This document shows, piece by piece, positions 1 through 64,000 of a DNA stretch of 64,000 nt (within the stretch, counting starts at the first letter, position 1; each line of letters starts with the position of its first letter). A program made the translations under genes and the position numbers. The DNA is from Vicinamibacterales bacterium (GTDB lineage Bacteria; Acidobacteriota; Vicinamibacteria; Vicinamibacterales; UBA8438). The notes beneath the pieces were generated by a model. It was not told where the DNA came from, made no database searches, and saw only the letters and a program-made list of their open reading frames with translations. Location: positions 124,066-188,065 of the forward strand of contig CATQHX010000003.1 of assembly GCA_958296065.1 (NCBI GenBank). The letters are read 5' to 3'.

Positions 1-359
1 GCTCGCTGTTCATGCTCGACTGGACCACCGACCCCGACATGCGCCGCCGCGCCCTGGTCGGACTGAACAAGGGCGAGGCGCACCATGCCCTCAAGCGCGC
101 CATCAATTTCCACCAACGCGGCGAACTGCGAGACCGAACCGGGGAAGGACAGCACTATCGGATTGCCGGCCTCAACTTGCTGGCCGCGATCATCATCTAC
201 TGGAACACGCAGAAGCTCAGCGAGGCCGTCTTCGCCAGGCAGAAGGCCGACCTCGAGACTCCGGCCGAATTCCTGACCCACGTCTCGCCGCTCGGGTGGG
301 AACACATCAACCTGACCGGAGAATACCGGTGGCCGGGTGCCGGCCCGCGCCCAACGTGA
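1..359 (+). CDS. tnpA: Tn3-family DDE transposase, C-terminal end (5' part lies left of the window)
   Basis: ORF 12..359 stays open back to base 3. The sequence LNKGEAHHALKRAINFHQRGELRDRTGEGQHYRIAGLNLLAAIIIYWNT...VSPLGWEHINLTGEYRW matches the conserved extreme C-terminus of Tn3/Tn21-type transposases. The stop lies 5 bp before a Tn3-like terminal IR. Confidence 0.85.
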   Translation, partial: SLFMLDWTTDPDMRRRALVGLNKGEAHHALKRAINFHQRGELRDRTGEGQHYRIAGLNLLAAIIIYWNTQKLSEAVFARQKADLETPAEFLTHVSPLGWEHINLTGEYRWPGAGPRPT

Positions 360-364
360 CGACA

Positions 365-401
365 CTTAACGTAGGATTTCGCCCTCTCCCGCAAACAACC
401 C
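365..401. repeat. Tn3-family terminal inverted repeat (transposase-proximal end, outer tip at 401)
   Basis: CTTAACGTAGGATTTCGCCCTCTCCCGCAAACAACCC. The inner CTTAACGT resembles the inner end of the classical Tn3 38-bp IR (..ACGTTAAG). It sits directly after the tnpA stop. An inverted copy is at 3003..3034. Confidence 0.7.
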
Positions 402-485
402 GTGGATCCACCACAGCCCGACCCGGCAACCTGCGCTTCCGCCGGGTGCCGTCACCACCGGTCGCGGGTACCGATTAACCGCGAT

Positions 486-1661
486 TCAACGAGTATCGCT
501 GAGCGACCTCCACGGACCACCTGACGACCGTACCTGCATGGACCCACGCGACGGCTCGAGGAAGGGGCTGTCCTCGATGTCCAGGCAGGCCCCGTTGTCG
601 TGCCCGAAGTAATCGTCTCGTCCGATGTCGACGAATTGCGGTTGCCAAGGCTGAGATCCCGCATACATCAGATCGGTCGGATCCTCGCTTACGTGCCCGG
701 CGAGCGTATGGTTCGGTGCGCAGGTGGCCACCGCCCCGAGCACATGGAACATCTCGTGCGCGCCGCTGTACTCCCAGTAGCCCATCCGCGTCGGGCTCGC
801 CCCGAGCGGATTCGTGTTGCAGGGTGGCGCTCCCGCTGGCTCGCCGTTGATGTACAACACGCCGACCGAGCCCGGAACGGCCGGGGGCCACGCCGCGCTG
901 CCACAGGACTGGTTGTTCCTGCCGCCATAGTACACGAGGTAGATCTTGTTGCCCGCGAGCCGCCCGGCCGCCGAGAGCTCCCTCTCGATGTCCCGCACCA
1001 GGAACGCCCCGAGCCCGGCCGCCTCGGCGTCCGACATTGCGAGCCGGTAGAACGTGACGTCGAGCCGCCCTCCGAACGTGTCGAGTCTGAACGCGCGAGA
1101 TGTTGCGCCGGACAGCCAGTTTTGGATGGCCTCGATCGAGGTCGCGATGGTCCGGTCCATGTCGAGTTGCCGGTCCTCTCCATTGCTCGGCAGCACGTAC
1201 ATGACGTGAAGCTGACTGCCACCGATATCGTCCCGGCGGTCTGCCGTAGATCGGCCGAGCGGTTCCTCCACATGGATATCGACCGCGGCCATGTGACCGC
1301 CGGACGTGGCGGTAATGCTACTCGTGCCTGCCCCGACCGCGGTCACGAGTCCGAGTACATCGACGGTCGCCACGGCGGGGTCGCTCGACTGCCAGCCCGC
1401 CACTACGGTACCGTCGCTGCCGTCGCTGTAGCTGGCCCGCGCCGTCAGCATGACGGTCTGCCCCACTTCGAGCATCGTCGACGGGGCTTCGATTACGAGA
1501 GCGCTGACCGTCCGCGCCAGCGGCGTCGGCTGCGTCGGCGCGCGCGGCGGGTCGTCGCCGCACCCAATTGCGATCACACCGAGCGCAACGATCCCACGGA
1601 CGGATACATCCCGGGACAACTGGCACCACGCAGCAATCGCGGATCGAGCAGAGCTGTGCAT
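486..1661 (-). CDS. Secreted/lipoprotein with bacterial Ig-like (Big_2-type) domain and HExxH zinc-metallopeptidase-like motif
   Basis: ORF 486..1697, with GGGAGG 9 nt before the ATG at 1661. Lipobox-like VIAIGC. Big_2-like segment VMLTARASYSDGSDGTVVAGWQSSDPAVATVDVLGLVTAVGAGTSSITA. AHEMFHVLG supplies the HExxH motif. Confidence 0.6.
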   Translation of the reverse strand: MHSSARSAIAAWCQLSRDVSVRGIVALGVIAIGCGDDPPRAPTQPTPLARTVSALVIEAPSTMLEVGQTVMLTARASYSDGSDGTVVAGWQSSDPAVATVDVLGLVTAVGAGTSSITATSGGHMAAVDIHVEEPLGRSTADRRDDIGGSQLHVMYVLPSNGEDRQLDMDRTIATSIEAIQNWLSGATSRAFRLDTFGGRLDVTFYRLAMSDAEAAGLGAFLVRDIERELSAAGRLAGNKIYLVYYGGRNNQSCGSAAWPPAVPGSVGVLYINGEPAGAPPCNTNPLGASPTRMGYWEYSGAHEMFHVLGAVATCAPNHTLAGHVSEDPTDLMYAGSQPWQPQFVDIGRDDYFGHDNGACLDIEDSPFLEPSRGSMQVRSSGGPWRSLSDTR

Positions 1662-2077
1662 GAAAACGAACCTCCCACGCCGTAGCGCGTCTCCCAAGGG
1701 CCTGGGGGATCGTCAACGGCCAGCAGCGTACCGTGGCCCCAAGCGTGCTCGAAGTCGAACAGCAGTTTCAGGACCGCCTCGGATGCGAAAGTCTCCTGAT
1801 TCGGCAGCGCCCTGGGCTGATCCGGCCAATGCGGGCGGCGGCGGACGACGCCATCCAACACCGGCGCACAGAAGCACGAAAGCCGAGCCGGCAATGGGCT
1901 TCATGGCTGTTCCTCCTCGCTTCCGAAGCGAACGTATCACGGGCGGCCGGGCTCAGGACACCCGGCCGACCGGCGCTGCCCTGCGGCAGCAGCGCCACGT
2001 CCAGCAGCTCGTCTACCCGCGTCACGTAGTGCACCTCGACCGCGCACCGCAGGTCCTCGCCCAGGTCCTCGCCCAGG

Positions 2078-2272
2078 TCATGCGCCGTCGTGCGCTCCTG
2101 AACCCTCGTAGCGCACCACCTGACCCGTGCGGTACGACGTCAGCCGCACCAACCCGCACGTCCGGCACACCTCCGCCTGGCAGTCCCGCGTCGAGTGCTC
2201 CCGGTCGAACCGCCACAGATGACCGTGCGACCGCCGGGGGCACGCCGGGACCACGAGCTTCTGCTCCGGCAT
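2078..2272 (-). CDS. Small Cys/His-rich hypothetical protein (64 aa), possible zinc ribbon
   Basis: MPEQKLVVPACPRRSHGHLWRFDREHSTRDCQAEVCRTCGLVRL... Translationally coupled to the preceding ORF. High GC3. Confidence 0.4.
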   Translation of the reverse strand: MPEQKLVVPACPRRSHGHLWRFDREHSTRDCQAEVCRTCGLVRLTSYRTGQVVRYEGSGAHDGA

Positions 2273-2508
2273 CACGCCTGTCGATGCGTCTCGAGCCCCT
2301 CGGCCAGCCGGCGGCCGAAGACCGCCTCGAACGGCCCGTCGCCGACGGCCGCCACCCGCGTGCCGTAGACCCGCCACCGACCACCACCGTCGAACGCCGC
2401 ATACCCGCGCGCCACGTCAATCGCCAGGCCCAGCGACGGAAACACCGACCACACCCACTGCCGAGGCCGGCCCCGCACTCGCCACCCCACCGCGTACAAC
2501 GCGCTCAT
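2272..2508 (-). CDS. Small hypothetical protein (78 aa)
   Basis: ATG at 2508 overlaps the upstream stop (TGATG), and its own stop overlaps the next ATG (TGATG at 2270-2274). High GC3. Confidence 0.4.
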   Translation of the reverse strand: MSALYAVGWRVRGRPRQWVWSVFPSLGLAIDVARGYAAFDGGGRWRVYGTRVAAVGDGPFEAVFGRRLAEGLETHRQA

Positions 2509-2729
2509 CAACAGGATTTCCCGGAGCCGTCACCCCGCGGCGACTCGTCACCATCGTCCGCGTTGACCGCGCTGCACTGCACCGGGTACTCCGCCCAGAG
2601 CAGCACCCGCTGCCGCAACGCCGCGTCCACCTCGGCCGTCGTCGCCGCGCGGAACCCGCCGCCGTCGTCCACCTCGATCGCGAACAGCCCGCGGCCCCGG
2701 CCGAGCACGCGCCAGCGACGTTCAGGCAT
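2508..2729 (-). CDS. Small hypothetical protein (73 aa), first of three coupled small ORFs
   Basis: ATG at 2729 preceded by gaaagg. High GC3. Its stop overlaps the next start (TGATG). MPERRWRVLGRGRGLFAIEVDDGGGFRAATTAEVDAALRQRVLLWAEYP... Confidence 0.4.
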   Translation of the reverse strand: MPERRWRVLGRGRGLFAIEVDDGGGFRAATTAEVDAALRQRVLLWAEYPVQCSAVNADDGDESPRGDGSGKSC

Positions 2730-3002
2730 CCTTTCCAACAGCGATCGCGATTCCGGCCCGGTCCCACCTGCCGTTCGGCTCCGCCGGAACATTCCCAGCC
2801 GGCGATGGCCCGGACCGGAACCGCGAGTCCCTCATTCACGCCTTTCGTCGTCGACGCCGTTGCACTTCAGTGCTGCAGCCCACGCACCGGCGACGCCACA
2901 TCGAGCGCGTCGTGCAACGCGTCGACCAGTTCCGCGTCCTCGCCACATTCGGCCAGCTCGATCCGCTCCTGCAGGATACGAGCCACGATGAACCGCAACG
3001 TC

Positions 3003-3034
3003 GGGTTGTTTGCGGGAGGGGGCGAATCCTACGT
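3003..3034. repeat. Second Tn3-family terminal IR copy, inverted relative to 365..401 (outer tip at 3003)
   Basis: The reverse complement ACGTAGGATTCGCCCCCTCCCGCAAACAACCC matches 369..401 at 31 of 33 positions (1 indel, 1 mismatch). Similarity stops exactly at both tips. Confidence 0.7.
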
Positions 3035-3099
3035 CTAGCTCACGCGTCACGGTCCTCCGACTTCAGGACGCAAGGACCTTCTGGACACTGGCGCAACGA

Positions 3100-3640
3100 G
3101 CGGCCCGTCAGCTGCCTGCGTGACAGCGACACAGCGACACAGCGACGCCAGCGGTAAGCGTTCGGTGAACCCGGTATGAACATGGGGCCGGGCCAACCGG
3201 ACGCTGGCGTTGTCGACGGCCAGCACCGGTGGATGTCCCTGCGCAGGGAGGGTGCCCGGACCGGATCGGCTTGCTGTTCGACGATGCTTGCCCGACTGCC
3301 GTAACGCCCGGATACCGGTATGGCCGAACGGTTACCGCCAGCGGTAAGCGTTCGGTGGAGCCGGTATGGACATGCGGCCGGCCCAGCCAGACGCGCCGTC
3401 GGCCTCTGGAGCAATCCGTGCAGACTGACCAACTCGGACTGCGGGGCCCGACGCGTGAACCCCGCAGCCGAGAGAGCGCGGACGAGTTGAAGTGGGCGGC
3501 GCCAGGAAGCGCGCCGTGCAGCGAAGAACGCGATGGCCCAGTTGTCGGTCCGCTATACCGGCTTGGCCGAACGGTTACCGCCAGCGACGCGGAGACGACG
3601 GTCGGCAGCACCTTCCCGACGTTGTGGGGTACACCGTGGT
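3100..3640. repeat. Non-coding block built from dispersed repeat modules and hairpins (modules 'a' 3170..3338, hairpin 3324..3355, 'b' 3341..3449)
   Basis: Module a is near-identical to 27315..27483. Module b matches 25091..25196 in reverse orientation. Recurrent CCGGTATGGACATGCGGCCGG and ACCGAACGGTTACCGC / GCGGTAAGCGTTCGGT half-sites. Also CAGCGACA x2.5 at 3124..3146. No convincing ORF. Confidence 0.75.
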
Positions 3641-3714
3641 ATTCTGTCTCAGCACGTACCTGTAAATATATGCGTATTCAGGTATTTACAGCGGTGTTCG
3701 TGTTGACGCTACAA

Positions 3715-3754
3715 AAATTCCATATGCAATCGGCGCTCGGAGTGAACTGGACTC
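3715..3754. repeat. 40-bp motif, inverted partner at 12606..12644
   Basis: AAATTCCATATGCAATCGGCGCTCGGAGTGAACTGGACTC, 195 bp upstream of the nuclease-like gene. It is preceded by an AT-rich dyad, CTGTAAATA-N15-TATTTACAG, at about 3660..3692. Confidence 0.7.
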
Positions 3755-3948
3755 TACAGGACGAGCACATCTTCGGGGACATCCTGCGGCGCAGGTGGTC
3801 GGCGAGGTACGGTTCGACCCTTGACAAGGCGGCGGGGCCGGCCCCGTCGCGCCACGTCGGCAGGCACGGAGGCGTGGCCGGTCACTGCCGGTCACGGTTC
3901 CGATCGCTACCCTGAACGCGACCATGAACCGCAAGATGGACCGCAGGT

Positions 3949-5127
3949 ATGACCGAGCGCATCTACACCCGGGATCAACAGGGACGGCTTGAACCGCTCG
4001 AAGGAGAGCGCTTTGGGAAGGAGGACGAACTCCAGGCCCTCATCGCCGAGCATCCGGAACTGCTCGACGGAACGCAAATGCGGCCGGACGCTCCCAGGCG
4101 CTGGATTCTCATCGCCCGAGAGCAGGGAATCGCCGAATCGTCCGATGCGGCTGCACGATGGGCGGTCGACCACTTGCTCGTTGACCAGGACGCGGTGCCG
4201 ACGCTGGTCGAGGTCAAGAGGGGGTCAAGCCCCGAGATCCGCCGCACCATCGTCGGGCAGATGCTGGAGTACGCGGCGCACGCTGCGCGGACGTGGACGG
4301 CGGACAGCCTGCGCCATGCGTTCGAGGAGTCAACGGACGCCCGAGGTCTCGACCCCGGCCAAGAGCTTCAGAAGCTGTTGCAGCCGGACGGAGAGGAAGA
4401 GGCGGACGCCGACGGCTTCTGGGAGCGCGTGGCCACAAACCTCGCCGCGGCTCGTCTGCGGCTGCTATTCGTCGCGGACGACATCCCGGATCCCCTTGAG
4501 CGCGTCGTGGAGTTTCTCAACGCGCAGATGGCGGGAATCGAAGTGCTCGCGGTGGAGATCAAGCAGTTCAAAGGCGATTCGAGGCAAACCCTGGTGCCGC
4601 GGGTGATCGGAAGAACCGCAGCGTCACCGCGCTCCCATGCCGGTCAGGGTGCGCGCCGCCCAAAGCTCGACCGCGAGTCGTTTCTGAACGCTTTCGACAA
4701 TCCCGAACATCGTAGCGTCGCCGTTCGTCTCCTTGGCGTTGCGGATGAGTCCGGTGCCATCGTGGAACGGTACGCCAACGGTCTCGGCGTCCGGATACCC
4801 TGCTCCCACTGGAAAAAGCCGGTCGGCGTCGCTTGGCTCTTTGCGCCGTCGGAGTGGGGCCACGCGGTCTTGAGGGGACTGACCGCCCTCTCACTCGGGA
4901 TATCGATGGACCTACCCGCCACGGAGGAGTCGCTGCCTGACGACAAGCGGTTGGCGTACGCGGCACTCCGGCAGTGGATGCAAGAGATTGCCAGCTACGA
5001 CTTCTCGAAGGACGTATCCACCCCGTACTACCACGCCCGAACGATCAGCTACGACGACGCCGCGCGCCACATCGACCAGCTGTCGAGCAGCCTCGCGAGG
5101 GTGGTCTCGGAGATCCGATCGGCGTGA
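3949..5127 (+). CDS. NucS/PD-(D/E)xK-like nuclease-fold protein with uncharacterised C-terminal half
   Basis: 392-aa ORF. ELQALIAEHPELL...RWAVDHLLVDQDAVPTLVEVKRGSSPEIRRTIVGQMLEYAAH fits the D..(D/E)xK plus Q-helix pattern of NucS/DUF91-type endonucleases. Residues ~240-392 show no motif I recognise. Confidence 0.6.
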   Translation: MTERIYTRDQQGRLEPLEGERFGKEDELQALIAEHPELLDGTQMRPDAPRRWILIAREQGIAESSDAAARWAVDHLLVDQDAVPTLVEVKRGSSPEIRRTIVGQMLEYAAHAARTWTADSLRHAFEESTDARGLDPGQELQKLLQPDGEEEADADGFWERVATNLAAARLRLLFVADDIPDPLERVVEFLNAQMAGIEVLAVEIKQFKGDSRQTLVPRVIGRTAASPRSHAGQGARRPKLDRESFLNAFDNPEHRSVAVRLLGVADESGAIVERYANGLGVRIPCSHWKKPVGVAWLFAPSEWGHAVLRGLTALSLGISMDLPATEESLPDDKRLAYAALRQWMQEIASYDFSKDVSTPYYHARTISYDDAARHIDQLSSSLARVVSEIRSA

Positions 5128-5598
5128 CGGCAACAGGCCCTGACCGGTCCATCCTGGCGCGCTGTTGTCTTCGTGCCAGACATGATCGCCTGCTCGAATC
5201 GGTCGCGCGTCCACCGTGATGCCGGAGGCGCGGTTGGCGTGAGGCGGGGCCGTGATTCGGTATCGTCGGACAAGAGCCGCTCTGGGATCCGTGCGCGGAG
5301 CCGACGTCAAGGCCGACAACCCGCTTAACGGAGCGGAGCGCCTTCAATGGCGGGGAGCACACGCGGACGCTCCCGGCGCGACGATGCCACCGTTGACCGC
5401 GTGCCATGGCTGTAGCCCTGTTCGCCGAACGCGAACGCCGGCGGCACCCGGGTCCATCCCCGTTGGCGCGGGTGTTCCAGTCAGCGGGCGGCCCGGTGTC
5501 GGGCCACGCGGATCTTGTCTGGCGAGGTCAGGTTAACCCGTGCACAGATGAAGGGTCAACGGGGTAGAATCAGTCAGTGTTCATGCTGTGAGGTAGCC

Positions 5599-5799
5599 AT
5601 GCCCCGGTGCGACCACGATCCCGGCTGTTGCGTGTACTGCTGCCCGGCCGAACCGGACAGCAACGGTACCGGCGAGGGCTGCCAACGTCTGCCGGCCCGG
5701 CGACACGTGACGAGCTGCCGGCGCCGGACCGCGGGACCGGCGAGTCGCAACGCGACCGGGACGAGCGGGCCGGATTCGCCGTGCTGTTCGGTGACGTGA
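5599..5799 (+). CDS. Possible Cys-rich small protein (66 aa)
   Basis: GAGG 6 nt before the ATG. About 85% GC3 in this frame. MPRCDHDPGCCVYCCPAEPD... with 9 Cys. No homology claim possible. Confidence 0.3.
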   Translation: MPRCDHDPGCCVYCCPAEPDSNGTGEGCQRLPARRHVTSCRRRTAGPASRNATGTSGPDSPCCSVT

Positions 5800-5865
5800 A
5801 CACGTGCCGGCGAGCAGCAGTCCTGACCGAAAACCTCAACCCGAAATCAACGGAGACCCTTCATC

Positions 5866-6039
5866 ATGTCCGCTCTGATCACAGTCAGCATCGTCGAAGA
5901 AAACGGTCCTTCTGACAATCGCGAATGGCTCCAGCGCAAGCTGTGGGTGGAACACTCGACTGGTGTACAGAAGCTGATCTCCGACATCAACGCCGCCATC
6001 GACAAGGCGGCAGAGGAAGACAGTTCACCCGGTCGGTGA
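5866..6039 (+). CDS. Small hypothetical protein (57 aa)
   Basis: GGAGA RBS before the ATG at 5866. MSALITVSIVEENGPSDNREWLQRKLWVEHSTGVQKLISDINAAIDKAAEEDSSPGR. Not in the ORF track (under 60 aa). Confidence 0.4.
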   Translation: MSALITVSIVEENGPSDNREWLQRKLWVEHSTGVQKLISDINAAIDKAAEEDSSPGR

Positions 6040-6089
6040 CCGCCACATCCACTGGTCGCGAAGCATCCTGATAGTCTGGAGACAACACG

Positions 6090-6257
6090 ATGCCCGAGAA
6101 GCATGACCGCCCGGTCGTCCGCGTGAAGCCGCACAGCTACCAGCCGACGGCCGCCGAACTGAACGAGCCGATCGTATTCCCGCCGGGGACGACGCCCGAG
6201 GACTTGGCCCGCGCGCTGATGACACCGGTCACCGTCGTTGAGGAGGATGCGTCATGA
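6090..6257 (+). CDS. Small hypothetical protein (55 aa)
   Basis: GGAGA RBS. MPEKHDRPVVRVKPHSYQPTAAELNEPIVFPPGTTPEDLARALMTPVTVVEEDAS. Its stop overlaps the next start (ATGA at 6254). Confidence 0.45.
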   Translation: MPEKHDRPVVRVKPHSYQPTAAELNEPIVFPPGTTPEDLARALMTPVTVVEEDAS

Positions 6258-6646
6258 GTGAAACCGGGTTCAAACCACAGATGCCTCGCGTAGTCTACAG
6301 TGCTCCTGCTTCACAGAAGACCAGTACAAATCCGAACCGGCAATCATTGGAGATTTATGTCTTCCACGACAATGTACACGAAGCTACCTTAGAGAAGATG
6401 ATCGGTATCGAGACAAATTGGTTCGTTAAGTGGTTCGCCGAGCCCAGCATTCACCCCGCCATTAGCCACAAGAACGAGTTCGGAACGCATAGAGACCTCG
6501 GCCGACTTCAACAACTCGTACAGCACGCCCTTGCAGAAAAGCACGGATGGGCTACCAGTTCGACGCCAGAAGTCCACCACGTCGCAACGCTCGAAGAAGC
6601 AGATGCAGAATTAAAAGGCGGACCCGTCGCTCCACACCGAGGTTGA
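6254..6646 (+). CDS. Hypothetical protein (130 aa) in a clear G+C dip
   Basis: ORF 6254..6646, coupled to the upstream ORF. Local G+C is visibly lower than the surroundings. No recognisable motif. Confidence 0.55.
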   Translation: MSETGFKPQMPRVVYSAPASQKTSTNPNRQSLEIYVFHDNVHEATLEKMIGIETNWFVKWFAEPSIHPAISHKNEFGTHRDLGRLQQLVQHALAEKHGWATSSTPEVHHVATLEEADAELKGGPVAPHRG

Positions 6647-6675
6647 AATAATCCGGGGCCATTCGGGACGGGATC

Positions 6676-7059
6676 TTGCGAGCTTGGTGGATGAGTCAAC
6701 GATATCATTACCTTCACGAGCTCCCCGAGCCATCCGGGACCGAGAAGCCGCAACTGGTCCTGCTCCACCTGGTGCAGGCCCTCGAGCGCCGGGTGACGGT
6801 CGGCGGGGAGGCCGTCGACCTCACCGCCACCGAGTACGAGCTTCTGCGCGTGCTCGCGCTCGACGCGGGACACGTCGTAACCTTCGAGACGCTGCAGCGC
6901 CGGGTCTGGGCCAAGCGTGAGAACGCCAATGCGAACCTTGTACGCATCTTCGTCAGGAACCTCCGCCGCAAGCTCGGCGACAGCGCGGCCAGCCCCGCCT
7001 ACCTGTTCAACCAGCGCGGCGTCGGCTACCGCATCGCGAAGCCGCCGGACGACTCGTAA
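6676..7059 (+). pseudogene. Orphan OmpR/PhoB-type winged-helix output domain (response regulator lacking its receiver domain)
   Basis: VTVGGEAVDLTATEYELLRVLALDAGHVVTFETLQRRVWAKREN..LVRIFVRNLRRKLGD...YLFNQRGVGYRI is a Trans_reg_C pattern. No receiver domain lies upstream. Confidence 0.65.
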
Positions 7060-7122
7060 CGGGCTCACATCGCGGCGAAGGGATCCGGCTTCCGCAAACC
7101 CGCCCATGAGATCGGGTCAACC

Positions 7123-7443
7123 TCACTCCTTCGACGTGACACTCCTGCACAGCGCCGCCACGTAGCGGCGCACCGTGCGCGGGGAGACCGCGCCGGCCAA
7201 CGGCAACAGCAACCGGCGGATCCGCTTCGCGGTCAACTTCCGGTCCTCGCGCAGCCACTGCTCGATCCGGTCGCCGCCACGGGTCCAGGCTGCTGGCCCG
7301 CGGCGGCGACACCCGCGCCGGCGGCGGCGGCCGGTCTACGGCCCGGCGCATCGTCTTGACGTCCAACTGGAGACGCCGCAGAATCTCCTTCTTCGGTGCT
7401 CCCTCCACCAGATCAGGTGGCGAATCTCGGCCCACTGACTCAT
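7123..7443 (-). pseudogene. istA: IS21-family IstA transposase N-terminal remnant (frameshifted, truncated)
   Basis: Spread over at least 2 frames: MSQWAEIRHL / VEGAPKKEILRRLQLDVKTMRRAVDRPPPPARVSPPRASSLDPW / ..TAKRIRRLL..SPRTVRRYVAALCRSVTSKE*. This is the typical IS21 HTH N-terminus. Only about 100 codons remain. Confidence 0.6.
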
Positions 7444-7708
7444 CCTGATCACCTCCGCGTCCTCCTGGCGATGTCGACGAGACGAACGTGTCTCGTCCCA
7501 TCGATTCATCGCCGTAGGCACGCTCTTCCTTGAGTGCTCAGGGGTTCTCTTCATCCTGCCGCTGCCACCAATGCGCGCGAGTTGAAGGGCGGCCCAGCAC
7601 CAGCAACGCCGGACCATCCGCGAGACACAGCTTGTGGACCCCGACCCGTTCCCGCGGCCGCGGTTGGTAACACTTCTCCATGGCAAGTCAATGGAGGAGA
7701 GACGCACG

Positions 7709-7922
7709 ATGGCCACGCGCAACCGTCCGAAGAACTCGCTTCTGCGGCAGCTGATCAGGCTCGCCCAGGGTAGAGGAGCTAACCGGGCTGAGCAGGTCCA
7801 CGATCTACAAGCGGAAGGCGTTGGGCCAGTTCCCCCAGCCCGTCAAGATCGGGCCTCACGCGGTCAGGTGGCATCTGGATGAAGTGCTCGACTACATCGA
7901 CTCGCGCCCCCGGAGCCGCTAG
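7709..7922 (+). pseudogene. alpA: AlpA-family phage/island transcriptional regulator, frameshifted
   Basis: MATRNRPKNSLLRQLIRLAQ, then a shift at the G-run 7768..7770, then VEELTGLSRSTIYKRKALGQFPQPVKIGPHAVRWHLDEVLDYIDSRPRSR*. Together this gives the canonical AlpA HTH. Confidence 0.7.
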
Positions 7923-8627
7923 TAGCCGGAACCTCAGACTGAAGCAGGCCGGCCGGCTGCACTTGCAGAGGCTCGTGTACGACGGCTCCGGTCGAGCGCG
8001 CCGGAGCAGGAGCCCCGGCGCCGGCAGTGTCTCACTGGACTCACGGCGGGGGCCTGCTCGCCGCGGCGCAAGTCGCATCGCCGCCGGCTCCTGTCGCTCA
8101 GACGGCGGCGGTGCGCGAAAGGGTCGACGCCGTGTAGCGGCGTCCATCCCGTGGCTGAGGCGACGCGCCGCCTCGACCGCCGCTCGTCGTGCTCCACGAA
8201 CACTTCGCGTCGCCGGGCTCGTTGGATTCACCGTCACGCTCGCGCTCGTGGTACAGGCACTCGTCGCCCTCCATGCCCTGCTCGGCGTGGAGGCCGGCAC
8301 GCTCCGCCAGCACGCGGGCCAACTGCGCCTTACCCCTGGGCGACAATCGCCGACGACGACTGAAGCTGCGACATCGAGTACGGGGTCGGCTCGAGACCCA
8401 TGACGCCGACACCGGCCTCCGATCGGATCCCAACGCCCGTTCGGCCGACGAGCGTCGGTCGGTCCGTCAGGACGGCGCCAGGAACGCCAGACCAGGACCC
8501 GCGCCTGATCCGGATCGTTGCCGGCCGGAGCGATCCGCAAAGCGGCCATCGCCGGAAACGCGCAAGGGCTGAACTTCGACGCACCAGGGCCTCGGCGTTA
8601 CGGTCGCCTCCGGCAGGCCGGCTTCCT

Positions 8628-9765
8628 CTACCGGGTCACAAACTCTGCCCACCCATCCATGAGGCCGCGCCGCTTCTCGAACAGGTCCGAGCGGGCATAG
8701 GACCGCTCTACGGCGCTGCCGACCTGATGCGCCAGCGCCGCCTCGGCTACCGCATGCGGCACGCTGGTCTGCTCGCTTGCCCAGTCGCGGAACGACGAGC
8801 GGAAGCCGTGCACCGTGCAGCGGCCACCATAGAGCGTCCGCACCACCTGCGCCAGCGTCGACGCGTGCATCTGCCTGCCGGCCCGCGCCGGCGCCGGGAA
8901 GCACCAGCCGGCCGGACTGTGCAGCCCACGGGCGCGCTCCAGCGTGTCCATCGCTGCAGCCGACAACGGCACTCTATGCTCGATGCCGACCTTCATGCGC
9001 TCCTCCGGTATGCGCCACTCCGCCCCGGGCACGTCGATCTCGCTCCACATCGCGCCGCGTGCCTCACCCGACCGAACCGCCGTCAGGACGATGAAACGAA
9101 GACACAGCTTCACCGCCTCGCTCGCCGTGCACCCCGCGATGGTCTCCAACGCCGCCCCCACCTCGGAGTAGGGCAGCGCCGGGTGGTGCTTCTTCGTCTT
9201 GCGAGCCGAGGGCAGCGCCGCACCGATGCCGTCGGCGACGTTGAACTCGATGTGCTCGCGCGCCAACCCCCCACGCCAGCGCCCCGCGGATCCACCCGTG
9301 CAGCTTCGAGCCCGTGGCCCGCTTCTCCGCCATCACCGGCGACAGGATGGCGATCACGTCGGCACGACGGATCTGGTCGATGCCCCGGTCCATGATCGAG
9401 CCGCAGTACCGCTCCAGAGCCCGCCGCCGATTCTCCGCCCCCATGCCCTTCCACGTGGCGCCGGCCTCCACCCGTTCGCACGCGGTGCGGAACGTCGGGG
9501 CCCTCGACTGCCGCAGGACCGCCGTCGGGTCCCCGCCGCGGCGCGCCAGCTGACGGTTGGCGAACGCGGCGGCGCGCGCTTCGGCGAGCCCGACGTACGG
9601 GTAGCCGCCCAGACCGAGGTCGCGGCGCTTGCCGTGGACGGTCAACCGCTGCACCCAGTGGCGACTCCGGCCGCCGGGCTCGACGACGAGAAAGAGCGTG
9701 CCGCCGTCGCCGTGCCGTCCCGGTCGCAACGCTCCGATCTGCTTGGCTCTGAGTCGTCCACCCAT
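8628..9765 (-). pseudogene. int: P4-type tyrosine integrase, split by a frameshift in a G6/C6 homopolymer (9267..9272)
   Basis: N-terminal arm domain MGGRLRAKQIGALRPGRHGDGGTLFLVVEPGGRSRHWVQRLTVHGKRRDLGLGGYPYVGLAEARAAA in frame 1. Catalytic part ..RSGEARGAMWSEID..HRVPLS..VHGFRSSFRDWASE..AHQVGSAVERSYARSD in frame 2. Confidence 0.8.
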
Positions 9766-9905
9766 CCGGATCTCCCCACCCTCAGGATACCACGTATATA
9801 CCACGTTATGACTCGGAACCGGGGCCACGGGGACGGAAGCCCGCGGAAGACAGATCCGATGACTAGCCCAATAATACTGGGATGTTGCGGCGTTTTACGG
9901 AGTGG

Positions 9906-9927
9906 CTCGGAGTTCTGCGGACACTAG
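9906..9927. repeat. Solo right-end remnant of the same IS family as 14669..16463
   Basis: CTCGGAGTTCTGCGGACACTAG versus GGGGTTTTCTGGCGGACACTAG at 16442..16463. It abuts the truncated adaptor gene. Confidence 0.55.
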
Positions 9928-10125
9928 TCTCGTTCTGGCAGGCAGAGCGTGGTCAGCCTGTTCAAGGTGGAGGAGGACGGTACGCACGCATCACGCGCGC
10001 GCGTGAGTCTGGGCCGGGCCTCGGTCAACACGATCGAGGTGCTCGAGGGTCTGCAGCCGGGCGACCAGGTGGTTCTGTCCGACATGTCGACCTGGGATCA
10101 GTTCGACCGGGTGCGCATCGAATAG
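9928..10125 (+). pseudogene. C-terminal 65 codons of an efflux periplasmic adaptor (HlyD/MacA family); 5' part missing
   Basis: ..SVVSLFKVEEDGTHASRARVSLGRASVNTIEVLEGLQPGDQVVLSDMSTWDQFDRVRIE*. The in-frame stop at 9925-9927 lies inside the IS-end remnant. Confidence 0.65.
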
Positions 10126-10188
10126 GGCCGCTCTGCCGCGTCGGGCAAAGGGGCGAGGTCACCTGTGAACGGAGGGAGGGAGGTCGAG

Positions 10189-10893
<705 letters not shown>

Positions 10894-10946
10894 GGACACC
10901 CAGGACACCCCACTACCGGGTTGGACTTCCAGACTGGAGGGTGATC

Positions 10947-12140
10947 GTGTCTACTCATCTTCGTGTCTTCGCATTCGGGCCACTCATGGCCGGTCTGCTG
11001 CTTGCGGCGGCGGCGCGGACGACGCACGCCCAGACCTTCGACGCGGTTGCCGGCGAGAGGGTTGCCGGCATCGGCTGGCAAGCGACTCCGTCCGGCCAGC
11101 CGGCCCGCCGCTTCGACCTCACACTCGACGATGCGGTCCAGCGCGCTCTCGAACGCAACCTCGACATCGCCGTCCAACGCATCGACCCGCTCGTGCAGGA
11201 CATGGTGGTCGCCACCGCCGGCGCGGCGTTCCTGCCGTTCGCCTCGTCCGGCTTCTTCCTCAACCAGGCCACCCTTCCCAACCGCTCGATATTCGACGGC
11301 GGCGGGCTTCGCGGCCAGCCCATCGTCAACGACCGGGGCAGCTACGACCTGGGGATCCACCCCACGGACCAGCCGAGGATGGAGGCGGCGCCGATCGATC
11401 TGCAGGAAGCGATCCGCGGGGCGCTCGACCGCCGCACCGATGTCTCCCGCGCGCGACGCCAGCTCGACGTCAACGAGGCGACCGTGGACAATCTCCGCAA
11501 CAGCACCCTGCCCGCGCTCGACCTGGTCGGCAGCTACCAACTGACCGGTCAGGGCGGTCCCCGGCTGCTTCCCGCGGGGAACAGCTTCGAGGACATCTTC
11601 GGCGGCGCCGGCGGCGTGATCCCGGGGGGCTACCGGGACGCGCTTCACAGCATCGCCAATGCCGACTACCCGATCTGGAGCGTCCAGCTGCGGATGACCT
11701 ACCCGCTCGGTCGAAGTGCGGACCGGACCGCGTACGAACGGGCCCGGCTGGAGCTGCAGCAGAACCGCGCGCAGATTCGCCGCATCGAGCTGCGGATTGC
11801 CAGTGAGGTCACCAACGCCGCGCTGCGCATCGAGTCGATCCGCGAGCGCATCGAGGCCGCGACGGCATCGCGGGAACTGGCGGAAGAACAGCTCCAGGCG
11901 GAGGAGAGCAAGTTCGAGGTCGGGCTGTCGACGAACTTCTTCGTCCTGCAGTCACAGCGCGATCTGGCCACGGCGCAGGATGCCGAGCTGCGCGCGATTC
12001 TCGACTACCAGCGGGCGCGGATCGAGTTCGAGCGGACGCAGCGCGCTTCGCTCGGCGGCGCCGGCATCGCCCTGGTCGGCGGAGCGACGGCCGGCGGCGT
12101 TGGGGGCCCCGCAGGCGCCGCACCGTCGGGCCGTTTCTGA
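10947..12140 (+). CDS. TolC-family outer-membrane efflux protein
   Basis: GGAGG plus GTG start. Signal peptide ..LLLAAAARTTHAQ. LTLDDAVQRALERNLDIAVQR and ..FEVGLSTNFFVLQSQRDLATAQDAELRAILDYQRARIEFER are OEP repeat signatures. The first repeat looks short. Confidence 0.8.
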   Translation: MSTHLRVFAFGPLMAGLLLAAAARTTHAQTFDAVAGERVAGIGWQATPSGQPARRFDLTLDDAVQRALERNLDIAVQRIDPLVQDMVVATAGAAFLPFASSGFFLNQATLPNRSIFDGGGLRGQPIVNDRGSYDLGIHPTDQPRMEAAPIDLQEAIRGALDRRTDVSRARRQLDVNEATVDNLRNSTLPALDLVGSYQLTGQGGPRLLPAGNSFEDIFGGAGGVIPGGYRDALHSIANADYPIWSVQLRMTYPLGRSADRTAYERARLELQQNRAQIRRIELRIASEVTNAALRIESIRERIEAATASRELAEEQLQAEESKFEVGLSTNFFVLQSQRDLATAQDAELRAILDYQRARIEFERTQRASLGGAGIALVGGATAGGVGGPAGAAPSGRF

Positions 12141-12561
12141 CGCCGCAGGGTTGATCGAGCGGGAACAGCCAGACCGTCGGACCTGCCGACGTAGCCGCAC
12201 CCGTCGATCGGTCCACGGATCGCGGCAAGTTGCGGCCGTTTGCGCGCCAGCGCGTGACTGCATCTTTCCTCGGTGCCGTCGAGGGATTCGTCGGTCTGCC
12301 GCCGACCGCGCAGCCCGCCCGGTTGAAGAGGCCGCCGGCAGGTCCTGCTGCCGCGCCCATCGGAACCGAGCCCGCCTCGGGCCCTCCTGCGCCCATCGTT
12401 CCGGAAATCGCCCCCATCGGTGCAACCGCCCCTTGGTGCCAGCATCGTTGCGGCGACGGTCGACCAACGATCAGATCCGGTTCCGCACGCCACTCGTCGG
12501 CGTCGCCCGGCTCGTAGGCGAGCGTGTTCGTACTGCAGACGTGAGGCTGTTGCGTGGACCA

Positions 12562-12644
12562 GACAAGGTCGCCCCATGGAGACAAGGTGACAAGGTCGCC
12601 CCATGGAGTCCAGTTCAATCCGAGCGCCGATTGCATACGAAATT
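12562..12644. repeat. Tandem GACAAGGTCGCCCCATGGAG x2 (12562, 12589) followed by an inverted copy of the 3715..3754 motif (12606..12644)
   Basis: GAGTCCAGTTCAATCCGAGCGCCGATTGCATACGAAATT is the reverse complement of AAATTCCATATGCAATCGGCGCTCGGAGTGAACTGGACTC with about 4 mismatches. Confidence 0.7.
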
Positions 12645-12702
12645 GTGTACGACTCACACGATCGCGGATGCAATCCATCAAGATCTACGGGGGCTTCATG
12701 CA

Positions 12703-13629
12703 ATGCCCGCGGCTTCCGCACCCGACGCCGCGCTTGAAGCCGATGGGGCGCATCTGTCGAGCGTGCCGGTGTCCGGCGCCGCCGGACGCGATGTGCGTTG
12801 GTACGTCTCCCGCGGCCGGCGTGCGCTGGACGGTCTGGAGAACGTCGTCGTCTACCGGTCGGCGGACGATGTGTCCGGCTCGGCGGACGTGGTGCTCCAT
12901 GCGCGCTGTCTCGGGGACCGCAGCGAGGTGGAGCTGGACATGGGCGTGGCGCTGGGCGACGACGTCGTCACCGACGGGGACCTGCGTACCAAGCGCGTGC
13001 TGGTGCGCTTCGTGCCTCGGGACATGCGCTCGCTCGTCTTCGAGGTGAGGGCGGCGGGCCGTTCGGTGGTTGTGGACCGGCCGCTGGCGTTTCTGCGCGA
13101 CTTCGTCGCGGCCGATTCGGTCGCGGTCCAGACGGTGTCGGGGCGCGGCACGGCGGTGTTCGCCGAGTTCGTGGTCTCGGCGCTCGCCTACGAGCGGCTG
13201 TCCGTGGTGTCGAACGCTTGCGGGTGGATTCTCGATCCGGTCGAGGCGGTGCGCGTCGAGCGCGAGCGGCAGGAGGCGCTGCTCGATGCCGAGCGCACCG
13301 AGGTGCTGGCCACCTACGTCGGTGTCCCGATCCGGGACGGCATCGAGCGCTTCGGGATCGAGTACGACGAGATCTTCCTCGACCTGCCGGCGCCGGTGGG
13401 CCGGGCGTACCTGGGCCTCGGCGTGAGCATCAGCGCCGTGGAGATCGCGCTGGCGCAGGGCCTGGGCATCGTGTGTGTCGACGGGATGTGGGTGGGCAGC
13501 GAGATCGTCCTACGGGATTGCTACGTCGAGGGCACGCTCGATGCCGCTGTGGACCTCAAGCCTGAAGAGCCGGCGGGTCATTGTCTACTTCTGCCTCTGT
13601 TAAGGAACAACAGACCACGTGACGGATGA
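12703..13629 (+). CDS. Hypothetical protein (308 aa)
   Basis: This is the 3' part of long ORF 11716..13629, taken from the first ATG after the repeat block. Codon usage looks coding. No motif recognised. Confidence 0.45.
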   Translation: MPAASAPDAALEADGAHLSSVPVSGAAGRDVRWYVSRGRRALDGLENVVVYRSADDVSGSADVVLHARCLGDRSEVELDMGVALGDDVVTDGDLRTKRVLVRFVPRDMRSLVFEVRAAGRSVVVDRPLAFLRDFVAADSVAVQTVSGRGTAVFAEFVVSALAYERLSVVSNACGWILDPVEAVRVERERQEALLDAERTEVLATYVGVPIRDGIERFGIEYDEIFLDLPAPVGRAYLGLGVSISAVEIALAQGLGIVCVDGMWVGSEIVLRDCYVEGTLDAAVDLKPEEPAGHCLLLPLLRNNRPRDG

Positions 13630-14025
13630 CGGGCTGCCGAGTATCACCCCTTCGGGCAGGCGGTCTTCGAGGATCCGGACCGTCCAAGTTCCGACGGTGT
13701 CCGCGGAATAGCCGCTGGAGAATAGGCGGACGGTCTGTCCGATTGGAAAATCGACGGTGGTCTCGTAGCTGTTGCTGTAGGTGGCTGGCGGGGTCACGTC
13801 GTCGGTGATCTCCACGACGTAAGCGAGCGGCGTGGAGAGGCGGTAGGTTATATATCCGAACTCCCCTGCCTTGACCGTCAGGGGCTCGAATTCAAGGGAT
13901 ACCGCGGCCTCAGGCGGCTCCGGTTCGGGCTCAGGCGGCGAGGGCTCCGCGGGAGTGTCATCACAACCGAGCGTGAGCAACACAGGCAGCAAGAGCGCCG
14001 CCGATAGAGCAGTCGTCCGCTTCAT
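13600..14025 (-). CDS. Lipoprotein (141 aa)
   Basis: MKRTTALSAALLLPVLLTLGC lipobox followed by a Pro/Glu-rich linker. Confidence 0.7.
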   Translation of the reverse strand: MKRTTALSAALLLPVLLTLGCDDTPAEPSPPEPEPEPPEAAVSLEFEPLTVKAGEFGYITYRLSTPLAYVVEITDDVTPPATYSNSYETTVDFPIGQTVRLFSSGYSADTVGTWTVRILEDRLPEGVILGSPSSVTWSVVP

Positions 14026-14034
14026 GGTGTCTCT

Positions 14035-14403
14035 TCAATCCCCACACGCTGGTGGGGGAGTGAAGTTAGCCCCTGGCCTGCGTGGGGTGGCATACAAGTG
14101 CTCAACCAAGGCAGCCGCACATGCCATCATCCTCTGCTCGGTCCCCTTGAGGACCTCCTGCGAGGCACCTCGGACGGCACCTTGCGCGGCTTCCGTGATT
14201 ATCCTCTGAGTCTCGCCATCTTGCAGGGTTTCCTCTAGTGCCCCACGGATGGCCTCCTGCAACTCGTCGGCAGTAGGTACTGCTACTATGATGGGCGCTT
14301 CAGGATTTCGTGTGGGTGCCAGCGTGGTCGGAGACGTCGGAACGCTCACCCATCTCCCTGGGACAGGCAGCTCCACCGTCGTGCATCCGTCTGGCTCGAG
14401 CAA
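14035..14403 (-). CDS. Hypothetical protein (122 aa)
   Basis: ORF directly upstream of the lipoprotein gene on the same strand. Helical ADELQEAIRGALEETLQDGETQRIITEAAQGAVRGASQEVLKG segment. Confidence 0.4.
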   Translation of the reverse strand: MLEPDGCTTVELPVPGRWVSVPTSPTTLAPTRNPEAPIIVAVPTADELQEAIRGALEETLQDGETQRIITEAAQGAVRGASQEVLKGTEQRMMACAAALVEHLYATPRRPGANFTPPPACGD

Positions 14404-14668
14404 TACCGACGGGCACTTCGCGCAGCGTCCTCATGGCGATCCGGCCAGTGTTTTCAGTGGCCGGACGAAGCCGTCCGGCCATAACCAGCTCTGAGCCGGC
14501 GCGAGCGGCGAGTCACCTGAAAGGCCGAAGCGATAGCGGAGGAGGCGCGAAGGCGACTTGACTCGACGGGAGCAGAGGCTACCCCAAAGCCTGACCTACC
14601 CACACGATTCCCGGAAGACCCCTATGATGGTGCCGCCGACACCAATGCCCACAAGCACCGTGATGGTC

Positions 14669-16463
14669 CTAGTTAGTGCCAGCCAGAAAACCCCCGTTTC
14701 GAGCGGAATTCTGAGACGAGTTCATTGATCGTGGACATGTTTTCGGGGGGCGAATCCGATCGCGAGGGAGGCAGTCCGGCGAGCTGCGGGCAGCGAAGAG
14801 CAGAAGATCAGCCCGGATGCCCTATTCCAAGGACACTAACACCGTGCCGTCTTGCGACGGCTCGCGACCCGGTGGTCTTGCAAGAACCGGCTGAGTCAGG
14901 CGACGCGTTGTCGTCGTTTGCGCTCCTGCTTCTGCAGAAGCAACCCGATGCGATGCAGGTTGGCCGCCAGCACCGACAAGGCAACCGTGCGCACAAACCC
15001 ATCCGCGCCATGGCTTCGAACACGGTCGAGTCCGCGATGCTCCAATCCATTGATGGCAGACTCGACCGCCGGGTGCGCACGCCGCGCCGCCACAAAAGAT
15101 TCTTCGGCTTCCCGCTCCTGGTTGGCCTTCGAAAGATATCCTTTGCCCGGCAACGCGTTGACATCAAGCAGCCCATCGAGCCGGACCCGGTTGGCAGGAC
15201 TGTGAAAGCCCCGGTCGAAACTGCACGCCCGCAACTCCGGATACAGTGCCTGCGCTTCCTGCACCATCGGCACCGCCACGTCCACGTCCTCGCCCTCCCA
15301 TAGAATCTTGTGGTGAAGGATGAATTGATACTGATCCTCGATAAGAGCGACAGGAACTCCGAGTTCAACCGGCGTGCCCGCCTTGCCTTTCGAAATCCAC
15401 CGCGTGTGCTCCTCGAAGATCGAAAAGACCTTCTCCTCGTGAGGAATCGTCTCGTCACGCAGAAGCCGCCGCTCCACCTGGTCAATCTGGCGCCGGCCGT
15501 GAGCGACAAAGCCGGCGATGGAGCGACAGGTGAATTCGGCCGCGCCCTGCTTCCGCAACGCGTCCAGCGTCGAATCTGCCCGCTCCACCAGCGCCCGGCA
15601 GCGCTCCACATACGCCTCCACCCGCTCCGGATGCCGCTTCGCCCGCCGTGTCGAGCGCACCTTGTTGAACAGCTTCCTGACCTCTCGGGTCAGATGGCGC
15701 CACTGACGCCAACCATGCATCCCGTATTTTTCAGCCGCCCGCCCAGTCTCCCGCACCAGACAACGCACGGCGTCCCACAACAGGTTGACGTCCGTCGGAT
15801 AATGCGCGTCGGTTTCGACCACGAACGAATCACACCGCCCGCGCAATGGCTCGCCAGGCTTTTTTTTAGCGACCTTGTGACCGCTCTCCACCACCAGGCG
15901 CCCCACCGCTGACAACAACTCCGGCGTCAACAACGACACGTTGTCCACCACGGTCTGGTACTCGTAGTGCGTCTTGTCGCCGAAGTCACTGTGGCCCAGG
16001 AACGCGCGTATCGTATCGTGATGGTTCGTCAATTCATGAAGACGGTCGAAGTCGCAGCCCAGCCCCTGCTTCAAGACTCCCAGCACCAGGACCTGCCACA
16101 GGTCCATTCCCGGCCGCCCAACCGTGCGGTCCGCCTCCGGCAGAATATGCTCGTCCAGCAGCGCATACAACTGCTCGCGCGACACCTCGTCACACCAGAT
16201 GTGTTGAAGCCCCTTCAACACCGCGGGAATATCGTCCCGCGACTTCGGGTTGATCCAGACCTTGTCGATGGCTACCTCACCGAGCTGGAGCTGCGACCTG
16301 TGAACTTCTCTCATGATGTCAATGCCGCGAAGATGTGCCCGAAGTGGACCGATTCTCGGAAAACTACTCCCAAGAATACGACATCCCGACGATCTCCGCC
16401 ACTTGAAATCCGACAGAGATCCCGTAGAATCAATCACTTACGGGGTTTTCTGGCGGACACTAG
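14669..16463 (-). mobile_element. Intact insertion sequence, IS4/IS5 superfamily (about 1.79 kb including flanking CTAG)
   Basis: Imperfect terminal IRs TAGTGCCAGCCAGAAAACCCC (14674..) and GGGGTTTTCTGGCGGACACTA (..16462). CTAG is present at both junctions. Single transposase ORF. Confidence 0.8.
14896..16314 (-). CDS. DDE transposase (IS4/IS5 superfamily; ISNCY/IS1182-like by recollection)
   Basis: ORF 14896..16437; the likely start is MREVHRSQ at 16314. ..SFVVETDAHYPTD.., ..CSFDRGFHS.., C-terminal RRAHPAVESAINGLEHRGLDRVRSHG..LSVLAANLHRIG (a Y-R-E-K-like motif). Confidence 0.85.
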   Translation of the reverse strand: MREVHRSQLQLGEVAIDKVWINPKSRDDIPAVLKGLQHIWCDEVSREQLYALLDEHILPEADRTVGRPGMDLWQVLVLGVLKQGLGCDFDRLHELTNHHDTIRAFLGHSDFGDKTHYEYQTVVDNVSLLTPELLSAVGRLVVESGHKVAKKKPGEPLRGRCDSFVVETDAHYPTDVNLLWDAVRCLVRETGRAAEKYGMHGWRQWRHLTREVRKLFNKVRSTRRAKRHPERVEAYVERCRALVERADSTLDALRKQGAAEFTCRSIAGFVAHGRRQIDQVERRLLRDETIPHEEKVFSIFEEHTRWISKGKAGTPVELGVPVALIEDQYQFILHHKILWEGEDVDVAVPMVQEAQALYPELRACSFDRGFHSPANRVRLDGLLDVNALPGKGYLSKANQEREAEESFVAARRAHPAVESAINGLEHRGLDRVRSHGADGFVRTVALSVLAANLHRIGLLLQKQERKRRQRVA

Positions 16464-16831
16464 TTATGACGACCTCTGTAAGGTGTCTCAGAGCCCTTCC
16501 TATGAAACTCCCGCTGTCCCCAACTGCCATCAGCCTCCTCCATTTCCTATCTGGGTCAAGCAGTCCACTTTACCCGGGGCTGCAACCACCCGTTAGCAGC
16601 CCGGCGCTGCTGGCAGGACAAGAAGACGGGCGAGAGGGCGCATCCTGTCCTGACCACCGAACCCGACCGCGCGAGGTGCACCGACCTCACACGAACAGAC
16701 CCATCGTCTTCATCTTCTCGGCGAGCACCTCCCGGCGAGTCGAATGCCTCAGGATCCGCGTTTCACCAATGGATTGTGTCACAAGCCTGTGATCGCTGGA
16801 TGTTAGAAGAGGGGTTTCAAGTGGTAAGTGC

Positions 16832-16925
16832 ATGACCAAATGGGTATTTTCCCTGGCCCAGCTCGGGCAGATGTCGGCGATGGTGGCGCACGAGGTCAAG
16901 AACCCGCTCGCGGGCATCTGGCTCG
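16832..16925 (+). pseudogene. Histidine-kinase HisKA H-box fragment (about 30 codons)
   Basis: LAQLGQMSAMVAHEVKNPLAGI. There is no sensor or ATPase domain on either side, and the frame then runs into the helicase gene. Confidence 0.45.
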
Positions 16926-16989
16926 CCACGGGCCGCCTCTCGCCGGCGAAACGGGCCCGGTGGAACCGGCGCGCGGAGGCCGCCGCCGC

Positions 16990-19496
16990 CGCCGACCCGC
17001 TGCTGTCGGCCCTCGACCCCCACCAGCGGCAGGCCGCCGCGTGCTTCGAAGACCGGGCGATGGTTACCGCCGGCGCGGGTCCGGCAAGACCCGGACGATG
17101 GTGGCGCGGGCGGGCTACGCCGCCCGCCGCCTCGGCACGCCGCCCGAGGCGATTGCCTTCATCACCTTCACGAACAAGGCGACCGAGGAGATCCGGCAAC
17201 GGACGCGCGAACGCCTGCCGGGCCTGCAGGTGGGCACGATCCACCAGCTCGCGCGCCGGGTGCTGAAGCTCGTCACGGCCGCACCGTCCAGCTCTCGGCG
17301 ATGGCGGAGGACGACGGCCTGAGGCGGCGACGGATCGCCGGCTGGATCCGCAAGGAGATCGCTTGCGACCCGGGGCTCGCCGCCGACGTCGAACTACGCC
17401 GCAACGCTCGCGCCGCTGCGGTGAAGGACGGTGAACCGGTGGAACGCCACCGCATCCCCCCCGACGGCCGCGAGGTGAAGTCGCACGGCGAGGTCGTGAT
17501 CGGAACCCTGCTGCACACCGCCGGCGTGCCCTTCGTCTACGAGGCGTCGTTCCCACTCCCGGCCGGGAAGGCCGGGGGCGCGCCGGGGGCCGACGCCCCA
17601 CCGGAGGATCTGAGGGGCTACCGCCCCGACTTCTATCTGCCGGACGACCCGGAGGCGCCGGTGACGGCGAAGGGCGGCGTCTGGCTCGAGTACTACGCGC
17701 ACGACCGGAACGGCCGGGCGCCGGCGGAGTTCGCCGGCTACGAGGAGGCGTGCGCCTGGAAGCGGCGTCTGCACGAGAACCTTTCGACGCGCTATGTCGA
17801 AACCTCCTTCGGGGACCTGCAGCGCGCCTGGGACGGCGACGGACCGGGCATGGCCGAGGTACTCGTCGAACGGCTGAGGGCGACGGGCGTCGAGATCGAC
17901 GATCCAGAACGGTGGACGGTCGAAGCGACCGACGACGTCGGCGACGGCCCGGACGCCGGGCCCGGCCCGCTGACGCTGGAGGTCGACGCCTGGATAGGCG
18001 CGGTGCGCCGACGGCCTGCCGGACGCCCGCCGCCCACGGGGCGCGCCGACGTCGAGGCGCTACGGCGCATCGGCCGCGCCGTGCGACGGCACTATGAGCA
18101 GGAACTCGCCGACACGAGCACCACCGACCACGACGGCACGATCCTCGAGGCCACCGACGCCGCGCGTCGGCGGCCGGACCTGCTGCCTTGGGGTCACGTG
18201 ATCGTCGACGAGTACCAGGACGTGAATCCGGCGCAGGCCGCCTTCGTCCACGCCCTGACGACGCCGAAGGGCCCGGGGCCCGGGGGCGAGGGCGCCACCC
18301 TGATCGGGGTCGGCGACGACTGGCAGGCGATCTTCGGGTTCCAGGGGGGCGACGCCTCCCTGATTCGGACGACCGCCGATCCGGCCGGGGTCGTGCGGAC
18401 GCTCTGCGAACCGATCACGCTCGTCAACGGGTACCGCTTCGGGCAGGGGCTCGCCGCCGCCTCGAGGGCCGTCGTGACGATGGACCCCAAGGCCCGCGAC
18501 CGGCGGCTCCGCGGCCTCGGGCCGGAACCGGTCGGCGGGGTGCCGCCGGTGTCGGTCACCGGGGCGAGACCCACGCCGGCCCTCGCGGCCGAGTTCGGGC
18601 CGACGGCGACGCCGACGAAGGCGGCCGTGCTGGCCGCCTTCGCATACTGGATACCGGAGCACGAGGCGGAAAGCGAGGAGGAGGTGACCGAGCCCGTTAC
18701 CGTGCTCGTGCTGGGCCGCCGGAACATCGATGTGTCGGATCCGCCGCCCGACGGCCGCGACGGGCCGGGGCTCGACCGCCGCCGTCTGAACGCGGCGGCG
18801 CGTCATTACGGCCGCGAGGTCGGGTTCCGGACGATACACGCCGCCAAGGGCACCGAGGCGGACTACGCGGTGCTGATCGACTCCGGGGTGCCGAGGTCGG
18901 CGACCACGCCCGCCCAGCTCGCGCTCGACCGTGCCATCGCGGCCGAAACCGGCGTCGGCCGCGACGACGAGTACCGGCTCTGGTACGTGGCGTTGACGCG
19001 CGCCCGCTACGCGGCGCTGATCGTGGTGTCCGACCCAGACGGCTGCGCGTCGCCGGTGACTCGGGCAATTATCGAAAGCGCGAGCCCGCGGCTGATGGCC
19101 GCCTCGCATCCGCTCGAAGTCTGGCTCGAGCGGGTGCGGGAGACGGTGCCGTGCCCGTGCTGCAGTCCCGGCGGCGGGGGCACGGGGCGCCTGCGCCTGC
19201 GGGGGATGAGCGGCGGGACCTGGCATTTCGCGGGGTGCACGAACTGGAAAGGCGGCGAGGGCTGCGACTACACGCAGCCCGCCTGCGGCGCCTGCGGCAC
19301 CGGCATGCTGGTGGAGGCTCCCGGCGGGCTCTTCGAGTGCTCCGACCCGTCGTGCCGGTCGAAGCAGCCGGGCTGCCGCTGCCGCCCCCCGAGACCTATG
19401 GTTGTACGCCGTCAGAAGCGCACACAGAAGCGTTTCTGGGGCTGCTGGCGGTACGGCAAGGCCGACGCCTGTGGCCGCACGCGGCCCATCGACTGA
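16990..19496 (+). pseudogene. UvrD/helicase-IV-like SF1 helicase with embedded PD-(D/E)xK-like module and C-terminal topoisomerase-type zinc ribbons; two frameshifts
   Basis: LDPHQRQAA..VTAGAG|SGKTRTMVA: the Walker A is broken by a 1-nt loss near 17080. ITFTNKATEEI..VGTIHQLA is followed by a second shift near 17287. ORF 17301..19496 carries SHGEVVIGTLLHTAGVPFVYE..YRPDFYLP..WLEYYAHD, VIVDEYQDVNPAQ, GDDWQAIFGFQGGD, IHAAKGTEADY, YVALTRAR, CPCC..AGCTNW and CGACG..FECSDPSC. Confidence 0.8.
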
Positions 19497-20052
19497 ACCC
19501 GGCCAGCCGGCGAAGAGGCCGTGGTCGCTGAGGCCGTCCGCACCGAACTCCCACGGATCGCCACATCGTGTGGCGCACCGACGGCGGCAGATAATGCTCT
19601 CGACGACTCTCGACGGCAGGGGCCTTCCGAACAGGCATCCCGCAATTTACCTGACAGCGCCCAGACAGCGCCCCCAAAACCTGCCTGAACCGAGAACGGC
19701 GCTACTACGCATATCCTCGCCCCGCTCATCCAGCCCCTGCGAAGAGTTCTATGCTGTCCCCCCCAACGTAAATCGGGGACTGCCCAGCACGCCCAGCACC
19801 TCGAACGTCCGCTGGGCTCCGTTCAGCCCCGAGCCTCTATGCGGCGGCGGAAACCGCCGGGCCGTCCTCCCGTCCTCGGTCAGAAGGCGGGGCATCAAAC
19901 GCGCGATGACAAACGCCCGAGAAGAATCTCGAAGAAATGACGCAAGCAGGCGGAGGCCGAACAGACTGACGAAACCGGGGGCCTTTTCAAGTTGCCATTT
20001 CCACGTGATCGGCGGGAAGCACGGCGGCCCGTGGCCTTCCAGGGTCAACTGC

Positions 20053-22221
20053 TCATGTACGAACGAGCACCTTGCGGAACGTCAGCGAAATGCGGCGTCC
20101 GCGCTTCACGCGGCCTGGCTCATGCCTTCGTTTTGGTATTTCATGCGTCCAGTCGTATCGTGCGTCGCCCGTCATTATCGCCGCACTGCGCCGTTCAAGC
20201 CGCTGGAGCACCTTGCGTCCCCGCTTCTTCTTCTCGCGAAACACTATTTCCCAGGATTCCAGCAGACTGATCATGGCGATGCCGTCGGCGAAACTCTGTT
20301 CACTGTCGACATGTCGGCTGATGCCCTGGTTACCGACGTATTCGTTGACGATGACCTGATCCGGAACGTCGGACAGCATGTCTTTCGAGACTAGACGTTG
20401 GGCCAGACGGGCGGCCCATGGCGGCAGCGGACCGAGGCGCATCGAAGAATCGATCTGCCGCGCCTTGTAATCGTACCGCCAGCCGTAATGCTGAACGCGA
20501 CGCTGCAGCTCCGAGCTCCAATCGGACTGATCGATAACCCCGACGACGTCGCCTTCTTCGCCTTCACTCAAGAAGTCGGTCACGTACCGGAGGCCGGGCA
20601 CATCGACGGTCTGGCCATGCCCCCTGGCGACTGGCGGGTCCGGCAGCCTTCCGGCCTCCACCGCCACGGCGCGTCGAAACGATTCCACGTCGAGAACTTC
20701 TTCGCAGACGGCTGCGGTCGGCACGCGCATCCGCACCGGTCCCCGAACATCCAGTCGCCGTTCGGAATCGCCCAGAACGGTTAGGACGCCGGAACCCGAT
20801 AACGGAATCCGTGCATCCGCCAGAACAATCTCCCGGTGCACACAGGACCACGCCATCCTCCCGGCGACCGCCTGCGCTTTTCGTTTCACCGCTGCGTCGT
20901 CGAAATCGGCCGTGAACCACTTCCCCCGCGCCTTCTCCGGCTTTCGAGCGAATTCCCGGCCGTCCCAGGACAGGACGAACTCGCCGCTGTCCCTGCGCCA
21001 CTCCGGCGCTTCCGCGGTCATGGACGGCCAGTCGATGTCCTGTCCGTCGCCAGCGCAAGCGCGCAGGGCGAGTATCGAAAGCAGCTCGCGCTGAAGAGCG
21101 CCGCCGCGGAACTGCGTGTCCAGCCCCCGGTACCCGTGGAGAAGCCCGCATAACGCAGCGGCCGACCATGCCACGGCGGGCGGCAGGTCCGGTCGGTCCC
21201 GGAACCAGGTCTTGAAGGCGCCCGGCTCCGAACGGGTCAGCACCAGTTGCAGTGCAACTCCCACCGGACCTGCCCGCCAGTCGTCGAAGTGAATCGTCGA
21301 CTCCGCACGCAGGACACGGTGCGTGTCATGAAGCCAAGTGGACATCGCTTCCGACGCGGCCGAGAGTCCTCCGAATCGTAGTGCTCCCGTCTTGATTCGC
21401 TCCGCGCGCTCGCGCGGTCCGATGGGACGTTCGGCCGAGCGATCCCGAAAAACGTCCACGGCCGCCCGCCAGAGGCACTCGTCGACGCCGGCCGGCGGCG
21501 GATCGTCCGACGGCCGCATCCAGGGCGGGCCTCTCCACCATCCGGCTTCGACTTCCGCTGCAGCTTCCGGCAGTCGTGCCCGATCGGACGCCAGGCTCGC
21601 CTTGAGCACGTCCAGCCACGGATCGATCCGTGGCACGGCCCATACGGCCATGCTCATGGCGCCGTGTATCGCGTCTTCGTCCCCCGGAACGACGAACGTG
21701 GACGACACCTCGGGCAGTACATCCGCAAACTCGACGGCTTCCTCTGAATCAGCACCAACCCGGAGTGCGGTTGCGGCAAGATCGACGTTCGAAACGCTCC
21801 GAGCCAACCCTTCGAGACGCTGGCGCTCCTCCTCGGTCGATATCGAAATCCCGCAAAAGGCGAAGGCAGGAAGCGCCCCCGGCCAGTACAACGCTTCATC
21901 CGTCGCCTCGATCTCTCTGAGGCAGCAAGACACCCATCTCTGGCCCCGACGGACCGAAACCGCAAGAGCCGGCAGCTTCGCGGCATCCAGCCTGATGCGT
22001 ACAACGATGGGATGACCACCCGGTGCGTCGGTTTGCTCCACGGCGTACGTGCCGACACCAATCAGTACGCCGGCGGTTGACTGCAGAGGACGCAGCCAGC
22101 CATCGGCCAGCGCCCCGAATAACCGCCGGTGGTCGGTGGCGAGTCCTAACCAGCGCGACCCGCCTTCCCACGCTCCGGCGTCTGGAAACGGCATGGCGAT
22201 CTGGCCGTCGGGAAGAGTCAT
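20053..22221 (-). CDS. 722-aa protein: about 540-aa uncharacterised N-terminal region fused to a C-terminal AlkB-like 2OG/Fe(II) dioxygenase domain
   Basis: The ATG at 22221 overlaps the upstream stop (TCATGA). C-terminal 180 aa: LRYVTDFL..RRVQHYGWRYDY..LGPLPPWA..PDQVIVNEYVGNQGISRHVDSE (HxD)..ARYDWTHEIP (distal His)..RRISLTFRKV (RxSxTxR). Confidence 0.85.
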   Translation of the reverse strand: MTLPDGQIAMPFPDAGAWEGGSRWLGLATDHRRLFGALADGWLRPLQSTAGVLIGVGTYAVEQTDAPGGHPIVVRIRLDAAKLPALAVSVRRGQRWVSCCLREIEATDEALYWPGALPAFAFCGISISTEEERQRLEGLARSVSNVDLAATALRVGADSEEAVEFADVLPEVSSTFVVPGDEDAIHGAMSMAVWAVPRIDPWLDVLKASLASDRARLPEAAAEVEAGWWRGPPWMRPSDDPPPAGVDECLWRAAVDVFRDRSAERPIGPRERAERIKTGALRFGGLSAASEAMSTWLHDTHRVLRAESTIHFDDWRAGPVGVALQLVLTRSEPGAFKTWFRDRPDLPPAVAWSAAALCGLLHGYRGLDTQFRGGALQRELLSILALRACAGDGQDIDWPSMTAEAPEWRRDSGEFVLSWDGREFARKPEKARGKWFTADFDDAAVKRKAQAVAGRMAWSCVHREIVLADARIPLSGSGVLTVLGDSERRLDVRGPVRMRVPTAAVCEEVLDVESFRRAVAVEAGRLPDPPVARGHGQTVDVPGLRYVTDFLSEGEEGDVVGVIDQSDWSSELQRRVQHYGWRYDYKARQIDSSMRLGPLPPWAARLAQRLVSKDMLSDVPDQVIVNEYVGNQGISRHVDSEQSFADGIAMISLLESWEIVFREKKKRGRKVLQRLERRSAAIMTGDARYDWTHEIPKRRHEPGRVKRGRRISLTFRKVLVRT

Positions 22222-23369
22222 GATCTCTCCAGGATGTCCGGACCCGGCAACTCGCTGGCGGCCGCGGGCACCAGATCGTGCGGACCGTACACGAGGAACA
22301 GGTTGTCTCGCGCTCGGGTGCACATCATGTACATGGCACGCCGCTCCGCGTCCGTCGTGCATGGGATGAAGTTGTCCAGCTCCAGGACGAATACGGTGTC
22401 GAATTCCTGCCCCTTTGCCGATTCCTTGTTCAATATCGTCACGCCGGGTGTGAGCAGGCTGATTTCGTCGTCGTTTCCCCGCGACGATTCGTACATATCG
22501 ACGCGGCTGTTGCTCGGTAGAATCCTGGACAATCTGGAGCACAAGTCACTACCGGTCGGATTGCGGTTAACGATGACGCCCACACTGCCGCCGCGTGTCT
22601 TGCACCAGTTCGACACGAAAGCCGCAGTGGATTCGAGATCCCGCGATAGAACAAGACGCGGAGGCTGACCGGACGGAGGCCGGAGCACGGTAGCAACGGG
22701 CAGGCGACCGTCGTGGAAATGCTCCGCCAATCTGGCGATCTCGGGCGTATTCCGATGATTCCGCGTCAGGATGATCGGGTCGGGCAGACCTGCGGCCTTC
22801 TTGATCTGCTCAAGCGTCGTACGTCGATCGCCGACCGCCTGATCATCATCCGCGAACACGGTCATCATCCTGGAGACATGCCGGGCAGCGTATTCGAAGA
22901 ACCCCGCCGGAAGGTCCTGTCCTTCGTCCACTACCAAGTGCTCCCTGTCAGGCGAAGCGTGACCATGTTCACGGAGCACCTCCGACATGGCATCCCAATC
23001 GTACGCGTACTGGTCATGAGGAACATTCGGCGGCGGAGAGCCCGTGCGGCGCCTGTAGTCTTTGCTGACGAAGCTGTGCATCGTGAACGCGTCCGGGTCA
23101 CCGCCACCGTCGACGAGAGATTCCTCTGCCCCGTCCTCGCGGATGAGGTTCAGCAGGCGTCGGAGCATGCGGTTGAAAGTGACGATCGCCACCGACGACA
23201 CGTCGCCGTCCTGCATTGCTGTCCTCGCCCGCTGCACGGCAAGGACCGTCTTGCCTGAACCCGGAGGTCCCACTACGAACAGCGACTGGTCGAGTGGGTA
23301 CTCCAGGACTTCAAGCTGTTCCGATTCCGCCGCAAGTTCGTCCCAGGTTGGAAGCCGCATTCCATTCAA
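22218..23369 (-). CDS. Compact SF1 (UvrD-like) helicase/ATPase, 383 aa
   Basis: Walker A VVGPPGSGKT, motif II LVVDEGQDL, LTRNHRNTPEI, NKESAKGQEFDTVFVL, MYMMCTRARDNLFLV. ATGA overlaps with both neighbouring genes. Confidence 0.9.
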   Translation of the reverse strand: MNGMRLPTWDELAAESEQLEVLEYPLDQSLFVVGPPGSGKTVLAVQRARTAMQDGDVSSVAIVTFNRMLRRLLNLIREDGAEESLVDGGGDPDAFTMHSFVSKDYRRRTGSPPPNVPHDQYAYDWDAMSEVLREHGHASPDREHLVVDEGQDLPAGFFEYAARHVSRMMTVFADDDQAVGDRRTTLEQIKKAAGLPDPIILTRNHRNTPEIARLAEHFHDGRLPVATVLRPPSGQPPRLVLSRDLESTAAFVSNWCKTRGGSVGVIVNRNPTGSDLCSRLSRILPSNSRVDMYESSRGNDDEISLLTPGVTILNKESAKGQEFDTVFVLELDNFIPCTTDAERRAMYMMCTRARDNLFLVYGPHDLVPAAASELPGPDILERS

Positions 23370-24325
23370 CCGAGTCTCAGAGTCTTTCGCGACGGGCGGT
23401 GAAACAACGCGTACCGGAGCCGGCGGTTCTTCACCACGGGCCCCCTTTCGACGTCGATGTCACCCACTTCGTCGACCTGCAGTTCGAAGCCGCGGTCGTG
23501 TAGCATCGAACAGAAGATCAGAAACTGGCGGTTCGCATTGTGTCTGGCCGAATTCGTGTACAGGACCGAGACGAGACCACGCCCCAACCTCGGAAGCAGT
23601 TCGTCCAGATCAGCAACGAGCGTTTCGACGTCCAACGTCGGGCTCGCAAAGAGATAGGACACGATGACGAGAACCGGACGCCAGCCGGGCCGATCGTCCC
23701 AGGGCACGGTCTGGATATTTGTCGCCCAACGGCAACGGATTCGCGGCAACTCATGAACCTGCTCCGCAGCGAGTGCAAGCCGCGCTCCAAGCCGGTGCAT
23801 CGCTTGTGACCGGTCCACTCCGACGTAGTCCAACCGCGCGTCTTCATCGAACCGGCCTGCGATGGCCAGCCCACCCGTGAACGGTCCGCAGCCGAGATCG
23901 ACGACGATGAGGTCTCGGGGCCGGTCGGCGCCGCCGAACAACCGGCCGAATGCCGTGACCAGTTCTTCGAGATGCCCGAGTTGGAAGAAGTGTGCGTAGA
24001 GAAGAACCCGATCGTCGGGAGACAGTTCCCCCCATGGTTCGTCGAAATCCGCCTGGCCCCAACCGGCGGCTCCGCGCTTCGCCTCGTCAGGACTGACTCC
24101 CAGGACGGTTCCCATCGTGGTTCGCGGATCGTTCATCACCCGATCCGTCACCTCCGAGCGTCGCAGTTTCCTCAGCCATTTGGGCAGCATCGGATTCGGT
24201 TCTCCACTGAACTCGCCCGCCCCAAGCCCGCCTTCATCGCACGGTCCCGACGCTGACGCGCGGAACCCGGCCTCCACCGCTGCCCGCATGTCTGAAGCGT
24301 CGAGACCGGAGTGTAGACAGAGCAT
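23366..24325 (-). CDS. Class-I SAM-dependent methyltransferase (not an obvious DNA N6A/N4C/C5 type)
   Basis: Motif I IVVDLGCGPFTGG and post-I YVGVDRS. I saw no (D/N/S)PP(Y/F/W) motif. GAGGA lies 7 nt before the ATG at 24325; the ORF track starts at 24535, and other possible starts are 24289 and 24190. Confidence 0.8.
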   Translation of the reverse strand: MLCLHSGLDASDMRAAVEAGFRASASGPCDEGGLGAGEFSGEPNPMLPKWLRKLRRSEVTDRVMNDPRTTMGTVLGVSPDEAKRGAAGWGQADFDEPWGELSPDDRVLLYAHFFQLGHLEELVTAFGRLFGGADRPRDLIVVDLGCGPFTGGLAIAGRFDEDARLDYVGVDRSQAMHRLGARLALAAEQVHELPRIRCRWATNIQTVPWDDRPGWRPVLVIVSYLFASPTLDVETLVADLDELLPRLGRGLVSVLYTNSARHNANRQFLIFCSMLHDRGFELQVDEVGDIDVERGPVVKNRRLRYALFHRPSRKTLRLG

Positions 24326-24635
24326 CTGAACATCCTCGCGCCGCGATGACCCAGCGTCAACTGCCGGTCCCGGGCACGGCGCGGGCCAGCACCATCCTAC
24401 CGGCTCCGCTGCCCAACGACCGCCACCACAGCCCGGCCATCCTCGCGGCGCCCCGCCCCCTCGACGCCTCCTCGACAATCCAAGCGACTGCCGGAGAACA
24501 AAGGTCAATCGACCCCGCCCCGTGCGCTCTGCCATCGGCCAGATGTAAGAGATCCTGGACCGACCTGGGAGCGGAAGTTCGCGCCGGTCACCACCGTCGG
24601 GGCCAATGCCGTCAAGCCCAAGCCGAGATCCGGGG

Positions 24636-24767
24636 TTAACCGTTCGGTCGTGCCGGTGCGTGGCGACGGTTGAGCGCCGACGGACCGGCGATCAGCGAGC
24701 GCAGCACCGCCATCTCCGCTGTCGTGAAGTCGCGGCCATAGTAACGGCAGTCGACCGGCGTGGTCAT
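24636..24767 (-). pseudogene. N-terminal fragment of a DUF4338-like protein (recollection-level call), cut off at a hairpin-repeat half-site
   Basis: MTTPVDCRYYGRDFTTAEMAVLRSLIAGPSALNRRH, then the frame runs into GACCGAACGGTTAAC (about 24640-24655) and stops. Confidence 0.35.
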
Positions 24768-25090
24768 GTCGGCGCCGCCAGTTCGTGCCGCCGCGCCGCG
24801 TCCATCGACCAAGGCGGCCACGCAGCGGTCTCGTCCAGCGGCCAGCCGCCGTTGTGAGCGCTCGCCGCCAAGCACGCTTCGAGCCAGCGGAGGAGATCGA
24901 TACTGAGCCCCTCGCGGGTTGACGAGCGCGCGCGGGACCTGCACGCGCCACGGAGTCTCGTCGGCGTGCCGTAGTCCCGCCGCGTGCTGGTGCGCGCGAT
25001 CGCCCCGGCGAGCGGCTCGAACAGCAGCACGAAGCGGGACACGCTATCGGCCGGCGCCCCCCGGTATAGCCGCACGGCGAAGAACGCACT

Positions 25091-25196
25091 GGTCCCGCAG
25101 GCCGAGCTGGTCAGTCGGCACGGATTCTCTGGACGCCGACGGCGCGTCTGGATGGGCCAGCCGCATGTCCATACCGGCTGGACCGAACGGCTACCA
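25091..25196. repeat. Reverse-oriented copy of repeat module 'b' (3341..3449)
   Basis: The reverse complement ..GGTAGCCGTTCGGTCCAGCCGGTATGGACATGCGGCTGGCCCATCCAGACGCGCCGTCGGC..CTGACCAGCTCGGCCTGCGGGACC aligns along its whole length with 3341..3449. Confidence 0.75.
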
Positions 25197-25755
25197 AGCC
25201 GCCCCGTGAGCGGATCCGGGATCCGGAAATCCCTAAATCCCGGTTCCGGGTGCCGGGTGGTCTCCGAATTCCGACCAATTCCGACCAATTCACCAATTCC
25301 GCAATTGTAACCGTTCGGTCTTCGTGCGCCGTGAAAGGCGCCATTCCTCAGCGGGTGCGAATCCCGCCCGGCAACTGTCGCTCCAGCCGGTAGCAGTCGG
25401 AGCGGACGAAGGAGGTAACGACATCGGCTGAAGCACTCCGACGAAAAGGCCACGTCAGGTGGTCAGCGACCACGCGGGCCGTAGCGCGCGCGAACGCCGA
25501 GCAGGCCCCGAAACCGGTGATGCGGAAGCCGACCCACCGTTTACCTGGGGAAGGCTGCCAGCGGTCGGGAAGCGAGCGACGCGAGCACCGACCGCCTCCG
25601 CCGGGGTAGTGGCGACAGCACGCGTGGAAGAGGGGGATGGACGCAACACGGGAAGCCCTGCCGGTGGCGTGGCACACGCCAACCGACAACCCGCGAGGGA
25701 CAGGTCGGGCCGGTCAGGGTGGCGGAGAGGCCAGTAGTACCGAGGAAGCCGGGTA

Positions 25756-27153
25756 ATGCCGGTGGAGGGAAGGGGCCTCAGTTCGAGAGCAGCGCATGAC
25801 GGGGGACGGGACGTGAGGACTGGCGAGCGCCTATCAGCCTCAGAGAGAGTTCAGCGACTCCAGACGGCGCTACATGCGAAAGCGAAGGAAGCTCCGAGCT
25901 TCCGATTCTACTCGCTGAGCGACAAGGTGTGGCGCGACGACGTGCTCGTGGTCGCCTGGCAGGCTGTTCGTCGCAACGGCGGCGCGGCCGGGGTGGACGG
26001 CGAGACGGTCGAGGACATCGAGTCGTTCGGGGTGGAGCGGTGGCTGGGAGCACTGGCGCGGGACCTGAAGGCGGGGACCTACCGGCCGCGAGCGGTGCGA
26101 CAGGTCCTCATCCCAAAGAAGAAACGCGGACAGTTCAGGCCGTTAGGTATTCCCTGTCTCCGGGACCGGGTGGCACAGACGGCGGCGATGCTGGTGTTGT
26201 CGCCGATCTTCGAGGCCGACCTGCAACCGGAGCAGTATGCGTACCGGCCGGGCCGAGACGCGAAGGACGCGGTCAGGCGCGTGCATCGGCTGCTGACGAC
26301 GGGCCATCGGGAGGTGGTAGACGCCGACCTGTCGGACTACTTCGGTCAAATCCCGCACTCGGACCTGCTCCGGTCCATCGCGCGGCGCGTGAGCGACGGG
26401 CGGCTGCTGGGCTGGGTCAAGTCGTGGCTGGAAATGGCGGTGGAGGAGGACGATGGGCGCGGCGGTCGCCGCCTGACGAACCGGGCGCGTCGCGAGCGGA
26501 AGGGCACCCCGCAGGGGTCACCGATTTCGCCGCTGTTCAGCAACGTCTACATGCGTCGCTTCATTCAGGGCTGGAAGGTGCTGGGCTACGCCCGGCGCTT
26601 CCAGGCGGAAATCGTCAACTATGCAGACGACCTCGCGGTGCTCGGCCGAGCGTCGGCGGCAGAGATGCTGACGGCGGTCGAAGGGCTGATGCGGCGTCTG
26701 AAGCTGCCGATGAACGCTGAGAAGACCCGCTGCTGCCGGGTGCCGGAGGAGCCGATGACGTTCCTTGGCTACCGGATTGGGCGCAACTACCGGCCGTCTA
26801 CGGGTGCCGCCTACATCGGCACGCGTCCCAGTCGGGAGAGCGTCCAGAGCATCTGCCGTCGAGTGAGCGAGCTGACGACGCGGCGTGACGAGCTCCTGCC
26901 GCCGGGAGAAGTGGTGGCGCGCCTGAACCGGTTGCTTACCGGCTGGGCGAACTACTTCACCCTCGGGCAGGTCAGCCCCGCGTATCGCGCCGTTGACCAG
27001 CACGCCGCGCGGCGGCTGCGCCAGTGGCTCTGCCGCAAGCACAAGGTGCGAGACGGGAAGTCTATGCGCTTCCCGTACGAGCGACTCTGGACGGAGTACG
27101 GGCTCACGCGCCTTGCCGCGCGAACGGCGCGCCATCCGTGGGCGAAGGCATGA
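25756..27153 (+). CDS. Group II intron reverse transcriptase/maturase (no HNH endonuclease domain)
   Basis: RFYSLSDKVWRDDVL..AAGVDGETVEDIE..YRPRAVRQVLIPKKKRGQFRPLGIPCLRDRVAQTA..YAYRPGRDAKDAV..DADLSDYFGQIPH..GTPQGSPISPLFSNVYM..IVNYADDLAVLG..FLGYRI..LLTGWANYF (X domain). The protein ends shortly afterwards. Confidence 0.93.
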   Translation: MPVEGRGLSSRAAHDGGRDVRTGERLSASERVQRLQTALHAKAKEAPSFRFYSLSDKVWRDDVLVVAWQAVRRNGGAAGVDGETVEDIESFGVERWLGALARDLKAGTYRPRAVRQVLIPKKKRGQFRPLGIPCLRDRVAQTAAMLVLSPIFEADLQPEQYAYRPGRDAKDAVRRVHRLLTTGHREVVDADLSDYFGQIPHSDLLRSIARRVSDGRLLGWVKSWLEMAVEEDDGRGGRRLTNRARRERKGTPQGSPISPLFSNVYMRRFIQGWKVLGYARRFQAEIVNYADDLAVLGRASAAEMLTAVEGLMRRLKLPMNAEKTRCCRVPEEPMTFLGYRIGRNYRPSTGAAYIGTRPSRESVQSICRRVSELTTRRDELLPPGEVVARLNRLLTGWANYFTLGQVSPAYRAVDQHAARRLRQWLCRKHKVRDGKSMRFPYERLWTEYGLTRLAARTARHPWAKA

Positions 27154-27163
27154 TCTCGTCCGA

Positions 27164-27196
<33 letters not shown>

Positions 27197-27314
27197 GATG
27201 AGCGGCGACTGGAAACGGAGCCACGGCGGGGAGTGAGGCACCGGCACTTGGCGAAAGCCGCCGGGAACAGCTACCCCCTTCCGCCTACCGCCACCGCGCC
27301 AGTCGTCGACTCTA

Positions 27315-27483
27315 CCCGGTATGGACGTGCGGCCGGGCCAACCGGACGCTGGCGTTGTCGACGGCCAGTACCGTTCGATGTCCCGTGTGCAGGGAGGGCG
27401 CCCGGACCGGATCGGCTCGCTGTTCGACGATGCTTGCCCGACTGCCGTAACGCCGGATACCGGCTTGACCGAACGCTTACCCG
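27315..27483. repeat. Copy of repeat module 'a' (3170..3338), same orientation
   Basis: CCCGGTATGGACGTGCGGCCGGGCCAACCGGACGCTGGCGTTGTCGACGGCCAG...GCTGTTCGACGATGCTTGCCCGACTGCCGTAACGCC is near-identical over about 165 bp. Confidence 0.8.
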
Positions 27484-27597
27484 CAATTCCGGAAATCCGG
27501 GCCTTAGCTCGGCGATCCAGGCATCGTGGTAACGTGAGTGGTAAGCGCCTTTCTTATATTTTCTTAACCTATTGTATAACAACATGTTCCATTGATT

Positions 27598-29370
27598 TCA
27601 GTTCTGTAGGGCGAACACGAACAGGTTGTTTCCCGTCCCCGGCTGCAGCTCGGTGGTCAGGCGCAGGTTGTCCCGCGTGCTGAGCGACGAGCCGGTGCTG
27701 ATGGCGACGTACTGGGTGCCGTCGACCGCGTAGGTGATCGGGAAGCCGGTCACCTGCGAGCCGAGGTTGACTTCCCAGAGCACCTCCCCCGTCTCGTGGT
27801 CGATGGCGCGGAAGCGCCCGTTGCTGTCGCCGCCGAAGATGAGTCCGCCGCCCGTGGCGACGAGCGACGTAGTGCCGGCGCGCTGCTCGTAGAGCCAGGT
27901 CGTCTCGCCGGTGGAGGCGTCGATGGCCCGGACCGTGCCTACCTGATCCGTGCCGGGTGCGTTCACGATGCGCTGCGAGAGGTTGTAGAGGCTGCCGTCG
28001 GCTATCGCCAGCATCCGGGCGCAGGCGTTGCGCAGCGGAAAGTACATCATGTTGGTGAGCGGGCTGTAGGCGCCCGATTCCCAGTCCTTGCCGCCGGTGA
28101 CGAACGACGGGCAGATCAGCATCTCGTTGTTCTCGCGCGTGAAGATGAGCTCCGGGTTCTCGGTGACGGCGCCGGTCGCCCCGTCGATGTGGGTGATGAC
28201 GTTCTGGGCCGTCGTCGGCGTCGCCCAGAGGAACTCGCCGGTGGCGCGGTCGAGAGTGTAGACCACGCCGGTCTTGCCCGGGATGCCGGTCACGACCCGG
28301 TACACCTCGCCCTGGCGCAGCCGCGGGTTGATCCAGGCGACATGCTCGGGGTCGGGCGTCATCGCGGTGTCGACCAGCAGCCGCTCGTAGGGGTGGTCCA
28401 GATCCCAATGGTCGTTCAGGTGCTGGTAGAACCACTCGATCTCGCCGGTGTCGGCGTTCAGGGCGAGGGTGGAGTTGTGGTAGAGGTGCGTGTTTTCGAC
28501 GCCGCCGATCATGAACTTCGGCGCCGGCGACGTGACCGAGGTGCCGATGTAGACCAGGTTCAGCTCGGGGTCGTAGCTCGGCACCATCCACGCGCCGACG
28601 TGCTTCCGTTCCTCGAACGGCACGCCGCCCCAGGTCTCGTCGCCGAACTCGCCCGGGCCGGGAATGAGGCGGCGGCGCCACAGCTCGTCGCCGGTCGCGG
28701 CGTCGTGCGCGACGATGACGCAGGCGTTCGGGCCGCCGCGCGGCGAGCAGCTCCGCCCGGAGATCACCTTGCCGTCGGCGACGATCGGGCCGGAGGTCTG
28801 GTTGGCCGGGTTGACGGTGTAGTCGAGCACCATCGTCTCCCACGCCACCTCGCCGGTCCGCGCGTCGATGGCGATCACCCAGTCGTCCGACGTGCTGTCG
28901 AACAGGTAGTTGCCATGGATGGCGATGTTGCGGTTGGTGTCGATCAGGCTGCCGATCATGTAGTCGGCCAAATCGTCGGGGCGCTCGCGGCGGTGCTCCC
29001 AGATGAGGTCGCCGCTCACCGCGTCGATGGCCTGGATGATGTCGCGCGGGTTCGGCATGTAGAGGACGCCGTCGTATACGAGCGGTGTTCCCTGCTGCAG
29101 TCCGGGGCCGAGCGGACGCGTCCAGACCAGCCGGAGGCCGGCGACGTTGTCGCGGTCGATCTGCTCGAGGGGGCTGAAGCCCCAGGTGTTCAGGGTGCGG
29201 CGCCACATCAGCCAGTCGTCCGGATCGGGATCCTGGAGCATGGCGTCGGTGACCGGAACGAACTCGCGGTCGCCCTGCTGCGCCTGCAGGGGCACCGCAA
29301 GGAGCGTAGCGGTGGCAACGATGAGAAGAAGGAACGACGCCGATGTGGAAACGTAGTGCTGAAGCTTCAT
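27598..29370 (-). CDS. PQQ-dependent dehydrogenase (quinoprotein alcohol/glucose dehydrogenase family)
   Basis: Signal peptide. ..DWLMWRRTLNTWGFSPLEQI..GLRLVWTRPLG..QGTPLVYDGVLYM..IQAIDAVSGDLIWEH.. These are repeated W-motif beta-propeller signatures. Confidence 0.88.
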   Translation of the reverse strand: MKLQHYVSTSASFLLLIVATATLLAVPLQAQQGDREFVPVTDAMLQDPDPDDWLMWRRTLNTWGFSPLEQIDRDNVAGLRLVWTRPLGPGLQQGTPLVYDGVLYMPNPRDIIQAIDAVSGDLIWEHRRERPDDLADYMIGSLIDTNRNIAIHGNYLFDSTSDDWVIAIDARTGEVAWETMVLDYTVNPANQTSGPIVADGKVISGRSCSPRGGPNACVIVAHDAATGDELWRRRLIPGPGEFGDETWGGVPFEERKHVGAWMVPSYDPELNLVYIGTSVTSPAPKFMIGGVENTHLYHNSTLALNADTGEIEWFYQHLNDHWDLDHPYERLLVDTAMTPDPEHVAWINPRLRQGEVYRVVTGIPGKTGVVYTLDRATGEFLWATPTTAQNVITHIDGATGAVTENPELIFTRENNEMLICPSFVTGGKDWESGAYSPLTNMMYFPLRNACARMLAIADGSLYNLSQRIVNAPGTDQVGTVRAIDASTGETTWLYEQRAGTTSLVATGGGLIFGGDSNGRFRAIDHETGEVLWEVNLGSQVTGFPITYAVDGTQYVAISTGSSLSTRDNLRLTTELQPGTGNNLFVFALQN

Positions 29371-29478
29371 GGGGGCAGCTTAGCCGGGACGCGCATCGCG
29401 TTCAATGGGTTGCTGCAGGGCGGGGCGCCACAGCGGGCCCCGGGGCTGCTGTACGCTTGGTGTGCGTCGGACCGGGAC

Positions 29479-29555
29479 GCGCCCGTAGCTCAGGTGGATA
29501 GAGCATCGGTCTTCTAAACCGAGGGTCGCTGGTTCGAGTCCAGCCGGGCGCGCCA
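29479..29555 (+). tRNA. tRNA-Arg (anticodon UCU), CCA encoded
   Basis: GCGCCCG-TA-GCTC-AGGTGGATA-GAGC-A-TCGGT-CTTCTAA-ACCGA-GGGTC-GCTGG-TTCGAGT-CCAGC-CGGGCGC-G-CCA folds as a full cloverleaf by hand. Confidence 0.93.
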
Positions 29556-29571
29556 ATTTTCGCCCGCGCAG

Positions 29572-30489
29572 CTACTGCTCCGCCATGTGGAGGTCGACGA
29601 AGAGACGGATGCTGACGCCGGGGCGGGCGCCTGCGGAGATCTGCGCGCCGCGCGGATCCGGCGGCTCGTACAGCACGCGGTACCGCTTCGACACTTCCAC
29701 GTAGTGGGCGTTCAGGCGTGCTGCGTACCTGCGCATCCATTCCGGCATGCCGGTTACGGCGGAGAAGGTCTCGTACACGCCGCCCGTGTTGTCGGCGATG
29801 TTGCGGGCGTACCCCCGCATGACGCTGCTGTTGACGCTGTTGCCCCGGCTGCCGCCCGACAGTTGCAGAATGTTCACCGTGACGCCGTCGGCGATGAGCG
29901 CCTCGACGAATTCGGCATATTGGCGATCGCTGTAGTTCCTGCTGTTCTCGGGGCCGTCCGTCAGGAGGAGCACCATCACCGGCAGAGTCTCATCGCCCTC
30001 GTAGTGGCGCTCCCAGATCTCCTTGATGCCGTCGAGCAGGAAGGTGCCTGCGCCCGAATCCAGGAAGATCTCCTCGGCCGACGCTTTCAGCTCCCCGCGG
30101 TCCGTCGTGAAGTCGACCCGCCGCTGGACGTTCCGGGCGATCGTGAACACGGCAACCTCGTGTTCCGGCGCGAGCGTGTCGAGAAACGCTTCCATCGCGT
30201 CCTGCAGCGGGTTGAGCGCGTTGAATTGGGACATCCGGTCGCCGTTGTCGATGAGCAGCGCCACCTTCATCGGCCCGACCGGCTCGACCGAGACGATCCT
30301 CGTCCGGGTGTCGTCCTCCAGCACGATGAAGTCCGACGCGGTCAGGCCGGGAACCACCCGTCCATCGGCATCCAGCGCCTCGATGTACAGCCGCCCGAGC
30401 GCCTGCGCCCCGGCCGCCGCGGGCACAGACAGCGCCAGCGCGACCACCGCCAACAGGATCAACCCACCGCCGGTCGCGGAACGCTGCAT
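29572..30489 (-). CDS. Secreted von Willebrand factor A (VWA) domain protein
   Basis: Signal peptide ..ALSVPAAAGAQ. VALLIDNGDRMS (MIDAS-like DxxxS), ..VAVFTIARNVQRRVDFT.., ..VMVLLLTDGPENS. Confidence 0.75.
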   Translation of the reverse strand: MQRSATGGGLILLAVVALALSVPAAAGAQALGRLYIEALDADGRVVPGLTASDFIVLEDDTRTRIVSVEPVGPMKVALLIDNGDRMSQFNALNPLQDAMEAFLDTLAPEHEVAVFTIARNVQRRVDFTTDRGELKASAEEIFLDSGAGTFLLDGIKEIWERHYEGDETLPVMVLLLTDGPENSRNYSDRQYAEFVEALIADGVTVNILQLSGGSRGNSVNSSVMRGYARNIADNTGGVYETFSAVTGMPEWMRRYAARLNAHYVEVSKRYRVLYEPPDPRGAQISAGARPGVSIRLFVDLHMAEQ

Positions 30490-30645
30490 CTGGTTTCCCT
30501 GTCCTCTCGCGCCGGTCGGGCAAGCCGATCCGGCGCCGTCGGAACGATCACTCGCGGCCGGCGGTCCTGCCGGTGCCTTCCGGAGTATACGCGCCCCCGT
30601 GGCGGACGATTTGGCCGTCGTCGACGCCTCGGCAGCGTCCGGTTG

Positions 30646-31770
30646 TCACTGTGCGCCGGACATTTCCCTGAACGTCAGCTTCTGCATGCCCGCGCCCGTC
30701 GCCGCCACGTAGAGATTGCCCCGCGAATCGGTCGCTATATGGTGGCCGGCGCCCAGGATGCCCTCCGGGCGGACGGTTCCGAGGACCTCGAGCGTCGCGC
30801 GATCGACGACGACGATGCCGTCATCGCCGCCGACGTAGAGGAACTGCTGCTCCGGGTCCGCGGACAGTTCGAGATTCCGCGCGAAGGGTGCGTCGGGCGT
30901 GACCACCTGGTTCACGAACGTGCCACCGAGGGTGAACACCTGCACGCGGCGGTGTTCGCGGTCGGCCGCATACACCATGCCGTCGTCCGACACGCGGATG
31001 GCGTGGAGGACGTTGAAATACGGAGGACCCGGATCCGAGAAGCTGGTCGGGTTCTGCACCTGACACTGGTCGTCGTCCACCGGCGTGTCGCCGAATGCTC
31101 CCCACCTCCGCTTGAAGCGGCCGGTCCGTGCGTCGAATACGGCGACACGGCGGTTGCCGTACCCGTCGGCGACGAACAGCTCGTTGGTTGGCGGATGGAC
31201 CTGCTGGTCCGCCGGCCGGTGGAGGTTCATCATGTCGGCGTTGCCGCTGCTCCCGTCGCTGCGACCGATCTGCATGACGAACGTGCCGTCCTGCGTGAAC
31301 TTCAACAACTGGTCGTCGTTGACCGGCTCGACCCGGGGCACGCCGTTGGTGGGGCAGTTGTTGCCGCCCAGCCACACGAACCCCTCGTGATCGATGTGGA
31401 GGCCGTGTTCCCGCTGGGGCCATTCGTAGCCGTCGTCCGGACCGCCCCAGGCCTTGATGAAGTTGCCTGCGGCGTCGAACACGACGACCGGCGGCGCGGC
31501 CATCGCGGCCTCCTCGGGCGGGAGCGTCAGCGGGCGGTGCAGGACCCAAACGTTGTCCTGCGCATCGATCGCGATGCTGGACGGAGCTCCGAGCTTCATC
31601 TCGGCCGGCACCGTGGGCCACGTCGCGTCCACTTCGAAGACGGGCAGGCTGCGGCCTTGCGCAGTCGCCGTCCCGGCGGCCGGGGCCGAACCGGACAGCC
31701 ATGCGGGCGTGACCGTGGCGCTCACGATCAGTGTTATCAGAACCGCGCGAAGCAGCCGTATGTTCTGCAT
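30646..31770 (-). CDS. NHL-repeat beta-propeller protein (peptidyl-alpha-hydroxyglycine lyase-like)
   Basis: Signal peptide. IAIDAQDNVWVLHR, VVVFDAAGNFIKAWG, HGLHIDHEGFVWL, LFVADGYGNRRVAVFD, IRVSDDGMVYAADREHRRVQVF, IATDSRGNLYVA. Confidence 0.8.
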   Translation of the reverse strand: MQNIRLLRAVLITLIVSATVTPAWLSGSAPAAGTATAQGRSLPVFEVDATWPTVPAEMKLGAPSSIAIDAQDNVWVLHRPLTLPPEEAAMAAPPVVVFDAAGNFIKAWGGPDDGYEWPQREHGLHIDHEGFVWLGGNNCPTNGVPRVEPVNDDQLLKFTQDGTFVMQIGRSDGSSGNADMMNLHRPADQQVHPPTNELFVADGYGNRRVAVFDARTGRFKRRWGAFGDTPVDDDQCQVQNPTSFSDPGPPYFNVLHAIRVSDDGMVYAADREHRRVQVFTLGGTFVNQVVTPDAPFARNLELSADPEQQFLYVGGDDGIVVVDRATLEVLGTVRPEGILGAGHHIATDSRGNLYVAATGAGMQKLTFREMSGAQ

Positions 31771-31927
31771 GATCGCCTCTCCGTAGCCAGATGAGGGCGA
31801 CGACTATCGCGCTGTGTCTCGCGACGATCGGCGCCCTCGCGATGAATGAACACGCCGTCGAGGATGTTCGCAGTCTCATGGCGCGTCGGCGCCGCTCATC
31901 GAGTCGCCGCCCCAGGCGGGGAAGACT

Positions 31928-32134
31928 CTAGCGTCTTTCCATCTGTTCCAGGTAGTCGACCGCTGCCCGCACCTCGTCGGCGTTCCACGCCGTCCAGTCG
32001 TCGCCGGGAGGCAACCCCGGTACTCCTGTGCTCCGTCCCGCGGCGACGAGATGGATCGCGAGACGTTCCGACCCGTGGTTCCCGCATTGGACCAGGAATC
32101 GCCGCGTCAAGGCGACCGATGGCAGCTCGTTCAT
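31928..32134 (-). CDS. Small hypothetical protein (68 aa)
   Basis: ORF only; no motif. Confidence 0.35.
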   Translation of the reverse strand: MNELPSVALTRRFLVQCGNHGSERLAIHLVAAGRSTGVPGLPPGDDWTAWNADEVRAAVDYLEQMERR

Positions 32135-32299
32135 GAGCGTCTCCCCCGCCCGGCCTGACCGCAGCCGAATGGCTACTGGTCACTCTATCACCGCGCGCTG
32201 GCGCGCCCGACCATTTCTGATCGGACGCACCTGTCCCTCCGCCGCTGAGGATTGTGTTCTTGCTCCACTGAAGACTGCCTGCCGTGTCGAGGGTCGCGA

Positions 32300-32723
32300 T
32301 CATGCCGCCGCCCAAGGGTCGACGACCTCGATGCCGGCGTCCTCGAAGTCGCGAACATTGCGCGTCGCAATCGCCATGCGGTGGGAGCGGGCGATTGCCG
32401 CAATCTGGCAGTCAGCGGGTGCGACGGGCCGGCCGGCGGAACGGCGCTTGGCGGCGATGTGCGTATGCGCGCGCCGCGCCGCTGTCGAACGGCAGCACCC
32501 GATTCTCGAAAGCTTCGCCCAGCATGTTCTCGATGTCCGAGACCAGTGTCTCCCGGCGCTGGCCTGTCGGCAGGATGGCGGCCCCATAGCGCAGTTCTGC
32601 TTCGCCGACCGCGGAGAAGAACAGGTTCTCCAGGCGGTGGCCGGCTGCCCACGCGGCGACGGTCGGGTCAGGCGCCTGGCGCATCAGTTCGGATACGACG
32701 TTCGTGTCCAGCAGCACAGTCAT
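32300..32723 (-). pseudogene. vapC: PIN-domain toxin VapC/FitB-like, frameshifted near 32455-32462
   Basis: MTVLLDTNVVSELMRQAPDP..FFSAVGEAELRYG..RVLPFDSGAARAYA in one frame. IAAKRRSAGRPVAPADCQIAAIARSHRMAIATRNVRDFEDAGIEVVDPW in another. Confidence 0.8.
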
Positions 32724-32733
32724 GGCCGTGGGA

Positions 32734-32976
32734 TCAGTCGAAGGACGGCGGCTCGCGCCCGGGCTCGCGCGGCGGTAACTTCAGGGCCAAGCCGTTGGCC
32801 GGGCCGAAGTGCGAGCGGATGATGGTCGTCAGATTCCGGGAGCTCGGCTTGCGCCCGACGACCTCGCGCAGGATCAGTCGCGCTTCCTCTTCCATGGAGC
32901 GGCCATTGTCCGCCGCCCGCACACGCAGCCGAGTCTTGACGTCGTCGTCGAGGTTGCGAATGGTGATGCTCGCCAT
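32734..32976 (-). CDS. vapB: VapB/FitA-type antitoxin (Arc/RHH-like, 80 aa)
   Basis: MASITIRNLDDDVKTRLRVRAADNGRSMEEEARLILREVV.. Located directly upstream of vapC. Confidence 0.8.
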   Translation of the reverse strand: MASITIRNLDDDVKTRLRVRAADNGRSMEEEARLILREVVGRKPSSRNLTTIIRSHFGPANGLALKLPPREPGREPPSFD

Positions 32977-33602
32977 GTTTGTAGGCCCTCCGTGTCGAAA
33001 CATAACCCCGGACAACGCGTGCGTTGAAAGCATAACGCTGCGGATGCATGCGGCCCACCAAGTGAGTACGGGTGGACGGCGACAGTTGGATTCGCGGTCT
33101 GTCCGCGTTCGACGGTACCGGGCTCTTGACCGCAACTCCCGACGGTTCATCCCCGAGCAGCGGGGTGGAACTCCCTCCGGCAATTGGATCACGCGCCATT
33201 TCGGGGTTCATCCCCGCTTGGTCAGTCCTGACCGGCGGCGTCTTGCTCGTAGCGGTTGATCACCTCGTTCGCCTGCTCGATGCTGCGCACGACGCCGTCG
33301 CCAGTCGTCTGCTGCAGCACCCATTCGTGGGCGCTCTGCTCCTCGTCGGCGCTTGACGGGTCGGTCAGGCTCAGGTCGAGCCGGTCAGCGGCGCACCGCT
33401 TCGAATCCACTCGGCGCGGTAGCGTCGGCTGCGCTCGCCCTCCGCTCTCAGCACCTCTACCGGCTTGAGCTCGGCCGTCGCGTCGCGTACGTGTGCCGCC
33501 CATCTCGGTCGAGCGTCTTCTCGCCGCTCACGCTCGTCGCCCTGAGCAGGATCGTCCCGTTGGACGCCTGAACAGTCCAGTGTCCAGCGTGCCGGTCCGA
33601 TG

Positions 33603-33804
33603 CCGGTTCATGAGCGCGAATCAGGGTCGTTTCGGCGTCGCCACGATGGCCCGCGTGCTCGGTGTCTCCCCGAGGGGGTACTACGCGTGGCGTCGACGTC
33701 CGCCTTCGGCTCGCGCGCGGGCCGATGCGGAGCCGACGGCCCGCGTGCAGGAGATTCATGCCGGCAGCCGGGCCTCGTACGGTGCGCCGCGTAGGGTTCA
33801 GTGA
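33603..33804 (+). pseudogene. IS3-family transposase OrfB N-terminal fragment
   Basis: FGVATMARVLGVSPRGYYAWRRRPPSARARADAEPTARVQEIHAGSRASYGAPR, then a stop. There is no catalytic DDE part. Confidence 0.6.
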
Positions 33805-34163
33805 GGCCCTTGCTGTGCGGGATGCACCGCGTCGCGGTTCCTTCGAGCGTCCTCACGGCTCCCGCGCCTCTCTGAGCCGGTCGCCGGCCTCAGTGGACGG
33901 CGCTGCGGTGGCCGCAGTCGCAAGGCGCTCGGGCCGCTTCCGGACACCACCCGACGAGCAAGCAGCCGCGACAGCCAGGAACTCGCGAGGCGGGCGAGCG
34001 CCGGCACGGAGGTCGAACAGGCGCGCGAGGCAGGAGCAACGTGAAGAACGCCAGGACTGCCTGGAGCACTTCTCCGGCGGGGGGCATTGGGGGGAGGGGC
34101 TGCTGATAGGCTTGGTGATAACGCCTTCAGGGCGGTGTTTCTTCAATAACTTACGGAGATAGA

Positions 34164-34520
34164 TGGTGGAGGCGGCGGGAGTCGAACCCGCGTCCGAAGA
34201 TCCAGCGCCGAGGGAATCTACATGCGTATCCGCCCTTGATTGTGTCGCTTCCGGCGTCGAAGGGCGGCGGAAACCGCCGGAAGCCGAGCCCCGATAAATC
34301 TCGTCGTTGCGTGTCGGTGCCGCGCGCTACGACCAGCCCACTGTATGACACCTGACTCCCGGCCCGCGGGCGTGGTCAGGACAGGCGCGCTGTCTGATTA
34401 GGCAGCGAGAGGAAGCTGCGTGTCCGCAGTTACATTTGGTTTTCCATCGGATTAACGAGTCGATGGTGCTCGGCATGCATCCCGCGGTTCCATGACCCCC
34501 GTCGAAGCCGTGTCGCCCCC
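34164..34520 (-). ncRNA. ssrA: tmRNA (SsrA)
   Basis: 5' GGGGGCGACACGGCUUCGACGGGGG... 3' ...GGACGCGGGUUCGACUCCCGCCGCCUCCACCA. The tag reading frame ends ..ACGCAGCUUCCUCUCGCUGCCUAA (..TQLPLAA*). Confidence 0.92.
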
Positions 34521-34557
34521 ATCGGCGAACATCCAAGCCATTATAATCCGAGGTGGC

Positions 34558-35376
34558 ATGGCTGGAACGCGCAGCGTCGACGACGTGGTGCAGGTGGTCG
34601 TCCCACGCCTGCAGGACGCGGTTGCGTCGGAGATCCGGAATCTGGCTCAGGAGCTGGCCGCCCGCGCCGACGCGGTGCGGGCCGAGGCGGACGCCGAGCA
34701 CGAAGCTTCGCTCGCCCGCGAGCGTGAGCGGGCGATGGCGGAGCGGGCCGAAGCGGTCTCCGCGGCAGTGGCCGTGGCGCGGGAGCAAGCGGCACTGGGC
34801 GTGGTTTCGCGTCTGCTGGATGCGGTCCGCCGATTGGACGAGCAGGCCACGTTGAGCGGTCTACTGGACGCGTTCGTCGAGTTGGCGGCCGCGGAAGCCG
34901 GCCGGGCCGCGCTGTTCGTGGTCGCGCACGAGGGGCCGCGGATCTGGCGTGTGGTGGGACCGGATGCGCCGGCCAATGCAGAGCGGCGTGTCCTGACCGC
35001 GACCGACGCCGGTGTCGTGGCACGGGCGCTCGGCGAGCGACGGAGCGTGTCCGTGAAGCAGGGCAGCGTCGAGGCCGACGAGGATCGGCCTCCCGCCTGC
35101 ATGATGCTGCCGGAGAATCGGTCGGGCGTCGCCGTGCCGGTGCTGATCGGAGGCGAGCCGCTGGTGGCGGTCTACGCCGACGAGGGATCGGAAGGGACCG
35201 GAGTGGACAGTGCCCGCTGGATTGCGGTTATCGAGATCCTGGCAAGCCACGCGGGATCCCGTCTGGAGGCTCTGGCGGCCGAGCGGGCCGCGGCGTTCGC
35301 TCGCGACGCCGTTGCCGCGGCGCCGTCCGCGGGTGACGCGACGGCGGATACCGACACAGGTGAAGCTGCGGGATAG
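34558..35376 (+). CDS. Coiled-coil / GAF-like domain protein
   Basis: Start moved to the ATG at 34558, because ORF 34492 overlaps ssrA. Ala/Glu/Arg-rich helix, then ..ALFVVAHEGPRIWRVVG..VLTATDAGVVARAL..AVPVLIGGEPLVAVYADE, which is GAF-like. Confidence 0.5.
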   Translation: MAGTRSVDDVVQVVVPRLQDAVASEIRNLAQELAARADAVRAEADAEHEASLARERERAMAERAEAVSAAVAVAREQAALGVVSRLLDAVRRLDEQATLSGLLDAFVELAAAEAGRAALFVVAHEGPRIWRVVGPDAPANAERRVLTATDAGVVARALGERRSVSVKQGSVEADEDRPPACMMLPENRSGVAVPVLIGGEPLVAVYADEGSEGTGVDSARWIAVIEILASHAGSRLEALAAERAAAFARDAVAAAPSAGDATADTDTGEAAG

Positions 35377-35416
35377 CGGTCCCGCGGTCACATCCCGTGC
35401 GGCGGTTGGCGGGCGG

Positions 35417-35525
35417 CTGGCAGCTTGCGTCGCAGAACGGAGCGAAGCGGAGTGCTGAGGCGTAAGGTCATGGAGCGTGGGGGATGGGCCGAAACGCCGA
35501 GCCGGCGAGGCGTTTCGGGGCGCTA
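35417..35525. repeat. 110-bp two-hairpin REP-like element, copy 1 (reverse orientation, one degenerate hairpin)
   Basis: ..GGGATGGGCCGAAACGCCGAGCCGGCGAGGCGTTTCGGGGCGCTAG. The terminal CTAG contains the stop of the LysM/SLT gene. Confidence 0.8.
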
Positions 35526-36767
35526 GTTGCGGGTCGGAATCAGCAGTTGCTGCCCGGCCCGGATTGCTGTCCGCCGCCCCATCGAGTTCGCTTCCTGGAT
35601 CGCGCGCACGGTGGTGCCGTAACGCTGGGCGAGACCGATGAGCGTGTCGCCGCGGACCACTCGGTGGGTGACGGTGGTTGCCCGCGGTTGCTCCGAACGC
35701 ACGCGAAGCACGCTGCCCGGCGTCAACTGCTGGTCCCAGAGACCGTTGTCGCGGATGATCCGCCAGGGCGTCGATTCCATCCGGTCGGCCAGCGCCTTGA
35801 GGTCGTCGCCTTCCTGCACGACGTACTCCTCGTGCTCGCCCTCCCACCCGAGCGGCAGGCGCAGCAATTGTCCCGGCGGCAGATCCTGCAGATGCCACAG
35901 GTCGTTCGTCTCGCGCATTGCGTCATGATCGATGTCGAGCAGGAACCCCAGGTGAATGTAGTTGTCACCGAGACGTGTCAAGTACTCGACCCGATCGTCC
36001 CCGGCCGGCGTCAGGAGGCCGGTCCGCGGCTCCAACGGATAGGCGACGAACTGGCCGGTCCGCAGCGGGCGCGTGGACAGGAACGGGTTGTGCATGCGTA
36101 GCGTCGGCACGGAGCGGCCGGTGCGCTGCGAGAGGGACCACCAGTCGTCGCCTTCCTGAACCGCCTCGAGTCCGATGCCCTCCGCGTGCCTCCGCACGGA
36201 GGCCTCGTGCAGCTTGAGCACGTTGCGGTAGGCGCCGACCGACAGGAGGTACTGCAGGGTTTCCAGTGGCGGGCGTCCGCCGCGCGCCCGTCCCGGACCG
36301 CCGTTGTAGGCAGCGACCGCGTAGTCCTCGCGCTCGAACTGGCGGATCATCTGGCTGATGTACTTGATGCCGGCCTCGATGTTGGTGTCGACCTGCAGAC
36401 CGCGAAACGTCGCCGGCATCACCTGGAAGTAACCGTTCGCCCCGGCGACCGACGTCAGGCCGGGGTTGCCTCCCGATTCCTGTATCAGCACCGCGCGGGC
36501 GAGGTCGTAGTCGACGTCGTACCGTTCGGTGTACCCCCGTATCTCGTCCTCGATGGTCATCGCCTTGCGGTACATGCCAAGGAACTGCGGCGAGAAGTCG
36601 TCGAGAGGGAGAAGCAGGGCGGCGTCGTCCGGTGTGATGGCGACGCGTGGCTGGTTGGTACCGCTGCGCGGCGGCTGTGCCTGCGGCGCAACCGTCACCG
36701 CAACGACCAGTCCCAGCATCGCAGGGAGCCGGCTCCAAATGCGCACGCGCCCGAGGGATGTCCGCAT
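35523..36767 (-). CDS. Lytic transglycosylase (SLT domain) with LysM repeats (MltD-like)
   Basis: Signal peptide. VLIQESGGNPGLTSVAGANGYFQVMPATF for SLT. LysM-like YVVQEGDDLKALADRM and HRVVRGDTLIGLAQRYGTTVRAIQEANS. Confidence 0.85.
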   Translation of the reverse strand: MRTSLGRVRIWSRLPAMLGLVVAVTVAPQAQPPRSGTNQPRVAITPDDAALLLPLDDFSPQFLGMYRKAMTIEDEIRGYTERYDVDYDLARAVLIQESGGNPGLTSVAGANGYFQVMPATFRGLQVDTNIEAGIKYISQMIRQFEREDYAVAAYNGGPGRARGGRPPLETLQYLLSVGAYRNVLKLHEASVRRHAEGIGLEAVQEGDDWWSLSQRTGRSVPTLRMHNPFLSTRPLRTGQFVAYPLEPRTGLLTPAGDDRVEYLTRLGDNYIHLGFLLDIDHDAMRETNDLWHLQDLPPGQLLRLPLGWEGEHEEYVVQEGDDLKALADRMESTPWRIIRDNGLWDQQLTPGSVLRVRSEQPRATTVTHRVVRGDTLIGLAQRYGTTVRAIQEANSMGRRTAIRAGQQLLIPTRN

Positions 36768-36876
36768 CGCGTTCGAGAGACATTAAAGCACAAGCCGCCC
36801 TCCCGCCGGCAGCCCCGCGAAAAAGGCGGCTCGGGGCGCTGCCCCGGCAGCGGGTCGGCGCCGTGTCTTGCACACC

Positions 36877-38196
36877 TCAGCGCAGAATGGAACGGTTCAC
36901 GACGGTCTCCAGCAGTTCCTGGCGCCCGGACAGGGGGCTGGGCTCGACGGCGTTGGCGATGACGTGGTCGGACAGATCCGCAAGGGTCGCTCCGTCCAGG
37001 ATTTGCTGCCCCAGCGGGCCGCTCCAGCCGGCGTAGCGGGACTCGACGAAGCCGGCCAGGTCGCCGCGTTCGATCAGAGCCGCCGCGCTCAGCAACCCCT
37101 GCGCCAGCGCATCGAGGCCGCCGATGTGGCCGTGGAACAGGTCGTCGCGAGAGACGCTCTGGCGCCGGAGCTTCGCGTCGAAGTTGAAGCCCCCGGCGCC
37201 GAGGCCGCCGCCGCGCAGGATCTCGTACAGCGCCAGCGTGGTTTCCTCGACGCTGTTGGGGAACTGGTCCGTGTCCCAGCCGTTCTGGGGATCGCCGCGG
37301 TTGGCGTCGACGCTGCCGAACAGGCCGTTGGCGATGGCGTAGGCCAGCTCGTGCTGGAAGCTGTGTCCGGCCAGCGTGGCATGGTTGACCTCGATGTTGA
37401 GCTTGATCGCCCGGTCGAGGTCGTACTTCTGCAGGAACGCGTGCACCGCCGCCGCGTCGTAGTCGTACTGGTGCTTGGTCGGCTCGTGAGGCTTGGGCTC
37501 GATCAGCAGCACGCCGTCGAACCCGATCCGCGCCTTGTGCTCGACCACGAGGCTCATGAAGCGCCCGAGCTGGTCCGCTTCGCGCCGCAGGTCGGTGTTG
37601 AGCAGCGTGTCGTAGCCTTCGCGCCCGCCCCACAGGACGTAGTTGGCCCCGCCCAGCCGGTGGGTCACCTCCAGGCAGTGCTTCACCTGCGCGGCCGCGT
37701 AGGCGAAGACCTCCGGGTCCGGATTGGTGGCCGCGCCGGCCGCGTAGCGGGGGTGGCTGAACAGGTTGGCGGTGCCCCAGAGCAGACGGATCCCGGTGGC
37801 TTCCATACGCGCCGCCATCCGGTCGGCGATGCGCGAGACGTAGTCGTTGCTTTCCGCCAGGGTGGCGCCCTCGGGCGCGATGTCGCGGTCGTGGAAGCAG
37901 AAGAAGGGCACCCCGAGCTTCTCGAAGAATTCGAACGCGGCATCCAGCTTGTGCTCGCAGGCTTCCAGGCTGTCGGTCCCGGTCAGCCACGGCCGGTCCA
38001 GCGTCCCGCCGCCGAACATGTCGATGCCGGGGGCGTTGAACGAGTGCCAGTAGCAGACGGCCGGCCGCAGGTGGTCCTCCATCCGCTTGCCGAGCACCTC
38101 GCGGTCCTTGTCGTAGTAGCGGAACGCGAGCGGGTCGGCGGTGTCCGGCCCTGCGTAGACGATGCGGTCGACGTTGTCGAAGAACGGTGCGCTCAC
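36877..38196 (-). CDS. xylA: Xylose isomerase
   Basis: The GTG start overlaps the xylB stop (GTGA), with AGGAGAGGAG upstream. [62 protein letters not shown]. 439 aa. Confidence 0.92.
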
Positions 38197-39656
38197 GAGC
38201 TGACTCCTCTCCTGAATTCGTCGCGAAGGGCGGCGTACAGGGCGCGATAGCGCGGCAAGCCTTCCGCGTACGTCGCGCGTAACCGGGCATCGGGCGACAC
38301 GACGTCGGTGGCGGGCGGGGGGGTGGCGACGTCGGACGGCGATTCCCCCGTCACGGCCAGTCGGGCCAGCCGCGCGGCGCCCAGCGCGGGGCCGACCTCG
38401 GCCGCCGTGCGGTAGGTCAGCTCCTGGTCCAGCACGCTCGCGAGAATGCGTCCCCACAGGCCGCTGCGCGATCCGCCGCCGATGACCGCGATCTCCGCCG
38501 GGGCCCCGTCCCGGTCGAAGAGCACGTCACGTGCGTCCGCGAACGCGTAGGCCACGCCTTCCAGCACGGCCCGTCCCAGGGTGGCCGGTGTGGTGTCGTG
38601 GTGCAGACCGAAGAAGACGCCCTTGGCGCTCGCGTCGTTGTGCGGCGTCCGCTCGCCCGAGAGATACGGCAGGAACAGGACGTCGGCCGGCGTGTCCTCG
38701 GCCTCGATGGCGTCGAGCAGGGCCGGAACGTCGCCGAACCCGAGCAGCGGCGCCGCCCATGCCAGGCAGGACGCGGCGCTCAGGATGACGGACATCCGAT
38801 GCCACGTACCCGGCAGGCAGTGGCAGAAGCTGTGCACGGCCCGCTCGGGGTCGGCGCGGTATTCGTCGTCGGCGACGAACAGCACGCCGGAGGTGCCGAG
38901 CGACAGCGACGCCCGCCGGCCGTCGATGACACCGGCCCCGATGGCGCCCGCCGCCTGGTCGCCCGCTCCGCCCGCGACCGGGATGCGGGCCAGGCCCCAG
39001 GCCTCGGCCACCGCGGGCCGCAGGATTCCCGCCGGTTCGCTGCCCTCGACGAGGCCGGGCATCGCCGTACGGGTCAGTCCGCTCGCCGCCAGGATCTCTT
39101 CGCTCCAGTCCCGCCGCGCGACGTCCAGCCACAGCGTGCCGGCGCTGTCGGAGCGGTCGGACAGGTACTCGCCGGTCAGGCGCAGGCGAAGATAGTCCTT
39201 CGGCAGCAGGACCCTGGCGACCCGCGCGAAGATCTCGGGCTCGTGCTCCGCCACCCAGACCAGCTTGGGCGCGGTGAAGCCCGGCATGGCGAGGTTGCCG
39301 GTGATGGCCGGCAGGCGGGGCTCGCGCTCGGTGAGCTGCCGGCAGGCTTTCTCGGAACGCCCGTCGTTCCACAGAATGGCCGGCCGCAGCACCGCGTCGT
39401 CGGCGGCGAGAAGCGTCGCGCCGTGCATCTGGCCCGACAGGCCGATCGCCTCCACGGCGCGGCTGTCGACGTGGCGCAGCACGGCGCGCACCGCCGTGTC
39501 CGTGGACTGCCACCACGCGGCGGGATCCTGCTCGGACCACAGGGGCCTCGGCCGCGAGACGGTCAGCGGAGCGGTGAACGCGGCGCGCACCGCCTGCCCG
39601 CGGTCGACGACGATTGCCTTGACGCCGGACGTGCCGAGATCGATGCCGAGATACAC
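38193..39656 (-). CDS. xylB: Xylulokinase
   Basis: GTG start with AGGTGA RBS gives (M)[21 protein letters not shown]-kinase motifs ..GLSGQMHG.., ..[13 protein letters not shown].., ..[11 protein letters not shown]. 487 aa. Confidence 0.9.
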
Positions 39657-39855
39657 GATTTCACCTGCCGTTGCACCGTGAGCGCTTCGCCGCCGTCCGT
39701 GGCGAGCATGTAGAGGCGGATGGCGGCGGAGCAGTGTCCGGTCTGCCGTGTTCACGACATCGGCCGCCCGGTTCCATTCCCCCGATCCCCGTCGTCGCGA
39801 AGCTCGGCCGGCTGCCGCCGCCCGCCGCCGCGCCGCCTGCTATTCTGAAAGGTCG

Positions 39856-41625
39856 ATGTCGCCCGCCGCGTCCGCGCTGATTCCCTATCTTCTCCGCTAT
39901 CGGCAGCGGTTCGCCCGCGGGTCGGTGTTTCTCGTTCTGTCCACCGCGATCACGCTGCTGTCGCCCTGGGTGCTGAAGCACGCGGTGGACGACCTGGCGG
40001 CACGCCTGGGTTCGGAGCCGATCGCCGTCGGTGGGCCGTCCATGGCGTTCTTTGCGGCCGTGCTCGTCGGCCTGGCGCTGGCCGGGGGCGCCTGCCGCTT
40101 TCTCATGCGGCGCATCATCATAGGCGCTTCGCGGGAGATCGAGCTCGATCTGCGAAACGACCTCTTCCGTCATCTCCAGCGCCTGCCTCCGGCCTGGTTC
40201 CAGGCCAATCGTACCGGCGACCTCATGTCGCGCGCGACGAACGACCTTTCCGCCGTCCGCATGCTGGCGGGTCCCGCGATCATGTACACGGCCTCGACCT
40301 CGATCACCTTCGTCGTCGCGCTGGTCCTGATGCTGTCGCTGTCGCCGACGCTGACCTTGTTGGCGTTGCTTCCGCTGCCGGTCGTATCGGTCGTCGTCAA
40401 ACGCTTCGGCAGCGCCATCTACGTGCGTTCCGAACGCATCCAGGCACAACTGGCGCACATGAGCGCGGTGGTGCAGGAGGCCCTGGCCGGGGTCCGAGTC
40501 GTCAGGGCCTATCGCCGCGAGGAGGTGGAGACCGAACGGTTCCGCGCCGTCAACGAGGAGTATGTCGCCCGCAGCCGCGCCATGATCCGCCTCCAGGGCG
40601 CGTTCCACCCGACGCTGGCGTTCTTCCTCGGCCTGTCGGCGCTCGTCGTGCTCTGGATCGGCAGCCGCCACGTCATCGACGGCCGCCTGTCCCTCGGCGA
40701 CTTCGTCGCGTTCAACGCCTACGTCGCGATGTTGAGCTGGCCGATGATCGCGTTCGGCTGGGTGACGAACATGCTGCAGCGCGGCCTGGCGGCCTGGCAG
40801 CGGATGCTCGACATCCTGGGGGTCGAGCCGGCGATCCGCGATCCCGACGATCCGGTCGAGCCGTTTCGGGTCCGGGGCGCCGTGGAGTTCCGCAACCTGA
40901 CCTTCGCCTACAACGGGCGGCCGGTGCTCTCGGGGGTGTCGGCGCGGGTGGAGCCGGGGCAGGTGCTGGCCCTGGTGGGACCGACCGGCGCCGGCAAGTC
41001 GACGCTGGTCGATCTGCTGCCGCGGTTGTTCGACCCGCCGCCGGGCACGGTGTTCGTCGACGGAGTCGATGTTCGCGACCTGCCCCTCGATACGCTCCGC
41101 GGCGCCATCGGCTACGTGCCGCAGGAGCCGTTGCTCTTTTCGGAGACGGTCGCCGGCAACGTCGCTTTCGGTGCCCGCGGCGCGGAGCGGCGGGACGGCG
41201 CGGCGGTCGCCGACGCGGTGGCGCTGGCGCAGCTCGACGCCGATGTGGCGGGGTTCCCGCGCGGGCTCGACACCGAGGTCGGCGAACGCGGCATCACGCT
41301 GTCGGGCGGGCAGAAGCAGCGGGCGGCGCTGGCGCGCGCCATCCTTACCGATCCCCGGATCCTGATTCTCGACGACGCGCTGTCGGCGGTCGACACCCAC
41401 ACCGAGGAGGCCATTCTCGCGCGGCTTCGGGCGGTGATGCGGCAGCGCACGACGATTCTCGTCGCCCACCGCATCTCGACCGTGCGCGACGCCGATCTGA
41501 TCCTGGTGCTCGACGACGGCCGGGTCGTGGAGCGAGGCAACCACGCCGAGCTGGTGGCGCTCGACGGTCTCTACGCCGGCCTGCACCACAAGCAACTGCT
41601 GGAGGCGGAGCTGGACGAATCGTAG
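39856..41625 (+). CDS. ABC exporter, fused permease/ATPase (MsbA/MdlA-like), first of a pair
   Basis: Six-TM ABC_membrane region. Walker A GPTGAGKST, LSGGQKQR, ILILDDALSAVD. Start taken at MSPAASAL. Confidence 0.9.
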   Translation: MSPAASALIPYLLRYRQRFARGSVFLVLSTAITLLSPWVLKHAVDDLAARLGSEPIAVGGPSMAFFAAVLVGLALAGGACRFLMRRIIIGASREIELDLRNDLFRHLQRLPPAWFQANRTGDLMSRATNDLSAVRMLAGPAIMYTASTSITFVVALVLMLSLSPTLTLLALLPLPVVSVVVKRFGSAIYVRSERIQAQLAHMSAVVQEALAGVRVVRAYRREEVETERFRAVNEEYVARSRAMIRLQGAFHPTLAFFLGLSALVVLWIGSRHVIDGRLSLGDFVAFNAYVAMLSWPMIAFGWVTNMLQRGLAAWQRMLDILGVEPAIRDPDDPVEPFRVRGAVEFRNLTFAYNGRPVLSGVSARVEPGQVLALVGPTGAGKSTLVDLLPRLFDPPPGTVFVDGVDVRDLPLDTLRGAIGYVPQEPLLFSETVAGNVAFGARGAERRDGAAVADAVALAQLDADVAGFPRGLDTEVGERGITLSGGQKQRAALARAILTDPRILILDDALSAVDTHTEEAILARLRAVMRQRTTILVAHRISTVRDADLILVLDDGRVVERGNHAELVALDGLYAGLHHKQLLEAELDES

Positions 41626-41666
41626 GCCGCGGCGCGGGGACGTCCCGCGAGCCACGACGGAGAGAG

Positions 41667-43565
41667 ATGTCTCTTCACGAACCGGAGGTGCTGGGCAAGG
41701 CGTACGACGCGCGGCTGATGCGGCGCCTGCTCGGCTACCTGCGTCCCCACCGGCGGTCCGTGGGAGTCGCTCTGGCGGCGATCTCGGCCGGTTCGGTGCT
41801 GCAGCTCGCACAGCCCTGGCTGACGAAGGTCGCGATAGACGATCACATCGCGGTGGGCGCTATCGACGGCCTCGATCGCATCGCGCTGGCGTTCCTGCTC
41901 GTACTGGCCGCCTCGTTCGTGCTCGAGTACGTGCAGACGTGGACGATGCAGATGATGGGGCAGCGGATCATGTTCGATCTGCGGATGGAGATCTACGGTC
42001 ATCTGCAGCGTCTGGATCTCCGCTTCTACGATCGCAACCCGGTCGGCCGCCTGATGACCCGCGTCACCTCGGACGTGGATACCCTGAACGAGCTGTTCAC
42101 GTCCGGGGTCGTTACCGTGTTCCGCGACGTTTTCATGCTGGCCGGCATCATGGTCGTCCTGCTGTGGATGGACTGGCGGCTCGCCCTGGTCACCTTCGCC
42201 GTCCTGCCCGCCATCGCCTGGGTGACGCACTGGTTCCGCATGCACGCGCGCGAGTCGTACCGCCGCGTACGGATTCAGATCGCCCGCATCAACGCGTTCC
42301 TGCAGGAGAACATCAGCGGCATGGCGACGGTGCAGATCTTCCGCCGCGAGGTGCGCAATTTCGAGCAGTTCGAGCGGATCAACCGCGCCCACCGCGATGC
42401 CAACGTCGAGTCCATCTTCTACTACGCGACCTTCTACCCCGCCATCGAGGTGCTGGGCGCCGTCGCCACCGCCCTCATCATCTGGTACGGCGGCGGCCGG
42501 GCGGTGCAGAACACGGTCGAGCTGGGGGTGCTGGTGGCGTGCCTGCAGTACTCGCAACGCTTCTTCAAGCCCATCAGCGACCTGTCGGAGAAGTTCAATA
42601 TCCTGCAGTCGGCGATGGCGTCCTCCGAGCGCATCTTCGCGCTGCTGGATACTCCGGTCGAGATAACTTCACCCCCGGGGTCCGTGACGGTGCCCGCTTC
42701 GTCCGCCGGCGCGCTGGAGGCCGTGCCGGCCCGGCTCCCGGCAAGCCGTGGCGGCAGCGGTCGCATCCGGTTCGAGCACGTCTGGTTCGCCTACCGGGAC
42801 GACGAATACGTGCTGCGCGACGTCTCGTTCGATGTCGCCGCCGGTGAACGGGTCGGCGTGGTCGGTGCGACGGGGGCGGGCAAGACCACCCTCATCAACC
42901 TGCTGATGCGCTTCTACGACGTGGACCGGGGGCGGATCACCATCGACGGCGCCGACATTCGGGAGATCCCGCTGCCCGACCTGCGACAGCGCTTCGGACT
43001 GGTGCTGCAGGACGTGTATCTCTTCTCGGGGAGCGTGCGGGACAACATCCGGCTCGGGGACGAAGCGATAGGCGACAGCGACGTGCACGCCGCCGCGCGG
43101 AGCGTCCATGCCGACCGCTTCATCGAGCGCCTGGCCGACGGGATGGACACGGAGGTCGGTGAGCGCGGCGCCAGCCTCTCGGTTGGGCAGCGGCAGTTGT
43201 TGAGCTTCGCTCGCGCGCTCGCCTTCGCTCCCGATGTCCTGCTGCTCGACGAGGCGACGGCGAGCGTCGATACCGATACCGAGCGTGTCATCCAGGATGC
43301 GCTGCACGTGCTGATGGCGGGGCGGACCACCATCGCCATCGCGCACCGCTTGTCGACGGTACAGGACATGGACCAGATCCTGGTGCTTCACAAGGGCGAG
43401 CTGCGCGAGGCGGGTACTCACCAGCAGCTTCTGGCGCGCCGCGGGCTGTACCACACGCTGTATCAGTTGCAGTACAAGGACCAGGAGCGCGGACCGGTAT
43501 CGGGGTTTCCGTCGCCGGAGCCGGGGGTGCTCGAGCCGGCAGTGGCGGACTCGGCGACCGATTGA
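41667..43565 (+). CDS. ABC exporter, fused permease/ATPase (MdlB-like), second of the pair
   Basis: GATGAGKTT, LSVGQRQL, LLLLDEATASVD. The adjacent half-transporter suggests a heterodimer. Confidence 0.9.
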   Translation: MSLHEPEVLGKAYDARLMRRLLGYLRPHRRSVGVALAAISAGSVLQLAQPWLTKVAIDDHIAVGAIDGLDRIALAFLLVLAASFVLEYVQTWTMQMMGQRIMFDLRMEIYGHLQRLDLRFYDRNPVGRLMTRVTSDVDTLNELFTSGVVTVFRDVFMLAGIMVVLLWMDWRLALVTFAVLPAIAWVTHWFRMHARESYRRVRIQIARINAFLQENISGMATVQIFRREVRNFEQFERINRAHRDANVESIFYYATFYPAIEVLGAVATALIIWYGGGRAVQNTVELGVLVACLQYSQRFFKPISDLSEKFNILQSAMASSERIFALLDTPVEITSPPGSVTVPASSAGALEAVPARLPASRGGSGRIRFEHVWFAYRDDEYVLRDVSFDVAAGERVGVVGATGAGKTTLINLLMRFYDVDRGRITIDGADIREIPLPDLRQRFGLVLQDVYLFSGSVRDNIRLGDEAIGDSDVHAAARSVHADRFIERLADGMDTEVGERGASLSVGQRQLLSFARALAFAPDVLLLDEATASVDTDTERVIQDALHVLMAGRTTIAIAHRLSTVQDMDQILVLHKGELREAGTHQQLLARRGLYHTLYQLQYKDQERGPVSGFPSPEPGVLEPAVADSATD

Positions 43566-43583
43566 CGCAAGCTGGCTCCCGGC

Positions 43584-44603
43584 TCAGTCGACGCCAGTGA
43601 AGTGTTCGTACCCGGGGGGGAGCGGCTCGTCTTTCCCACCGCGACGGATCCGCAACCCGGGCTCCTTCGTGACAATTCCGATCGGGGTGATCGGCAGGTC
43701 TCCGATCCGGCGCCGCACGTGCCGCAGGCGTCCGCGGAACGCCGGGGGGCTCGTGAACGCGAGCTCGTAGTCGTCGCCGCCCGCCAGGGACGCGGCCACG
43801 GGGTCGAGGCCGGCCCGTTCGAACCAGGTGCGTGCCTCCGGATGGATCGGCAGCGCTTCGGCGTCGACCTGTACCCCGACGCCGCTCGCGGCCGCGATCC
43901 GGCGGACGGCGTCGCCGAGCCCGTCGCTCAGATCCATGCAGGCGCGGGCAGCCCGGTTGCGGCCCAGCGCAACCCCGAGGGTGACTCGTGCCTCGGGGCG
44001 GCGGTGGTGTCGGCGGCACTCTTCGGGAGGCGGGCCCGCCGGGTGGTCGGCCTGCCGCAGCGAAGCCAGGCCGGCCGCCGCCGCCCCGATGGCGCCGCTG
44101 ACGTAGACGATGTCTTCCGGCCGGGCGCCGTCGCGGCCGAGCACGCGCCGCCGTTTCGCGCTGCCGATGGCGGTCACGCCGATGACGAGCGCCCCGGGGG
44201 CGGCGGTGACGTCGCCGCCGACCAGCGTCGTGCGGTGGCGGGCGGCTTGCGCCAGGAAGGCGTCGATCATCTCGTCGACGTCCGCGACGAGCCAACCTGC
44301 CGGTAGCGACAGGGCGAGCAGGGCGTGCCGGGGTGCGGCGCCCATGGCTGCCAGATCGCTCAGGTTGACGGCGAGCGCCTTGTTGCCGATGTCGGTCGGC
44401 GAACTGTGGGCGAGGTCGAAGTGCACTCCTTCGACCAGCGTGTCGGTGGTCAGAACGGAGAGTGCGCCACGGTCCGGCTCGACGACGGCCGCGTCGTCTC
44501 CGATACCGGTCACCACTCCCTTGCCGTGAGCGGGCACACGCTCCCGGATGCGCTGTATGACGGCGTGCTCGCCGATGTCGCCGACGGTTGGGGAATTGCG
44601 CAC
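43584..44603 (-). CDS. thiL: Thiamine-monophosphate kinase
   Basis: GEHAVIQRIRERV..GIGDDAAVV..TDTLVEGVHFD..IGNKALAVNLSDLAAMGAAP..GGDV. Confidence 0.88.
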   Translation of the reverse strand: MRNSPTVGDIGEHAVIQRIRERVPAHGKGVVTGIGDDAAVVEPDRGALSVLTTDTLVEGVHFDLAHSSPTDIGNKALAVNLSDLAAMGAAPRHALLALSLPAGWLVADVDEMIDAFLAQAARHRTTLVGGDVTAAPGALVIGVTAIGSAKRRRVLGRDGARPEDIVYVSGAIGAAAAGLASLRQADHPAGPPPEECRRHHRRPEARVTLGVALGRNRAARACMDLSDGLGDAVRRIAAASGVGVQVDAEALPIHPEARTWFERAGLDPVAASLAGGDDYELAFTSPPAFRGRLRHVRRRIGDLPITPIGIVTKEPGLRIRRGGKDEPLPPGYEHFTGVD

Positions 44604-44612
44604 GACGGACCG

Positions 44613-46187
44613 CTACCGCGCGTACTCCACCGAGCGGGTCTCGCGGATCACGGTGACCTTGATCTGGCCGGGGTACTGGAGCTCGTTCTCGATGCGCTTG
44701 GCGATGTCCTTCGAGAGCCAGACCGCCTCTTCGTCGGTGATGCGCTCGCTCTCGACCATCACGCGGATCTCGCGGCCGGCCTGCAATGCAAACGACTTCG
44801 AAACACCCTTGAACGAGTCGGCGATGCCTTCGAGGTTCTCGAGGCGCTTGACGTACGACTCGAGAATGTCGCGGCGGGCGCCCGGCCGCGCGGCGGAGAT
44901 GGCGTCGGCTGCCTGTACGAGCATCGATTCCAGCGAGGGCCAGTCGATGTCCATGTGATGGGCGGCCATGGCGTCCACCACCGCGTCCGACTCGCCGTGC
45001 TTGCGCAGGAAGTCGATGCCGATCTGCAGATGGGTGCCCTCGAGCTCGCGGTCCATCGCCTTGCCGACGTCGTGCACGAAGGCGGCGCGGATGGTCGTGT
45101 GCGCGTCGAGGCCGAGCTCGCGTGCCATCACGCCGGCGACGTAGGCGACCTCCTTGGAGTGCGCAAGCACGTTCTGGCCGTAGCTGGTTCGGAATTTCAG
45201 CCGGCCCATCATGCGGGCGATCTCGGAATGCAGGTCATGGATTCCCAGCTCGAACGCTGCTGCTTCGCCCTCCTTGAGGGTAGCCTCGTCAACCTCGGAG
45301 CGCACCTTCTCGACCACTTCCTCGATTCGCGCCGGATGGATGCGGCCGTCGGAGACGAGCTGCTCGATGGCGCGCTTGGCGATCTCCCGGCGGTACGGGT
45401 CGAAGCTCGACAGGATGATGGCGCCGGGGGTGTCGTCGACGATCAGCTCCACGCCGGTAGCGGTCTCCAGGGCCCGGATGTTGCGTCCCTCGCGACCGAT
45501 GATGCGCCCTTTGAGGTCGTCGCTCGGGAGATCGACGACCGAGACCGTCGTCTCTATGGCGTGGTCGGCGGCGCTGCGCTGGATCGCCTGCGTAATGATG
45601 TGCTTCGCCTTGTCGGCGGCGGTTTCCCGCGCCTCGTGCTCCAGCCGCTTGACGAGGTTGGCGGCATCGCGGCGGGCGTCCGATTCGAGCTGGCGGACGA
45701 GCAGTTCCTTCGCTTCGTCCGCGGTCATGCCGGAGACCCGCTGGAGCTCGGCACTCGTCTGCTCGACGAGTTCGCGGCACCGCACTTCCTCGGTCGCGGC
45801 CGCGTTCTCGCGATCCAGGACAGCGTCCTCTCGAGCCCGCAGCTCGCGCGCCGCTCGATCCACACCCGAGCTGCGTTCCGCGAGCGCGCGCTTGCGATCG
45901 TTCAGCTCGCGTTCCAGCGCAGCCAGCTCTTCGCGGCGTTGCCGCGCGTGATTCTCGGTTTCGTGCCGGAGGTTCTGAGCCTGCTCGCGGGTGGAGAGTT
46001 CCGCTTCCTTGCGCCGCGCACCGATCTCTCGCTCGGCGTCCCGCAGCAGGCGTTCCGCCTCGTCGTGTGCGTGGCCGACCGTCTGGGCCGCAATCCTGCG
46101 GCGTGCGGCGAGCCACACACCGAAAATGATCAATCCGACGACGGCGGCCGTGAGGCCGGCGGCGACGACGCTCGGAAAGAGCTGCAT
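44613..46187 (-). CDS. rny: Ribonuclease Y
   Basis: Start at MQLFPSVVAAGL (N-terminal TM). Coiled coil, KH (GRIIGREGRNIRALE) and HD domain (LKFRTSYGQNVLAHSKEV..FVHDVGKA). Confidence 0.92.
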   Translation of the reverse strand: MQLFPSVVAAGLTAAVVGLIIFGVWLAARRRIAAQTVGHAHDEAERLLRDAEREIGARRKEAELSTREQAQNLRHETENHARQRREELAALERELNDRKRALAERSSGVDRAARELRAREDAVLDRENAAATEEVRCRELVEQTSAELQRVSGMTADEAKELLVRQLESDARRDAANLVKRLEHEARETAADKAKHIITQAIQRSAADHAIETTVSVVDLPSDDLKGRIIGREGRNIRALETATGVELIVDDTPGAIILSSFDPYRREIAKRAIEQLVSDGRIHPARIEEVVEKVRSEVDEATLKEGEAAAFELGIHDLHSEIARMMGRLKFRTSYGQNVLAHSKEVAYVAGVMARELGLDAHTTIRAAFVHDVGKAMDRELEGTHLQIGIDFLRKHGESDAVVDAMAAHHMDIDWPSLESMLVQAADAISAARPGARRDILESYVKRLENLEGIADSFKGVSKSFALQAGREIRVMVESERITDEEAVWLSKDIAKRIENELQYPGQIKVTVIRETRSVEYAR

Positions 46188-46508
46188 GCGCGACTCGCAC
46201 GGAGTCGGCGCGGCATGCCGGGCCGCGGGACGCAACCCGAAGAACCCCGCGATTACCGTGTGGGGAGGTCGTATGAACCTGCGCGTGCAGGTGGAACCGC
46301 TATATTCAGACCCCGCCTCTAGGCTTCCTCGGGCCGAGGCGTGCACACAGCGAAGCGTCGCGGTTCACTTCGATACAACAATGGCTCAAACGAGCCTCCA
46401 GACCATCACGCGTACTGCAGGGAATCTCAAAAACCAACATACGTGCCGTGCTCCGTTTCTGCGGGGATCTTAGAACGAAGCCGCAGTGGGGGCAAGGCGC
46501 CGGCCCGT

Positions 46509-46910
46509 TCAAACGGAGTGGTCGGGTGGCGACGACGGCGTTTCCGGCGCCTCGAACGGGGCGTCGTCCGCCGCAAAGGCGGGACGTTCCTGCGCAACCG
46601 GTGTGGTGCGTACGGCACCCACCGCGCGGTCCACCATGGCCTCGATGGCCAGCATGCGATCCAGGACGTGGCGTTCGTCGTCCGCTCGGCCGTCCAGGCT
46701 GCGAAAGTAGTCGTCGGCGATGTTCAGAGCGGCGAGAACCGCCACGTGCACCAGGTCGCGACGCGGGGCACGATTCGCGACGGCCTCCATCTTCTCGCGG
46801 ACGTACGCGCCCAGGCGCGACACGTCGTCGGAGCCCAGCCGACTGCGGATGGGATACTCCCGACCCAGGATCTGGATAGTGGTGACGGCAGAGTCGCTCG
46901 TCTTGTCCAT
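46509..46910 (-). CDS. zapA: Cell division protein ZapA
   Basis: MDKTSDSAVTTIQILGREYPIRSRLGSDDVSRLGAYVREKMEAVA...VAVLAALNIADDYF. Confidence 0.8.
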   Translation of the reverse strand: MDKTSDSAVTTIQILGREYPIRSRLGSDDVSRLGAYVREKMEAVANRAPRRDLVHVAVLAALNIADDYFRSLDGRADDERHVLDRMLAIEAMVDRAVGAVRTTPVAQERPAFAADDAPFEAPETPSSPPDHSV

Positions 46911-46978
46911 CGCGTGGTAAACCGGGTGGCGCGTGCGAGTTCCGTCGAACGGCGTCCTGGTCCGGTTTCGACCCGCCG

Positions 46979-47088
46979 CTAGCGCCCCGAAACGCCTCGC
47001 CGGCTCGGCGTTTCGGCCCATCCCCTCCGTTCCATGACCTTGCGCCGCAGCACTTCGCTTCGCTCCGTTCTGCGGCGCAAGGTCCTAG
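46979..47088. repeat. 110-bp two-hairpin REP-like element, copy 2
   Basis: CTAGCGCCCCGAAACGCCTCGCCGGCTCGGCGTTTCGGCCCATCCCCTCCGTTCCATGACCTTGCGCCGCAGCACTTCGCTTCGCTCCGTTCTGCGGCGCAAGGTCCTAG. Confidence 0.85.
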
Positions 47089-47360
47089 AGGTCGAATGCT
47101 TCAAGCTGATCGAGCATCTCCGAGACCCGTGCGCGCACCTGCTCGCGCTCGGTCCGGAGCGTCTCCATCTCCGCCGCGTCGGTCTGCGTGACGGTCAAGC
47201 GCTCCTGGAGCGCATCGAGCTCCTCGCTCAACCGCTCGTTGTGGGTCCGCGTCTCCGCCAACTCCTGGCGCGTCTGTTCGAGCATCTGGACCAGCGCCGT
47301 CACTTTCTGGGCGAGACGGTCCACGGTGGCCAGGTCGACGTATTGGGTCGTGTCCGACAT
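47085..47360 (-). CDS. Small coiled-coil protein, ZapB-like
   Basis: MSDTTQYVDLATVDRLAQKVTALVQMLEQTRQELAETRTHNERLSEELDALQERL.. Sits immediately upstream of zapA. Its stop codon lies in the CTAG terminus of the REP element. Confidence 0.6.
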   Translation of the reverse strand: MSDTTQYVDLATVDRLAQKVTALVQMLEQTRQELAETRTHNERLSEELDALQERLTVTQTDAAEMETLRTEREQVRARVSEMLDQLEAFDL

Positions 47361-47406
47361 CAAGGATCCAACTCCTTCAAACAGGCGGTGCTCCGTTTCG
47401 GCACCG

Positions 47407-49503
47407 CTACCGCAGCGCGGCTCCATGCGCGGTCTGCAGTGCGGTCACGATCTCGTCGACGGCCTGTTGTACCTCCGCGTCCGTCAACGTGCGATCCGTG
47501 GCGCGGAACACCAGCCGGAACGCCAGGCTCATGTGACCCTGCGGAACGCCCTTGCCGGTGTAGAGATCGAACTCGCGTACCTGCAGCAGCGTTTCCGGCG
47601 CAACGGATCGAATCGTGTCACGAACCGTGGCGGCGGGCAAGGCGGCGTCAACGATCACCGCCAGATCGCGGACGATGGAGGGATAACGTGGCAGCGGCGC
47701 CGCGACCATCCGGTGACGGTCGGTGCCGGCGCGCGCGATGGCACCGAGATCGAGCTCGGCCACGAAGATGGCGTCGTCGGTGGGGAGGCCGCGCGCCTGC
47801 GCGATGGATGGCGCGAGCTCCCCGGCATGGCCGAGCACGAGCGGGCTCGCGGCGTCCGGCATCCTCGCCCGCACAAGGGCGGCGCGGCCCGGAGCGAGCG
47901 TGGGTCGGGCCGCCGGCTCGTACTCGGGCGTTACCCCGAAGGCTTCGCAGACCCGGTCGATGAGCCCGATGGCATCGAAGATGTCGGTCTGCCGTTCGCC
48001 CGCACTCCAATGCCTGGGAACCGAATCGCCGGTGAGCGCGACGGCCACGCCGGACGTCTCGCCGGCCGTGGCGGTGAAGCGACGCCCGATCTCGAACAGG
48101 CGGATGTCGCGGTGCTCGCGTCGGCGATTGTGGATCAGCGCGTCGAGCAGTCCCGGGACCAGGGACGGCCGGAGCACCGCGAATTTCTCCGACAGCGGAT
48201 TGGCGATGCGAACCAGCTCTTCAGGTCGGTCCACGAACGGACGCGCGGCGGTTTCCTCGACAAAGCCGTAGGTGATGGCTTCCGAGCAGCCTCCGGCGGT
48301 CAACACCCGCCGGAGAAGTCGCTGCCTGGACAGCGCGGCGCTGGGTGGCGCCGGCGGGCGGACCATCGCGGGGAAGGTCGACGGCAGCCGTTCGTAGCCG
48401 TAGTGGCGAGCGATCTCCTCGACAAGGTCGATCTCCCGACTCACATCCACGCGGTGCGACGGCACCGTCACGCGCCACCGCTTGCCGCCGCCATCGTCCG
48501 GCACCGCATCGACGCCGAAGTCGAGCCTTTCCAGGGTGGCCGATACGAAACCGGGCTCCACCGCCACCCCTAGCACGCGGCCGACCCGTTCATGGCGTAG
48601 CGTGACGGTGCCGCGGGTCCGGGGCGTGAGATAGCGGTCGACGATGGACCCGCGCGGCGCGCTGCCTCCGATCTCGTCGAGAAGCTGTAGCGCGCGCCGC
48701 ATCGCGCGCACGGGGGCCTCGATGTCGGCGCCCCGCTCGAAGCGGAACGAGGCGTCCGTCGACAACGCCAGCCGCTTGCTCGTGCGACGTACCGAGACGG
48801 GATCGAACCACGCGCTCTCGAACGCGACGAGCCTCGTCTCGTCGGTCACCTCGGAATCGGCTCCGCCCATGACCCCGGCCACCGCCTGAGGGCGAGTGCC
48901 GTCGGCGATGACGAGCATGTCGACTGCCAGCGGGCGCTCGACGCCGTCGAGCGTGCGCACGCTCTCTCCAGCCCGCGCGCAGCGGATTCTCAACTCGCCG
49001 CCTGCCAACCGGGCGAGATCGAACGCATGCATCGGTTGGCCGAGCTCGAGCATGACGTAGTTCGTGACGTCGACGATGCTGTTGATGGGGCGGACCCCCG
49101 CCGCTTCGAGTCGCGCCGCCATCCAGGCCGGTGACGGACCGACTGTCACCTCCGCCACCGAGGCCGCGTACCGGGGACACAGCGCGCGGGCGTCTTCCTC
49201 GATCATCACCGGTAGCGCATCGTCGCCGGTGGGCGTGTCGGCTACGGTCGGCCAGGCGATGGTATCCCCGTAGATCGTCGACACTTCGCGGGCGATGCCG
49301 GCGACGCTCAGGCAGTCGGGCCGGTTGGTCGTGATCTCGAGGTCGAGCACGGCGTCCTCGCCCCGGGACGGCCGACCGGGGATGGGCGGCGCCGGGTCGA
49401 CCGCCGATACTTCGAACCCGTGCGCGGTGAGCGCCTCGGCCAGCTCGTCGACGCTCACCGTTACCGGGACGAGCTCACGCAGCCAGGAAACCAGGATTCT
49501 CAA
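47407..49503 (-). CDS. pheT: Phenylalanine--tRNA ligase beta subunit
   Basis: The TTG start overlaps the pheS stop (TTGA), giving (M)RILVSWLRELVPVTVSVDELAEALTAHGFEV. B3/4, B5 and FDX-ACB-like segments. The upstream part of the 809-aa ORF overlaps pheS and was discarded. Confidence 0.9.
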   Translation of the reverse strand: MRILVSWLRELVPVTVSVDELAEALTAHGFEVSAVDPAPPIPGRPSRGEDAVLDLEITTNRPDCLSVAGIAREVSTIYGDTIAWPTVADTPTGDDALPVMIEEDARALCPRYAASVAEVTVGPSPAWMAARLEAAGVRPINSIVDVTNYVMLELGQPMHAFDLARLAGGELRIRCARAGESVRTLDGVERPLAVDMLVIADGTRPQAVAGVMGGADSEVTDETRLVAFESAWFDPVSVRRTSKRLALSTDASFRFERGADIEAPVRAMRRALQLLDEIGGSAPRGSIVDRYLTPRTRGTVTLRHERVGRVLGVAVEPGFVSATLERLDFGVDAVPDDGGGKRWRVTVPSHRVDVSREIDLVEEIARHYGYERLPSTFPAMVRPPAPPSAALSRQRLLRRVLTAGGCSEAITYGFVEETAARPFVDRPEELVRIANPLSEKFAVLRPSLVPGLLDALIHNRRREHRDIRLFEIGRRFTATAGETSGVAVALTGDSVPRHWSAGERQTDIFDAIGLIDRVCEAFGVTPEYEPAARPTLAPGRAALVRARMPDAASPLVLGHAGELAPSIAQARGLPTDDAIFVAELDLGAIARAGTDRHRMVAAPLPRYPSIVRDLAVIVDAALPAATVRDTIRSVAPETLLQVREFDLYTGKGVPQGHMSLAFRLVFRATDRTLTDAEVQQAVDEIVTALQTAHGAALR

Positions 49504-50627
49504 TAGGGAAACTGCTCCAGGAGCCGCAGGTCGTTGTCGTAGAACGCGCGGATGTCCTCGACGCGGTACTTCAGGATGGCGATACGGTCGATGCCGACAC
49601 CGAACGCCCAGCCGGTGAGTCGCTCGGAATCGTAGCCGACCGCTTCCAGCACGGCCGGGTGCACCATGCCGCTGCCGAGTATCTCCAGCCACCCGGTGCG
49701 CTTGCAGACCGCGCAGCCGTTCCCGGTGCAGAAGACACAGCTTATGAACACCTCGGCGCTCGGCTCGGTGTACGGAAAGAAGCTCGGGCGGAACATGACC
49801 TGCGTGTCCGGCTCGAAGAGCTGCCGCAGGAAGCACTCCAGTGTGCCCTTCAGGTCGCCCATCGTCACGCCTTCGCCCACCAGCAGCCCTTCGACCTGCT
49901 GGAACATCGGCGAGTGGGTCAGATCGGGGGTGTCCCGCCGGTAGACGAGTCCGGGCGCGATGATACGCACCGGCGGCTCGTGCGTCTCCATGTAGCGAAT
50001 CTGCATGCCGGAGGTGTGCGTCCGCAGCAGGGTGCCGGGCGCGCCGGCGGGCGTCCGGAGCGGCGCATCCAGGTACAGCGTGTCCTGCATGTCGCGGGCC
50101 GGATGCTCGGGCGGCATGTTGAGCGCCTCGAAGTTGTGGTAGTCGTCCTCGATCTCGGGTCCTTCGAGGATCTCGAAGCCGAGGCCGGTGAAGATCTGTT
50201 CGATCTCCTCCCGGATGACCGTCAGCGGGTGGCGGTGGCCGAGCGGGATCTCGCGGCCGGGCAGCGTGACGTCGACGCGGTCCTGCGTCGCCGGAACCGC
50301 TCTCGTCCTGGCGGCGGTCCTCGGAGCATCGGCAACCGCGCTTGCGGAGACGTCGTGGACCGTGGGCGAGGGTGGCGGTGCCGCGGCGTCGCGCCGCTGC
50401 TCCAGCGCCCGCTCGATCTCCTGCTTCAGCGCGTTGGCCTGCCGGCCGAGATCGCGCCGTGTCTCCGGCGGCGCCTGGGACACGGACTTGAGCAGGGCGG
50501 TGACCGCACCGCGCTTGCGGCCCAGGTAGCAGTGGCGCAACTCCTGGAGCTCGTCGGGCGTGCGCGTCCGGTCGAGCTCGGCCAGGAACGCGGCCCGCAC
50601 TTCGTCGACGGTGGCAGGAGGGGACAT
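49500..50627 (-). CDS. pheS: Phenylalanine--tRNA ligase alpha subunit
   Basis: ..HPLTVIREEIEQIFTGLGFE..FEALNMPPEHPARDMQDT..LLRTHTSGMQIRYM..FRPSFFPYTEPSAE..GWAFGVGIDRIA. Carries an Ala/Pro-rich insertion after the N-terminal coiled coil. Confidence 0.93.
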   Translation of the reverse strand: MSPPATVDEVRAAFLAELDRTRTPDELQELRHCYLGRKRGAVTALLKSVSQAPPETRRDLGRQANALKQEIERALEQRRDAAAPPPSPTVHDVSASAVADAPRTAARTRAVPATQDRVDVTLPGREIPLGHRHPLTVIREEIEQIFTGLGFEILEGPEIEDDYHNFEALNMPPEHPARDMQDTLYLDAPLRTPAGAPGTLLRTHTSGMQIRYMETHEPPVRIIAPGLVYRRDTPDLTHSPMFQQVEGLLVGEGVTMGDLKGTLECFLRQLFEPDTQVMFRPSFFPYTEPSAEVFISCVFCTGNGCAVCKRTGWLEILGSGMVHPAVLEAVGYDSERLTGWAFGVGIDRIAILKYRVEDIRAFYDNDLRLLEQFPY

Positions 50628-50727
50628 CGGTTAACGCTCAGGAGTCCGTGGCGGAACCCCGCGCAGCGTCGATGGCGTGGAGGACGTCCAGGTGCCAGGC
50701 GCGACGAGGGAGCATGTTCTGGACGTC

Positions 50728-51096
50728 CTAGGACGTCGACGCGGTGCGCGCCTCCCTGGCCTGCTCGGCGAGATGCGCGAACGCGTCCGGCTCGCGGACG
50801 GCGAGATCGGCGAGCGCCTTGCGATCGAGCCCGACTCCGGCCAGCTTCAGGCCGTTGATGAGGTGGCTGTAGCTCAGGCCGTGCTGCCGCGCCGCCGCCC
50901 CGATGCGCGTGATCCACAGACGGCGGAAATCCCGCTTCTTGCGCCGGCGTCCGATGAACGCGTAGTTCAGGGAGGTGTCGACCGCTTCCTTGGCGGCGCG
51001 GTACAGCTTGCTCTTGCGCTGGTAGAACCCCTTGGCGCGGGCCAGCAGCTTCTGCCGTTTCGCCCGCCGAATCGTGCCGCGCTTGACTCGAGGCAT
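50728..51096 (-). CDS. rplT: 50S ribosomal protein L20
   Basis: MPRVKRGTIRRAKRQKLLARAKGFYQRKSKLYRAAKEAV..RRKKRDFRRLWITRI. Confidence 0.95.
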   Translation of the reverse strand: MPRVKRGTIRRAKRQKLLARAKGFYQRKSKLYRAAKEAVDTSLNYAFIGRRRKKRDFRRLWITRIGAAARQHGLSYSHLINGLKLAGVGLDRKALADLAVREPDAFAHLAEQAREARTASTS

Positions 51097-51111
51097 CTTC
51101 TCGACTGCTCC

Positions 51112-51309
51112 CTACTTGTACGGAATCATGCGCCGGACCCGCGGCTCGTCGGTCGCGTCCATCGTCGTCGTCCCGCGGAGTCCGCGCTTCTGCTTCGTGG
51201 TCTTGCTGGTCAGGATGTGGCGCGAGAACGCCTTCTTGCGGGTCACCTTGCCGGTACCGGTGGTGTTGAACCGCTTGGCCGCGCCGCGGTGCGTCTTGAG
51301 CTTCGGCAT
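51112..51309 (-). CDS. rpmI: 50S ribosomal protein L35
   Basis: [42 protein letters not shown]. Confidence 0.95.
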
Positions 51310-51328
51310 GCGTGTCGCTCCTACCGTC

Positions 51329-51898
51329 CTACCGTCCCTTCTTCGACATGGACTTGCTCGACAGGATCGTGTGCATCTGGTTGCCTTCCATACGAGGCAG
51401 CGTCTCCTGCGTGGCGACCTCCTGGAGCTCGTCGACGAGCCGTTCCAGGATGTGCCGCCCGAATTCCGGATGCGCCATCTCGCGACCGCGGAAGAAGATG
51501 GTCGCCTTGACCTTGTCGCCGTGCGCGAGGAAGCGCTCGACGTGCTTCTTCTTGAACTGATAGTCGTGTTCGTCGACCTTCGGCCGGAACTTGATCTCCT
51601 TGACCTCGATCGTCTTCTGGTGCTTCTTGGCCTGCCGCGTCCGCTTCTGCTCCTCGTACTGGTACCGCCCGTAGTCCATGATCCGGCAAACGGGCGGCTG
51701 GGCGGTCGGCGAGATCTCGACGAGGTCGAGTCCCTTTTCCCGCGCTATCGCAAGAGCCTGCGGCGGCGGCATCACGCCGAGTTGCTCGCCGCCATCGTCG
51801 ATGACCCGGATCTCGCGTACCCGGATCCGTTCGTTGACTCGCGTGCGGGGCTGGCGGAAATCGCGGCGTGGCCCGCGCGGGCCGCGTCCTGGAGGAAT
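51329..51898 (-). CDS. infC: Translation initiation factor IF-3 (ATT start)
   Basis: AAGGGAG RBS followed by ATT at 51898. ..[73 protein letters not shown]. The ORF track only reports from the internal ATG at 51775. Confidence 0.9.
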
Positions 51899-51947
51899 AC
51901 CTTGCTCCCTTCGTGACAGCGTTCGCCGCTCTGGGCGAAGCGCTAGT

Positions 51948-53939
51948 TTACTCTGTCGCAGGGGTCCGCTTCAGCCGGACCTCCTTTTCGAGCGTCCGTA
52001 TCACTTCGTCGAGGGCGCAGGCCCCCAGATCTCCCCGCGTGCGGCTGCGCACCGCCACGGTGCCTTTCTCGACTTCGCGGTCCCCGATCACGAGCATCTG
52101 CGGGATCTTCTGAAGCTGGGCTTCGCGGATCTTGAGGCCGATTTTCTCGCGCCGGTCATCGAGCTCCACGCGAAGGCCGGCCGCCGCCAGCCGCTCCTGG
52201 ACCGTCCGACCGTAATCGTTGTGTCGGTCCGCGATGCTCAGGATGCGCACCTGCACCGGCGCGAGCCACAGCGGGAACGCGCCGGCGTACTGCTCGATCA
52301 GCAGGGCGATGAAGCGCTCGAAGCTGCCGAAGATGGCCCGGTGAATCAGCACCGGGGTGTGTTCGGTGTTGTCGGCCCCGATGTACTTCAGGCCGAAGCG
52401 CTGCGGCATCTGGTAGTCGAGCTGAATCGTCGCGCACTGCCAACGGCGCCCGATAGCGTCGGTGACGTGGACGTCGATCTTGGGTCCGTAGAAGCTGCCT
52501 TCTCCTTCGGAGACGGAGTACGGCGCCCCGCTGGCTTCGAGGGCTCCGCGCAGTTGCGCTTCGGCGTGATTCCACGTCTCGAGCTCGCCCAGGTACTTTT
52601 CGGGCCGGGTCGAGAGCTCGACCGCGTAGTCCAGCGCGAAGTCGCGGTAGATCCGGTCGACGAGCCGCATCAGCCGCTCGACCTCCTCGCCGATCTGATC
52701 CTCGGTGATGAAGCAGTGCGCGTCGTCCTGCGAGAACTGGCGGACCCGGGTCAGGCCGCTGAGCACGCCCGACGCTTCCTGCCGGTGCAGCACGCCCTGG
52801 TCGTGGAAGCGGAGCGGCAGGTCGCGGTAGCTGCGCCCCTCGCTCGCGAACATGAGCATGTGCCCGGGGCAGTTCATCGCCTTGAGAGCGTACTGTGCTC
52901 CCCGCCGGCCTTCCGCCGCGGAGCCGGAAGGCCTGGCGGCGTTCTCTACGGAGTTGGATGGCTCGCCGTCGGACTGGAGCAGGAACATGTTCTCCCGGTA
53001 GTGGTCCCAGTGTCCCGACGTTTCCCACAGCCCCTTGTTGAAGACCAGCGGCGTGCGGACCTCCTGGTAGTCCTCCCCGGCGAGAGCGTCCCGCATGTAG
53101 TCGGAGAGCAGGCGGTACAGCGTCGCCCCCTTGGGCTGCCAGAATGGCGCGCCCGGCGCCCACTGGTGGAACGTGAAGAGGCCGAGCTCCCTGCCGAGCT
53201 TGCGGTGGTCGCGCTTCTTGGCTTCTTCGAGTCGCGTCAGGTGTGCGGACAGCTCGGACGCCTTGAAGAACGCAGTCCCGTAGATGCGTTGCATCGGCTG
53301 GTTCTGCGCATCCCCCTTCCAGTACGCGTTTGAGCTGTGCAGCACCTTGAACGCCTTGAGCCGCCCGGTCGACGGGACGTGCGGGCCGGTGCAGAAGTCG
53401 ATGAAGGCGTGCTCGATCGTGTAGCACGAGACGACCGGTCCGCCTTTTTCCTCGATCAACTGCACCTTGAGCGGTTCGCCGCGATCACCGAAGAAGGCCT
53501 TGGCCTCGGCCTTCGACATCATCTTCCGCTCGTAGCGCAAGTCCTGCTTCGCCAACTCGCCCATCTTGCGCTCGATGGCCTCGAGGTCCTCCGGGACGAA
53601 CGGTCGGTCGACCACGAAGTCGTAGAAGAACCCGTCGCCGATGGCCGGCCCGATGCCGCACTGCGCCTCCGGGAACAGGGAAGTCACCGCCGCGGCCAAC
53701 AGATGCGCGGTGCTGTGACGATAGAGCTCCAGAGCCTCCGGAGCGCCGGGGGTGACGAACCGCACCGCCGCGTCGCTCTCGAGGGGGTACGACAGGTCGA
53801 CCATCCGCCCGTCGACGATCGCCGCGAGGGCCTGCTTGGCAAGGCGTGACGACAGGTCGGCGGCCACCGCTGCCACCGGCGTGCCCGCGGATGCGGCGCG
53901 GGTGGATCCATCCGGCAGGGTGACGGTGATCTGACTCAT
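51948..53939 (-). CDS. thrS: Threonine--tRNA ligase
   Basis: TGS domain [12 protein letters not shown]... HSTAHLLA, class II motifs ..[10 protein letters not shown].., ..[13 protein letters not shown].., anticodon-binding C-terminus. Contains a short insertion, [26 protein letters not shown]. Confidence 0.93.
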
Positions 53940-53979
53940 GCTCTGTCGATCGGTCGGGTGACCGTCTCGGGACTAAACC

Positions 53980-54056
53980 TGGTAGGCACGGGCGGACTTG
54001 AACCGCCGACCTCCTGCATGTCAAGCAGGCGCTCTAACCAACTGAGCTACGCGCCT
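53980..54056 (-). tRNA. tRNA-Val (anticodon GAC), CCA encoded
   Basis: AGGCGCG-TA-GCTC-AGTTGGTTA-GAGC-G-CCTGC-TTGACAT-GCAGG-AGGTC-GGCGG-TTCAAGT-CCGCC-CGTGCCT-A-CCA. Confidence 0.93.
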
Positions 54057-54150
54057 ATCTTTCGCGGAGAGTGGATACTACAGGCCATGAAACGAACGGG
54101 CAGTATACCAACGGGCGGAAGGCATCGTCAAAGGACTGTCCCCCGGACCG

Positions 54151-55329
54151 CTAGGCAGCCTCGGCCGCGGTCTCCCGGAGTTCCTCGATGGCTCGCTCCA
54201 GGATCGGGTCCTCGTTCGGCAGCGGTTCCCCGAGTTCCGGCAACTGCACCGCCACGCCGATTTCCGGCTCGATGCCGAACGGCTGGAGCGACTCGCCCGA
54301 GCCGGTCAGGTAGCGCGCCCACGACAACCAGAGTCCGGAACCGTCCGGTAGTGCAACGAGGCGCTGCAGGCCCGTGCGGCCTGCCGTCCGCTGGCCGACG
54401 GTCGTTGCGCGGTCGTGTTCGATCAGTGCCGCCACGAAGATCTCGGCCGGACCCGACGACCCGAAATTGGTCAACAGAGTCACCGGCATCGCGATTGCGG
54501 CCTGGCCGGTCGCGGCCTCCAGGGGCGTTCTGTTGTTGCCGTTCTCCTCCCGAATGGCAAGGGTGCCCCCTGCCACGAACAGGCGCGCGGTGGCAATCGC
54601 GGCGCTGTAGGTTCCCTCCGCCGCATTGCGGACGTCGATAATCAGGTGCGCCGCACCCTCCGCCTCCAGCGCGTCGGCGGCGTTCGCGACACCGGCGGCG
54701 ATGTCCTCTTCGAAGGCCGGGATCCGCAGGTATCCGACGCCCTCGGCCTCTTCCAGCAGCCGTCCGTCGACCATCGCGGGCGCGAGCCGCTCGCGGACGA
54801 GATCTATGTCGTATGGCTCCTGGGTGCTGCCGCGGATCAGTGACAACGTGACCGTCGTGCCCGGCTCGCCGTAGAGCCGTTGCTCGCCTTCGATGACCGA
54901 CAGCAGGCGGGTCGGATCTCCGTCGATGGCGCGCACGTAGTCGCCCGGCGCGATGCCGACTTCGGCCGCCGGCGACCCGTCTCGCACGGCGATGACCTGC
55001 AGGTAGTACCGGCGTGTGACGTCGAGCCCGACGCGCCCCTCCGGCAACGGTTGACCGCTCTCGATCCAGCGCACGTCGGAGGGCGACAGGTAGGCGCTGT
55101 CGGAATCGAGGCCCTCCGCCAGGCCGCGCAACGCCCCTCTCAGCACGTCGTCGAGATCGACGAGCTCGACGTAGTTGTTCGAGATGAGCGAGACCACGTC
55201 CTCGAAGACGCGCAGATGGCGGTAGGTCTGTTCTTCCTCGCCCGCCGCGGCACGCGCGTAGTACCCGCCGATGAGCGTGAGGGTGACGATGGGGATCGAT
55301 GCGATGAAGACGATGATCCGGGTCCTCAA
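54151..55329 (-). CDS. S41 family C-terminal processing peptidase with PDZ domain
   Basis: TTG start with GAGG RBS (the long upstream ORF was discarded). TM anchor, PDZ (VIAVRDGSPAAEVGIAPGDYVRAIDG), and peptidase core ..YLRIPAFEED..LIIDVRNAAEG..LLTNFGSSGPAEIFVAAL. Confidence 0.8.
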   Translation of the reverse strand: MRTRIIVFIASIPIVTLTLIGGYYARAAAGEEEQTYRHLRVFEDVVSLISNNYVELVDLDDVLRGALRGLAEGLDSDSAYLSPSDVRWIESGQPLPEGRVGLDVTRRYYLQVIAVRDGSPAAEVGIAPGDYVRAIDGDPTRLLSVIEGEQRLYGEPGTTVTLSLIRGSTQEPYDIDLVRERLAPAMVDGRLLEEAEGVGYLRIPAFEEDIAAGVANAADALEAEGAAHLIIDVRNAAEGTYSAAIATARLFVAGGTLAIREENGNNRTPLEAATGQAAIAMPVTLLTNFGSSGPAEIFVAALIEHDRATTVGQRTAGRTGLQRLVALPDGSGLWLSWARYLTGSGESLQPFGIEPEIGVAVQLPELGEPLPNEDPILERAIEELRETAAEAA

Positions 55330-55587
55330 GACTGACCTCGCTTCAACCGGGAGGCTCGTGACGCCGCGGGCCGCAACCCGCGACGGGCTCGGCAGGAATC
55401 CTCCGAACCGCGTGCGGAACAGGCGCCGACAGAAAATGCATTCTATCGTATCGGCGGCGGGGCGTCGACGGTGAAGTCCTTTCGTTCGCCACCCGATATC
55501 TAGCTCGATGGACACCGCGTCGAGCCGGGACGTACGCTGTACCGGGCAGGGCGGTACGCCGTGAGGAGGCTCGTGGCCGGCCGGAGC

Positions 55588-56064
55588 ATGAGGGCACTGG
55601 GAATCGACTACGGGGATCGCCGCGTCGGGCTCGCGGTGAGCGACGGGACGGGGACGCTCGCCCGCCCGTTGCGGGTCGTGTCGCCTCGGGGATCGCTGCG
55701 GGAGCGGGCTGCCGCGGTGGCCGCCGAGGTGGCCGAGACCGCGGCGGAACCGGACGGGCTGGCGCTGGTCGTCGTCGGCGTGCCGCGCGCGCTGGACGGC
55801 ACGCCCCATGGCCAGACCGCGCGCGCATTGGCCTTCGCCGAGGCGCTCGGCGGCGTCACGAGCGTGCCTCTCGCGCTGCAGGACGAGCGGTTGACGAGCG
55901 TGGAAGCCGAGGCGCGTCTCGCGGTGCGAGAGCGCGACTGGCGGAAGCGCAAGGCGCGTCTCGACGCGGCGGCGGCGGCGGTGATCCTGCAGGACTACCT
56001 GGACCGGGCGGCGAGGGAGCGCGGCGGCGGGTCCGGGGCCGGCAGCGCAGGCGGTGACCAGTGA
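55588..56064 (+). CDS. ruvX: Holliday-junction resolvase-like nuclease RuvX (YqgF)
   Basis: MRALGIDYGDRRVGLAVSD..LVVVGVPRALDGTPHGQTARALAFAEAL..LQDERLTSVEAE..AAAAAVILQDYLD. Confidence 0.88.
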   Translation: MRALGIDYGDRRVGLAVSDGTGTLARPLRVVSPRGSLRERAAAVAAEVAETAAEPDGLALVVVGVPRALDGTPHGQTARALAFAEALGGVTSVPLALQDERLTSVEAEARLAVRERDWRKRKARLDAAAAAVILQDYLDRAARERGGGSGAGSAGGDQ

Positions 56065-56104
56065 GGACTCCGAGCCAGCGAGGCGTTTCGGGGCGCTTAG
56101 AGCG

Positions 56105-57148
56105 ATGTTGAGGTGGTTCCTGCTTGCGTTCGTCGGCCTCGCCGCCATCGGAGCCGGCGCGGCGGCGCTCGCCTGGCAGGAGCTGCTGGCCCGCGTCGAG
56201 GCTCCCCATCCGGGGATGGAGGACACGGGCGTGTTCGTGGACGTCGAGCCGGGCGACTCGGTCGCAGCGATCGCTAGCCGGCTGGTTGCGGCCGGTGTCG
56301 TGGCCGAGGAGTGGCTCTTCCGCTTCGCGGCATGGCGCAGCGGGCGGGACCGCGAACTGCAGGCCGGCGAGTACCTCTTCGAGGTCCCGGTGTCGCCGCT
56401 GGACGTGGTGGGAAGGATGGCGGACGGTCGCGTGCATCTGCGTCCGGTCACTTTCCCCGAAGGGCTGACGCTGGCGGAAATGGCGGGCATCGTGGAGGCG
56501 AAGGGACTCGGATCCGCGGAGGCCTTCGTATTGGCGGCGTCCCGGGCGGCGCTTGTCGCCGACCTGGATCCCGACGCATCCGACCTGGAAGGCTACCTGT
56601 TTCCGGAGACCTACTCTCTGCCTCGCCATGCCACCGTCGATGATCTGGTAGCGGCGATGGTGGCGCAGTTCCGGGTGGTGTTCGACGCCGACCTACGCGC
56701 GCGCGCGGCCGAGCGCGGGCTGGGCGTGCGGGAGACGGTGACGCTGGCCTCGGTCATCCAGCGGGAAACCGGCAGCGGGGCGGAACTCGCCCTCGTGTCG
56801 GCGGTGTTCAACAACCGCCTCCGGATCGGCATGCCGCTCCAGAGCGACCCTACCGTCATCTACGCCCTGGAGCGCATTGGCCAGTACGACGGCAACCTGA
56901 CCCGCAGGAACATGCAGGTCGACTCGCCGTACAACACCTATCGCTACGGAGGACTGCCGCCCGGTCCGATAGCCGCTCCCGGTCGCGACGTGCTGCACGC
57001 CGCGCTGGAGCCGGCGGACGCCACGTACCTCTACTTCGTCAGCCGCAACGACGGCACGCACGCCTTCGCCAACACGCTGCGCGAGCACAATCGCAACGTG
57101 CGCGAGTTCCAGGTGGAGTACTTCCGGCGCCGCCGCGCCGGTCGCTAG
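56105..57148 (+). CDS. mltG: Endolytic murein transglycosylase MltG (YceG family)
   Basis: N-terminal TM. ..GEYLFEVPVSPLDVV..VTFPEGLTLAEM..ASVIQRETG..VFNNRLRIGMPLQSDPTVIY..YNTYRYGGLPPGPIAAPG..ATYLYFVS. The stop TAG lies in the CTAG terminus of a REP element. Confidence 0.9.
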   Translation: MLRWFLLAFVGLAAIGAGAAALAWQELLARVEAPHPGMEDTGVFVDVEPGDSVAAIASRLVAAGVVAEEWLFRFAAWRSGRDRELQAGEYLFEVPVSPLDVVGRMADGRVHLRPVTFPEGLTLAEMAGIVEAKGLGSAEAFVLAASRAALVADLDPDASDLEGYLFPETYSLPRHATVDDLVAAMVAQFRVVFDADLRARAAERGLGVRETVTLASVIQRETGSGAELALVSAVFNNRLRIGMPLQSDPTVIYALERIGQYDGNLTRRNMQVDSPYNTYRYGGLPPGPIAAPGRDVLHAALEPADATYLYFVSRNDGTHAFANTLREHNRNVREFQVEYFRRRRAGR

Positions 57149-57254
57149 CGCCCCGAAACGCCCCGCTGGCTCGGCGTTTCGGCCCATCCCCCCCGCTCCA
57201 TGAGCCTGCGCCGCGGCACTTCGCTTCGCTGCGTCCCGCGGCGCAAGCTCCTAG
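57145..57254. repeat. 110-bp two-hairpin REP-like element, copy 3 (a partial 30-bp copy is also at 56070..56100)
   Basis: CTAGCGCCCCGAAACGCCCCGCTGGCTCGGCGTTTCGGCCCATCCCCCCCGCTCCATGAGCCTGCGCCGCGGCACTTCGCTTCGCTGCGTCCCGCGGCGCAAGCTCCTAG. Both CTAG termini supply the stop codons of the convergent flanking genes. Confidence 0.85.
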
Positions 57255-58714
57255 CGCATTGGCGGCCGGCTCGAGCTCCGGTAGCCGCGCCACCCCTCGA
57301 CCTCGGTATGGAAGAGCGGCGTGGCGTCCCGCCCGGTCGCGAGATTGTGCTCGATAACGGTGGTGGGCCGGACCTGGTTGCGCGCGGCCGTTTCCACGTT
57401 GCCCACCCGATCGAACAGGATGCCGCCGAAGGCCAGGTAGGCTGCGGCGAGAGTCAGGACGACGTTGAACGCCTGTCCGGTCACGTAGAGCTGGATGGGG
57501 CGCCCGCCCGACGTGTGCCGGGAGAGGTCTCGCAGGCTCGATTCGAGGCCGATGCTGACGAAGGCCAGGCAGAACAGCCAGCCGCGCACGTCGGAGGTCA
57601 GGTCGAGCACCTCGGCCACCCGCGACTCGCCGAGCGACGGGGTCAGCACGAACGAGAAGACCAGGGAAGCCCCGGCGAAGCCGATGACGAACTTCGGAAG
57701 GCGGTGCCAGATCTCCATCGCGTCCGGTTTGCGCTCTTTCGTCGCCTCGACCCGGGTCACCCAGAAAACGGCCACCAGGAAAGCGACCAGGCCGATCAGC
57801 GTGTTCTGGATCATCTTCACGACGGCGGCGATCTGCTCCGCCTGCTCGCCGAGGATGGCTCCGGCCGCCACTACCGCCCCGGTGGCGTCTACCGTGCCCC
57901 CGATCCAGGCGGCTCCGACCACCGGGTCCATTCCGGCCCAGCGGATGCCGAGCGGCATCAGGATCATCATCGCCACGGTGAAGATCAGCGACATGCCGAC
58001 GGCCAGCGTCAGCTCCTGCTTGTGGGCGCGGGCTGCCGCGGCGACGGCGATGGCGGCCGATACGCCGCAGACCGAGGTGGCGGCCGCGATGACCATCACC
58101 AGCGACCGGCTGCGGATCCGCAGGAACCGGACGCCGAACTGGTACATGAAGACGAGGACGATCGGCGTCACCAGCCACGCGACGAAGAGACCCGGCACGC
58201 CGAGCCGCACGATGTTGCCGAATAGCACCTCGGCGCCGAGCAGCACGAGACCGGTCTTGATGTACAGCTCGCTGCGCAGGGCCGGCTTGAGCCACTCCGG
58301 CGTGCCGCCCGTGTTCGCGATGGCGAGTCCGATCAGCAGCGCCCAGAAGGCGTAACCGAACCCGGCGGCTCGCACGCCGACCTGGTTGGCCAGGGTGTAG
58401 GCGGCGACGGCCAGCACGAAGAGCGGAATGAACGCCAGCGCCTGGCGGCGGGCGGAGCGTCCCATGATCCGAACGGCGAGCGCGGACAGCGCGGCCATGG
58501 TGAGGCCCAGCGCCGCGAGTCCTCCCGCGCGTCCCGCGAACGCCTCGGTCGGCAGCGCCGTCCAGCGGCCCACGCCGGGCACGGAGCTGATGGCGCCGAC
58601 TACGACGCCGGAGATGACGAGCCCGGCAAGCCAGACGGCCCACCAGTCTTCCGAGGCAATGAGCGGGTTCCGAGCGCGCGCGGGAGTGTCGGTCATGGCG
58701 CGCCTATAATGCAC
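57251..58714 (-). CDS. UPF0324/YeiH-family membrane protein (putative sulfate-exporter family) with C-terminal soluble extension
   Basis: Multi-TM. ..IGGTVDATGAVVAAGAILGEQAEQIAAVVKMIQNTLIGLVAFLVAVFWV.. The start may be 58696. Confidence 0.7.
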   Translation of the reverse strand: MHYRRAMTDTPARARNPLIASEDWWAVWLAGLVISGVVVGAISSVPGVGRWTALPTEAFAGRAGGLAALGLTMAALSALAVRIMGRSARRQALAFIPLFVLAVAAYTLANQVGVRAAGFGYAFWALLIGLAIANTGGTPEWLKPALRSELYIKTGLVLLGAEVLFGNIVRLGVPGLFVAWLVTPIVLVFMYQFGVRFLRIRSRSLVMVIAAATSVCGVSAAIAVAAAARAHKQELTLAVGMSLIFTVAMMILMPLGIRWAGMDPVVGAAWIGGTVDATGAVVAAGAILGEQAEQIAAVVKMIQNTLIGLVAFLVAVFWVTRVEATKERKPDAMEIWHRLPKFVIGFAGASLVFSFVLTPSLGESRVAEVLDLTSDVRGWLFCLAFVSIGLESSLRDLSRHTSGGRPIQLYVTGQAFNVVLTLAAAYLAFGGILFDRVGNVETAARNQVRPTTVIEHNLATGRDATPLFHTEVEGWRGYRSSSRPPMR

Positions 58715-58743
58715 GAGATTCGCGCGGAATGGGGAGTCCAGCC

Positions 58744-61215
58744 ATGATGTCCAGGCATGTTCGTCGGTTCGCGGTGTCGCTTGCGTTGGTCCTGTCGGTG
58801 GTCGCGTCGGATGCCGGCGCCCAGGCGGCGCGGCAGGAGACGCTCGATACGGCCGGCCTGATCGCTCCGGTCGAGATCGTGACCGACCGCTGGGGGATCT
58901 CCCACATCTACGCCGAGAACGAGCATGACCTGTTCTTCGCCCAGGGCTATGCGGCCGCCCGCGACCGGCTCTTCCAGTTCGAGATCTGGCGCCGGAGGGC
59001 GACCGGAACGGTTGCCGAGATTCTCGGACCCCGCGAGCTGCAGCGCGACACCGGCGCCCGCCTGTTCCGCTTCCGGGGCGACCTCGCGACCGAGATGCGG
59101 CATTACCACGAGCGTGGCGACACGATCATTCCGGCGTTCGTGGACGGCATCAACGCCTACATCGAGCGCACCGAACGGGAGCCGGGATTGCGGCCGATAG
59201 AGTTCGAGCTGCTCGGCATCGAGCCGGGCCGCTGGACGCCGGAGGTGGTCATCTCGCGCCATCAGGGGCTGGTGTCGAACGTGACGCAGGAGCTCGACAA
59301 CGCGCGGGCGGTGGCGGCGCTCGGCATCGACGCCGTGAAAGAGCTCAACTACTACATCGGCGATCCGGATTTGACGGTCGATCCGGCCATCGACGTCTCC
59401 CTGCTCGACGATCGGATTCTGGACCTGTACCGCGCGCATCGCCGGGCCCTCGCCTTCGAGCCGGAGGACGTCACCGTCGCGTACCGCGGCGACCGCGAAT
59501 CGTTCGAGCGGCTCGCGGCGGCCATCCCTTCCGAGATCGACCTGGAGCGGAACGACTACGACTCCATCGGCAGCAACAACTGGGTGGTGCATGGGACCCG
59601 GACGCTGAGCGGCTACCCGATCATGGCGAACGACCCGCACCGGGCGCAGTCGGCTCCGTCGCTGCGCTACTGGGTGCACCTGGTGGCTCCCGGCTGGAAC
59701 GTCATCGGGGGCGGCGAGCCGGTGCTGCCGGGGGTCTCCATCGGCCACAACGAGCATGGAGCGTGGGGCCTGACCGTGTTCGGTCAGGACAACGAGGACC
59801 TCTACGTCTACGAGACCAACCCCGACAACCCCAACCAGTACCGCCACCTGGGCCGGTGGGAGGAGATGACCGTGATCCGGGAGACGATCCCGGTGCAGGG
59901 GCAGGGCGACGTGGAGGTCGAGCTGAAGTACACGCGTCACGGGCCGGTCGTCTTCGAGGATCCGGACAACCACGCGGCGTACGCGGTGGCCGCCGCCTGG
60001 CTCGACTACGGCTCGGCGCCCTACCTGGCGAGCCTGCGCATGGATCAGGCGACGACCTGGGAAGAGTTCGTCGAGGCTTGCAACTACAGCCGCATTCCGT
60101 CGGAGAACATGGTCTGGGCCGACCGAGCGGGCAACATCGGCTACCAGGCGGTCGGGGTGTCCCCGATCCGGCCGAACCACAGCGGGCTGGTGCCGGTGCC
60201 GGGCGACGGGCGCTACGAATGGGACGGGTTCCTGCCCATAAAGGCGCTGCCGAGCGTCGTCAATCCGGCGAAGGGCTACTTCGGGACGGCGAACAACTAC
60301 ACGCTGCTGGACGTGCCGGAGCGCTATCCTCACTGGGAGGCGCTGCACTATACCTGGGGCGACCAGATGCGGGCCGCGCGGGTCGAGGAGATGCTGGCCA
60401 ACGCCCGGCACATGACCGTGGCGGACAACATGCAGATGATGATGGACGAGTTGTCGGTTGCCGCCCGCAACCTCGTGCAGTTGCTTCGCGACCTGCCGGG
60501 CCTTCAGGGCCGCGCCGACCACGCCCGCCGGATGCTGCTCGATTGGGACGCGGTGCTCGACAAGGAGTCGGTGGAGGCCGCCATCTACGTGAGCTGGGAG
60601 CGGGAGCTGCGCACCGCGGTGCACCGCAAGGTGGTCCCGGCGGCCGCCCGCGACTACATACGCGGCGTCAACACCAAGCGGATGATCGACTGGCTCACCG
60701 CTCCCGACGGCCGCTTCGGCGACGACCCGCTCGCGGGCCGCGACGCGTTGCTGCGCGACACGCTGCAGGCTGCGCTCGATGGTTTGCGGGATCGGTTCGG
60801 CACGCCCGACATGACGACCTGGCAGTACGGCGGCGAGCGCTTCAAGCACGCTCTCATCCGCCACCCGATGAGTGCGGCGGTCAACGCCGACCTGCGGCGC
60901 CGGCTCGACGTCGGTCCCTTCCCGCGCGGCGGTTACGGCGGCACCGTCCACAACACCGGGGGCGGCGACAACCAGACCTCCGGAGCATCGTTCATGATCA
61001 TCGCCGACACTGCCAACTGGGACAACTCGGTGGGGCTGAACACGCCGGGGCAGGCCGGGGATCCCGACAGCCCGCATTACCGGGACCTGTTCGAGGTCTG
61101 GGCCCGGGACCGCTACTTCCCGATCTTCTTCTCGCGCGCGAAGGTCGACTCGGTGACGGAGTCGAAGACCGTGCTGCGGCCGGTCGGGAGCACCCCGGCG
61201 AGCGTCGGCCCATAG
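58744..61215 (+). CDS. Penicillin acylase family (Ntn hydrolase S45) protein
   Basis: GGGGAG RBS. Signal peptide. DRWGISHIYAENEHDLFFAQGYAAARDRLFQFEIWRR..; nucleophile context GSNNWVV; ..GQAGDPDSPHYRDL. TATAAT at 58706..58711 is a possible -10 box. Confidence 0.88.
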   Translation: MMSRHVRRFAVSLALVLSVVASDAGAQAARQETLDTAGLIAPVEIVTDRWGISHIYAENEHDLFFAQGYAAARDRLFQFEIWRRRATGTVAEILGPRELQRDTGARLFRFRGDLATEMRHYHERGDTIIPAFVDGINAYIERTEREPGLRPIEFELLGIEPGRWTPEVVISRHQGLVSNVTQELDNARAVAALGIDAVKELNYYIGDPDLTVDPAIDVSLLDDRILDLYRAHRRALAFEPEDVTVAYRGDRESFERLAAAIPSEIDLERNDYDSIGSNNWVVHGTRTLSGYPIMANDPHRAQSAPSLRYWVHLVAPGWNVIGGGEPVLPGVSIGHNEHGAWGLTVFGQDNEDLYVYETNPDNPNQYRHLGRWEEMTVIRETIPVQGQGDVEVELKYTRHGPVVFEDPDNHAAYAVAAAWLDYGSAPYLASLRMDQATTWEEFVEACNYSRIPSENMVWADRAGNIGYQAVGVSPIRPNHSGLVPVPGDGRYEWDGFLPIKALPSVVNPAKGYFGTANNYTLLDVPERYPHWEALHYTWGDQMRAARVEEMLANARHMTVADNMQMMMDELSVAARNLVQLLRDLPGLQGRADHARRMLLDWDAVLDKESVEAAIYVSWERELRTAVHRKVVPAAARDYIRGVNTKRMIDWLTAPDGRFGDDPLAGRDALLRDTLQAALDGLRDRFGTPDMTTWQYGGERFKHALIRHPMSAAVNADLRRRLDVGPFPRGGYGGTVHNTGGGDNQTSGASFMIIADTANWDNSVGLNTPGQAGDPDSPHYRDLFEVWARDRYFPIFFSRAKVDSVTESKTVLRPVGSTPASVGP

Positions 61216-61415
61216 TCGGGAAGCAGGTGGGTCAGACGAGGCGCCTGGCCGTGACGCGGGAGAAAGTACGCCGATACCCGGGATTCATCGCCTCTTGGAT
61301 ATACTAGCCGCTCTGCGGCGGATTCGCCGCGTTGCCTGCATCGCCTGATCCAGGCATCGGGAGCGGCGGGCCGGCCGCGGGTTCATGAATCTCGCGTAAG
61401 GGAAAGGCAAGCCGC

Positions 61416-62354
61416 ATGACCACTCGATTCCTCGGCCTCACCTGTCTGCTGGCGTTAGGCGCTTTCGTGCTCGCACCGTCCGTGTCGGTCGCCCAGCTCG
61501 ACCAGACTGCGTCGTGGGCCTCGCACGTCTCCAACGAGTACCGCGTGGTGCCGAACGTTACCTATCACGTCGCGAACGGCTTCGACAACAGCGTCGATCT
61601 CTACCTGCCGCGCAACGCCTCCGGGCCGTCGCCGGTGCTGATGTACATCCACGGCGGCGGGTGGGTCGGCGGCAGCAAGGAGGGCAACGTCCTGCGGTTG
61701 CTGCCCTGGCTGGAGAAGGGTTGGGCGGTGGTCAACGTGCAGTACCGGCTCGGCCGCATCTCGCGGGCCCCGGCCGCCGTCGAGGACTGTCTCTGCGCGC
61801 TGCACTGGGTGAAGAGCAACGCCGAGCAGTACGGGTTCGATACGTCTCGCATCGTCGTTACCGGCAACTCGGCGGGCGGGCACCTCGCCCTGACCACCGG
61901 CATGGTGCCGGGCTCGGCCGGACTCGATCTGGAGTGCCAGCCCAAGGCCGATCTGGGCGTGGCGGCGATCATCAACTGGTACGGCATCACCGATGTCGGC
62001 GACCTCCTGCAGGGGGTGAACGAGAAGTCGTACGCGGTGCGCTGGATGGGGAGCCTGCCGGACCGGCTGGACGTCGCCCGCCGCGTATCGCCGTTGAGTT
62101 ACGTTCGGGAAGGCCTGCCGCCGGTGCTCTCCATCCACGGCGACGCCGACGGGGTCGTGCCGCACCAGCACGCGATCCGGCTGCACGAGGAACTGGCCTC
62201 GGCCGGCGTCGACAACGAGCTGCACACGGTGCCGGGTGGAGGCCACGGCGGCTTCAGCCGCGACGAGACGATCGCGATTTTCGAGACCATCCAGGCGTTC
62301 CTCGGGAAGCACGGGCTTGGAGACATGCCCGCGCCGACCCAGGGTCAGCAGTGA
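61416..62354 (+). CDS. Secreted alpha/beta hydrolase (carboxylesterase/lipase type)
   Basis: Signal peptide. HGGGW oxyanion motif, GNSAGG nucleophile elbow, ..HGDADGVVPHQH..GGGHG. Confidence 0.85.
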   Translation: MTTRFLGLTCLLALGAFVLAPSVSVAQLDQTASWASHVSNEYRVVPNVTYHVANGFDNSVDLYLPRNASGPSPVLMYIHGGGWVGGSKEGNVLRLLPWLEKGWAVVNVQYRLGRISRAPAAVEDCLCALHWVKSNAEQYGFDTSRIVVTGNSAGGHLALTTGMVPGSAGLDLECQPKADLGVAAIINWYGITDVGDLLQGVNEKSYAVRWMGSLPDRLDVARRVSPLSYVREGLPPVLSIHGDADGVVPHQHAIRLHEELASAGVDNELHTVPGGGHGGFSRDETIAIFETIQAFLGKHGLGDMPAPTQGQQ

Positions 62355-62404
62355 CCGATGCGCTCCGCCCGCGGCCGAGAACTTCTCGGCCGCGCGGCGG
62401 TCGT

Positions 62405-64000
62405 ATGCCGTGCGGACGTGCCGTCGTTCACGGGCTGGCGGCGATGCTGGTGCTTTGCGGCGTCGAGCGGGCGGCTGCCGGCCAGTCGGGGGCGAGTGCG
62501 CTGGACGAGGCGGTGGCTTCCTTCTGGGCCGCCACCTCCGATGACGAGGTCGCCGCCTCCACCGCGGCCATCCTGGAGACGGATCCGGACATAGAGGGGT
62601 TGTGGGCCCGTCTGCGCGCGGGTCGCGCCTATACCGGCGACGTTGCCACAGGGCGGCAACTGCTGGCTCGCGAGAACCGGGACGGCCTCGAGCACGGCTA
62701 CGTCGTGCGCGTGCCGGAAAGCTACGACCCCGCGGTGCGGTACCCGGTAATCGTCTACTTGCACGGCGGCGTGTCGCGGCCGAAGCGGGAGGATGGAACC
62801 TGGTGGCGCCGGGAGGAGCGGCTCGCGCGGGACGACGCCATCGTGGTCGCGCCCGCCTCCTGGAACGAGTCGCTCTGGTGGCAGGACAGTCAGATCGAGA
62901 ATCTGGCCGGTGTCGTCAACGACCTGAAACGGACCTGGAACGTCGACGAGAACCGCGTCTACCTGATCGGAATCTCCGACGGGGCGACCGGCGTGTTCTA
63001 CCACGCCATGAAGGCGACGACGCCGTGGGCCGCTTTCATCCTGCTCAACGGTCACCCGGTGGTGCTGGCCAACCCGGCCTCGGACGTCGACGGCGAGCTG
63101 CACGTGACGAACTTGCGCAACAAGCCGCTCTTCGTCGTCAACGGCGGCCGCGATCCTCTGTATCCGGCCGCGTCGGTGGTCCCGTTCATGCGGCTGTTCC
63201 AGCAGGCCGGCGTGTTCCTCGACTTCCGCCCGCAACCGGAGGCCGGGCACGACGTGAGCTGGTGGGACGACGAGAAGCCGGCCATGGACGCCTTCATGGC
63301 CGAGCAGGCCCGCCGTCCGTTTCCCGCCCGCCTGTCGTGGGAGACCGAACGCACGGATCGCTACAACCGGGCGCACTGGCTCGTGATCACCGAGCTCGGT
63401 GCGGTCGGCGGCGAGCCGGACCTGGAGGCGTACAACACGATCACGGATCAGGCGTCGGGCATGCCGCTGGGCATCAACATGATCGGCCAGATGGTCGACG
63501 GCTCGGGCCTGCGCGTGCTGGAGGTCGGACCCGACTCGATGGCGTCGGCGGCCGGCATGGTGAACGAAGACACGATTGTCGAGGTGAACGGACAGCCGGG
63601 CCCGTCGGTCGAGGATCTCAGGCAGGCCTTGGTGGGATTCGCCCCGGGCCAGGAGATTCCGCTCGTGGTGCAGCGCGGCGCCGAGCGCATCGAGATCGCG
63701 CTCGAGTATCCCGCCACGGCGGCCCCCCGCGGCCGTCAGGCGTTTCCGCGGACGCGCGCCCCGGGACGCGTCGAGCTGGATCAGCAGCGCAACGCCGTGA
63801 CTGCCTACACGCGTGGGGTCAGCCGTTTCACGCTGCTGATTTCGCCGGAGCAGTTCGACTTCACGCAGCCGATCTCGGTGGCCGTCAACGGCGTCACCGT
63901 GTTCGATGGCATGGTCGAGCCCGACATCGAGGAGCTTCTGCACTGGGCCGCGATCGATCAGGACCGGACGGCGATGTACGGCGCCGAGCTGGACATCGAG
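62405..64000 (+). CDS. Alpha/beta hydrolase (esterase/depolymerase-like) with C-terminal PDZ domain; runs off the right edge
   Basis: Not in the ORF track because there is no stop in the window; open frame from the ATG at 62405 to 64000. Signal peptide, ..VIVYLHGG.., GISDG (GxSxG), ..VVNGGRDPLYP.., PDZ-like GLRVLEVGPDSMASAAGMVNEDTIVEVNGQP. The 532-aa antisense ORF 62345..63943 is its shadow. Confidence 0.75.
   Translation, partial: MPCGRAVVHGLAAMLVLCGVERAAAGQSGASALDEAVASFWAATSDDEVAASTAAILETDPDIEGLWARLRAGRAYTGDVATGRQLLARENRDGLEHGYVVRVPESYDPAVRYPVIVYLHGGVSRPKREDGTWWRREERLARDDAIVVAPASWNESLWWQDSQIENLAGVVNDLKRTWNVDENRVYLIGISDGATGVFYHAMKATTPWAAFILLNGHPVVLANPASDVDGELHVTNLRNKPLFVVNGGRDPLYPAASVVPFMRLFQQAGVFLDFRPQPEAGHDVSWWDDEKPAMDAFMAEQARRPFPARLSWETERTDRYNRAHWLVITELGAVGGEPDLEAYNTITDQASGMPLGINMIGQMVDGSGLRVLEVGPDSMASAAGMVNEDTIVEVNGQPGPSVEDLRQALVGFAPGQEIPLVVQRGAERIEIALEYPATAAPRGRQAFPRTRAPGRVELDQQRNAVTAYTRGVSRFTLLISPEQFDFTQPISVAVNGVTVFDGMVEPDIEELLHWAAIDQDRTAMYGAELDIE

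Follow-up and report, generated by a model that had tools for sequence, protein, structure and literature searches.

Given three intact minus-strand genes, A, B and C, that fill positions 20053-24190 in the ORF reading of a 64,000-nucleotide stretch of a Vicinamibacterales genome (the window), we asked whether these genes belong together as one unit and, if so, what a predicted methyltransferase, a helicase and an AlkB-like oxygenase would do jointly. The original prediction had described three intact genes on this strand, and all three ORFs are indeed present. The locus comprises the following features.

20016..24408, minus strand: conserved, horizontally mobile cassette, delimited by the blastn extent of homology
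24191..24408, minus strand: leader and probable promoter region, holding an alternative in-frame ATG at 24325 with GAGGA
23366..24190, minus strand: gene A, divergent class-I SAM-dependent methyltransferase, 274 aa (homologue lengths, motifs I/II, weak profile matches)
22218..23369, minus strand: gene B, compact SF1 (UvrD/HelD-like) helicase/translocase core, 380-383 aa (conserved SF1 motifs, solved relatives)
20053-22221, minus strand: gene C, whole, 722 aa, N-terminal module plus AlkB-fold oxygenase
20617..22221, minus strand: N-terminal orphan module of gene C, residues 1 to ~535
20053..20616, minus strand: C-terminal ALKBH8-like Fe(II)/2-oxoglutarate oxygenase domain of gene C, residues 536-722 plus stop codon (PF13532, ALKBH8 match, Foldseek)

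The cassette packs its three genes tightly into 4.4 kb, and its limits are sharp. When positions 14001-32000 of the window were compared with 80 related loci by blastn, homology outside 20016-24408 was absent, even against Vicinamibacterales relatives that are 84-89% identical; in the closest relative (L036), a DNA identity of 89% extends from 20061 to 24408, where homology ends. Relatives of gene C occur in 387 species genomes from at least eight phyla. The original prediction had staked itself on co-localisation of the trio in other genomes, and the homologues do co-localise: A, B and C lie within 6 kb in 72 of the 80 loci located via C, and all 19 sufficiently long loci located via A carry B and C after it. 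Since this order recurs across phyla, the trio stands far above chance. B and C also occur fused into single proteins of 1108 and 1114 aa (P0069, P0109), while no conserved fourth partner gene was found in the neighbourhoods of the related loci. Genes A-B-C form one self-contained, horizontally mobile operon, whose products are predicted to be catalytically active and expected to act jointly. Almost no member of the family is located on a phage or plasmid. The claim that no named system has such a composition held within PADLOC 2023, NCBIfam 2026, Pfam and the literature searched, none of which gave a match.

Concerning the gene boundaries, GAGGA does precede ATG 24325, as had been noted. However, most of the gene A homologues listed are 274-279 aa long and start at an M(xxx)LPxWL motif, so that ATG 24190, which has its own GGAGA 10 nt upstream, is the more likely start, giving 274 rather than 319 aa. 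No sigma-70 consensus was found in the upstream leader (24191-24408). The ATGA-type overlaps proposed for both junctions apply to B/C (22221-22218), whereas the A/B junction reads TTGA and overlaps by 4 nt only if gene B starts at TTG 23369; homologues of B align from the other candidate, ATG 23360, which sits 5 nt past the gene A stop.

Gene A agrees with its prior description as a class-I SAM methyltransferase lacking (D/N/S)PP(Y/F/W) and C5 motifs. A conserved N-terminal extension of ~90 aa with a GQADFD motif precedes the Rossmann fold, in which homologues show little or no variation in motif I (VVDLGCGPFTGG) and motif II (YVGVD), D98-G106 of the former and D126 of the latter being invariant. 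Gene A has no (D/N/S)PP(Y/F/W) motif and its homologues share no Cys outside motif I, which supports setting it apart from the canonical DNA amino- and C5-methyltransferases. With the exocyclic-amine motif and the catalytic C5 Cys both missing, methylation of a ring nitrogen or an oxygen would remain, ring-N methyl groups being what AlkB-type enzymes classically act on. Profile matches are weak (Tmt1, 2.5e-3; METTL17, 0.039), Pfam Rsm22 is matched at 9e-5 in 3 of 25 family members, and the match to PADLOC C3a159 has an E value of 7e-9. The Rsm22 and METTL17 matches, as a substrate hint, point weakly to ribosome-associated methyltransferase-like proteins.

Gene B likewise proved to be the SF1 helicase it had been called, since 19 homologues preserve motifs I, Ia, II, III, IV, V and VI and Pfam AAA_19, UvrD_C and Viral_helicase1 are matched. 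Among proteins of solved structure, B. subtilis HelD (5.7e-25) is its best relative, followed by UvrD (3e-10). Hints at the substrate diverge, as this helicase appears to be of a DNA type and the nearest characterised relative of the oxygenase, ALKBH8, is a tRNA enzyme.

Gene C ends, as anticipated, in an AlkB-like domain with the signatures RHVD, WTHEI and RRISLTFR, and residues 581-716 match PF13532 (2OG-FeII_Oxy_2) with 71 bits (cutoff 31.2; E 2e-19). The Fe/2OG triad is H637-x-D639...H693; among 22 homologues, D639, H693, R710 and R716 never vary and H637 is retained in at least 90%. Catalytic residues, on whose conservation the original prediction also depended, are kept in all three proteins. 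The domain is an AlkB-fold oxygenase, but by sequence it belongs to the ALKBH8-like clade and not to the E. coli AlkB repair clade: human ALKBH8 is matched at E 1.8e-21, NMAD-1 at 1.8e-12 and ABH2 at 6e-6, E. coli AlkB is not among the matches at E<0.01, and ALKBH8, ALKBH6 and NMAD-1 rank top in Foldseek. With the Roseobacter denitrificans RD protein, encoded on plasmid pTB4, it shares 45% identity. ALKBH8 acts downstream of a methyltransferase, its own, and not against one. The bacterial ALKBH8-clade members tested repaired methyl lesions in vitro weakly or to a negligible extent, and a knockout had no phenotype with MMS or CAA (PMC4051686). Clade membership and this weak repair make erasure by the gene C oxygenase plausible, not the default.

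The remaining ~75% of gene C, absent from the original account, is an orphan module with beta-rich, helical and mixed subdomains, for which no Pfam or PDB sequence match and no Foldseek match was found. Its family comprises 272 cluster representatives, nearly all of which combine the module with AlkB. Its first ~400 residues also occur alone, or inside polyvalent proteins with DUF4326+NADAR, one of which belongs to a mobile element, or with YAcAr; in one locus (L096), a stand-alone module lies near a stand-alone AlkB.

Across 68 loci, the genes that directly flank the cassette are mostly metabolic; no neighbour recurs and defence genes are not enriched. Some copies do lie inside defence or toxin-antitoxin islands, one of them in a BREX/RM island, but such linkage is only occasional. 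In cyanobacteria and one further locus (L123), the gene for a homologous methyltransferase (E 2e-21) immediately precedes that for a stand-alone ALKBH8-like oxygenase; the cyanobacterial pair adjoins retron-type RT, Cmr6, Csx1 and WYL genes, and this variant adds a KTI12/AAA_33-type P-loop protein. Loss patterns are uneven: C is intact without A in three loci (L063, L071, L126) and beside A/B remnants in three others (L008, L056, L078), gene A is struck by IS elements in L007/L082 and L101, and none of the loci located via A showed an intact A in the absence of C. At equal loss rates ~1.4 orphan A genes would be expected in 20 loci, so that with these small numbers the asymmetry is not significant. 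Of the proposed modification/de-modification or immunity module, the single conserved, co-localised unit with its conserved catalytic residues stands; erasure is plausible but not the default, and a defence role is not established, neighbours being mostly metabolic.

Among known systems, the nearest oxygenases by sequence and predicted structure are eukaryotic ALKBH8 (RRM-AlkB-ZnF-Trm9-like methyltransferase) and bacterial ALKBH8 (group 2A AlkB, e.g. the pTB4 RD protein). The cassette shares with ALKBH8 an obligate methyltransferase partner and conserved Fe/2OG ligands, but its methyltransferase is a separate gene and not Trm9-like, RRM and zinc finger are missing, and a ~535-aa orphan module and an SF1 helicase are added; characterised bacterial ALKBH8s, unlike gene C, are stand-alone proteins of ~200 aa. 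DarT-DarG and DarT-NADAR also place a base-modifying writer beside an eraser of base adducts, as predicted here, on patchily distributed mobile cassettes, and the gene C module occurs fused to NADAR elsewhere. In contrast to these, the cassette has three genes including a helicase, it would methylate and oxidatively demethylate instead of ADP-ribosylating, and toxin and antidote roles are putative. Human ALKBH3 obtains ssDNA through the ASCC3 helicase, much as the cassette helicase is translationally coupled, and sometimes fused, to the oxygenase; however, ASCC3 is a large SF2 Ski2-like protein and gene B a minimal SF1 core, ALKBH3 falls in another AlkB clade, and that complex lacks a methyltransferase. 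Flexiviridae/Closteroviridae-type plant RNA virus replicases (methyltransferase-AlkB-helicase-RdRp) share all three domain types, with gene B matching Viral_helicase1 and the AlkB domain matching replicases structurally. Their methyltransferase is an alphavirus-like capping enzyme of a different family and the cassette has no RdRp; as the cassette consists of separate bacterial genes, the likeness is probably convergent. Finally, the candidate type III CRISPR accessory 'methyl transferase' C3a159 (PADLOC PDLC01079) is matched by the cyanobacterial gene A homologue over its full length (E 7e-125); it is a three-member cluster without described function or partner (Shah et al. 2018, PMC6546367), and, unlike it, the A-B-C trio is not CRISPR-linked.

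We tentatively favour, at a probability of roughly 0.38, a methyl writer and an oxidative eraser aided by the helicase, which together would serve in genetic conflict as DarT-DarG does. In single-stranded nucleic acid, either ssDNA or an RNA such as tRNA, A would methylate a nucleobase at a ring nitrogen or a comparable position; the SF1 motor B would unwind or clear the substrate and pass it to C, whose orphan module may bind substrate and/or partner proteins and whose ALKBH8-like domain would oxidise the methylated base and remove the mark. A would be the potentially harmful writer, B and C its eraser, and the module the methylation counterpart of DarT-DarG/NADAR toxin-antidote pairs, serving abortive-infection-type defence or self-maintenance of the cassette. 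This is suggested by the A-B-C unit itself (linkage, ATGA overlap, B-C fusions, sharp homology ends, no conserved fourth partner), by recurrence of the methyltransferase-oxygenase pair in cyanobacteria and L123, by giant viruses that fuse AlkB domains to helicases and NADAR, by the module fused to DUF4326+NADAR, by the reliance of ALKBH3 on ASCC3, by the fit of ring-N methylation to AlkB-type substrates, by intact C occurring without A while A is struck by IS elements elsewhere, and by copies in defence/TA islands and the RT and type III CRISPR genes near the cyanobacterial pair. Against it stand the ALKBH8-clade identity of the oxygenase with the weak repair seen in that clade, the action of ALKBH8 after its own methyltransferase, the non-significant loss asymmetry, the mostly metabolic neighbours, the near absence of the family from phages and plasmids, and the diverging substrate hints.

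The main rival, which we regard as somewhat doubtful, is hypermodification in two steps, on the model of ALKBH8 or NSUN3/ALKBH1: A would first methylate a base or a side chain, in tRNA or some other RNA most likely; the oxygenase would then hydroxylate this product to a stable modified nucleoside, with the helicase remodelling the substrate. The oxygenase is far nearer to ALKBH8 than to any demethylase, in nature ALKBH8 and the methyltransferase making its substrate form one protein, gene A weakly matches Rsm22/METTL17 and the carboxyl methyltransferase Tmt1, and KTI12, to whose type the cyanobacterial P-loop protein belongs, is a tRNA-binding cofactor in the same eukaryotic U34 pathway as ALKBH8. 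Yet gene A has no PDB match to the Trm9 or ALKBH8 methyltransferase at E<=10, no methyltransferase-oxygenase fusion was seen among homologues, the UvrD/HelD-like helicase suggests DNA, several genomes keep an intact C without A, and a patchy, horizontally transferred distribution is unusual for a translation-tuning enzyme. Moreover, mcm5U is not known to occur in bacteria. An mcm5U-like RNA substrate is the one favoured by the authors for bacterial ALKBH8s, which speaks for this rival; against it, an A. tumefaciens knockout left tRNA-Gly(UCC) modification unaltered (PMC4051686). Two-step modification, if true, could alter decoding or confer resistance to anticodon-directed toxins.

It is rather improbable that B and C strip exogenous alkyl/etheno or toxin-inflicted base adducts from ssDNA/RNA like ALKBH3-ASCC3, with A protecting or marking separately like Hen1 in Pnkp-Hen1 RNA repair. 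Such repair would accommodate the viral AlkB-helicase and AlkB-NADAR fusions, the module-NADAR protein, the separate module and AlkB in L096, the persistence of C without A and the repair of etheno adducts by an R. etli ALKBH8-like protein (PMC4051686), but it leaves the strict methyltransferase-oxygenase linkage in two unrelated architectures unexplained, and the loci show no conserved ligase, glycosylase or other repair partner and no Ada-type regulon context. Very improbable, in our estimate, is a restriction-modification-like discrimination of self from non-self, with host DNA labelled by A and invader DNA that lacks the label attacked or inactivated by the helicase-oxygenase protein. In its favour, BREX, DISARM and Druantia typically pair a methyltransferase with a helicase, one copy of the cassette is located in a BREX/RM island, and PADLOC matches to mad2, mad8 and GajB exist; these are, however, weak and generic, gene A lacks DNA-methyltransferase motifs and a target-recognition domain, profile and sequence searches detected no nuclease or other effector domain in A, B or C, and the neighbourhoods are not enriched in defence genes. 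The cassette supplies a genomic partner for bacterial ALKBH8-like enzymes.

The methyltransferase, helicase and oxygenase genes form a conserved, mobile unit, whose members are co-inherited, translationally coupled, fused in some loci and conserved in their catalytic residues. As originally predicted, genes A, B and C are intact minus-strand open reading frames arranged head to tail:

20053-22221, minus strand: gene C, 722 aa
22218-23369, minus strand: gene B, with SF1 helicase motifs

The description of the cassette was confirmed, with minor corrections that concern one junction and one start site. Of the two ATGA-type overlaps that had been proposed, the one between B and C is genuine (22221-22218), whereas the A/B junction reads TTGA, and the alignment of gene B homologues begins at an ATG at 23360, 5 nt past the stop codon of A. 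Similarly, the GAGGA motif and the ATG that had been assigned to gene A exist at 24325, but the homologues among the matches listed are mostly 274-279 aa long and start with M(xxx)LPxWL, so that gene A most likely starts at 24190, preceded by GGAGA, and encodes 274 aa. Scans for promoters and terminators gave counts not above those in shuffled sequence.

Full-length homologues of gene C number in the hundreds (50-87% identity), and when one genome per GTDB species was scanned, 387 of them contained relatives, from Acidobacteriota, Gamma-, Beta- and Alphaproteobacteria, Gemmatimonadota, Chloroflexota, Nitrospirota, Planctomycetota and Myxococcota. Among the best 80 loci, the closest come from Vicinamibacterales (81-87%), the acidobacterial order to which the window probably belongs, and the rest from other Acidobacteriota, many Gammaproteobacteria, Burkholderiales, Lysobacter, Pseudomonas, Alphaproteobacteria, Gemmatimonadota, Chloroflexota, Nitrospira, Gemmataceae, Myxococcota and Entotheonella. 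Entotheonella and the bins APA, RHO, COS, IRC and SB06xx among the carrier MAG names may be marine-sponge symbionts, as ankyrin-repeat proteins, the commonest family among the neighbors, also suggest. The idea that the three genes are one unit and co-localise elsewhere was borne out by these loci: 72 of the best 80 carry A, B and C within 6 kb, nearly always in the order A-B-C (B-C-A in four loci), a search from the methyltransferase found B and C behind A in all 19 metagenomic loci that extend far enough downstream, and B and C are fused in two proteins of ~1110 aa (P0069 and P0109). Clustering of flanking ORFs revealed no fourth conserved gene, the commonest cluster being present in 6 of 72 loci, and no recurrent partner emerged when the ORFs next to the compact trio loci on either side (129 ORFs) were classified with Pfam and PADLOC. 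These neighbors are mostly metabolic or ankyrin-repeat genes, with ankyrin-repeat proteins as the most frequent family, and sporadically AbiE, GajB-like or ADP-ribosylglycohydrolase genes. One locus from a Vicinamibacterales genome (L003, 1065-13050) carries a gene C homologue (71% identical) without A and B; its neighbors encode proteins of 1032, 463 (P-loop helicase-like, different from B), 236 and 592 aa, with a 960-aa protein downstream, and the large genes may be an alternative partner set for C.

Nucleotide homology to the closest relatives (L036, 89%; L048, 84%) is limited to positions 20016-24408, with unrelated flanks. Elsewhere, the trio is found among housekeeping genes, in IS-rich regions, in a BREX/type IIG restriction-modification (RM) island and in an island with toxin-antitoxin genes and an integrase. 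One full trio was present in IMG/VR; 50,697 phage records gave no trio-family match, and plasmids gave matches to the AlkB domain only, with no trio. The cassette lies almost exactly between two copies of a 14-nt direct repeat, CCAG(G/C)GTCAACTGC (20039-20052 and 24351-24364). As a mobility signature this repeat was rejected as probably due to chance, since L036, the closest relative, lacks the downstream copy. Notable inverted repeats were not found in the flanks. In a Vicinamibacterales defense island (L125), a 560-aa ADP-ribosylglycohydrolase-family protein is encoded directly upstream of the trio (5269-6951, corresponding to 4170-5852 of L005), and the island also contains an MmeI-like type IIG RM enzyme, UvrD, HATPase_c_4 proteins and BrxL. 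On either side of the cassette, the window contains further features:

16828-17322, plus strand: ORF with Walker A and the N-terminal part of a UvrD-like helicase
17301-19496, plus strand: ORF with the rest of the UvrD-like helicase and a Cys-rich, zinc-ribbon-like tail
25349-27315, plus strand: complete group II intron, ~1 kb upstream of gene A

The two overlapping ORFs, located directly downstream of the cassette (16828-19496), look like a frameshifted pseudogene of a single helicase, which is not conserved beside the trio in other loci. The intron consists of an Rfam group-II-D1D4-4 match (25349-25489), a reverse transcriptase (RT)/maturase ORF (25756-27153) and a match to the domain V/VI model (27162-27315). 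A tmRNA, two tRNA genes and a 6S RNA were also located (34164-34520, minus strand; 29479-29552, plus; 46240-46426, minus; 53983-54056, minus). Since tRNA and tmRNA genes are common integration sites of islands, the 16-34 kb stretch of the window may be a genomic island.

Gene A had been described as a class-I methyltransferase with neither (D/N/S)PP(Y/F/W) nor C5-methyltransferase motifs, and the family alignment agrees: motif I (DLGCGPFTGG) and motif II (YxGxD, D126) are invariant, VSYL(F/L)ASPT occupies the motif IV region, and there is no (D/N/S)PP(Y/F/W), no catalytic PC or ENV motif and no conserved Cys outside motif I. Gene A passes no Pfam threshold (Methyltransf_25 scores 14 bits, the cutoff being 27) and represents a divergent family of class-I SAM-dependent methyltransferases. 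The missing (D/N/S)PP(Y/F/W) motif and the lack of a conserved Cys outside motif I rule out both a DNA amino-methyltransferase and an enzyme of the C5 or m5U type. Its marginal profile matches are Tmt1 (2.5e-3) and METTL17 (0.039), and 3 of 25 family members match Pfam Rsm22 at 9e-5. The sole database model that recognizes the family is PADLOC C3a159 (7e-9), a “methyl transferase” cluster of three members that Shah et al. 2018 (PMC6546367) list among the candidate accessory genes of type III CRISPR.

For gene B, the proposed compact SF1 helicase is well supported, as all of motifs I, Ia, II, III, IV, V and VI are conserved (GPPGSGKT, NRMLRR, DEGQD, FADxDQ, NHRNT, KGQEFD and MCxRARD) and Pfam reports AAA_19, UvrD_C, UvrD_C_2 and Viral_helicase1. 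The best solved relative of its profile is Bacillus subtilis HelD (5.7e-25), although this match covers core domains only (HelD residues 527-756), followed by UvrD (3e-10) and weaker matches to GajB, SLFN5/11 and Aquarius. A full-length HelD, HelR, UvrD, Rep or PcrA was rejected, because the NCBIfam scores of 19-40 bits are far below every equivalog cutoff (419-1144 bits). Judged by its sequence, gene B is a minimal SF1 core of 380 aa, without the accessory 1B/2B domains or the N-terminal domains of HelD.

The AlkB-like domain claimed for the C terminus of gene C is equally clear, with a match to PF13532 (2OG-FeII_Oxy_2) at residues 581-716 (71 bits, E 2e-19; curated threshold 31.2 bits). Across 22 sequences, D639 and H693 of the iron triad H637-x-D639...H693 are invariant and H637 is conserved in at least 90%, while R710 and R716 of the 2-oxoglutarate-binding Rx5R element are invariant. 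These catalytic residues align with the HiD, WTH and RtSfTFR motifs of ALKBH8. In the AlphaFold model, a double-stranded beta-helix fold is predicted for the domain (pLDDT 80-95), for which Foldseek ranks ALKBH8, ALKBH6 and NMAD-1 at the top, with TM(target) values of 0.6-0.7 against ALKBH6, NMAD-1, ALKBH5 and ABH2. By sequence, the closest protein is the AlkB domain of human ALKBH8 (E 1.8e-21), followed by NMAD-1/ALKBH4 (1.8e-12), Ofd2 (3e-11) and ABH2 (6e-6), whereas Escherichia coli AlkB is absent at E<0.01. The oxygenase is thus assigned to the ALKBH8 clade, and we rejected an adaptive-response repair demethylase of the E. coli AlkB type both for this absence and because it does not sit in an ada regulon, its operon partners being only a methyltransferase and a helicase. 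Eukaryotic ALKBH8 contains an RRM, a zinc finger and a fused Trm9-like methyltransferase; in contrast, the Pfam scan of gene C found none of these and no domain beyond PF13532. Among bacterial proteins, the domain is 45% identical to a stand-alone AlkB encoded on plasmid pTB4 of Roseobacter denitrificans. Zdzalik et al. 2014 (PMC4051686) examined RD, the ALKBH8-like protein of that species. In their study, bacterial ALKBH8 proteins repaired methyl lesions poorly or negligibly, and knocking out the Agrobacterium tumefaciens gene caused no MMS or CAA phenotype and left tRNA-Gly(UCC) unchanged.

The first ~535 residues of gene C (N-module) matched nothing in a Pfam scan of 12 members or in a profile search against PDB sequences. 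Modeled alone (residues 1-535, AlphaFold), the N-module reached a pLDDT of 54 and gave nothing in Foldseek at E<0.5; the Foldseek matches listed for the full gene C model, in the PDB and BFVD, stem mainly from the AlkB domain. A profile search of 1.84 billion representatives yielded 272 relatives of the N-module, nearly all of which combine it with AlkB. Its first ~400 residues also stand alone in P0398, 3 kb upstream of a separate AlkB gene (locus L096), and they occur in two large polyvalent proteins of 1213 and 1963 aa (P0380 and P0389). The giant P0389 joins the N-module to YAcAr, and P0380 is encoded as follows:

L095, 6487-10128: polyvalent protein P0380, with DUF4326, NADAR and the first ~400 residues of the N-module

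P0380 adjoins a YAcAr protein and a DUF7146-Toprim gene, the latter of which suggests a conjugative or phage element.

The claim that no named system has this composition is upheld in PADLOC, in NCBIfam (genes A and C) and in the literature searched. None of the PADLOC-DB v2 systems considered (Gabija, MADS, DRT, BREX, DISARM and Druantia) had a strong match to every component: the trio matches the generic helicase GajB (6e-11), mad8 (1.4e-6), mad2 (1.4e-3) and CARF_2OG (1e-3), with no GajA or other core gene in the same search. NCBIfam has no model for A or C, and the literature searched contains no description of the trio and no AlkB-containing defense system. The parts of the trio belong to known enzyme superfamilies, and its pairwise logic has precedents in ALKBH8, ALKBH3-ASCC3 and DarTG.

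A second architecture was found in cyanobacteria. On plasmids pAQ5 and pAQ6 of Picosynechococcus PCC 7002, a gene A homologue (29% identical, E 2e-21; 7e-125 against C3a159) is immediately upstream of an ALKBH8-like oxygenase that stands alone (~205 aa) and is 37-41% identical to the domain of C. Ahead of this pair is a 686-aa protein with an AAA_33/KTI12-like P-loop domain fused to WYL-WCX. Further upstream, pAQ5, Synechocystis PCC 7339 and one metagenomic contig encode a retron-type RT, matched best in PADLOC by RT-Protease_XI, RT-TIR_XII and RT-Toprim_I-C (~1e-138), and a 290-aa protein. The resulting five-gene module (RT, 290-aa protein, kinase-WYL-WCX, methyltransferase and oxygenase), which may be an undescribed retron or defense type, is located at:

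L087, 867-6549: five-gene module of PCC 7002 pAQ5
L092, 1784-7526: five-gene module
L093, 380-6363: five-gene module

On pAQ6, the module follows Cmr6-like and Csx1 (CARF-HEPN) genes, and Calothrix and the locus L123 have the two-gene pair only. A Pnkp-Hen1-like RNA break-repair cassette, considered for the AAA_33 kinase, was rejected because no ligase occurs in any neighborhood. Taken together, the shared pair in the cyanobacterial and L123 loci means that the invariant core is the methyltransferase with the ALKBH8-like oxygenase. As alternative accessories, one lineage has the helicase and N-module, and the other has the kinase-WYL protein, which may be joined by the retron RT.

Because gene A has neither an exocyclic-amine motif nor a catalytic cysteine, ring-nitrogen or oxygen methylation is its most likely activity. 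Ring-N methyl groups are classic substrates of the AlkB family, which removes them by hydroxylation and loss of formaldehyde, and A and the oxygenase are inferred to act on the same nucleobase position. AlkB domains are found with helicases in a Marseillevirus SNF2-AlkB fusion and in the methyltransferase-AlkB-helicase replicases of RNA viruses, as is an AlkB enzyme in human ALKBH3-ASCC3; another recurrent partner of theirs is NADAR, an eraser acting on ADP-ribosylated bases, to which the N-module itself is fused in P0380. These associations suggest that B and C may form a helicase-assisted eraser and A its cognate writer, following the logic of DarT-DarG/NADAR. We tentatively favor this reading, with a probability of about 0.38. 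Gene C is kept intact without A or B in three loci (L063, L071 and L126) and persists beside decayed A/B in three more (L008, L056 and L078), and IS elements are inserted into gene A in L007/L082 and L101; with at least three intact orphan C and no intact orphan A, this points in the same direction, in numbers (~20 loci) too small for significance. In a conflict system built on reversible base methylation, A would poison single-stranded nucleic acid with methyl groups on the Watson-Crick face, and the O2-, Fe(II)- and 2-oxoglutarate-dependent ALKBH8-type oxygenase, together with the helicase, would continuously detoxify the host's own molecules; such a role in immunity or addiction we consider unlikely.

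The main rival, itself somewhat doubtful, is an ALKBH8-style sequential modification of an RNA, in favor of which speak the assignment of the oxygenase to the ALKBH8 clade, the poor in vitro repair by bacterial ALKBH8s, the weak similarity of A to Rsm22/METTL17 and the KTI12-like partner in cyanobacteria. While the methyltransferase of eukaryotic ALKBH8 is fused and Trm9-like, that of the cassette is a separate gene without a Trm9 match. The helicase points to a DNA substrate; the nearest characterized relative of the oxygenase is a tRNA enzyme, and A weakly matches methyltransferase-like proteins associated with the ribosome. That the cassette serves repair alone, its methyltransferase having an unrelated role, is improbable. 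Gene A has neither DNA-methyltransferase signature, and an RM-like system seems very unlikely. Of the original interpretation as an eraser-based defense module, the unit and the absence of a name in the resources searched hold, whereas the eraser and defense roles are putative, if plausible, and the affinity to ALKBH8 opens a serious alternative.

The cassette is a widespread, intact three-enzyme operon without a name or curated model as a unit, and the same is true of its methyltransferase and of three quarters of its oxygenase protein. For bacterial ALKBH8-like enzymes, the 2014 study found no convincing role in DNA repair (PMC4051686). The cassette supplies these oxygenases with a fixed genomic partner, a dedicated methyltransferase that presumably makes or shares their substrate, so that the question of what they act on becomes directly testable. 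Cultured carriers are Pseudomonas sp. MF4836, P. rossensis P2663, Lysobacter enzymogenes 521, Variovorax sp. E3, Paraburkholderia sp. SIMBA_030 and Rugamonas aquatica FT29W. If the trio is indeed a writer with its cognate eraser, DarTG-type systems would gain their first analogue based on methylation, and if the trio acts as a conflict system, it would reveal the long-sought physiological role of bacterial ALKBH8-like oxygenases.
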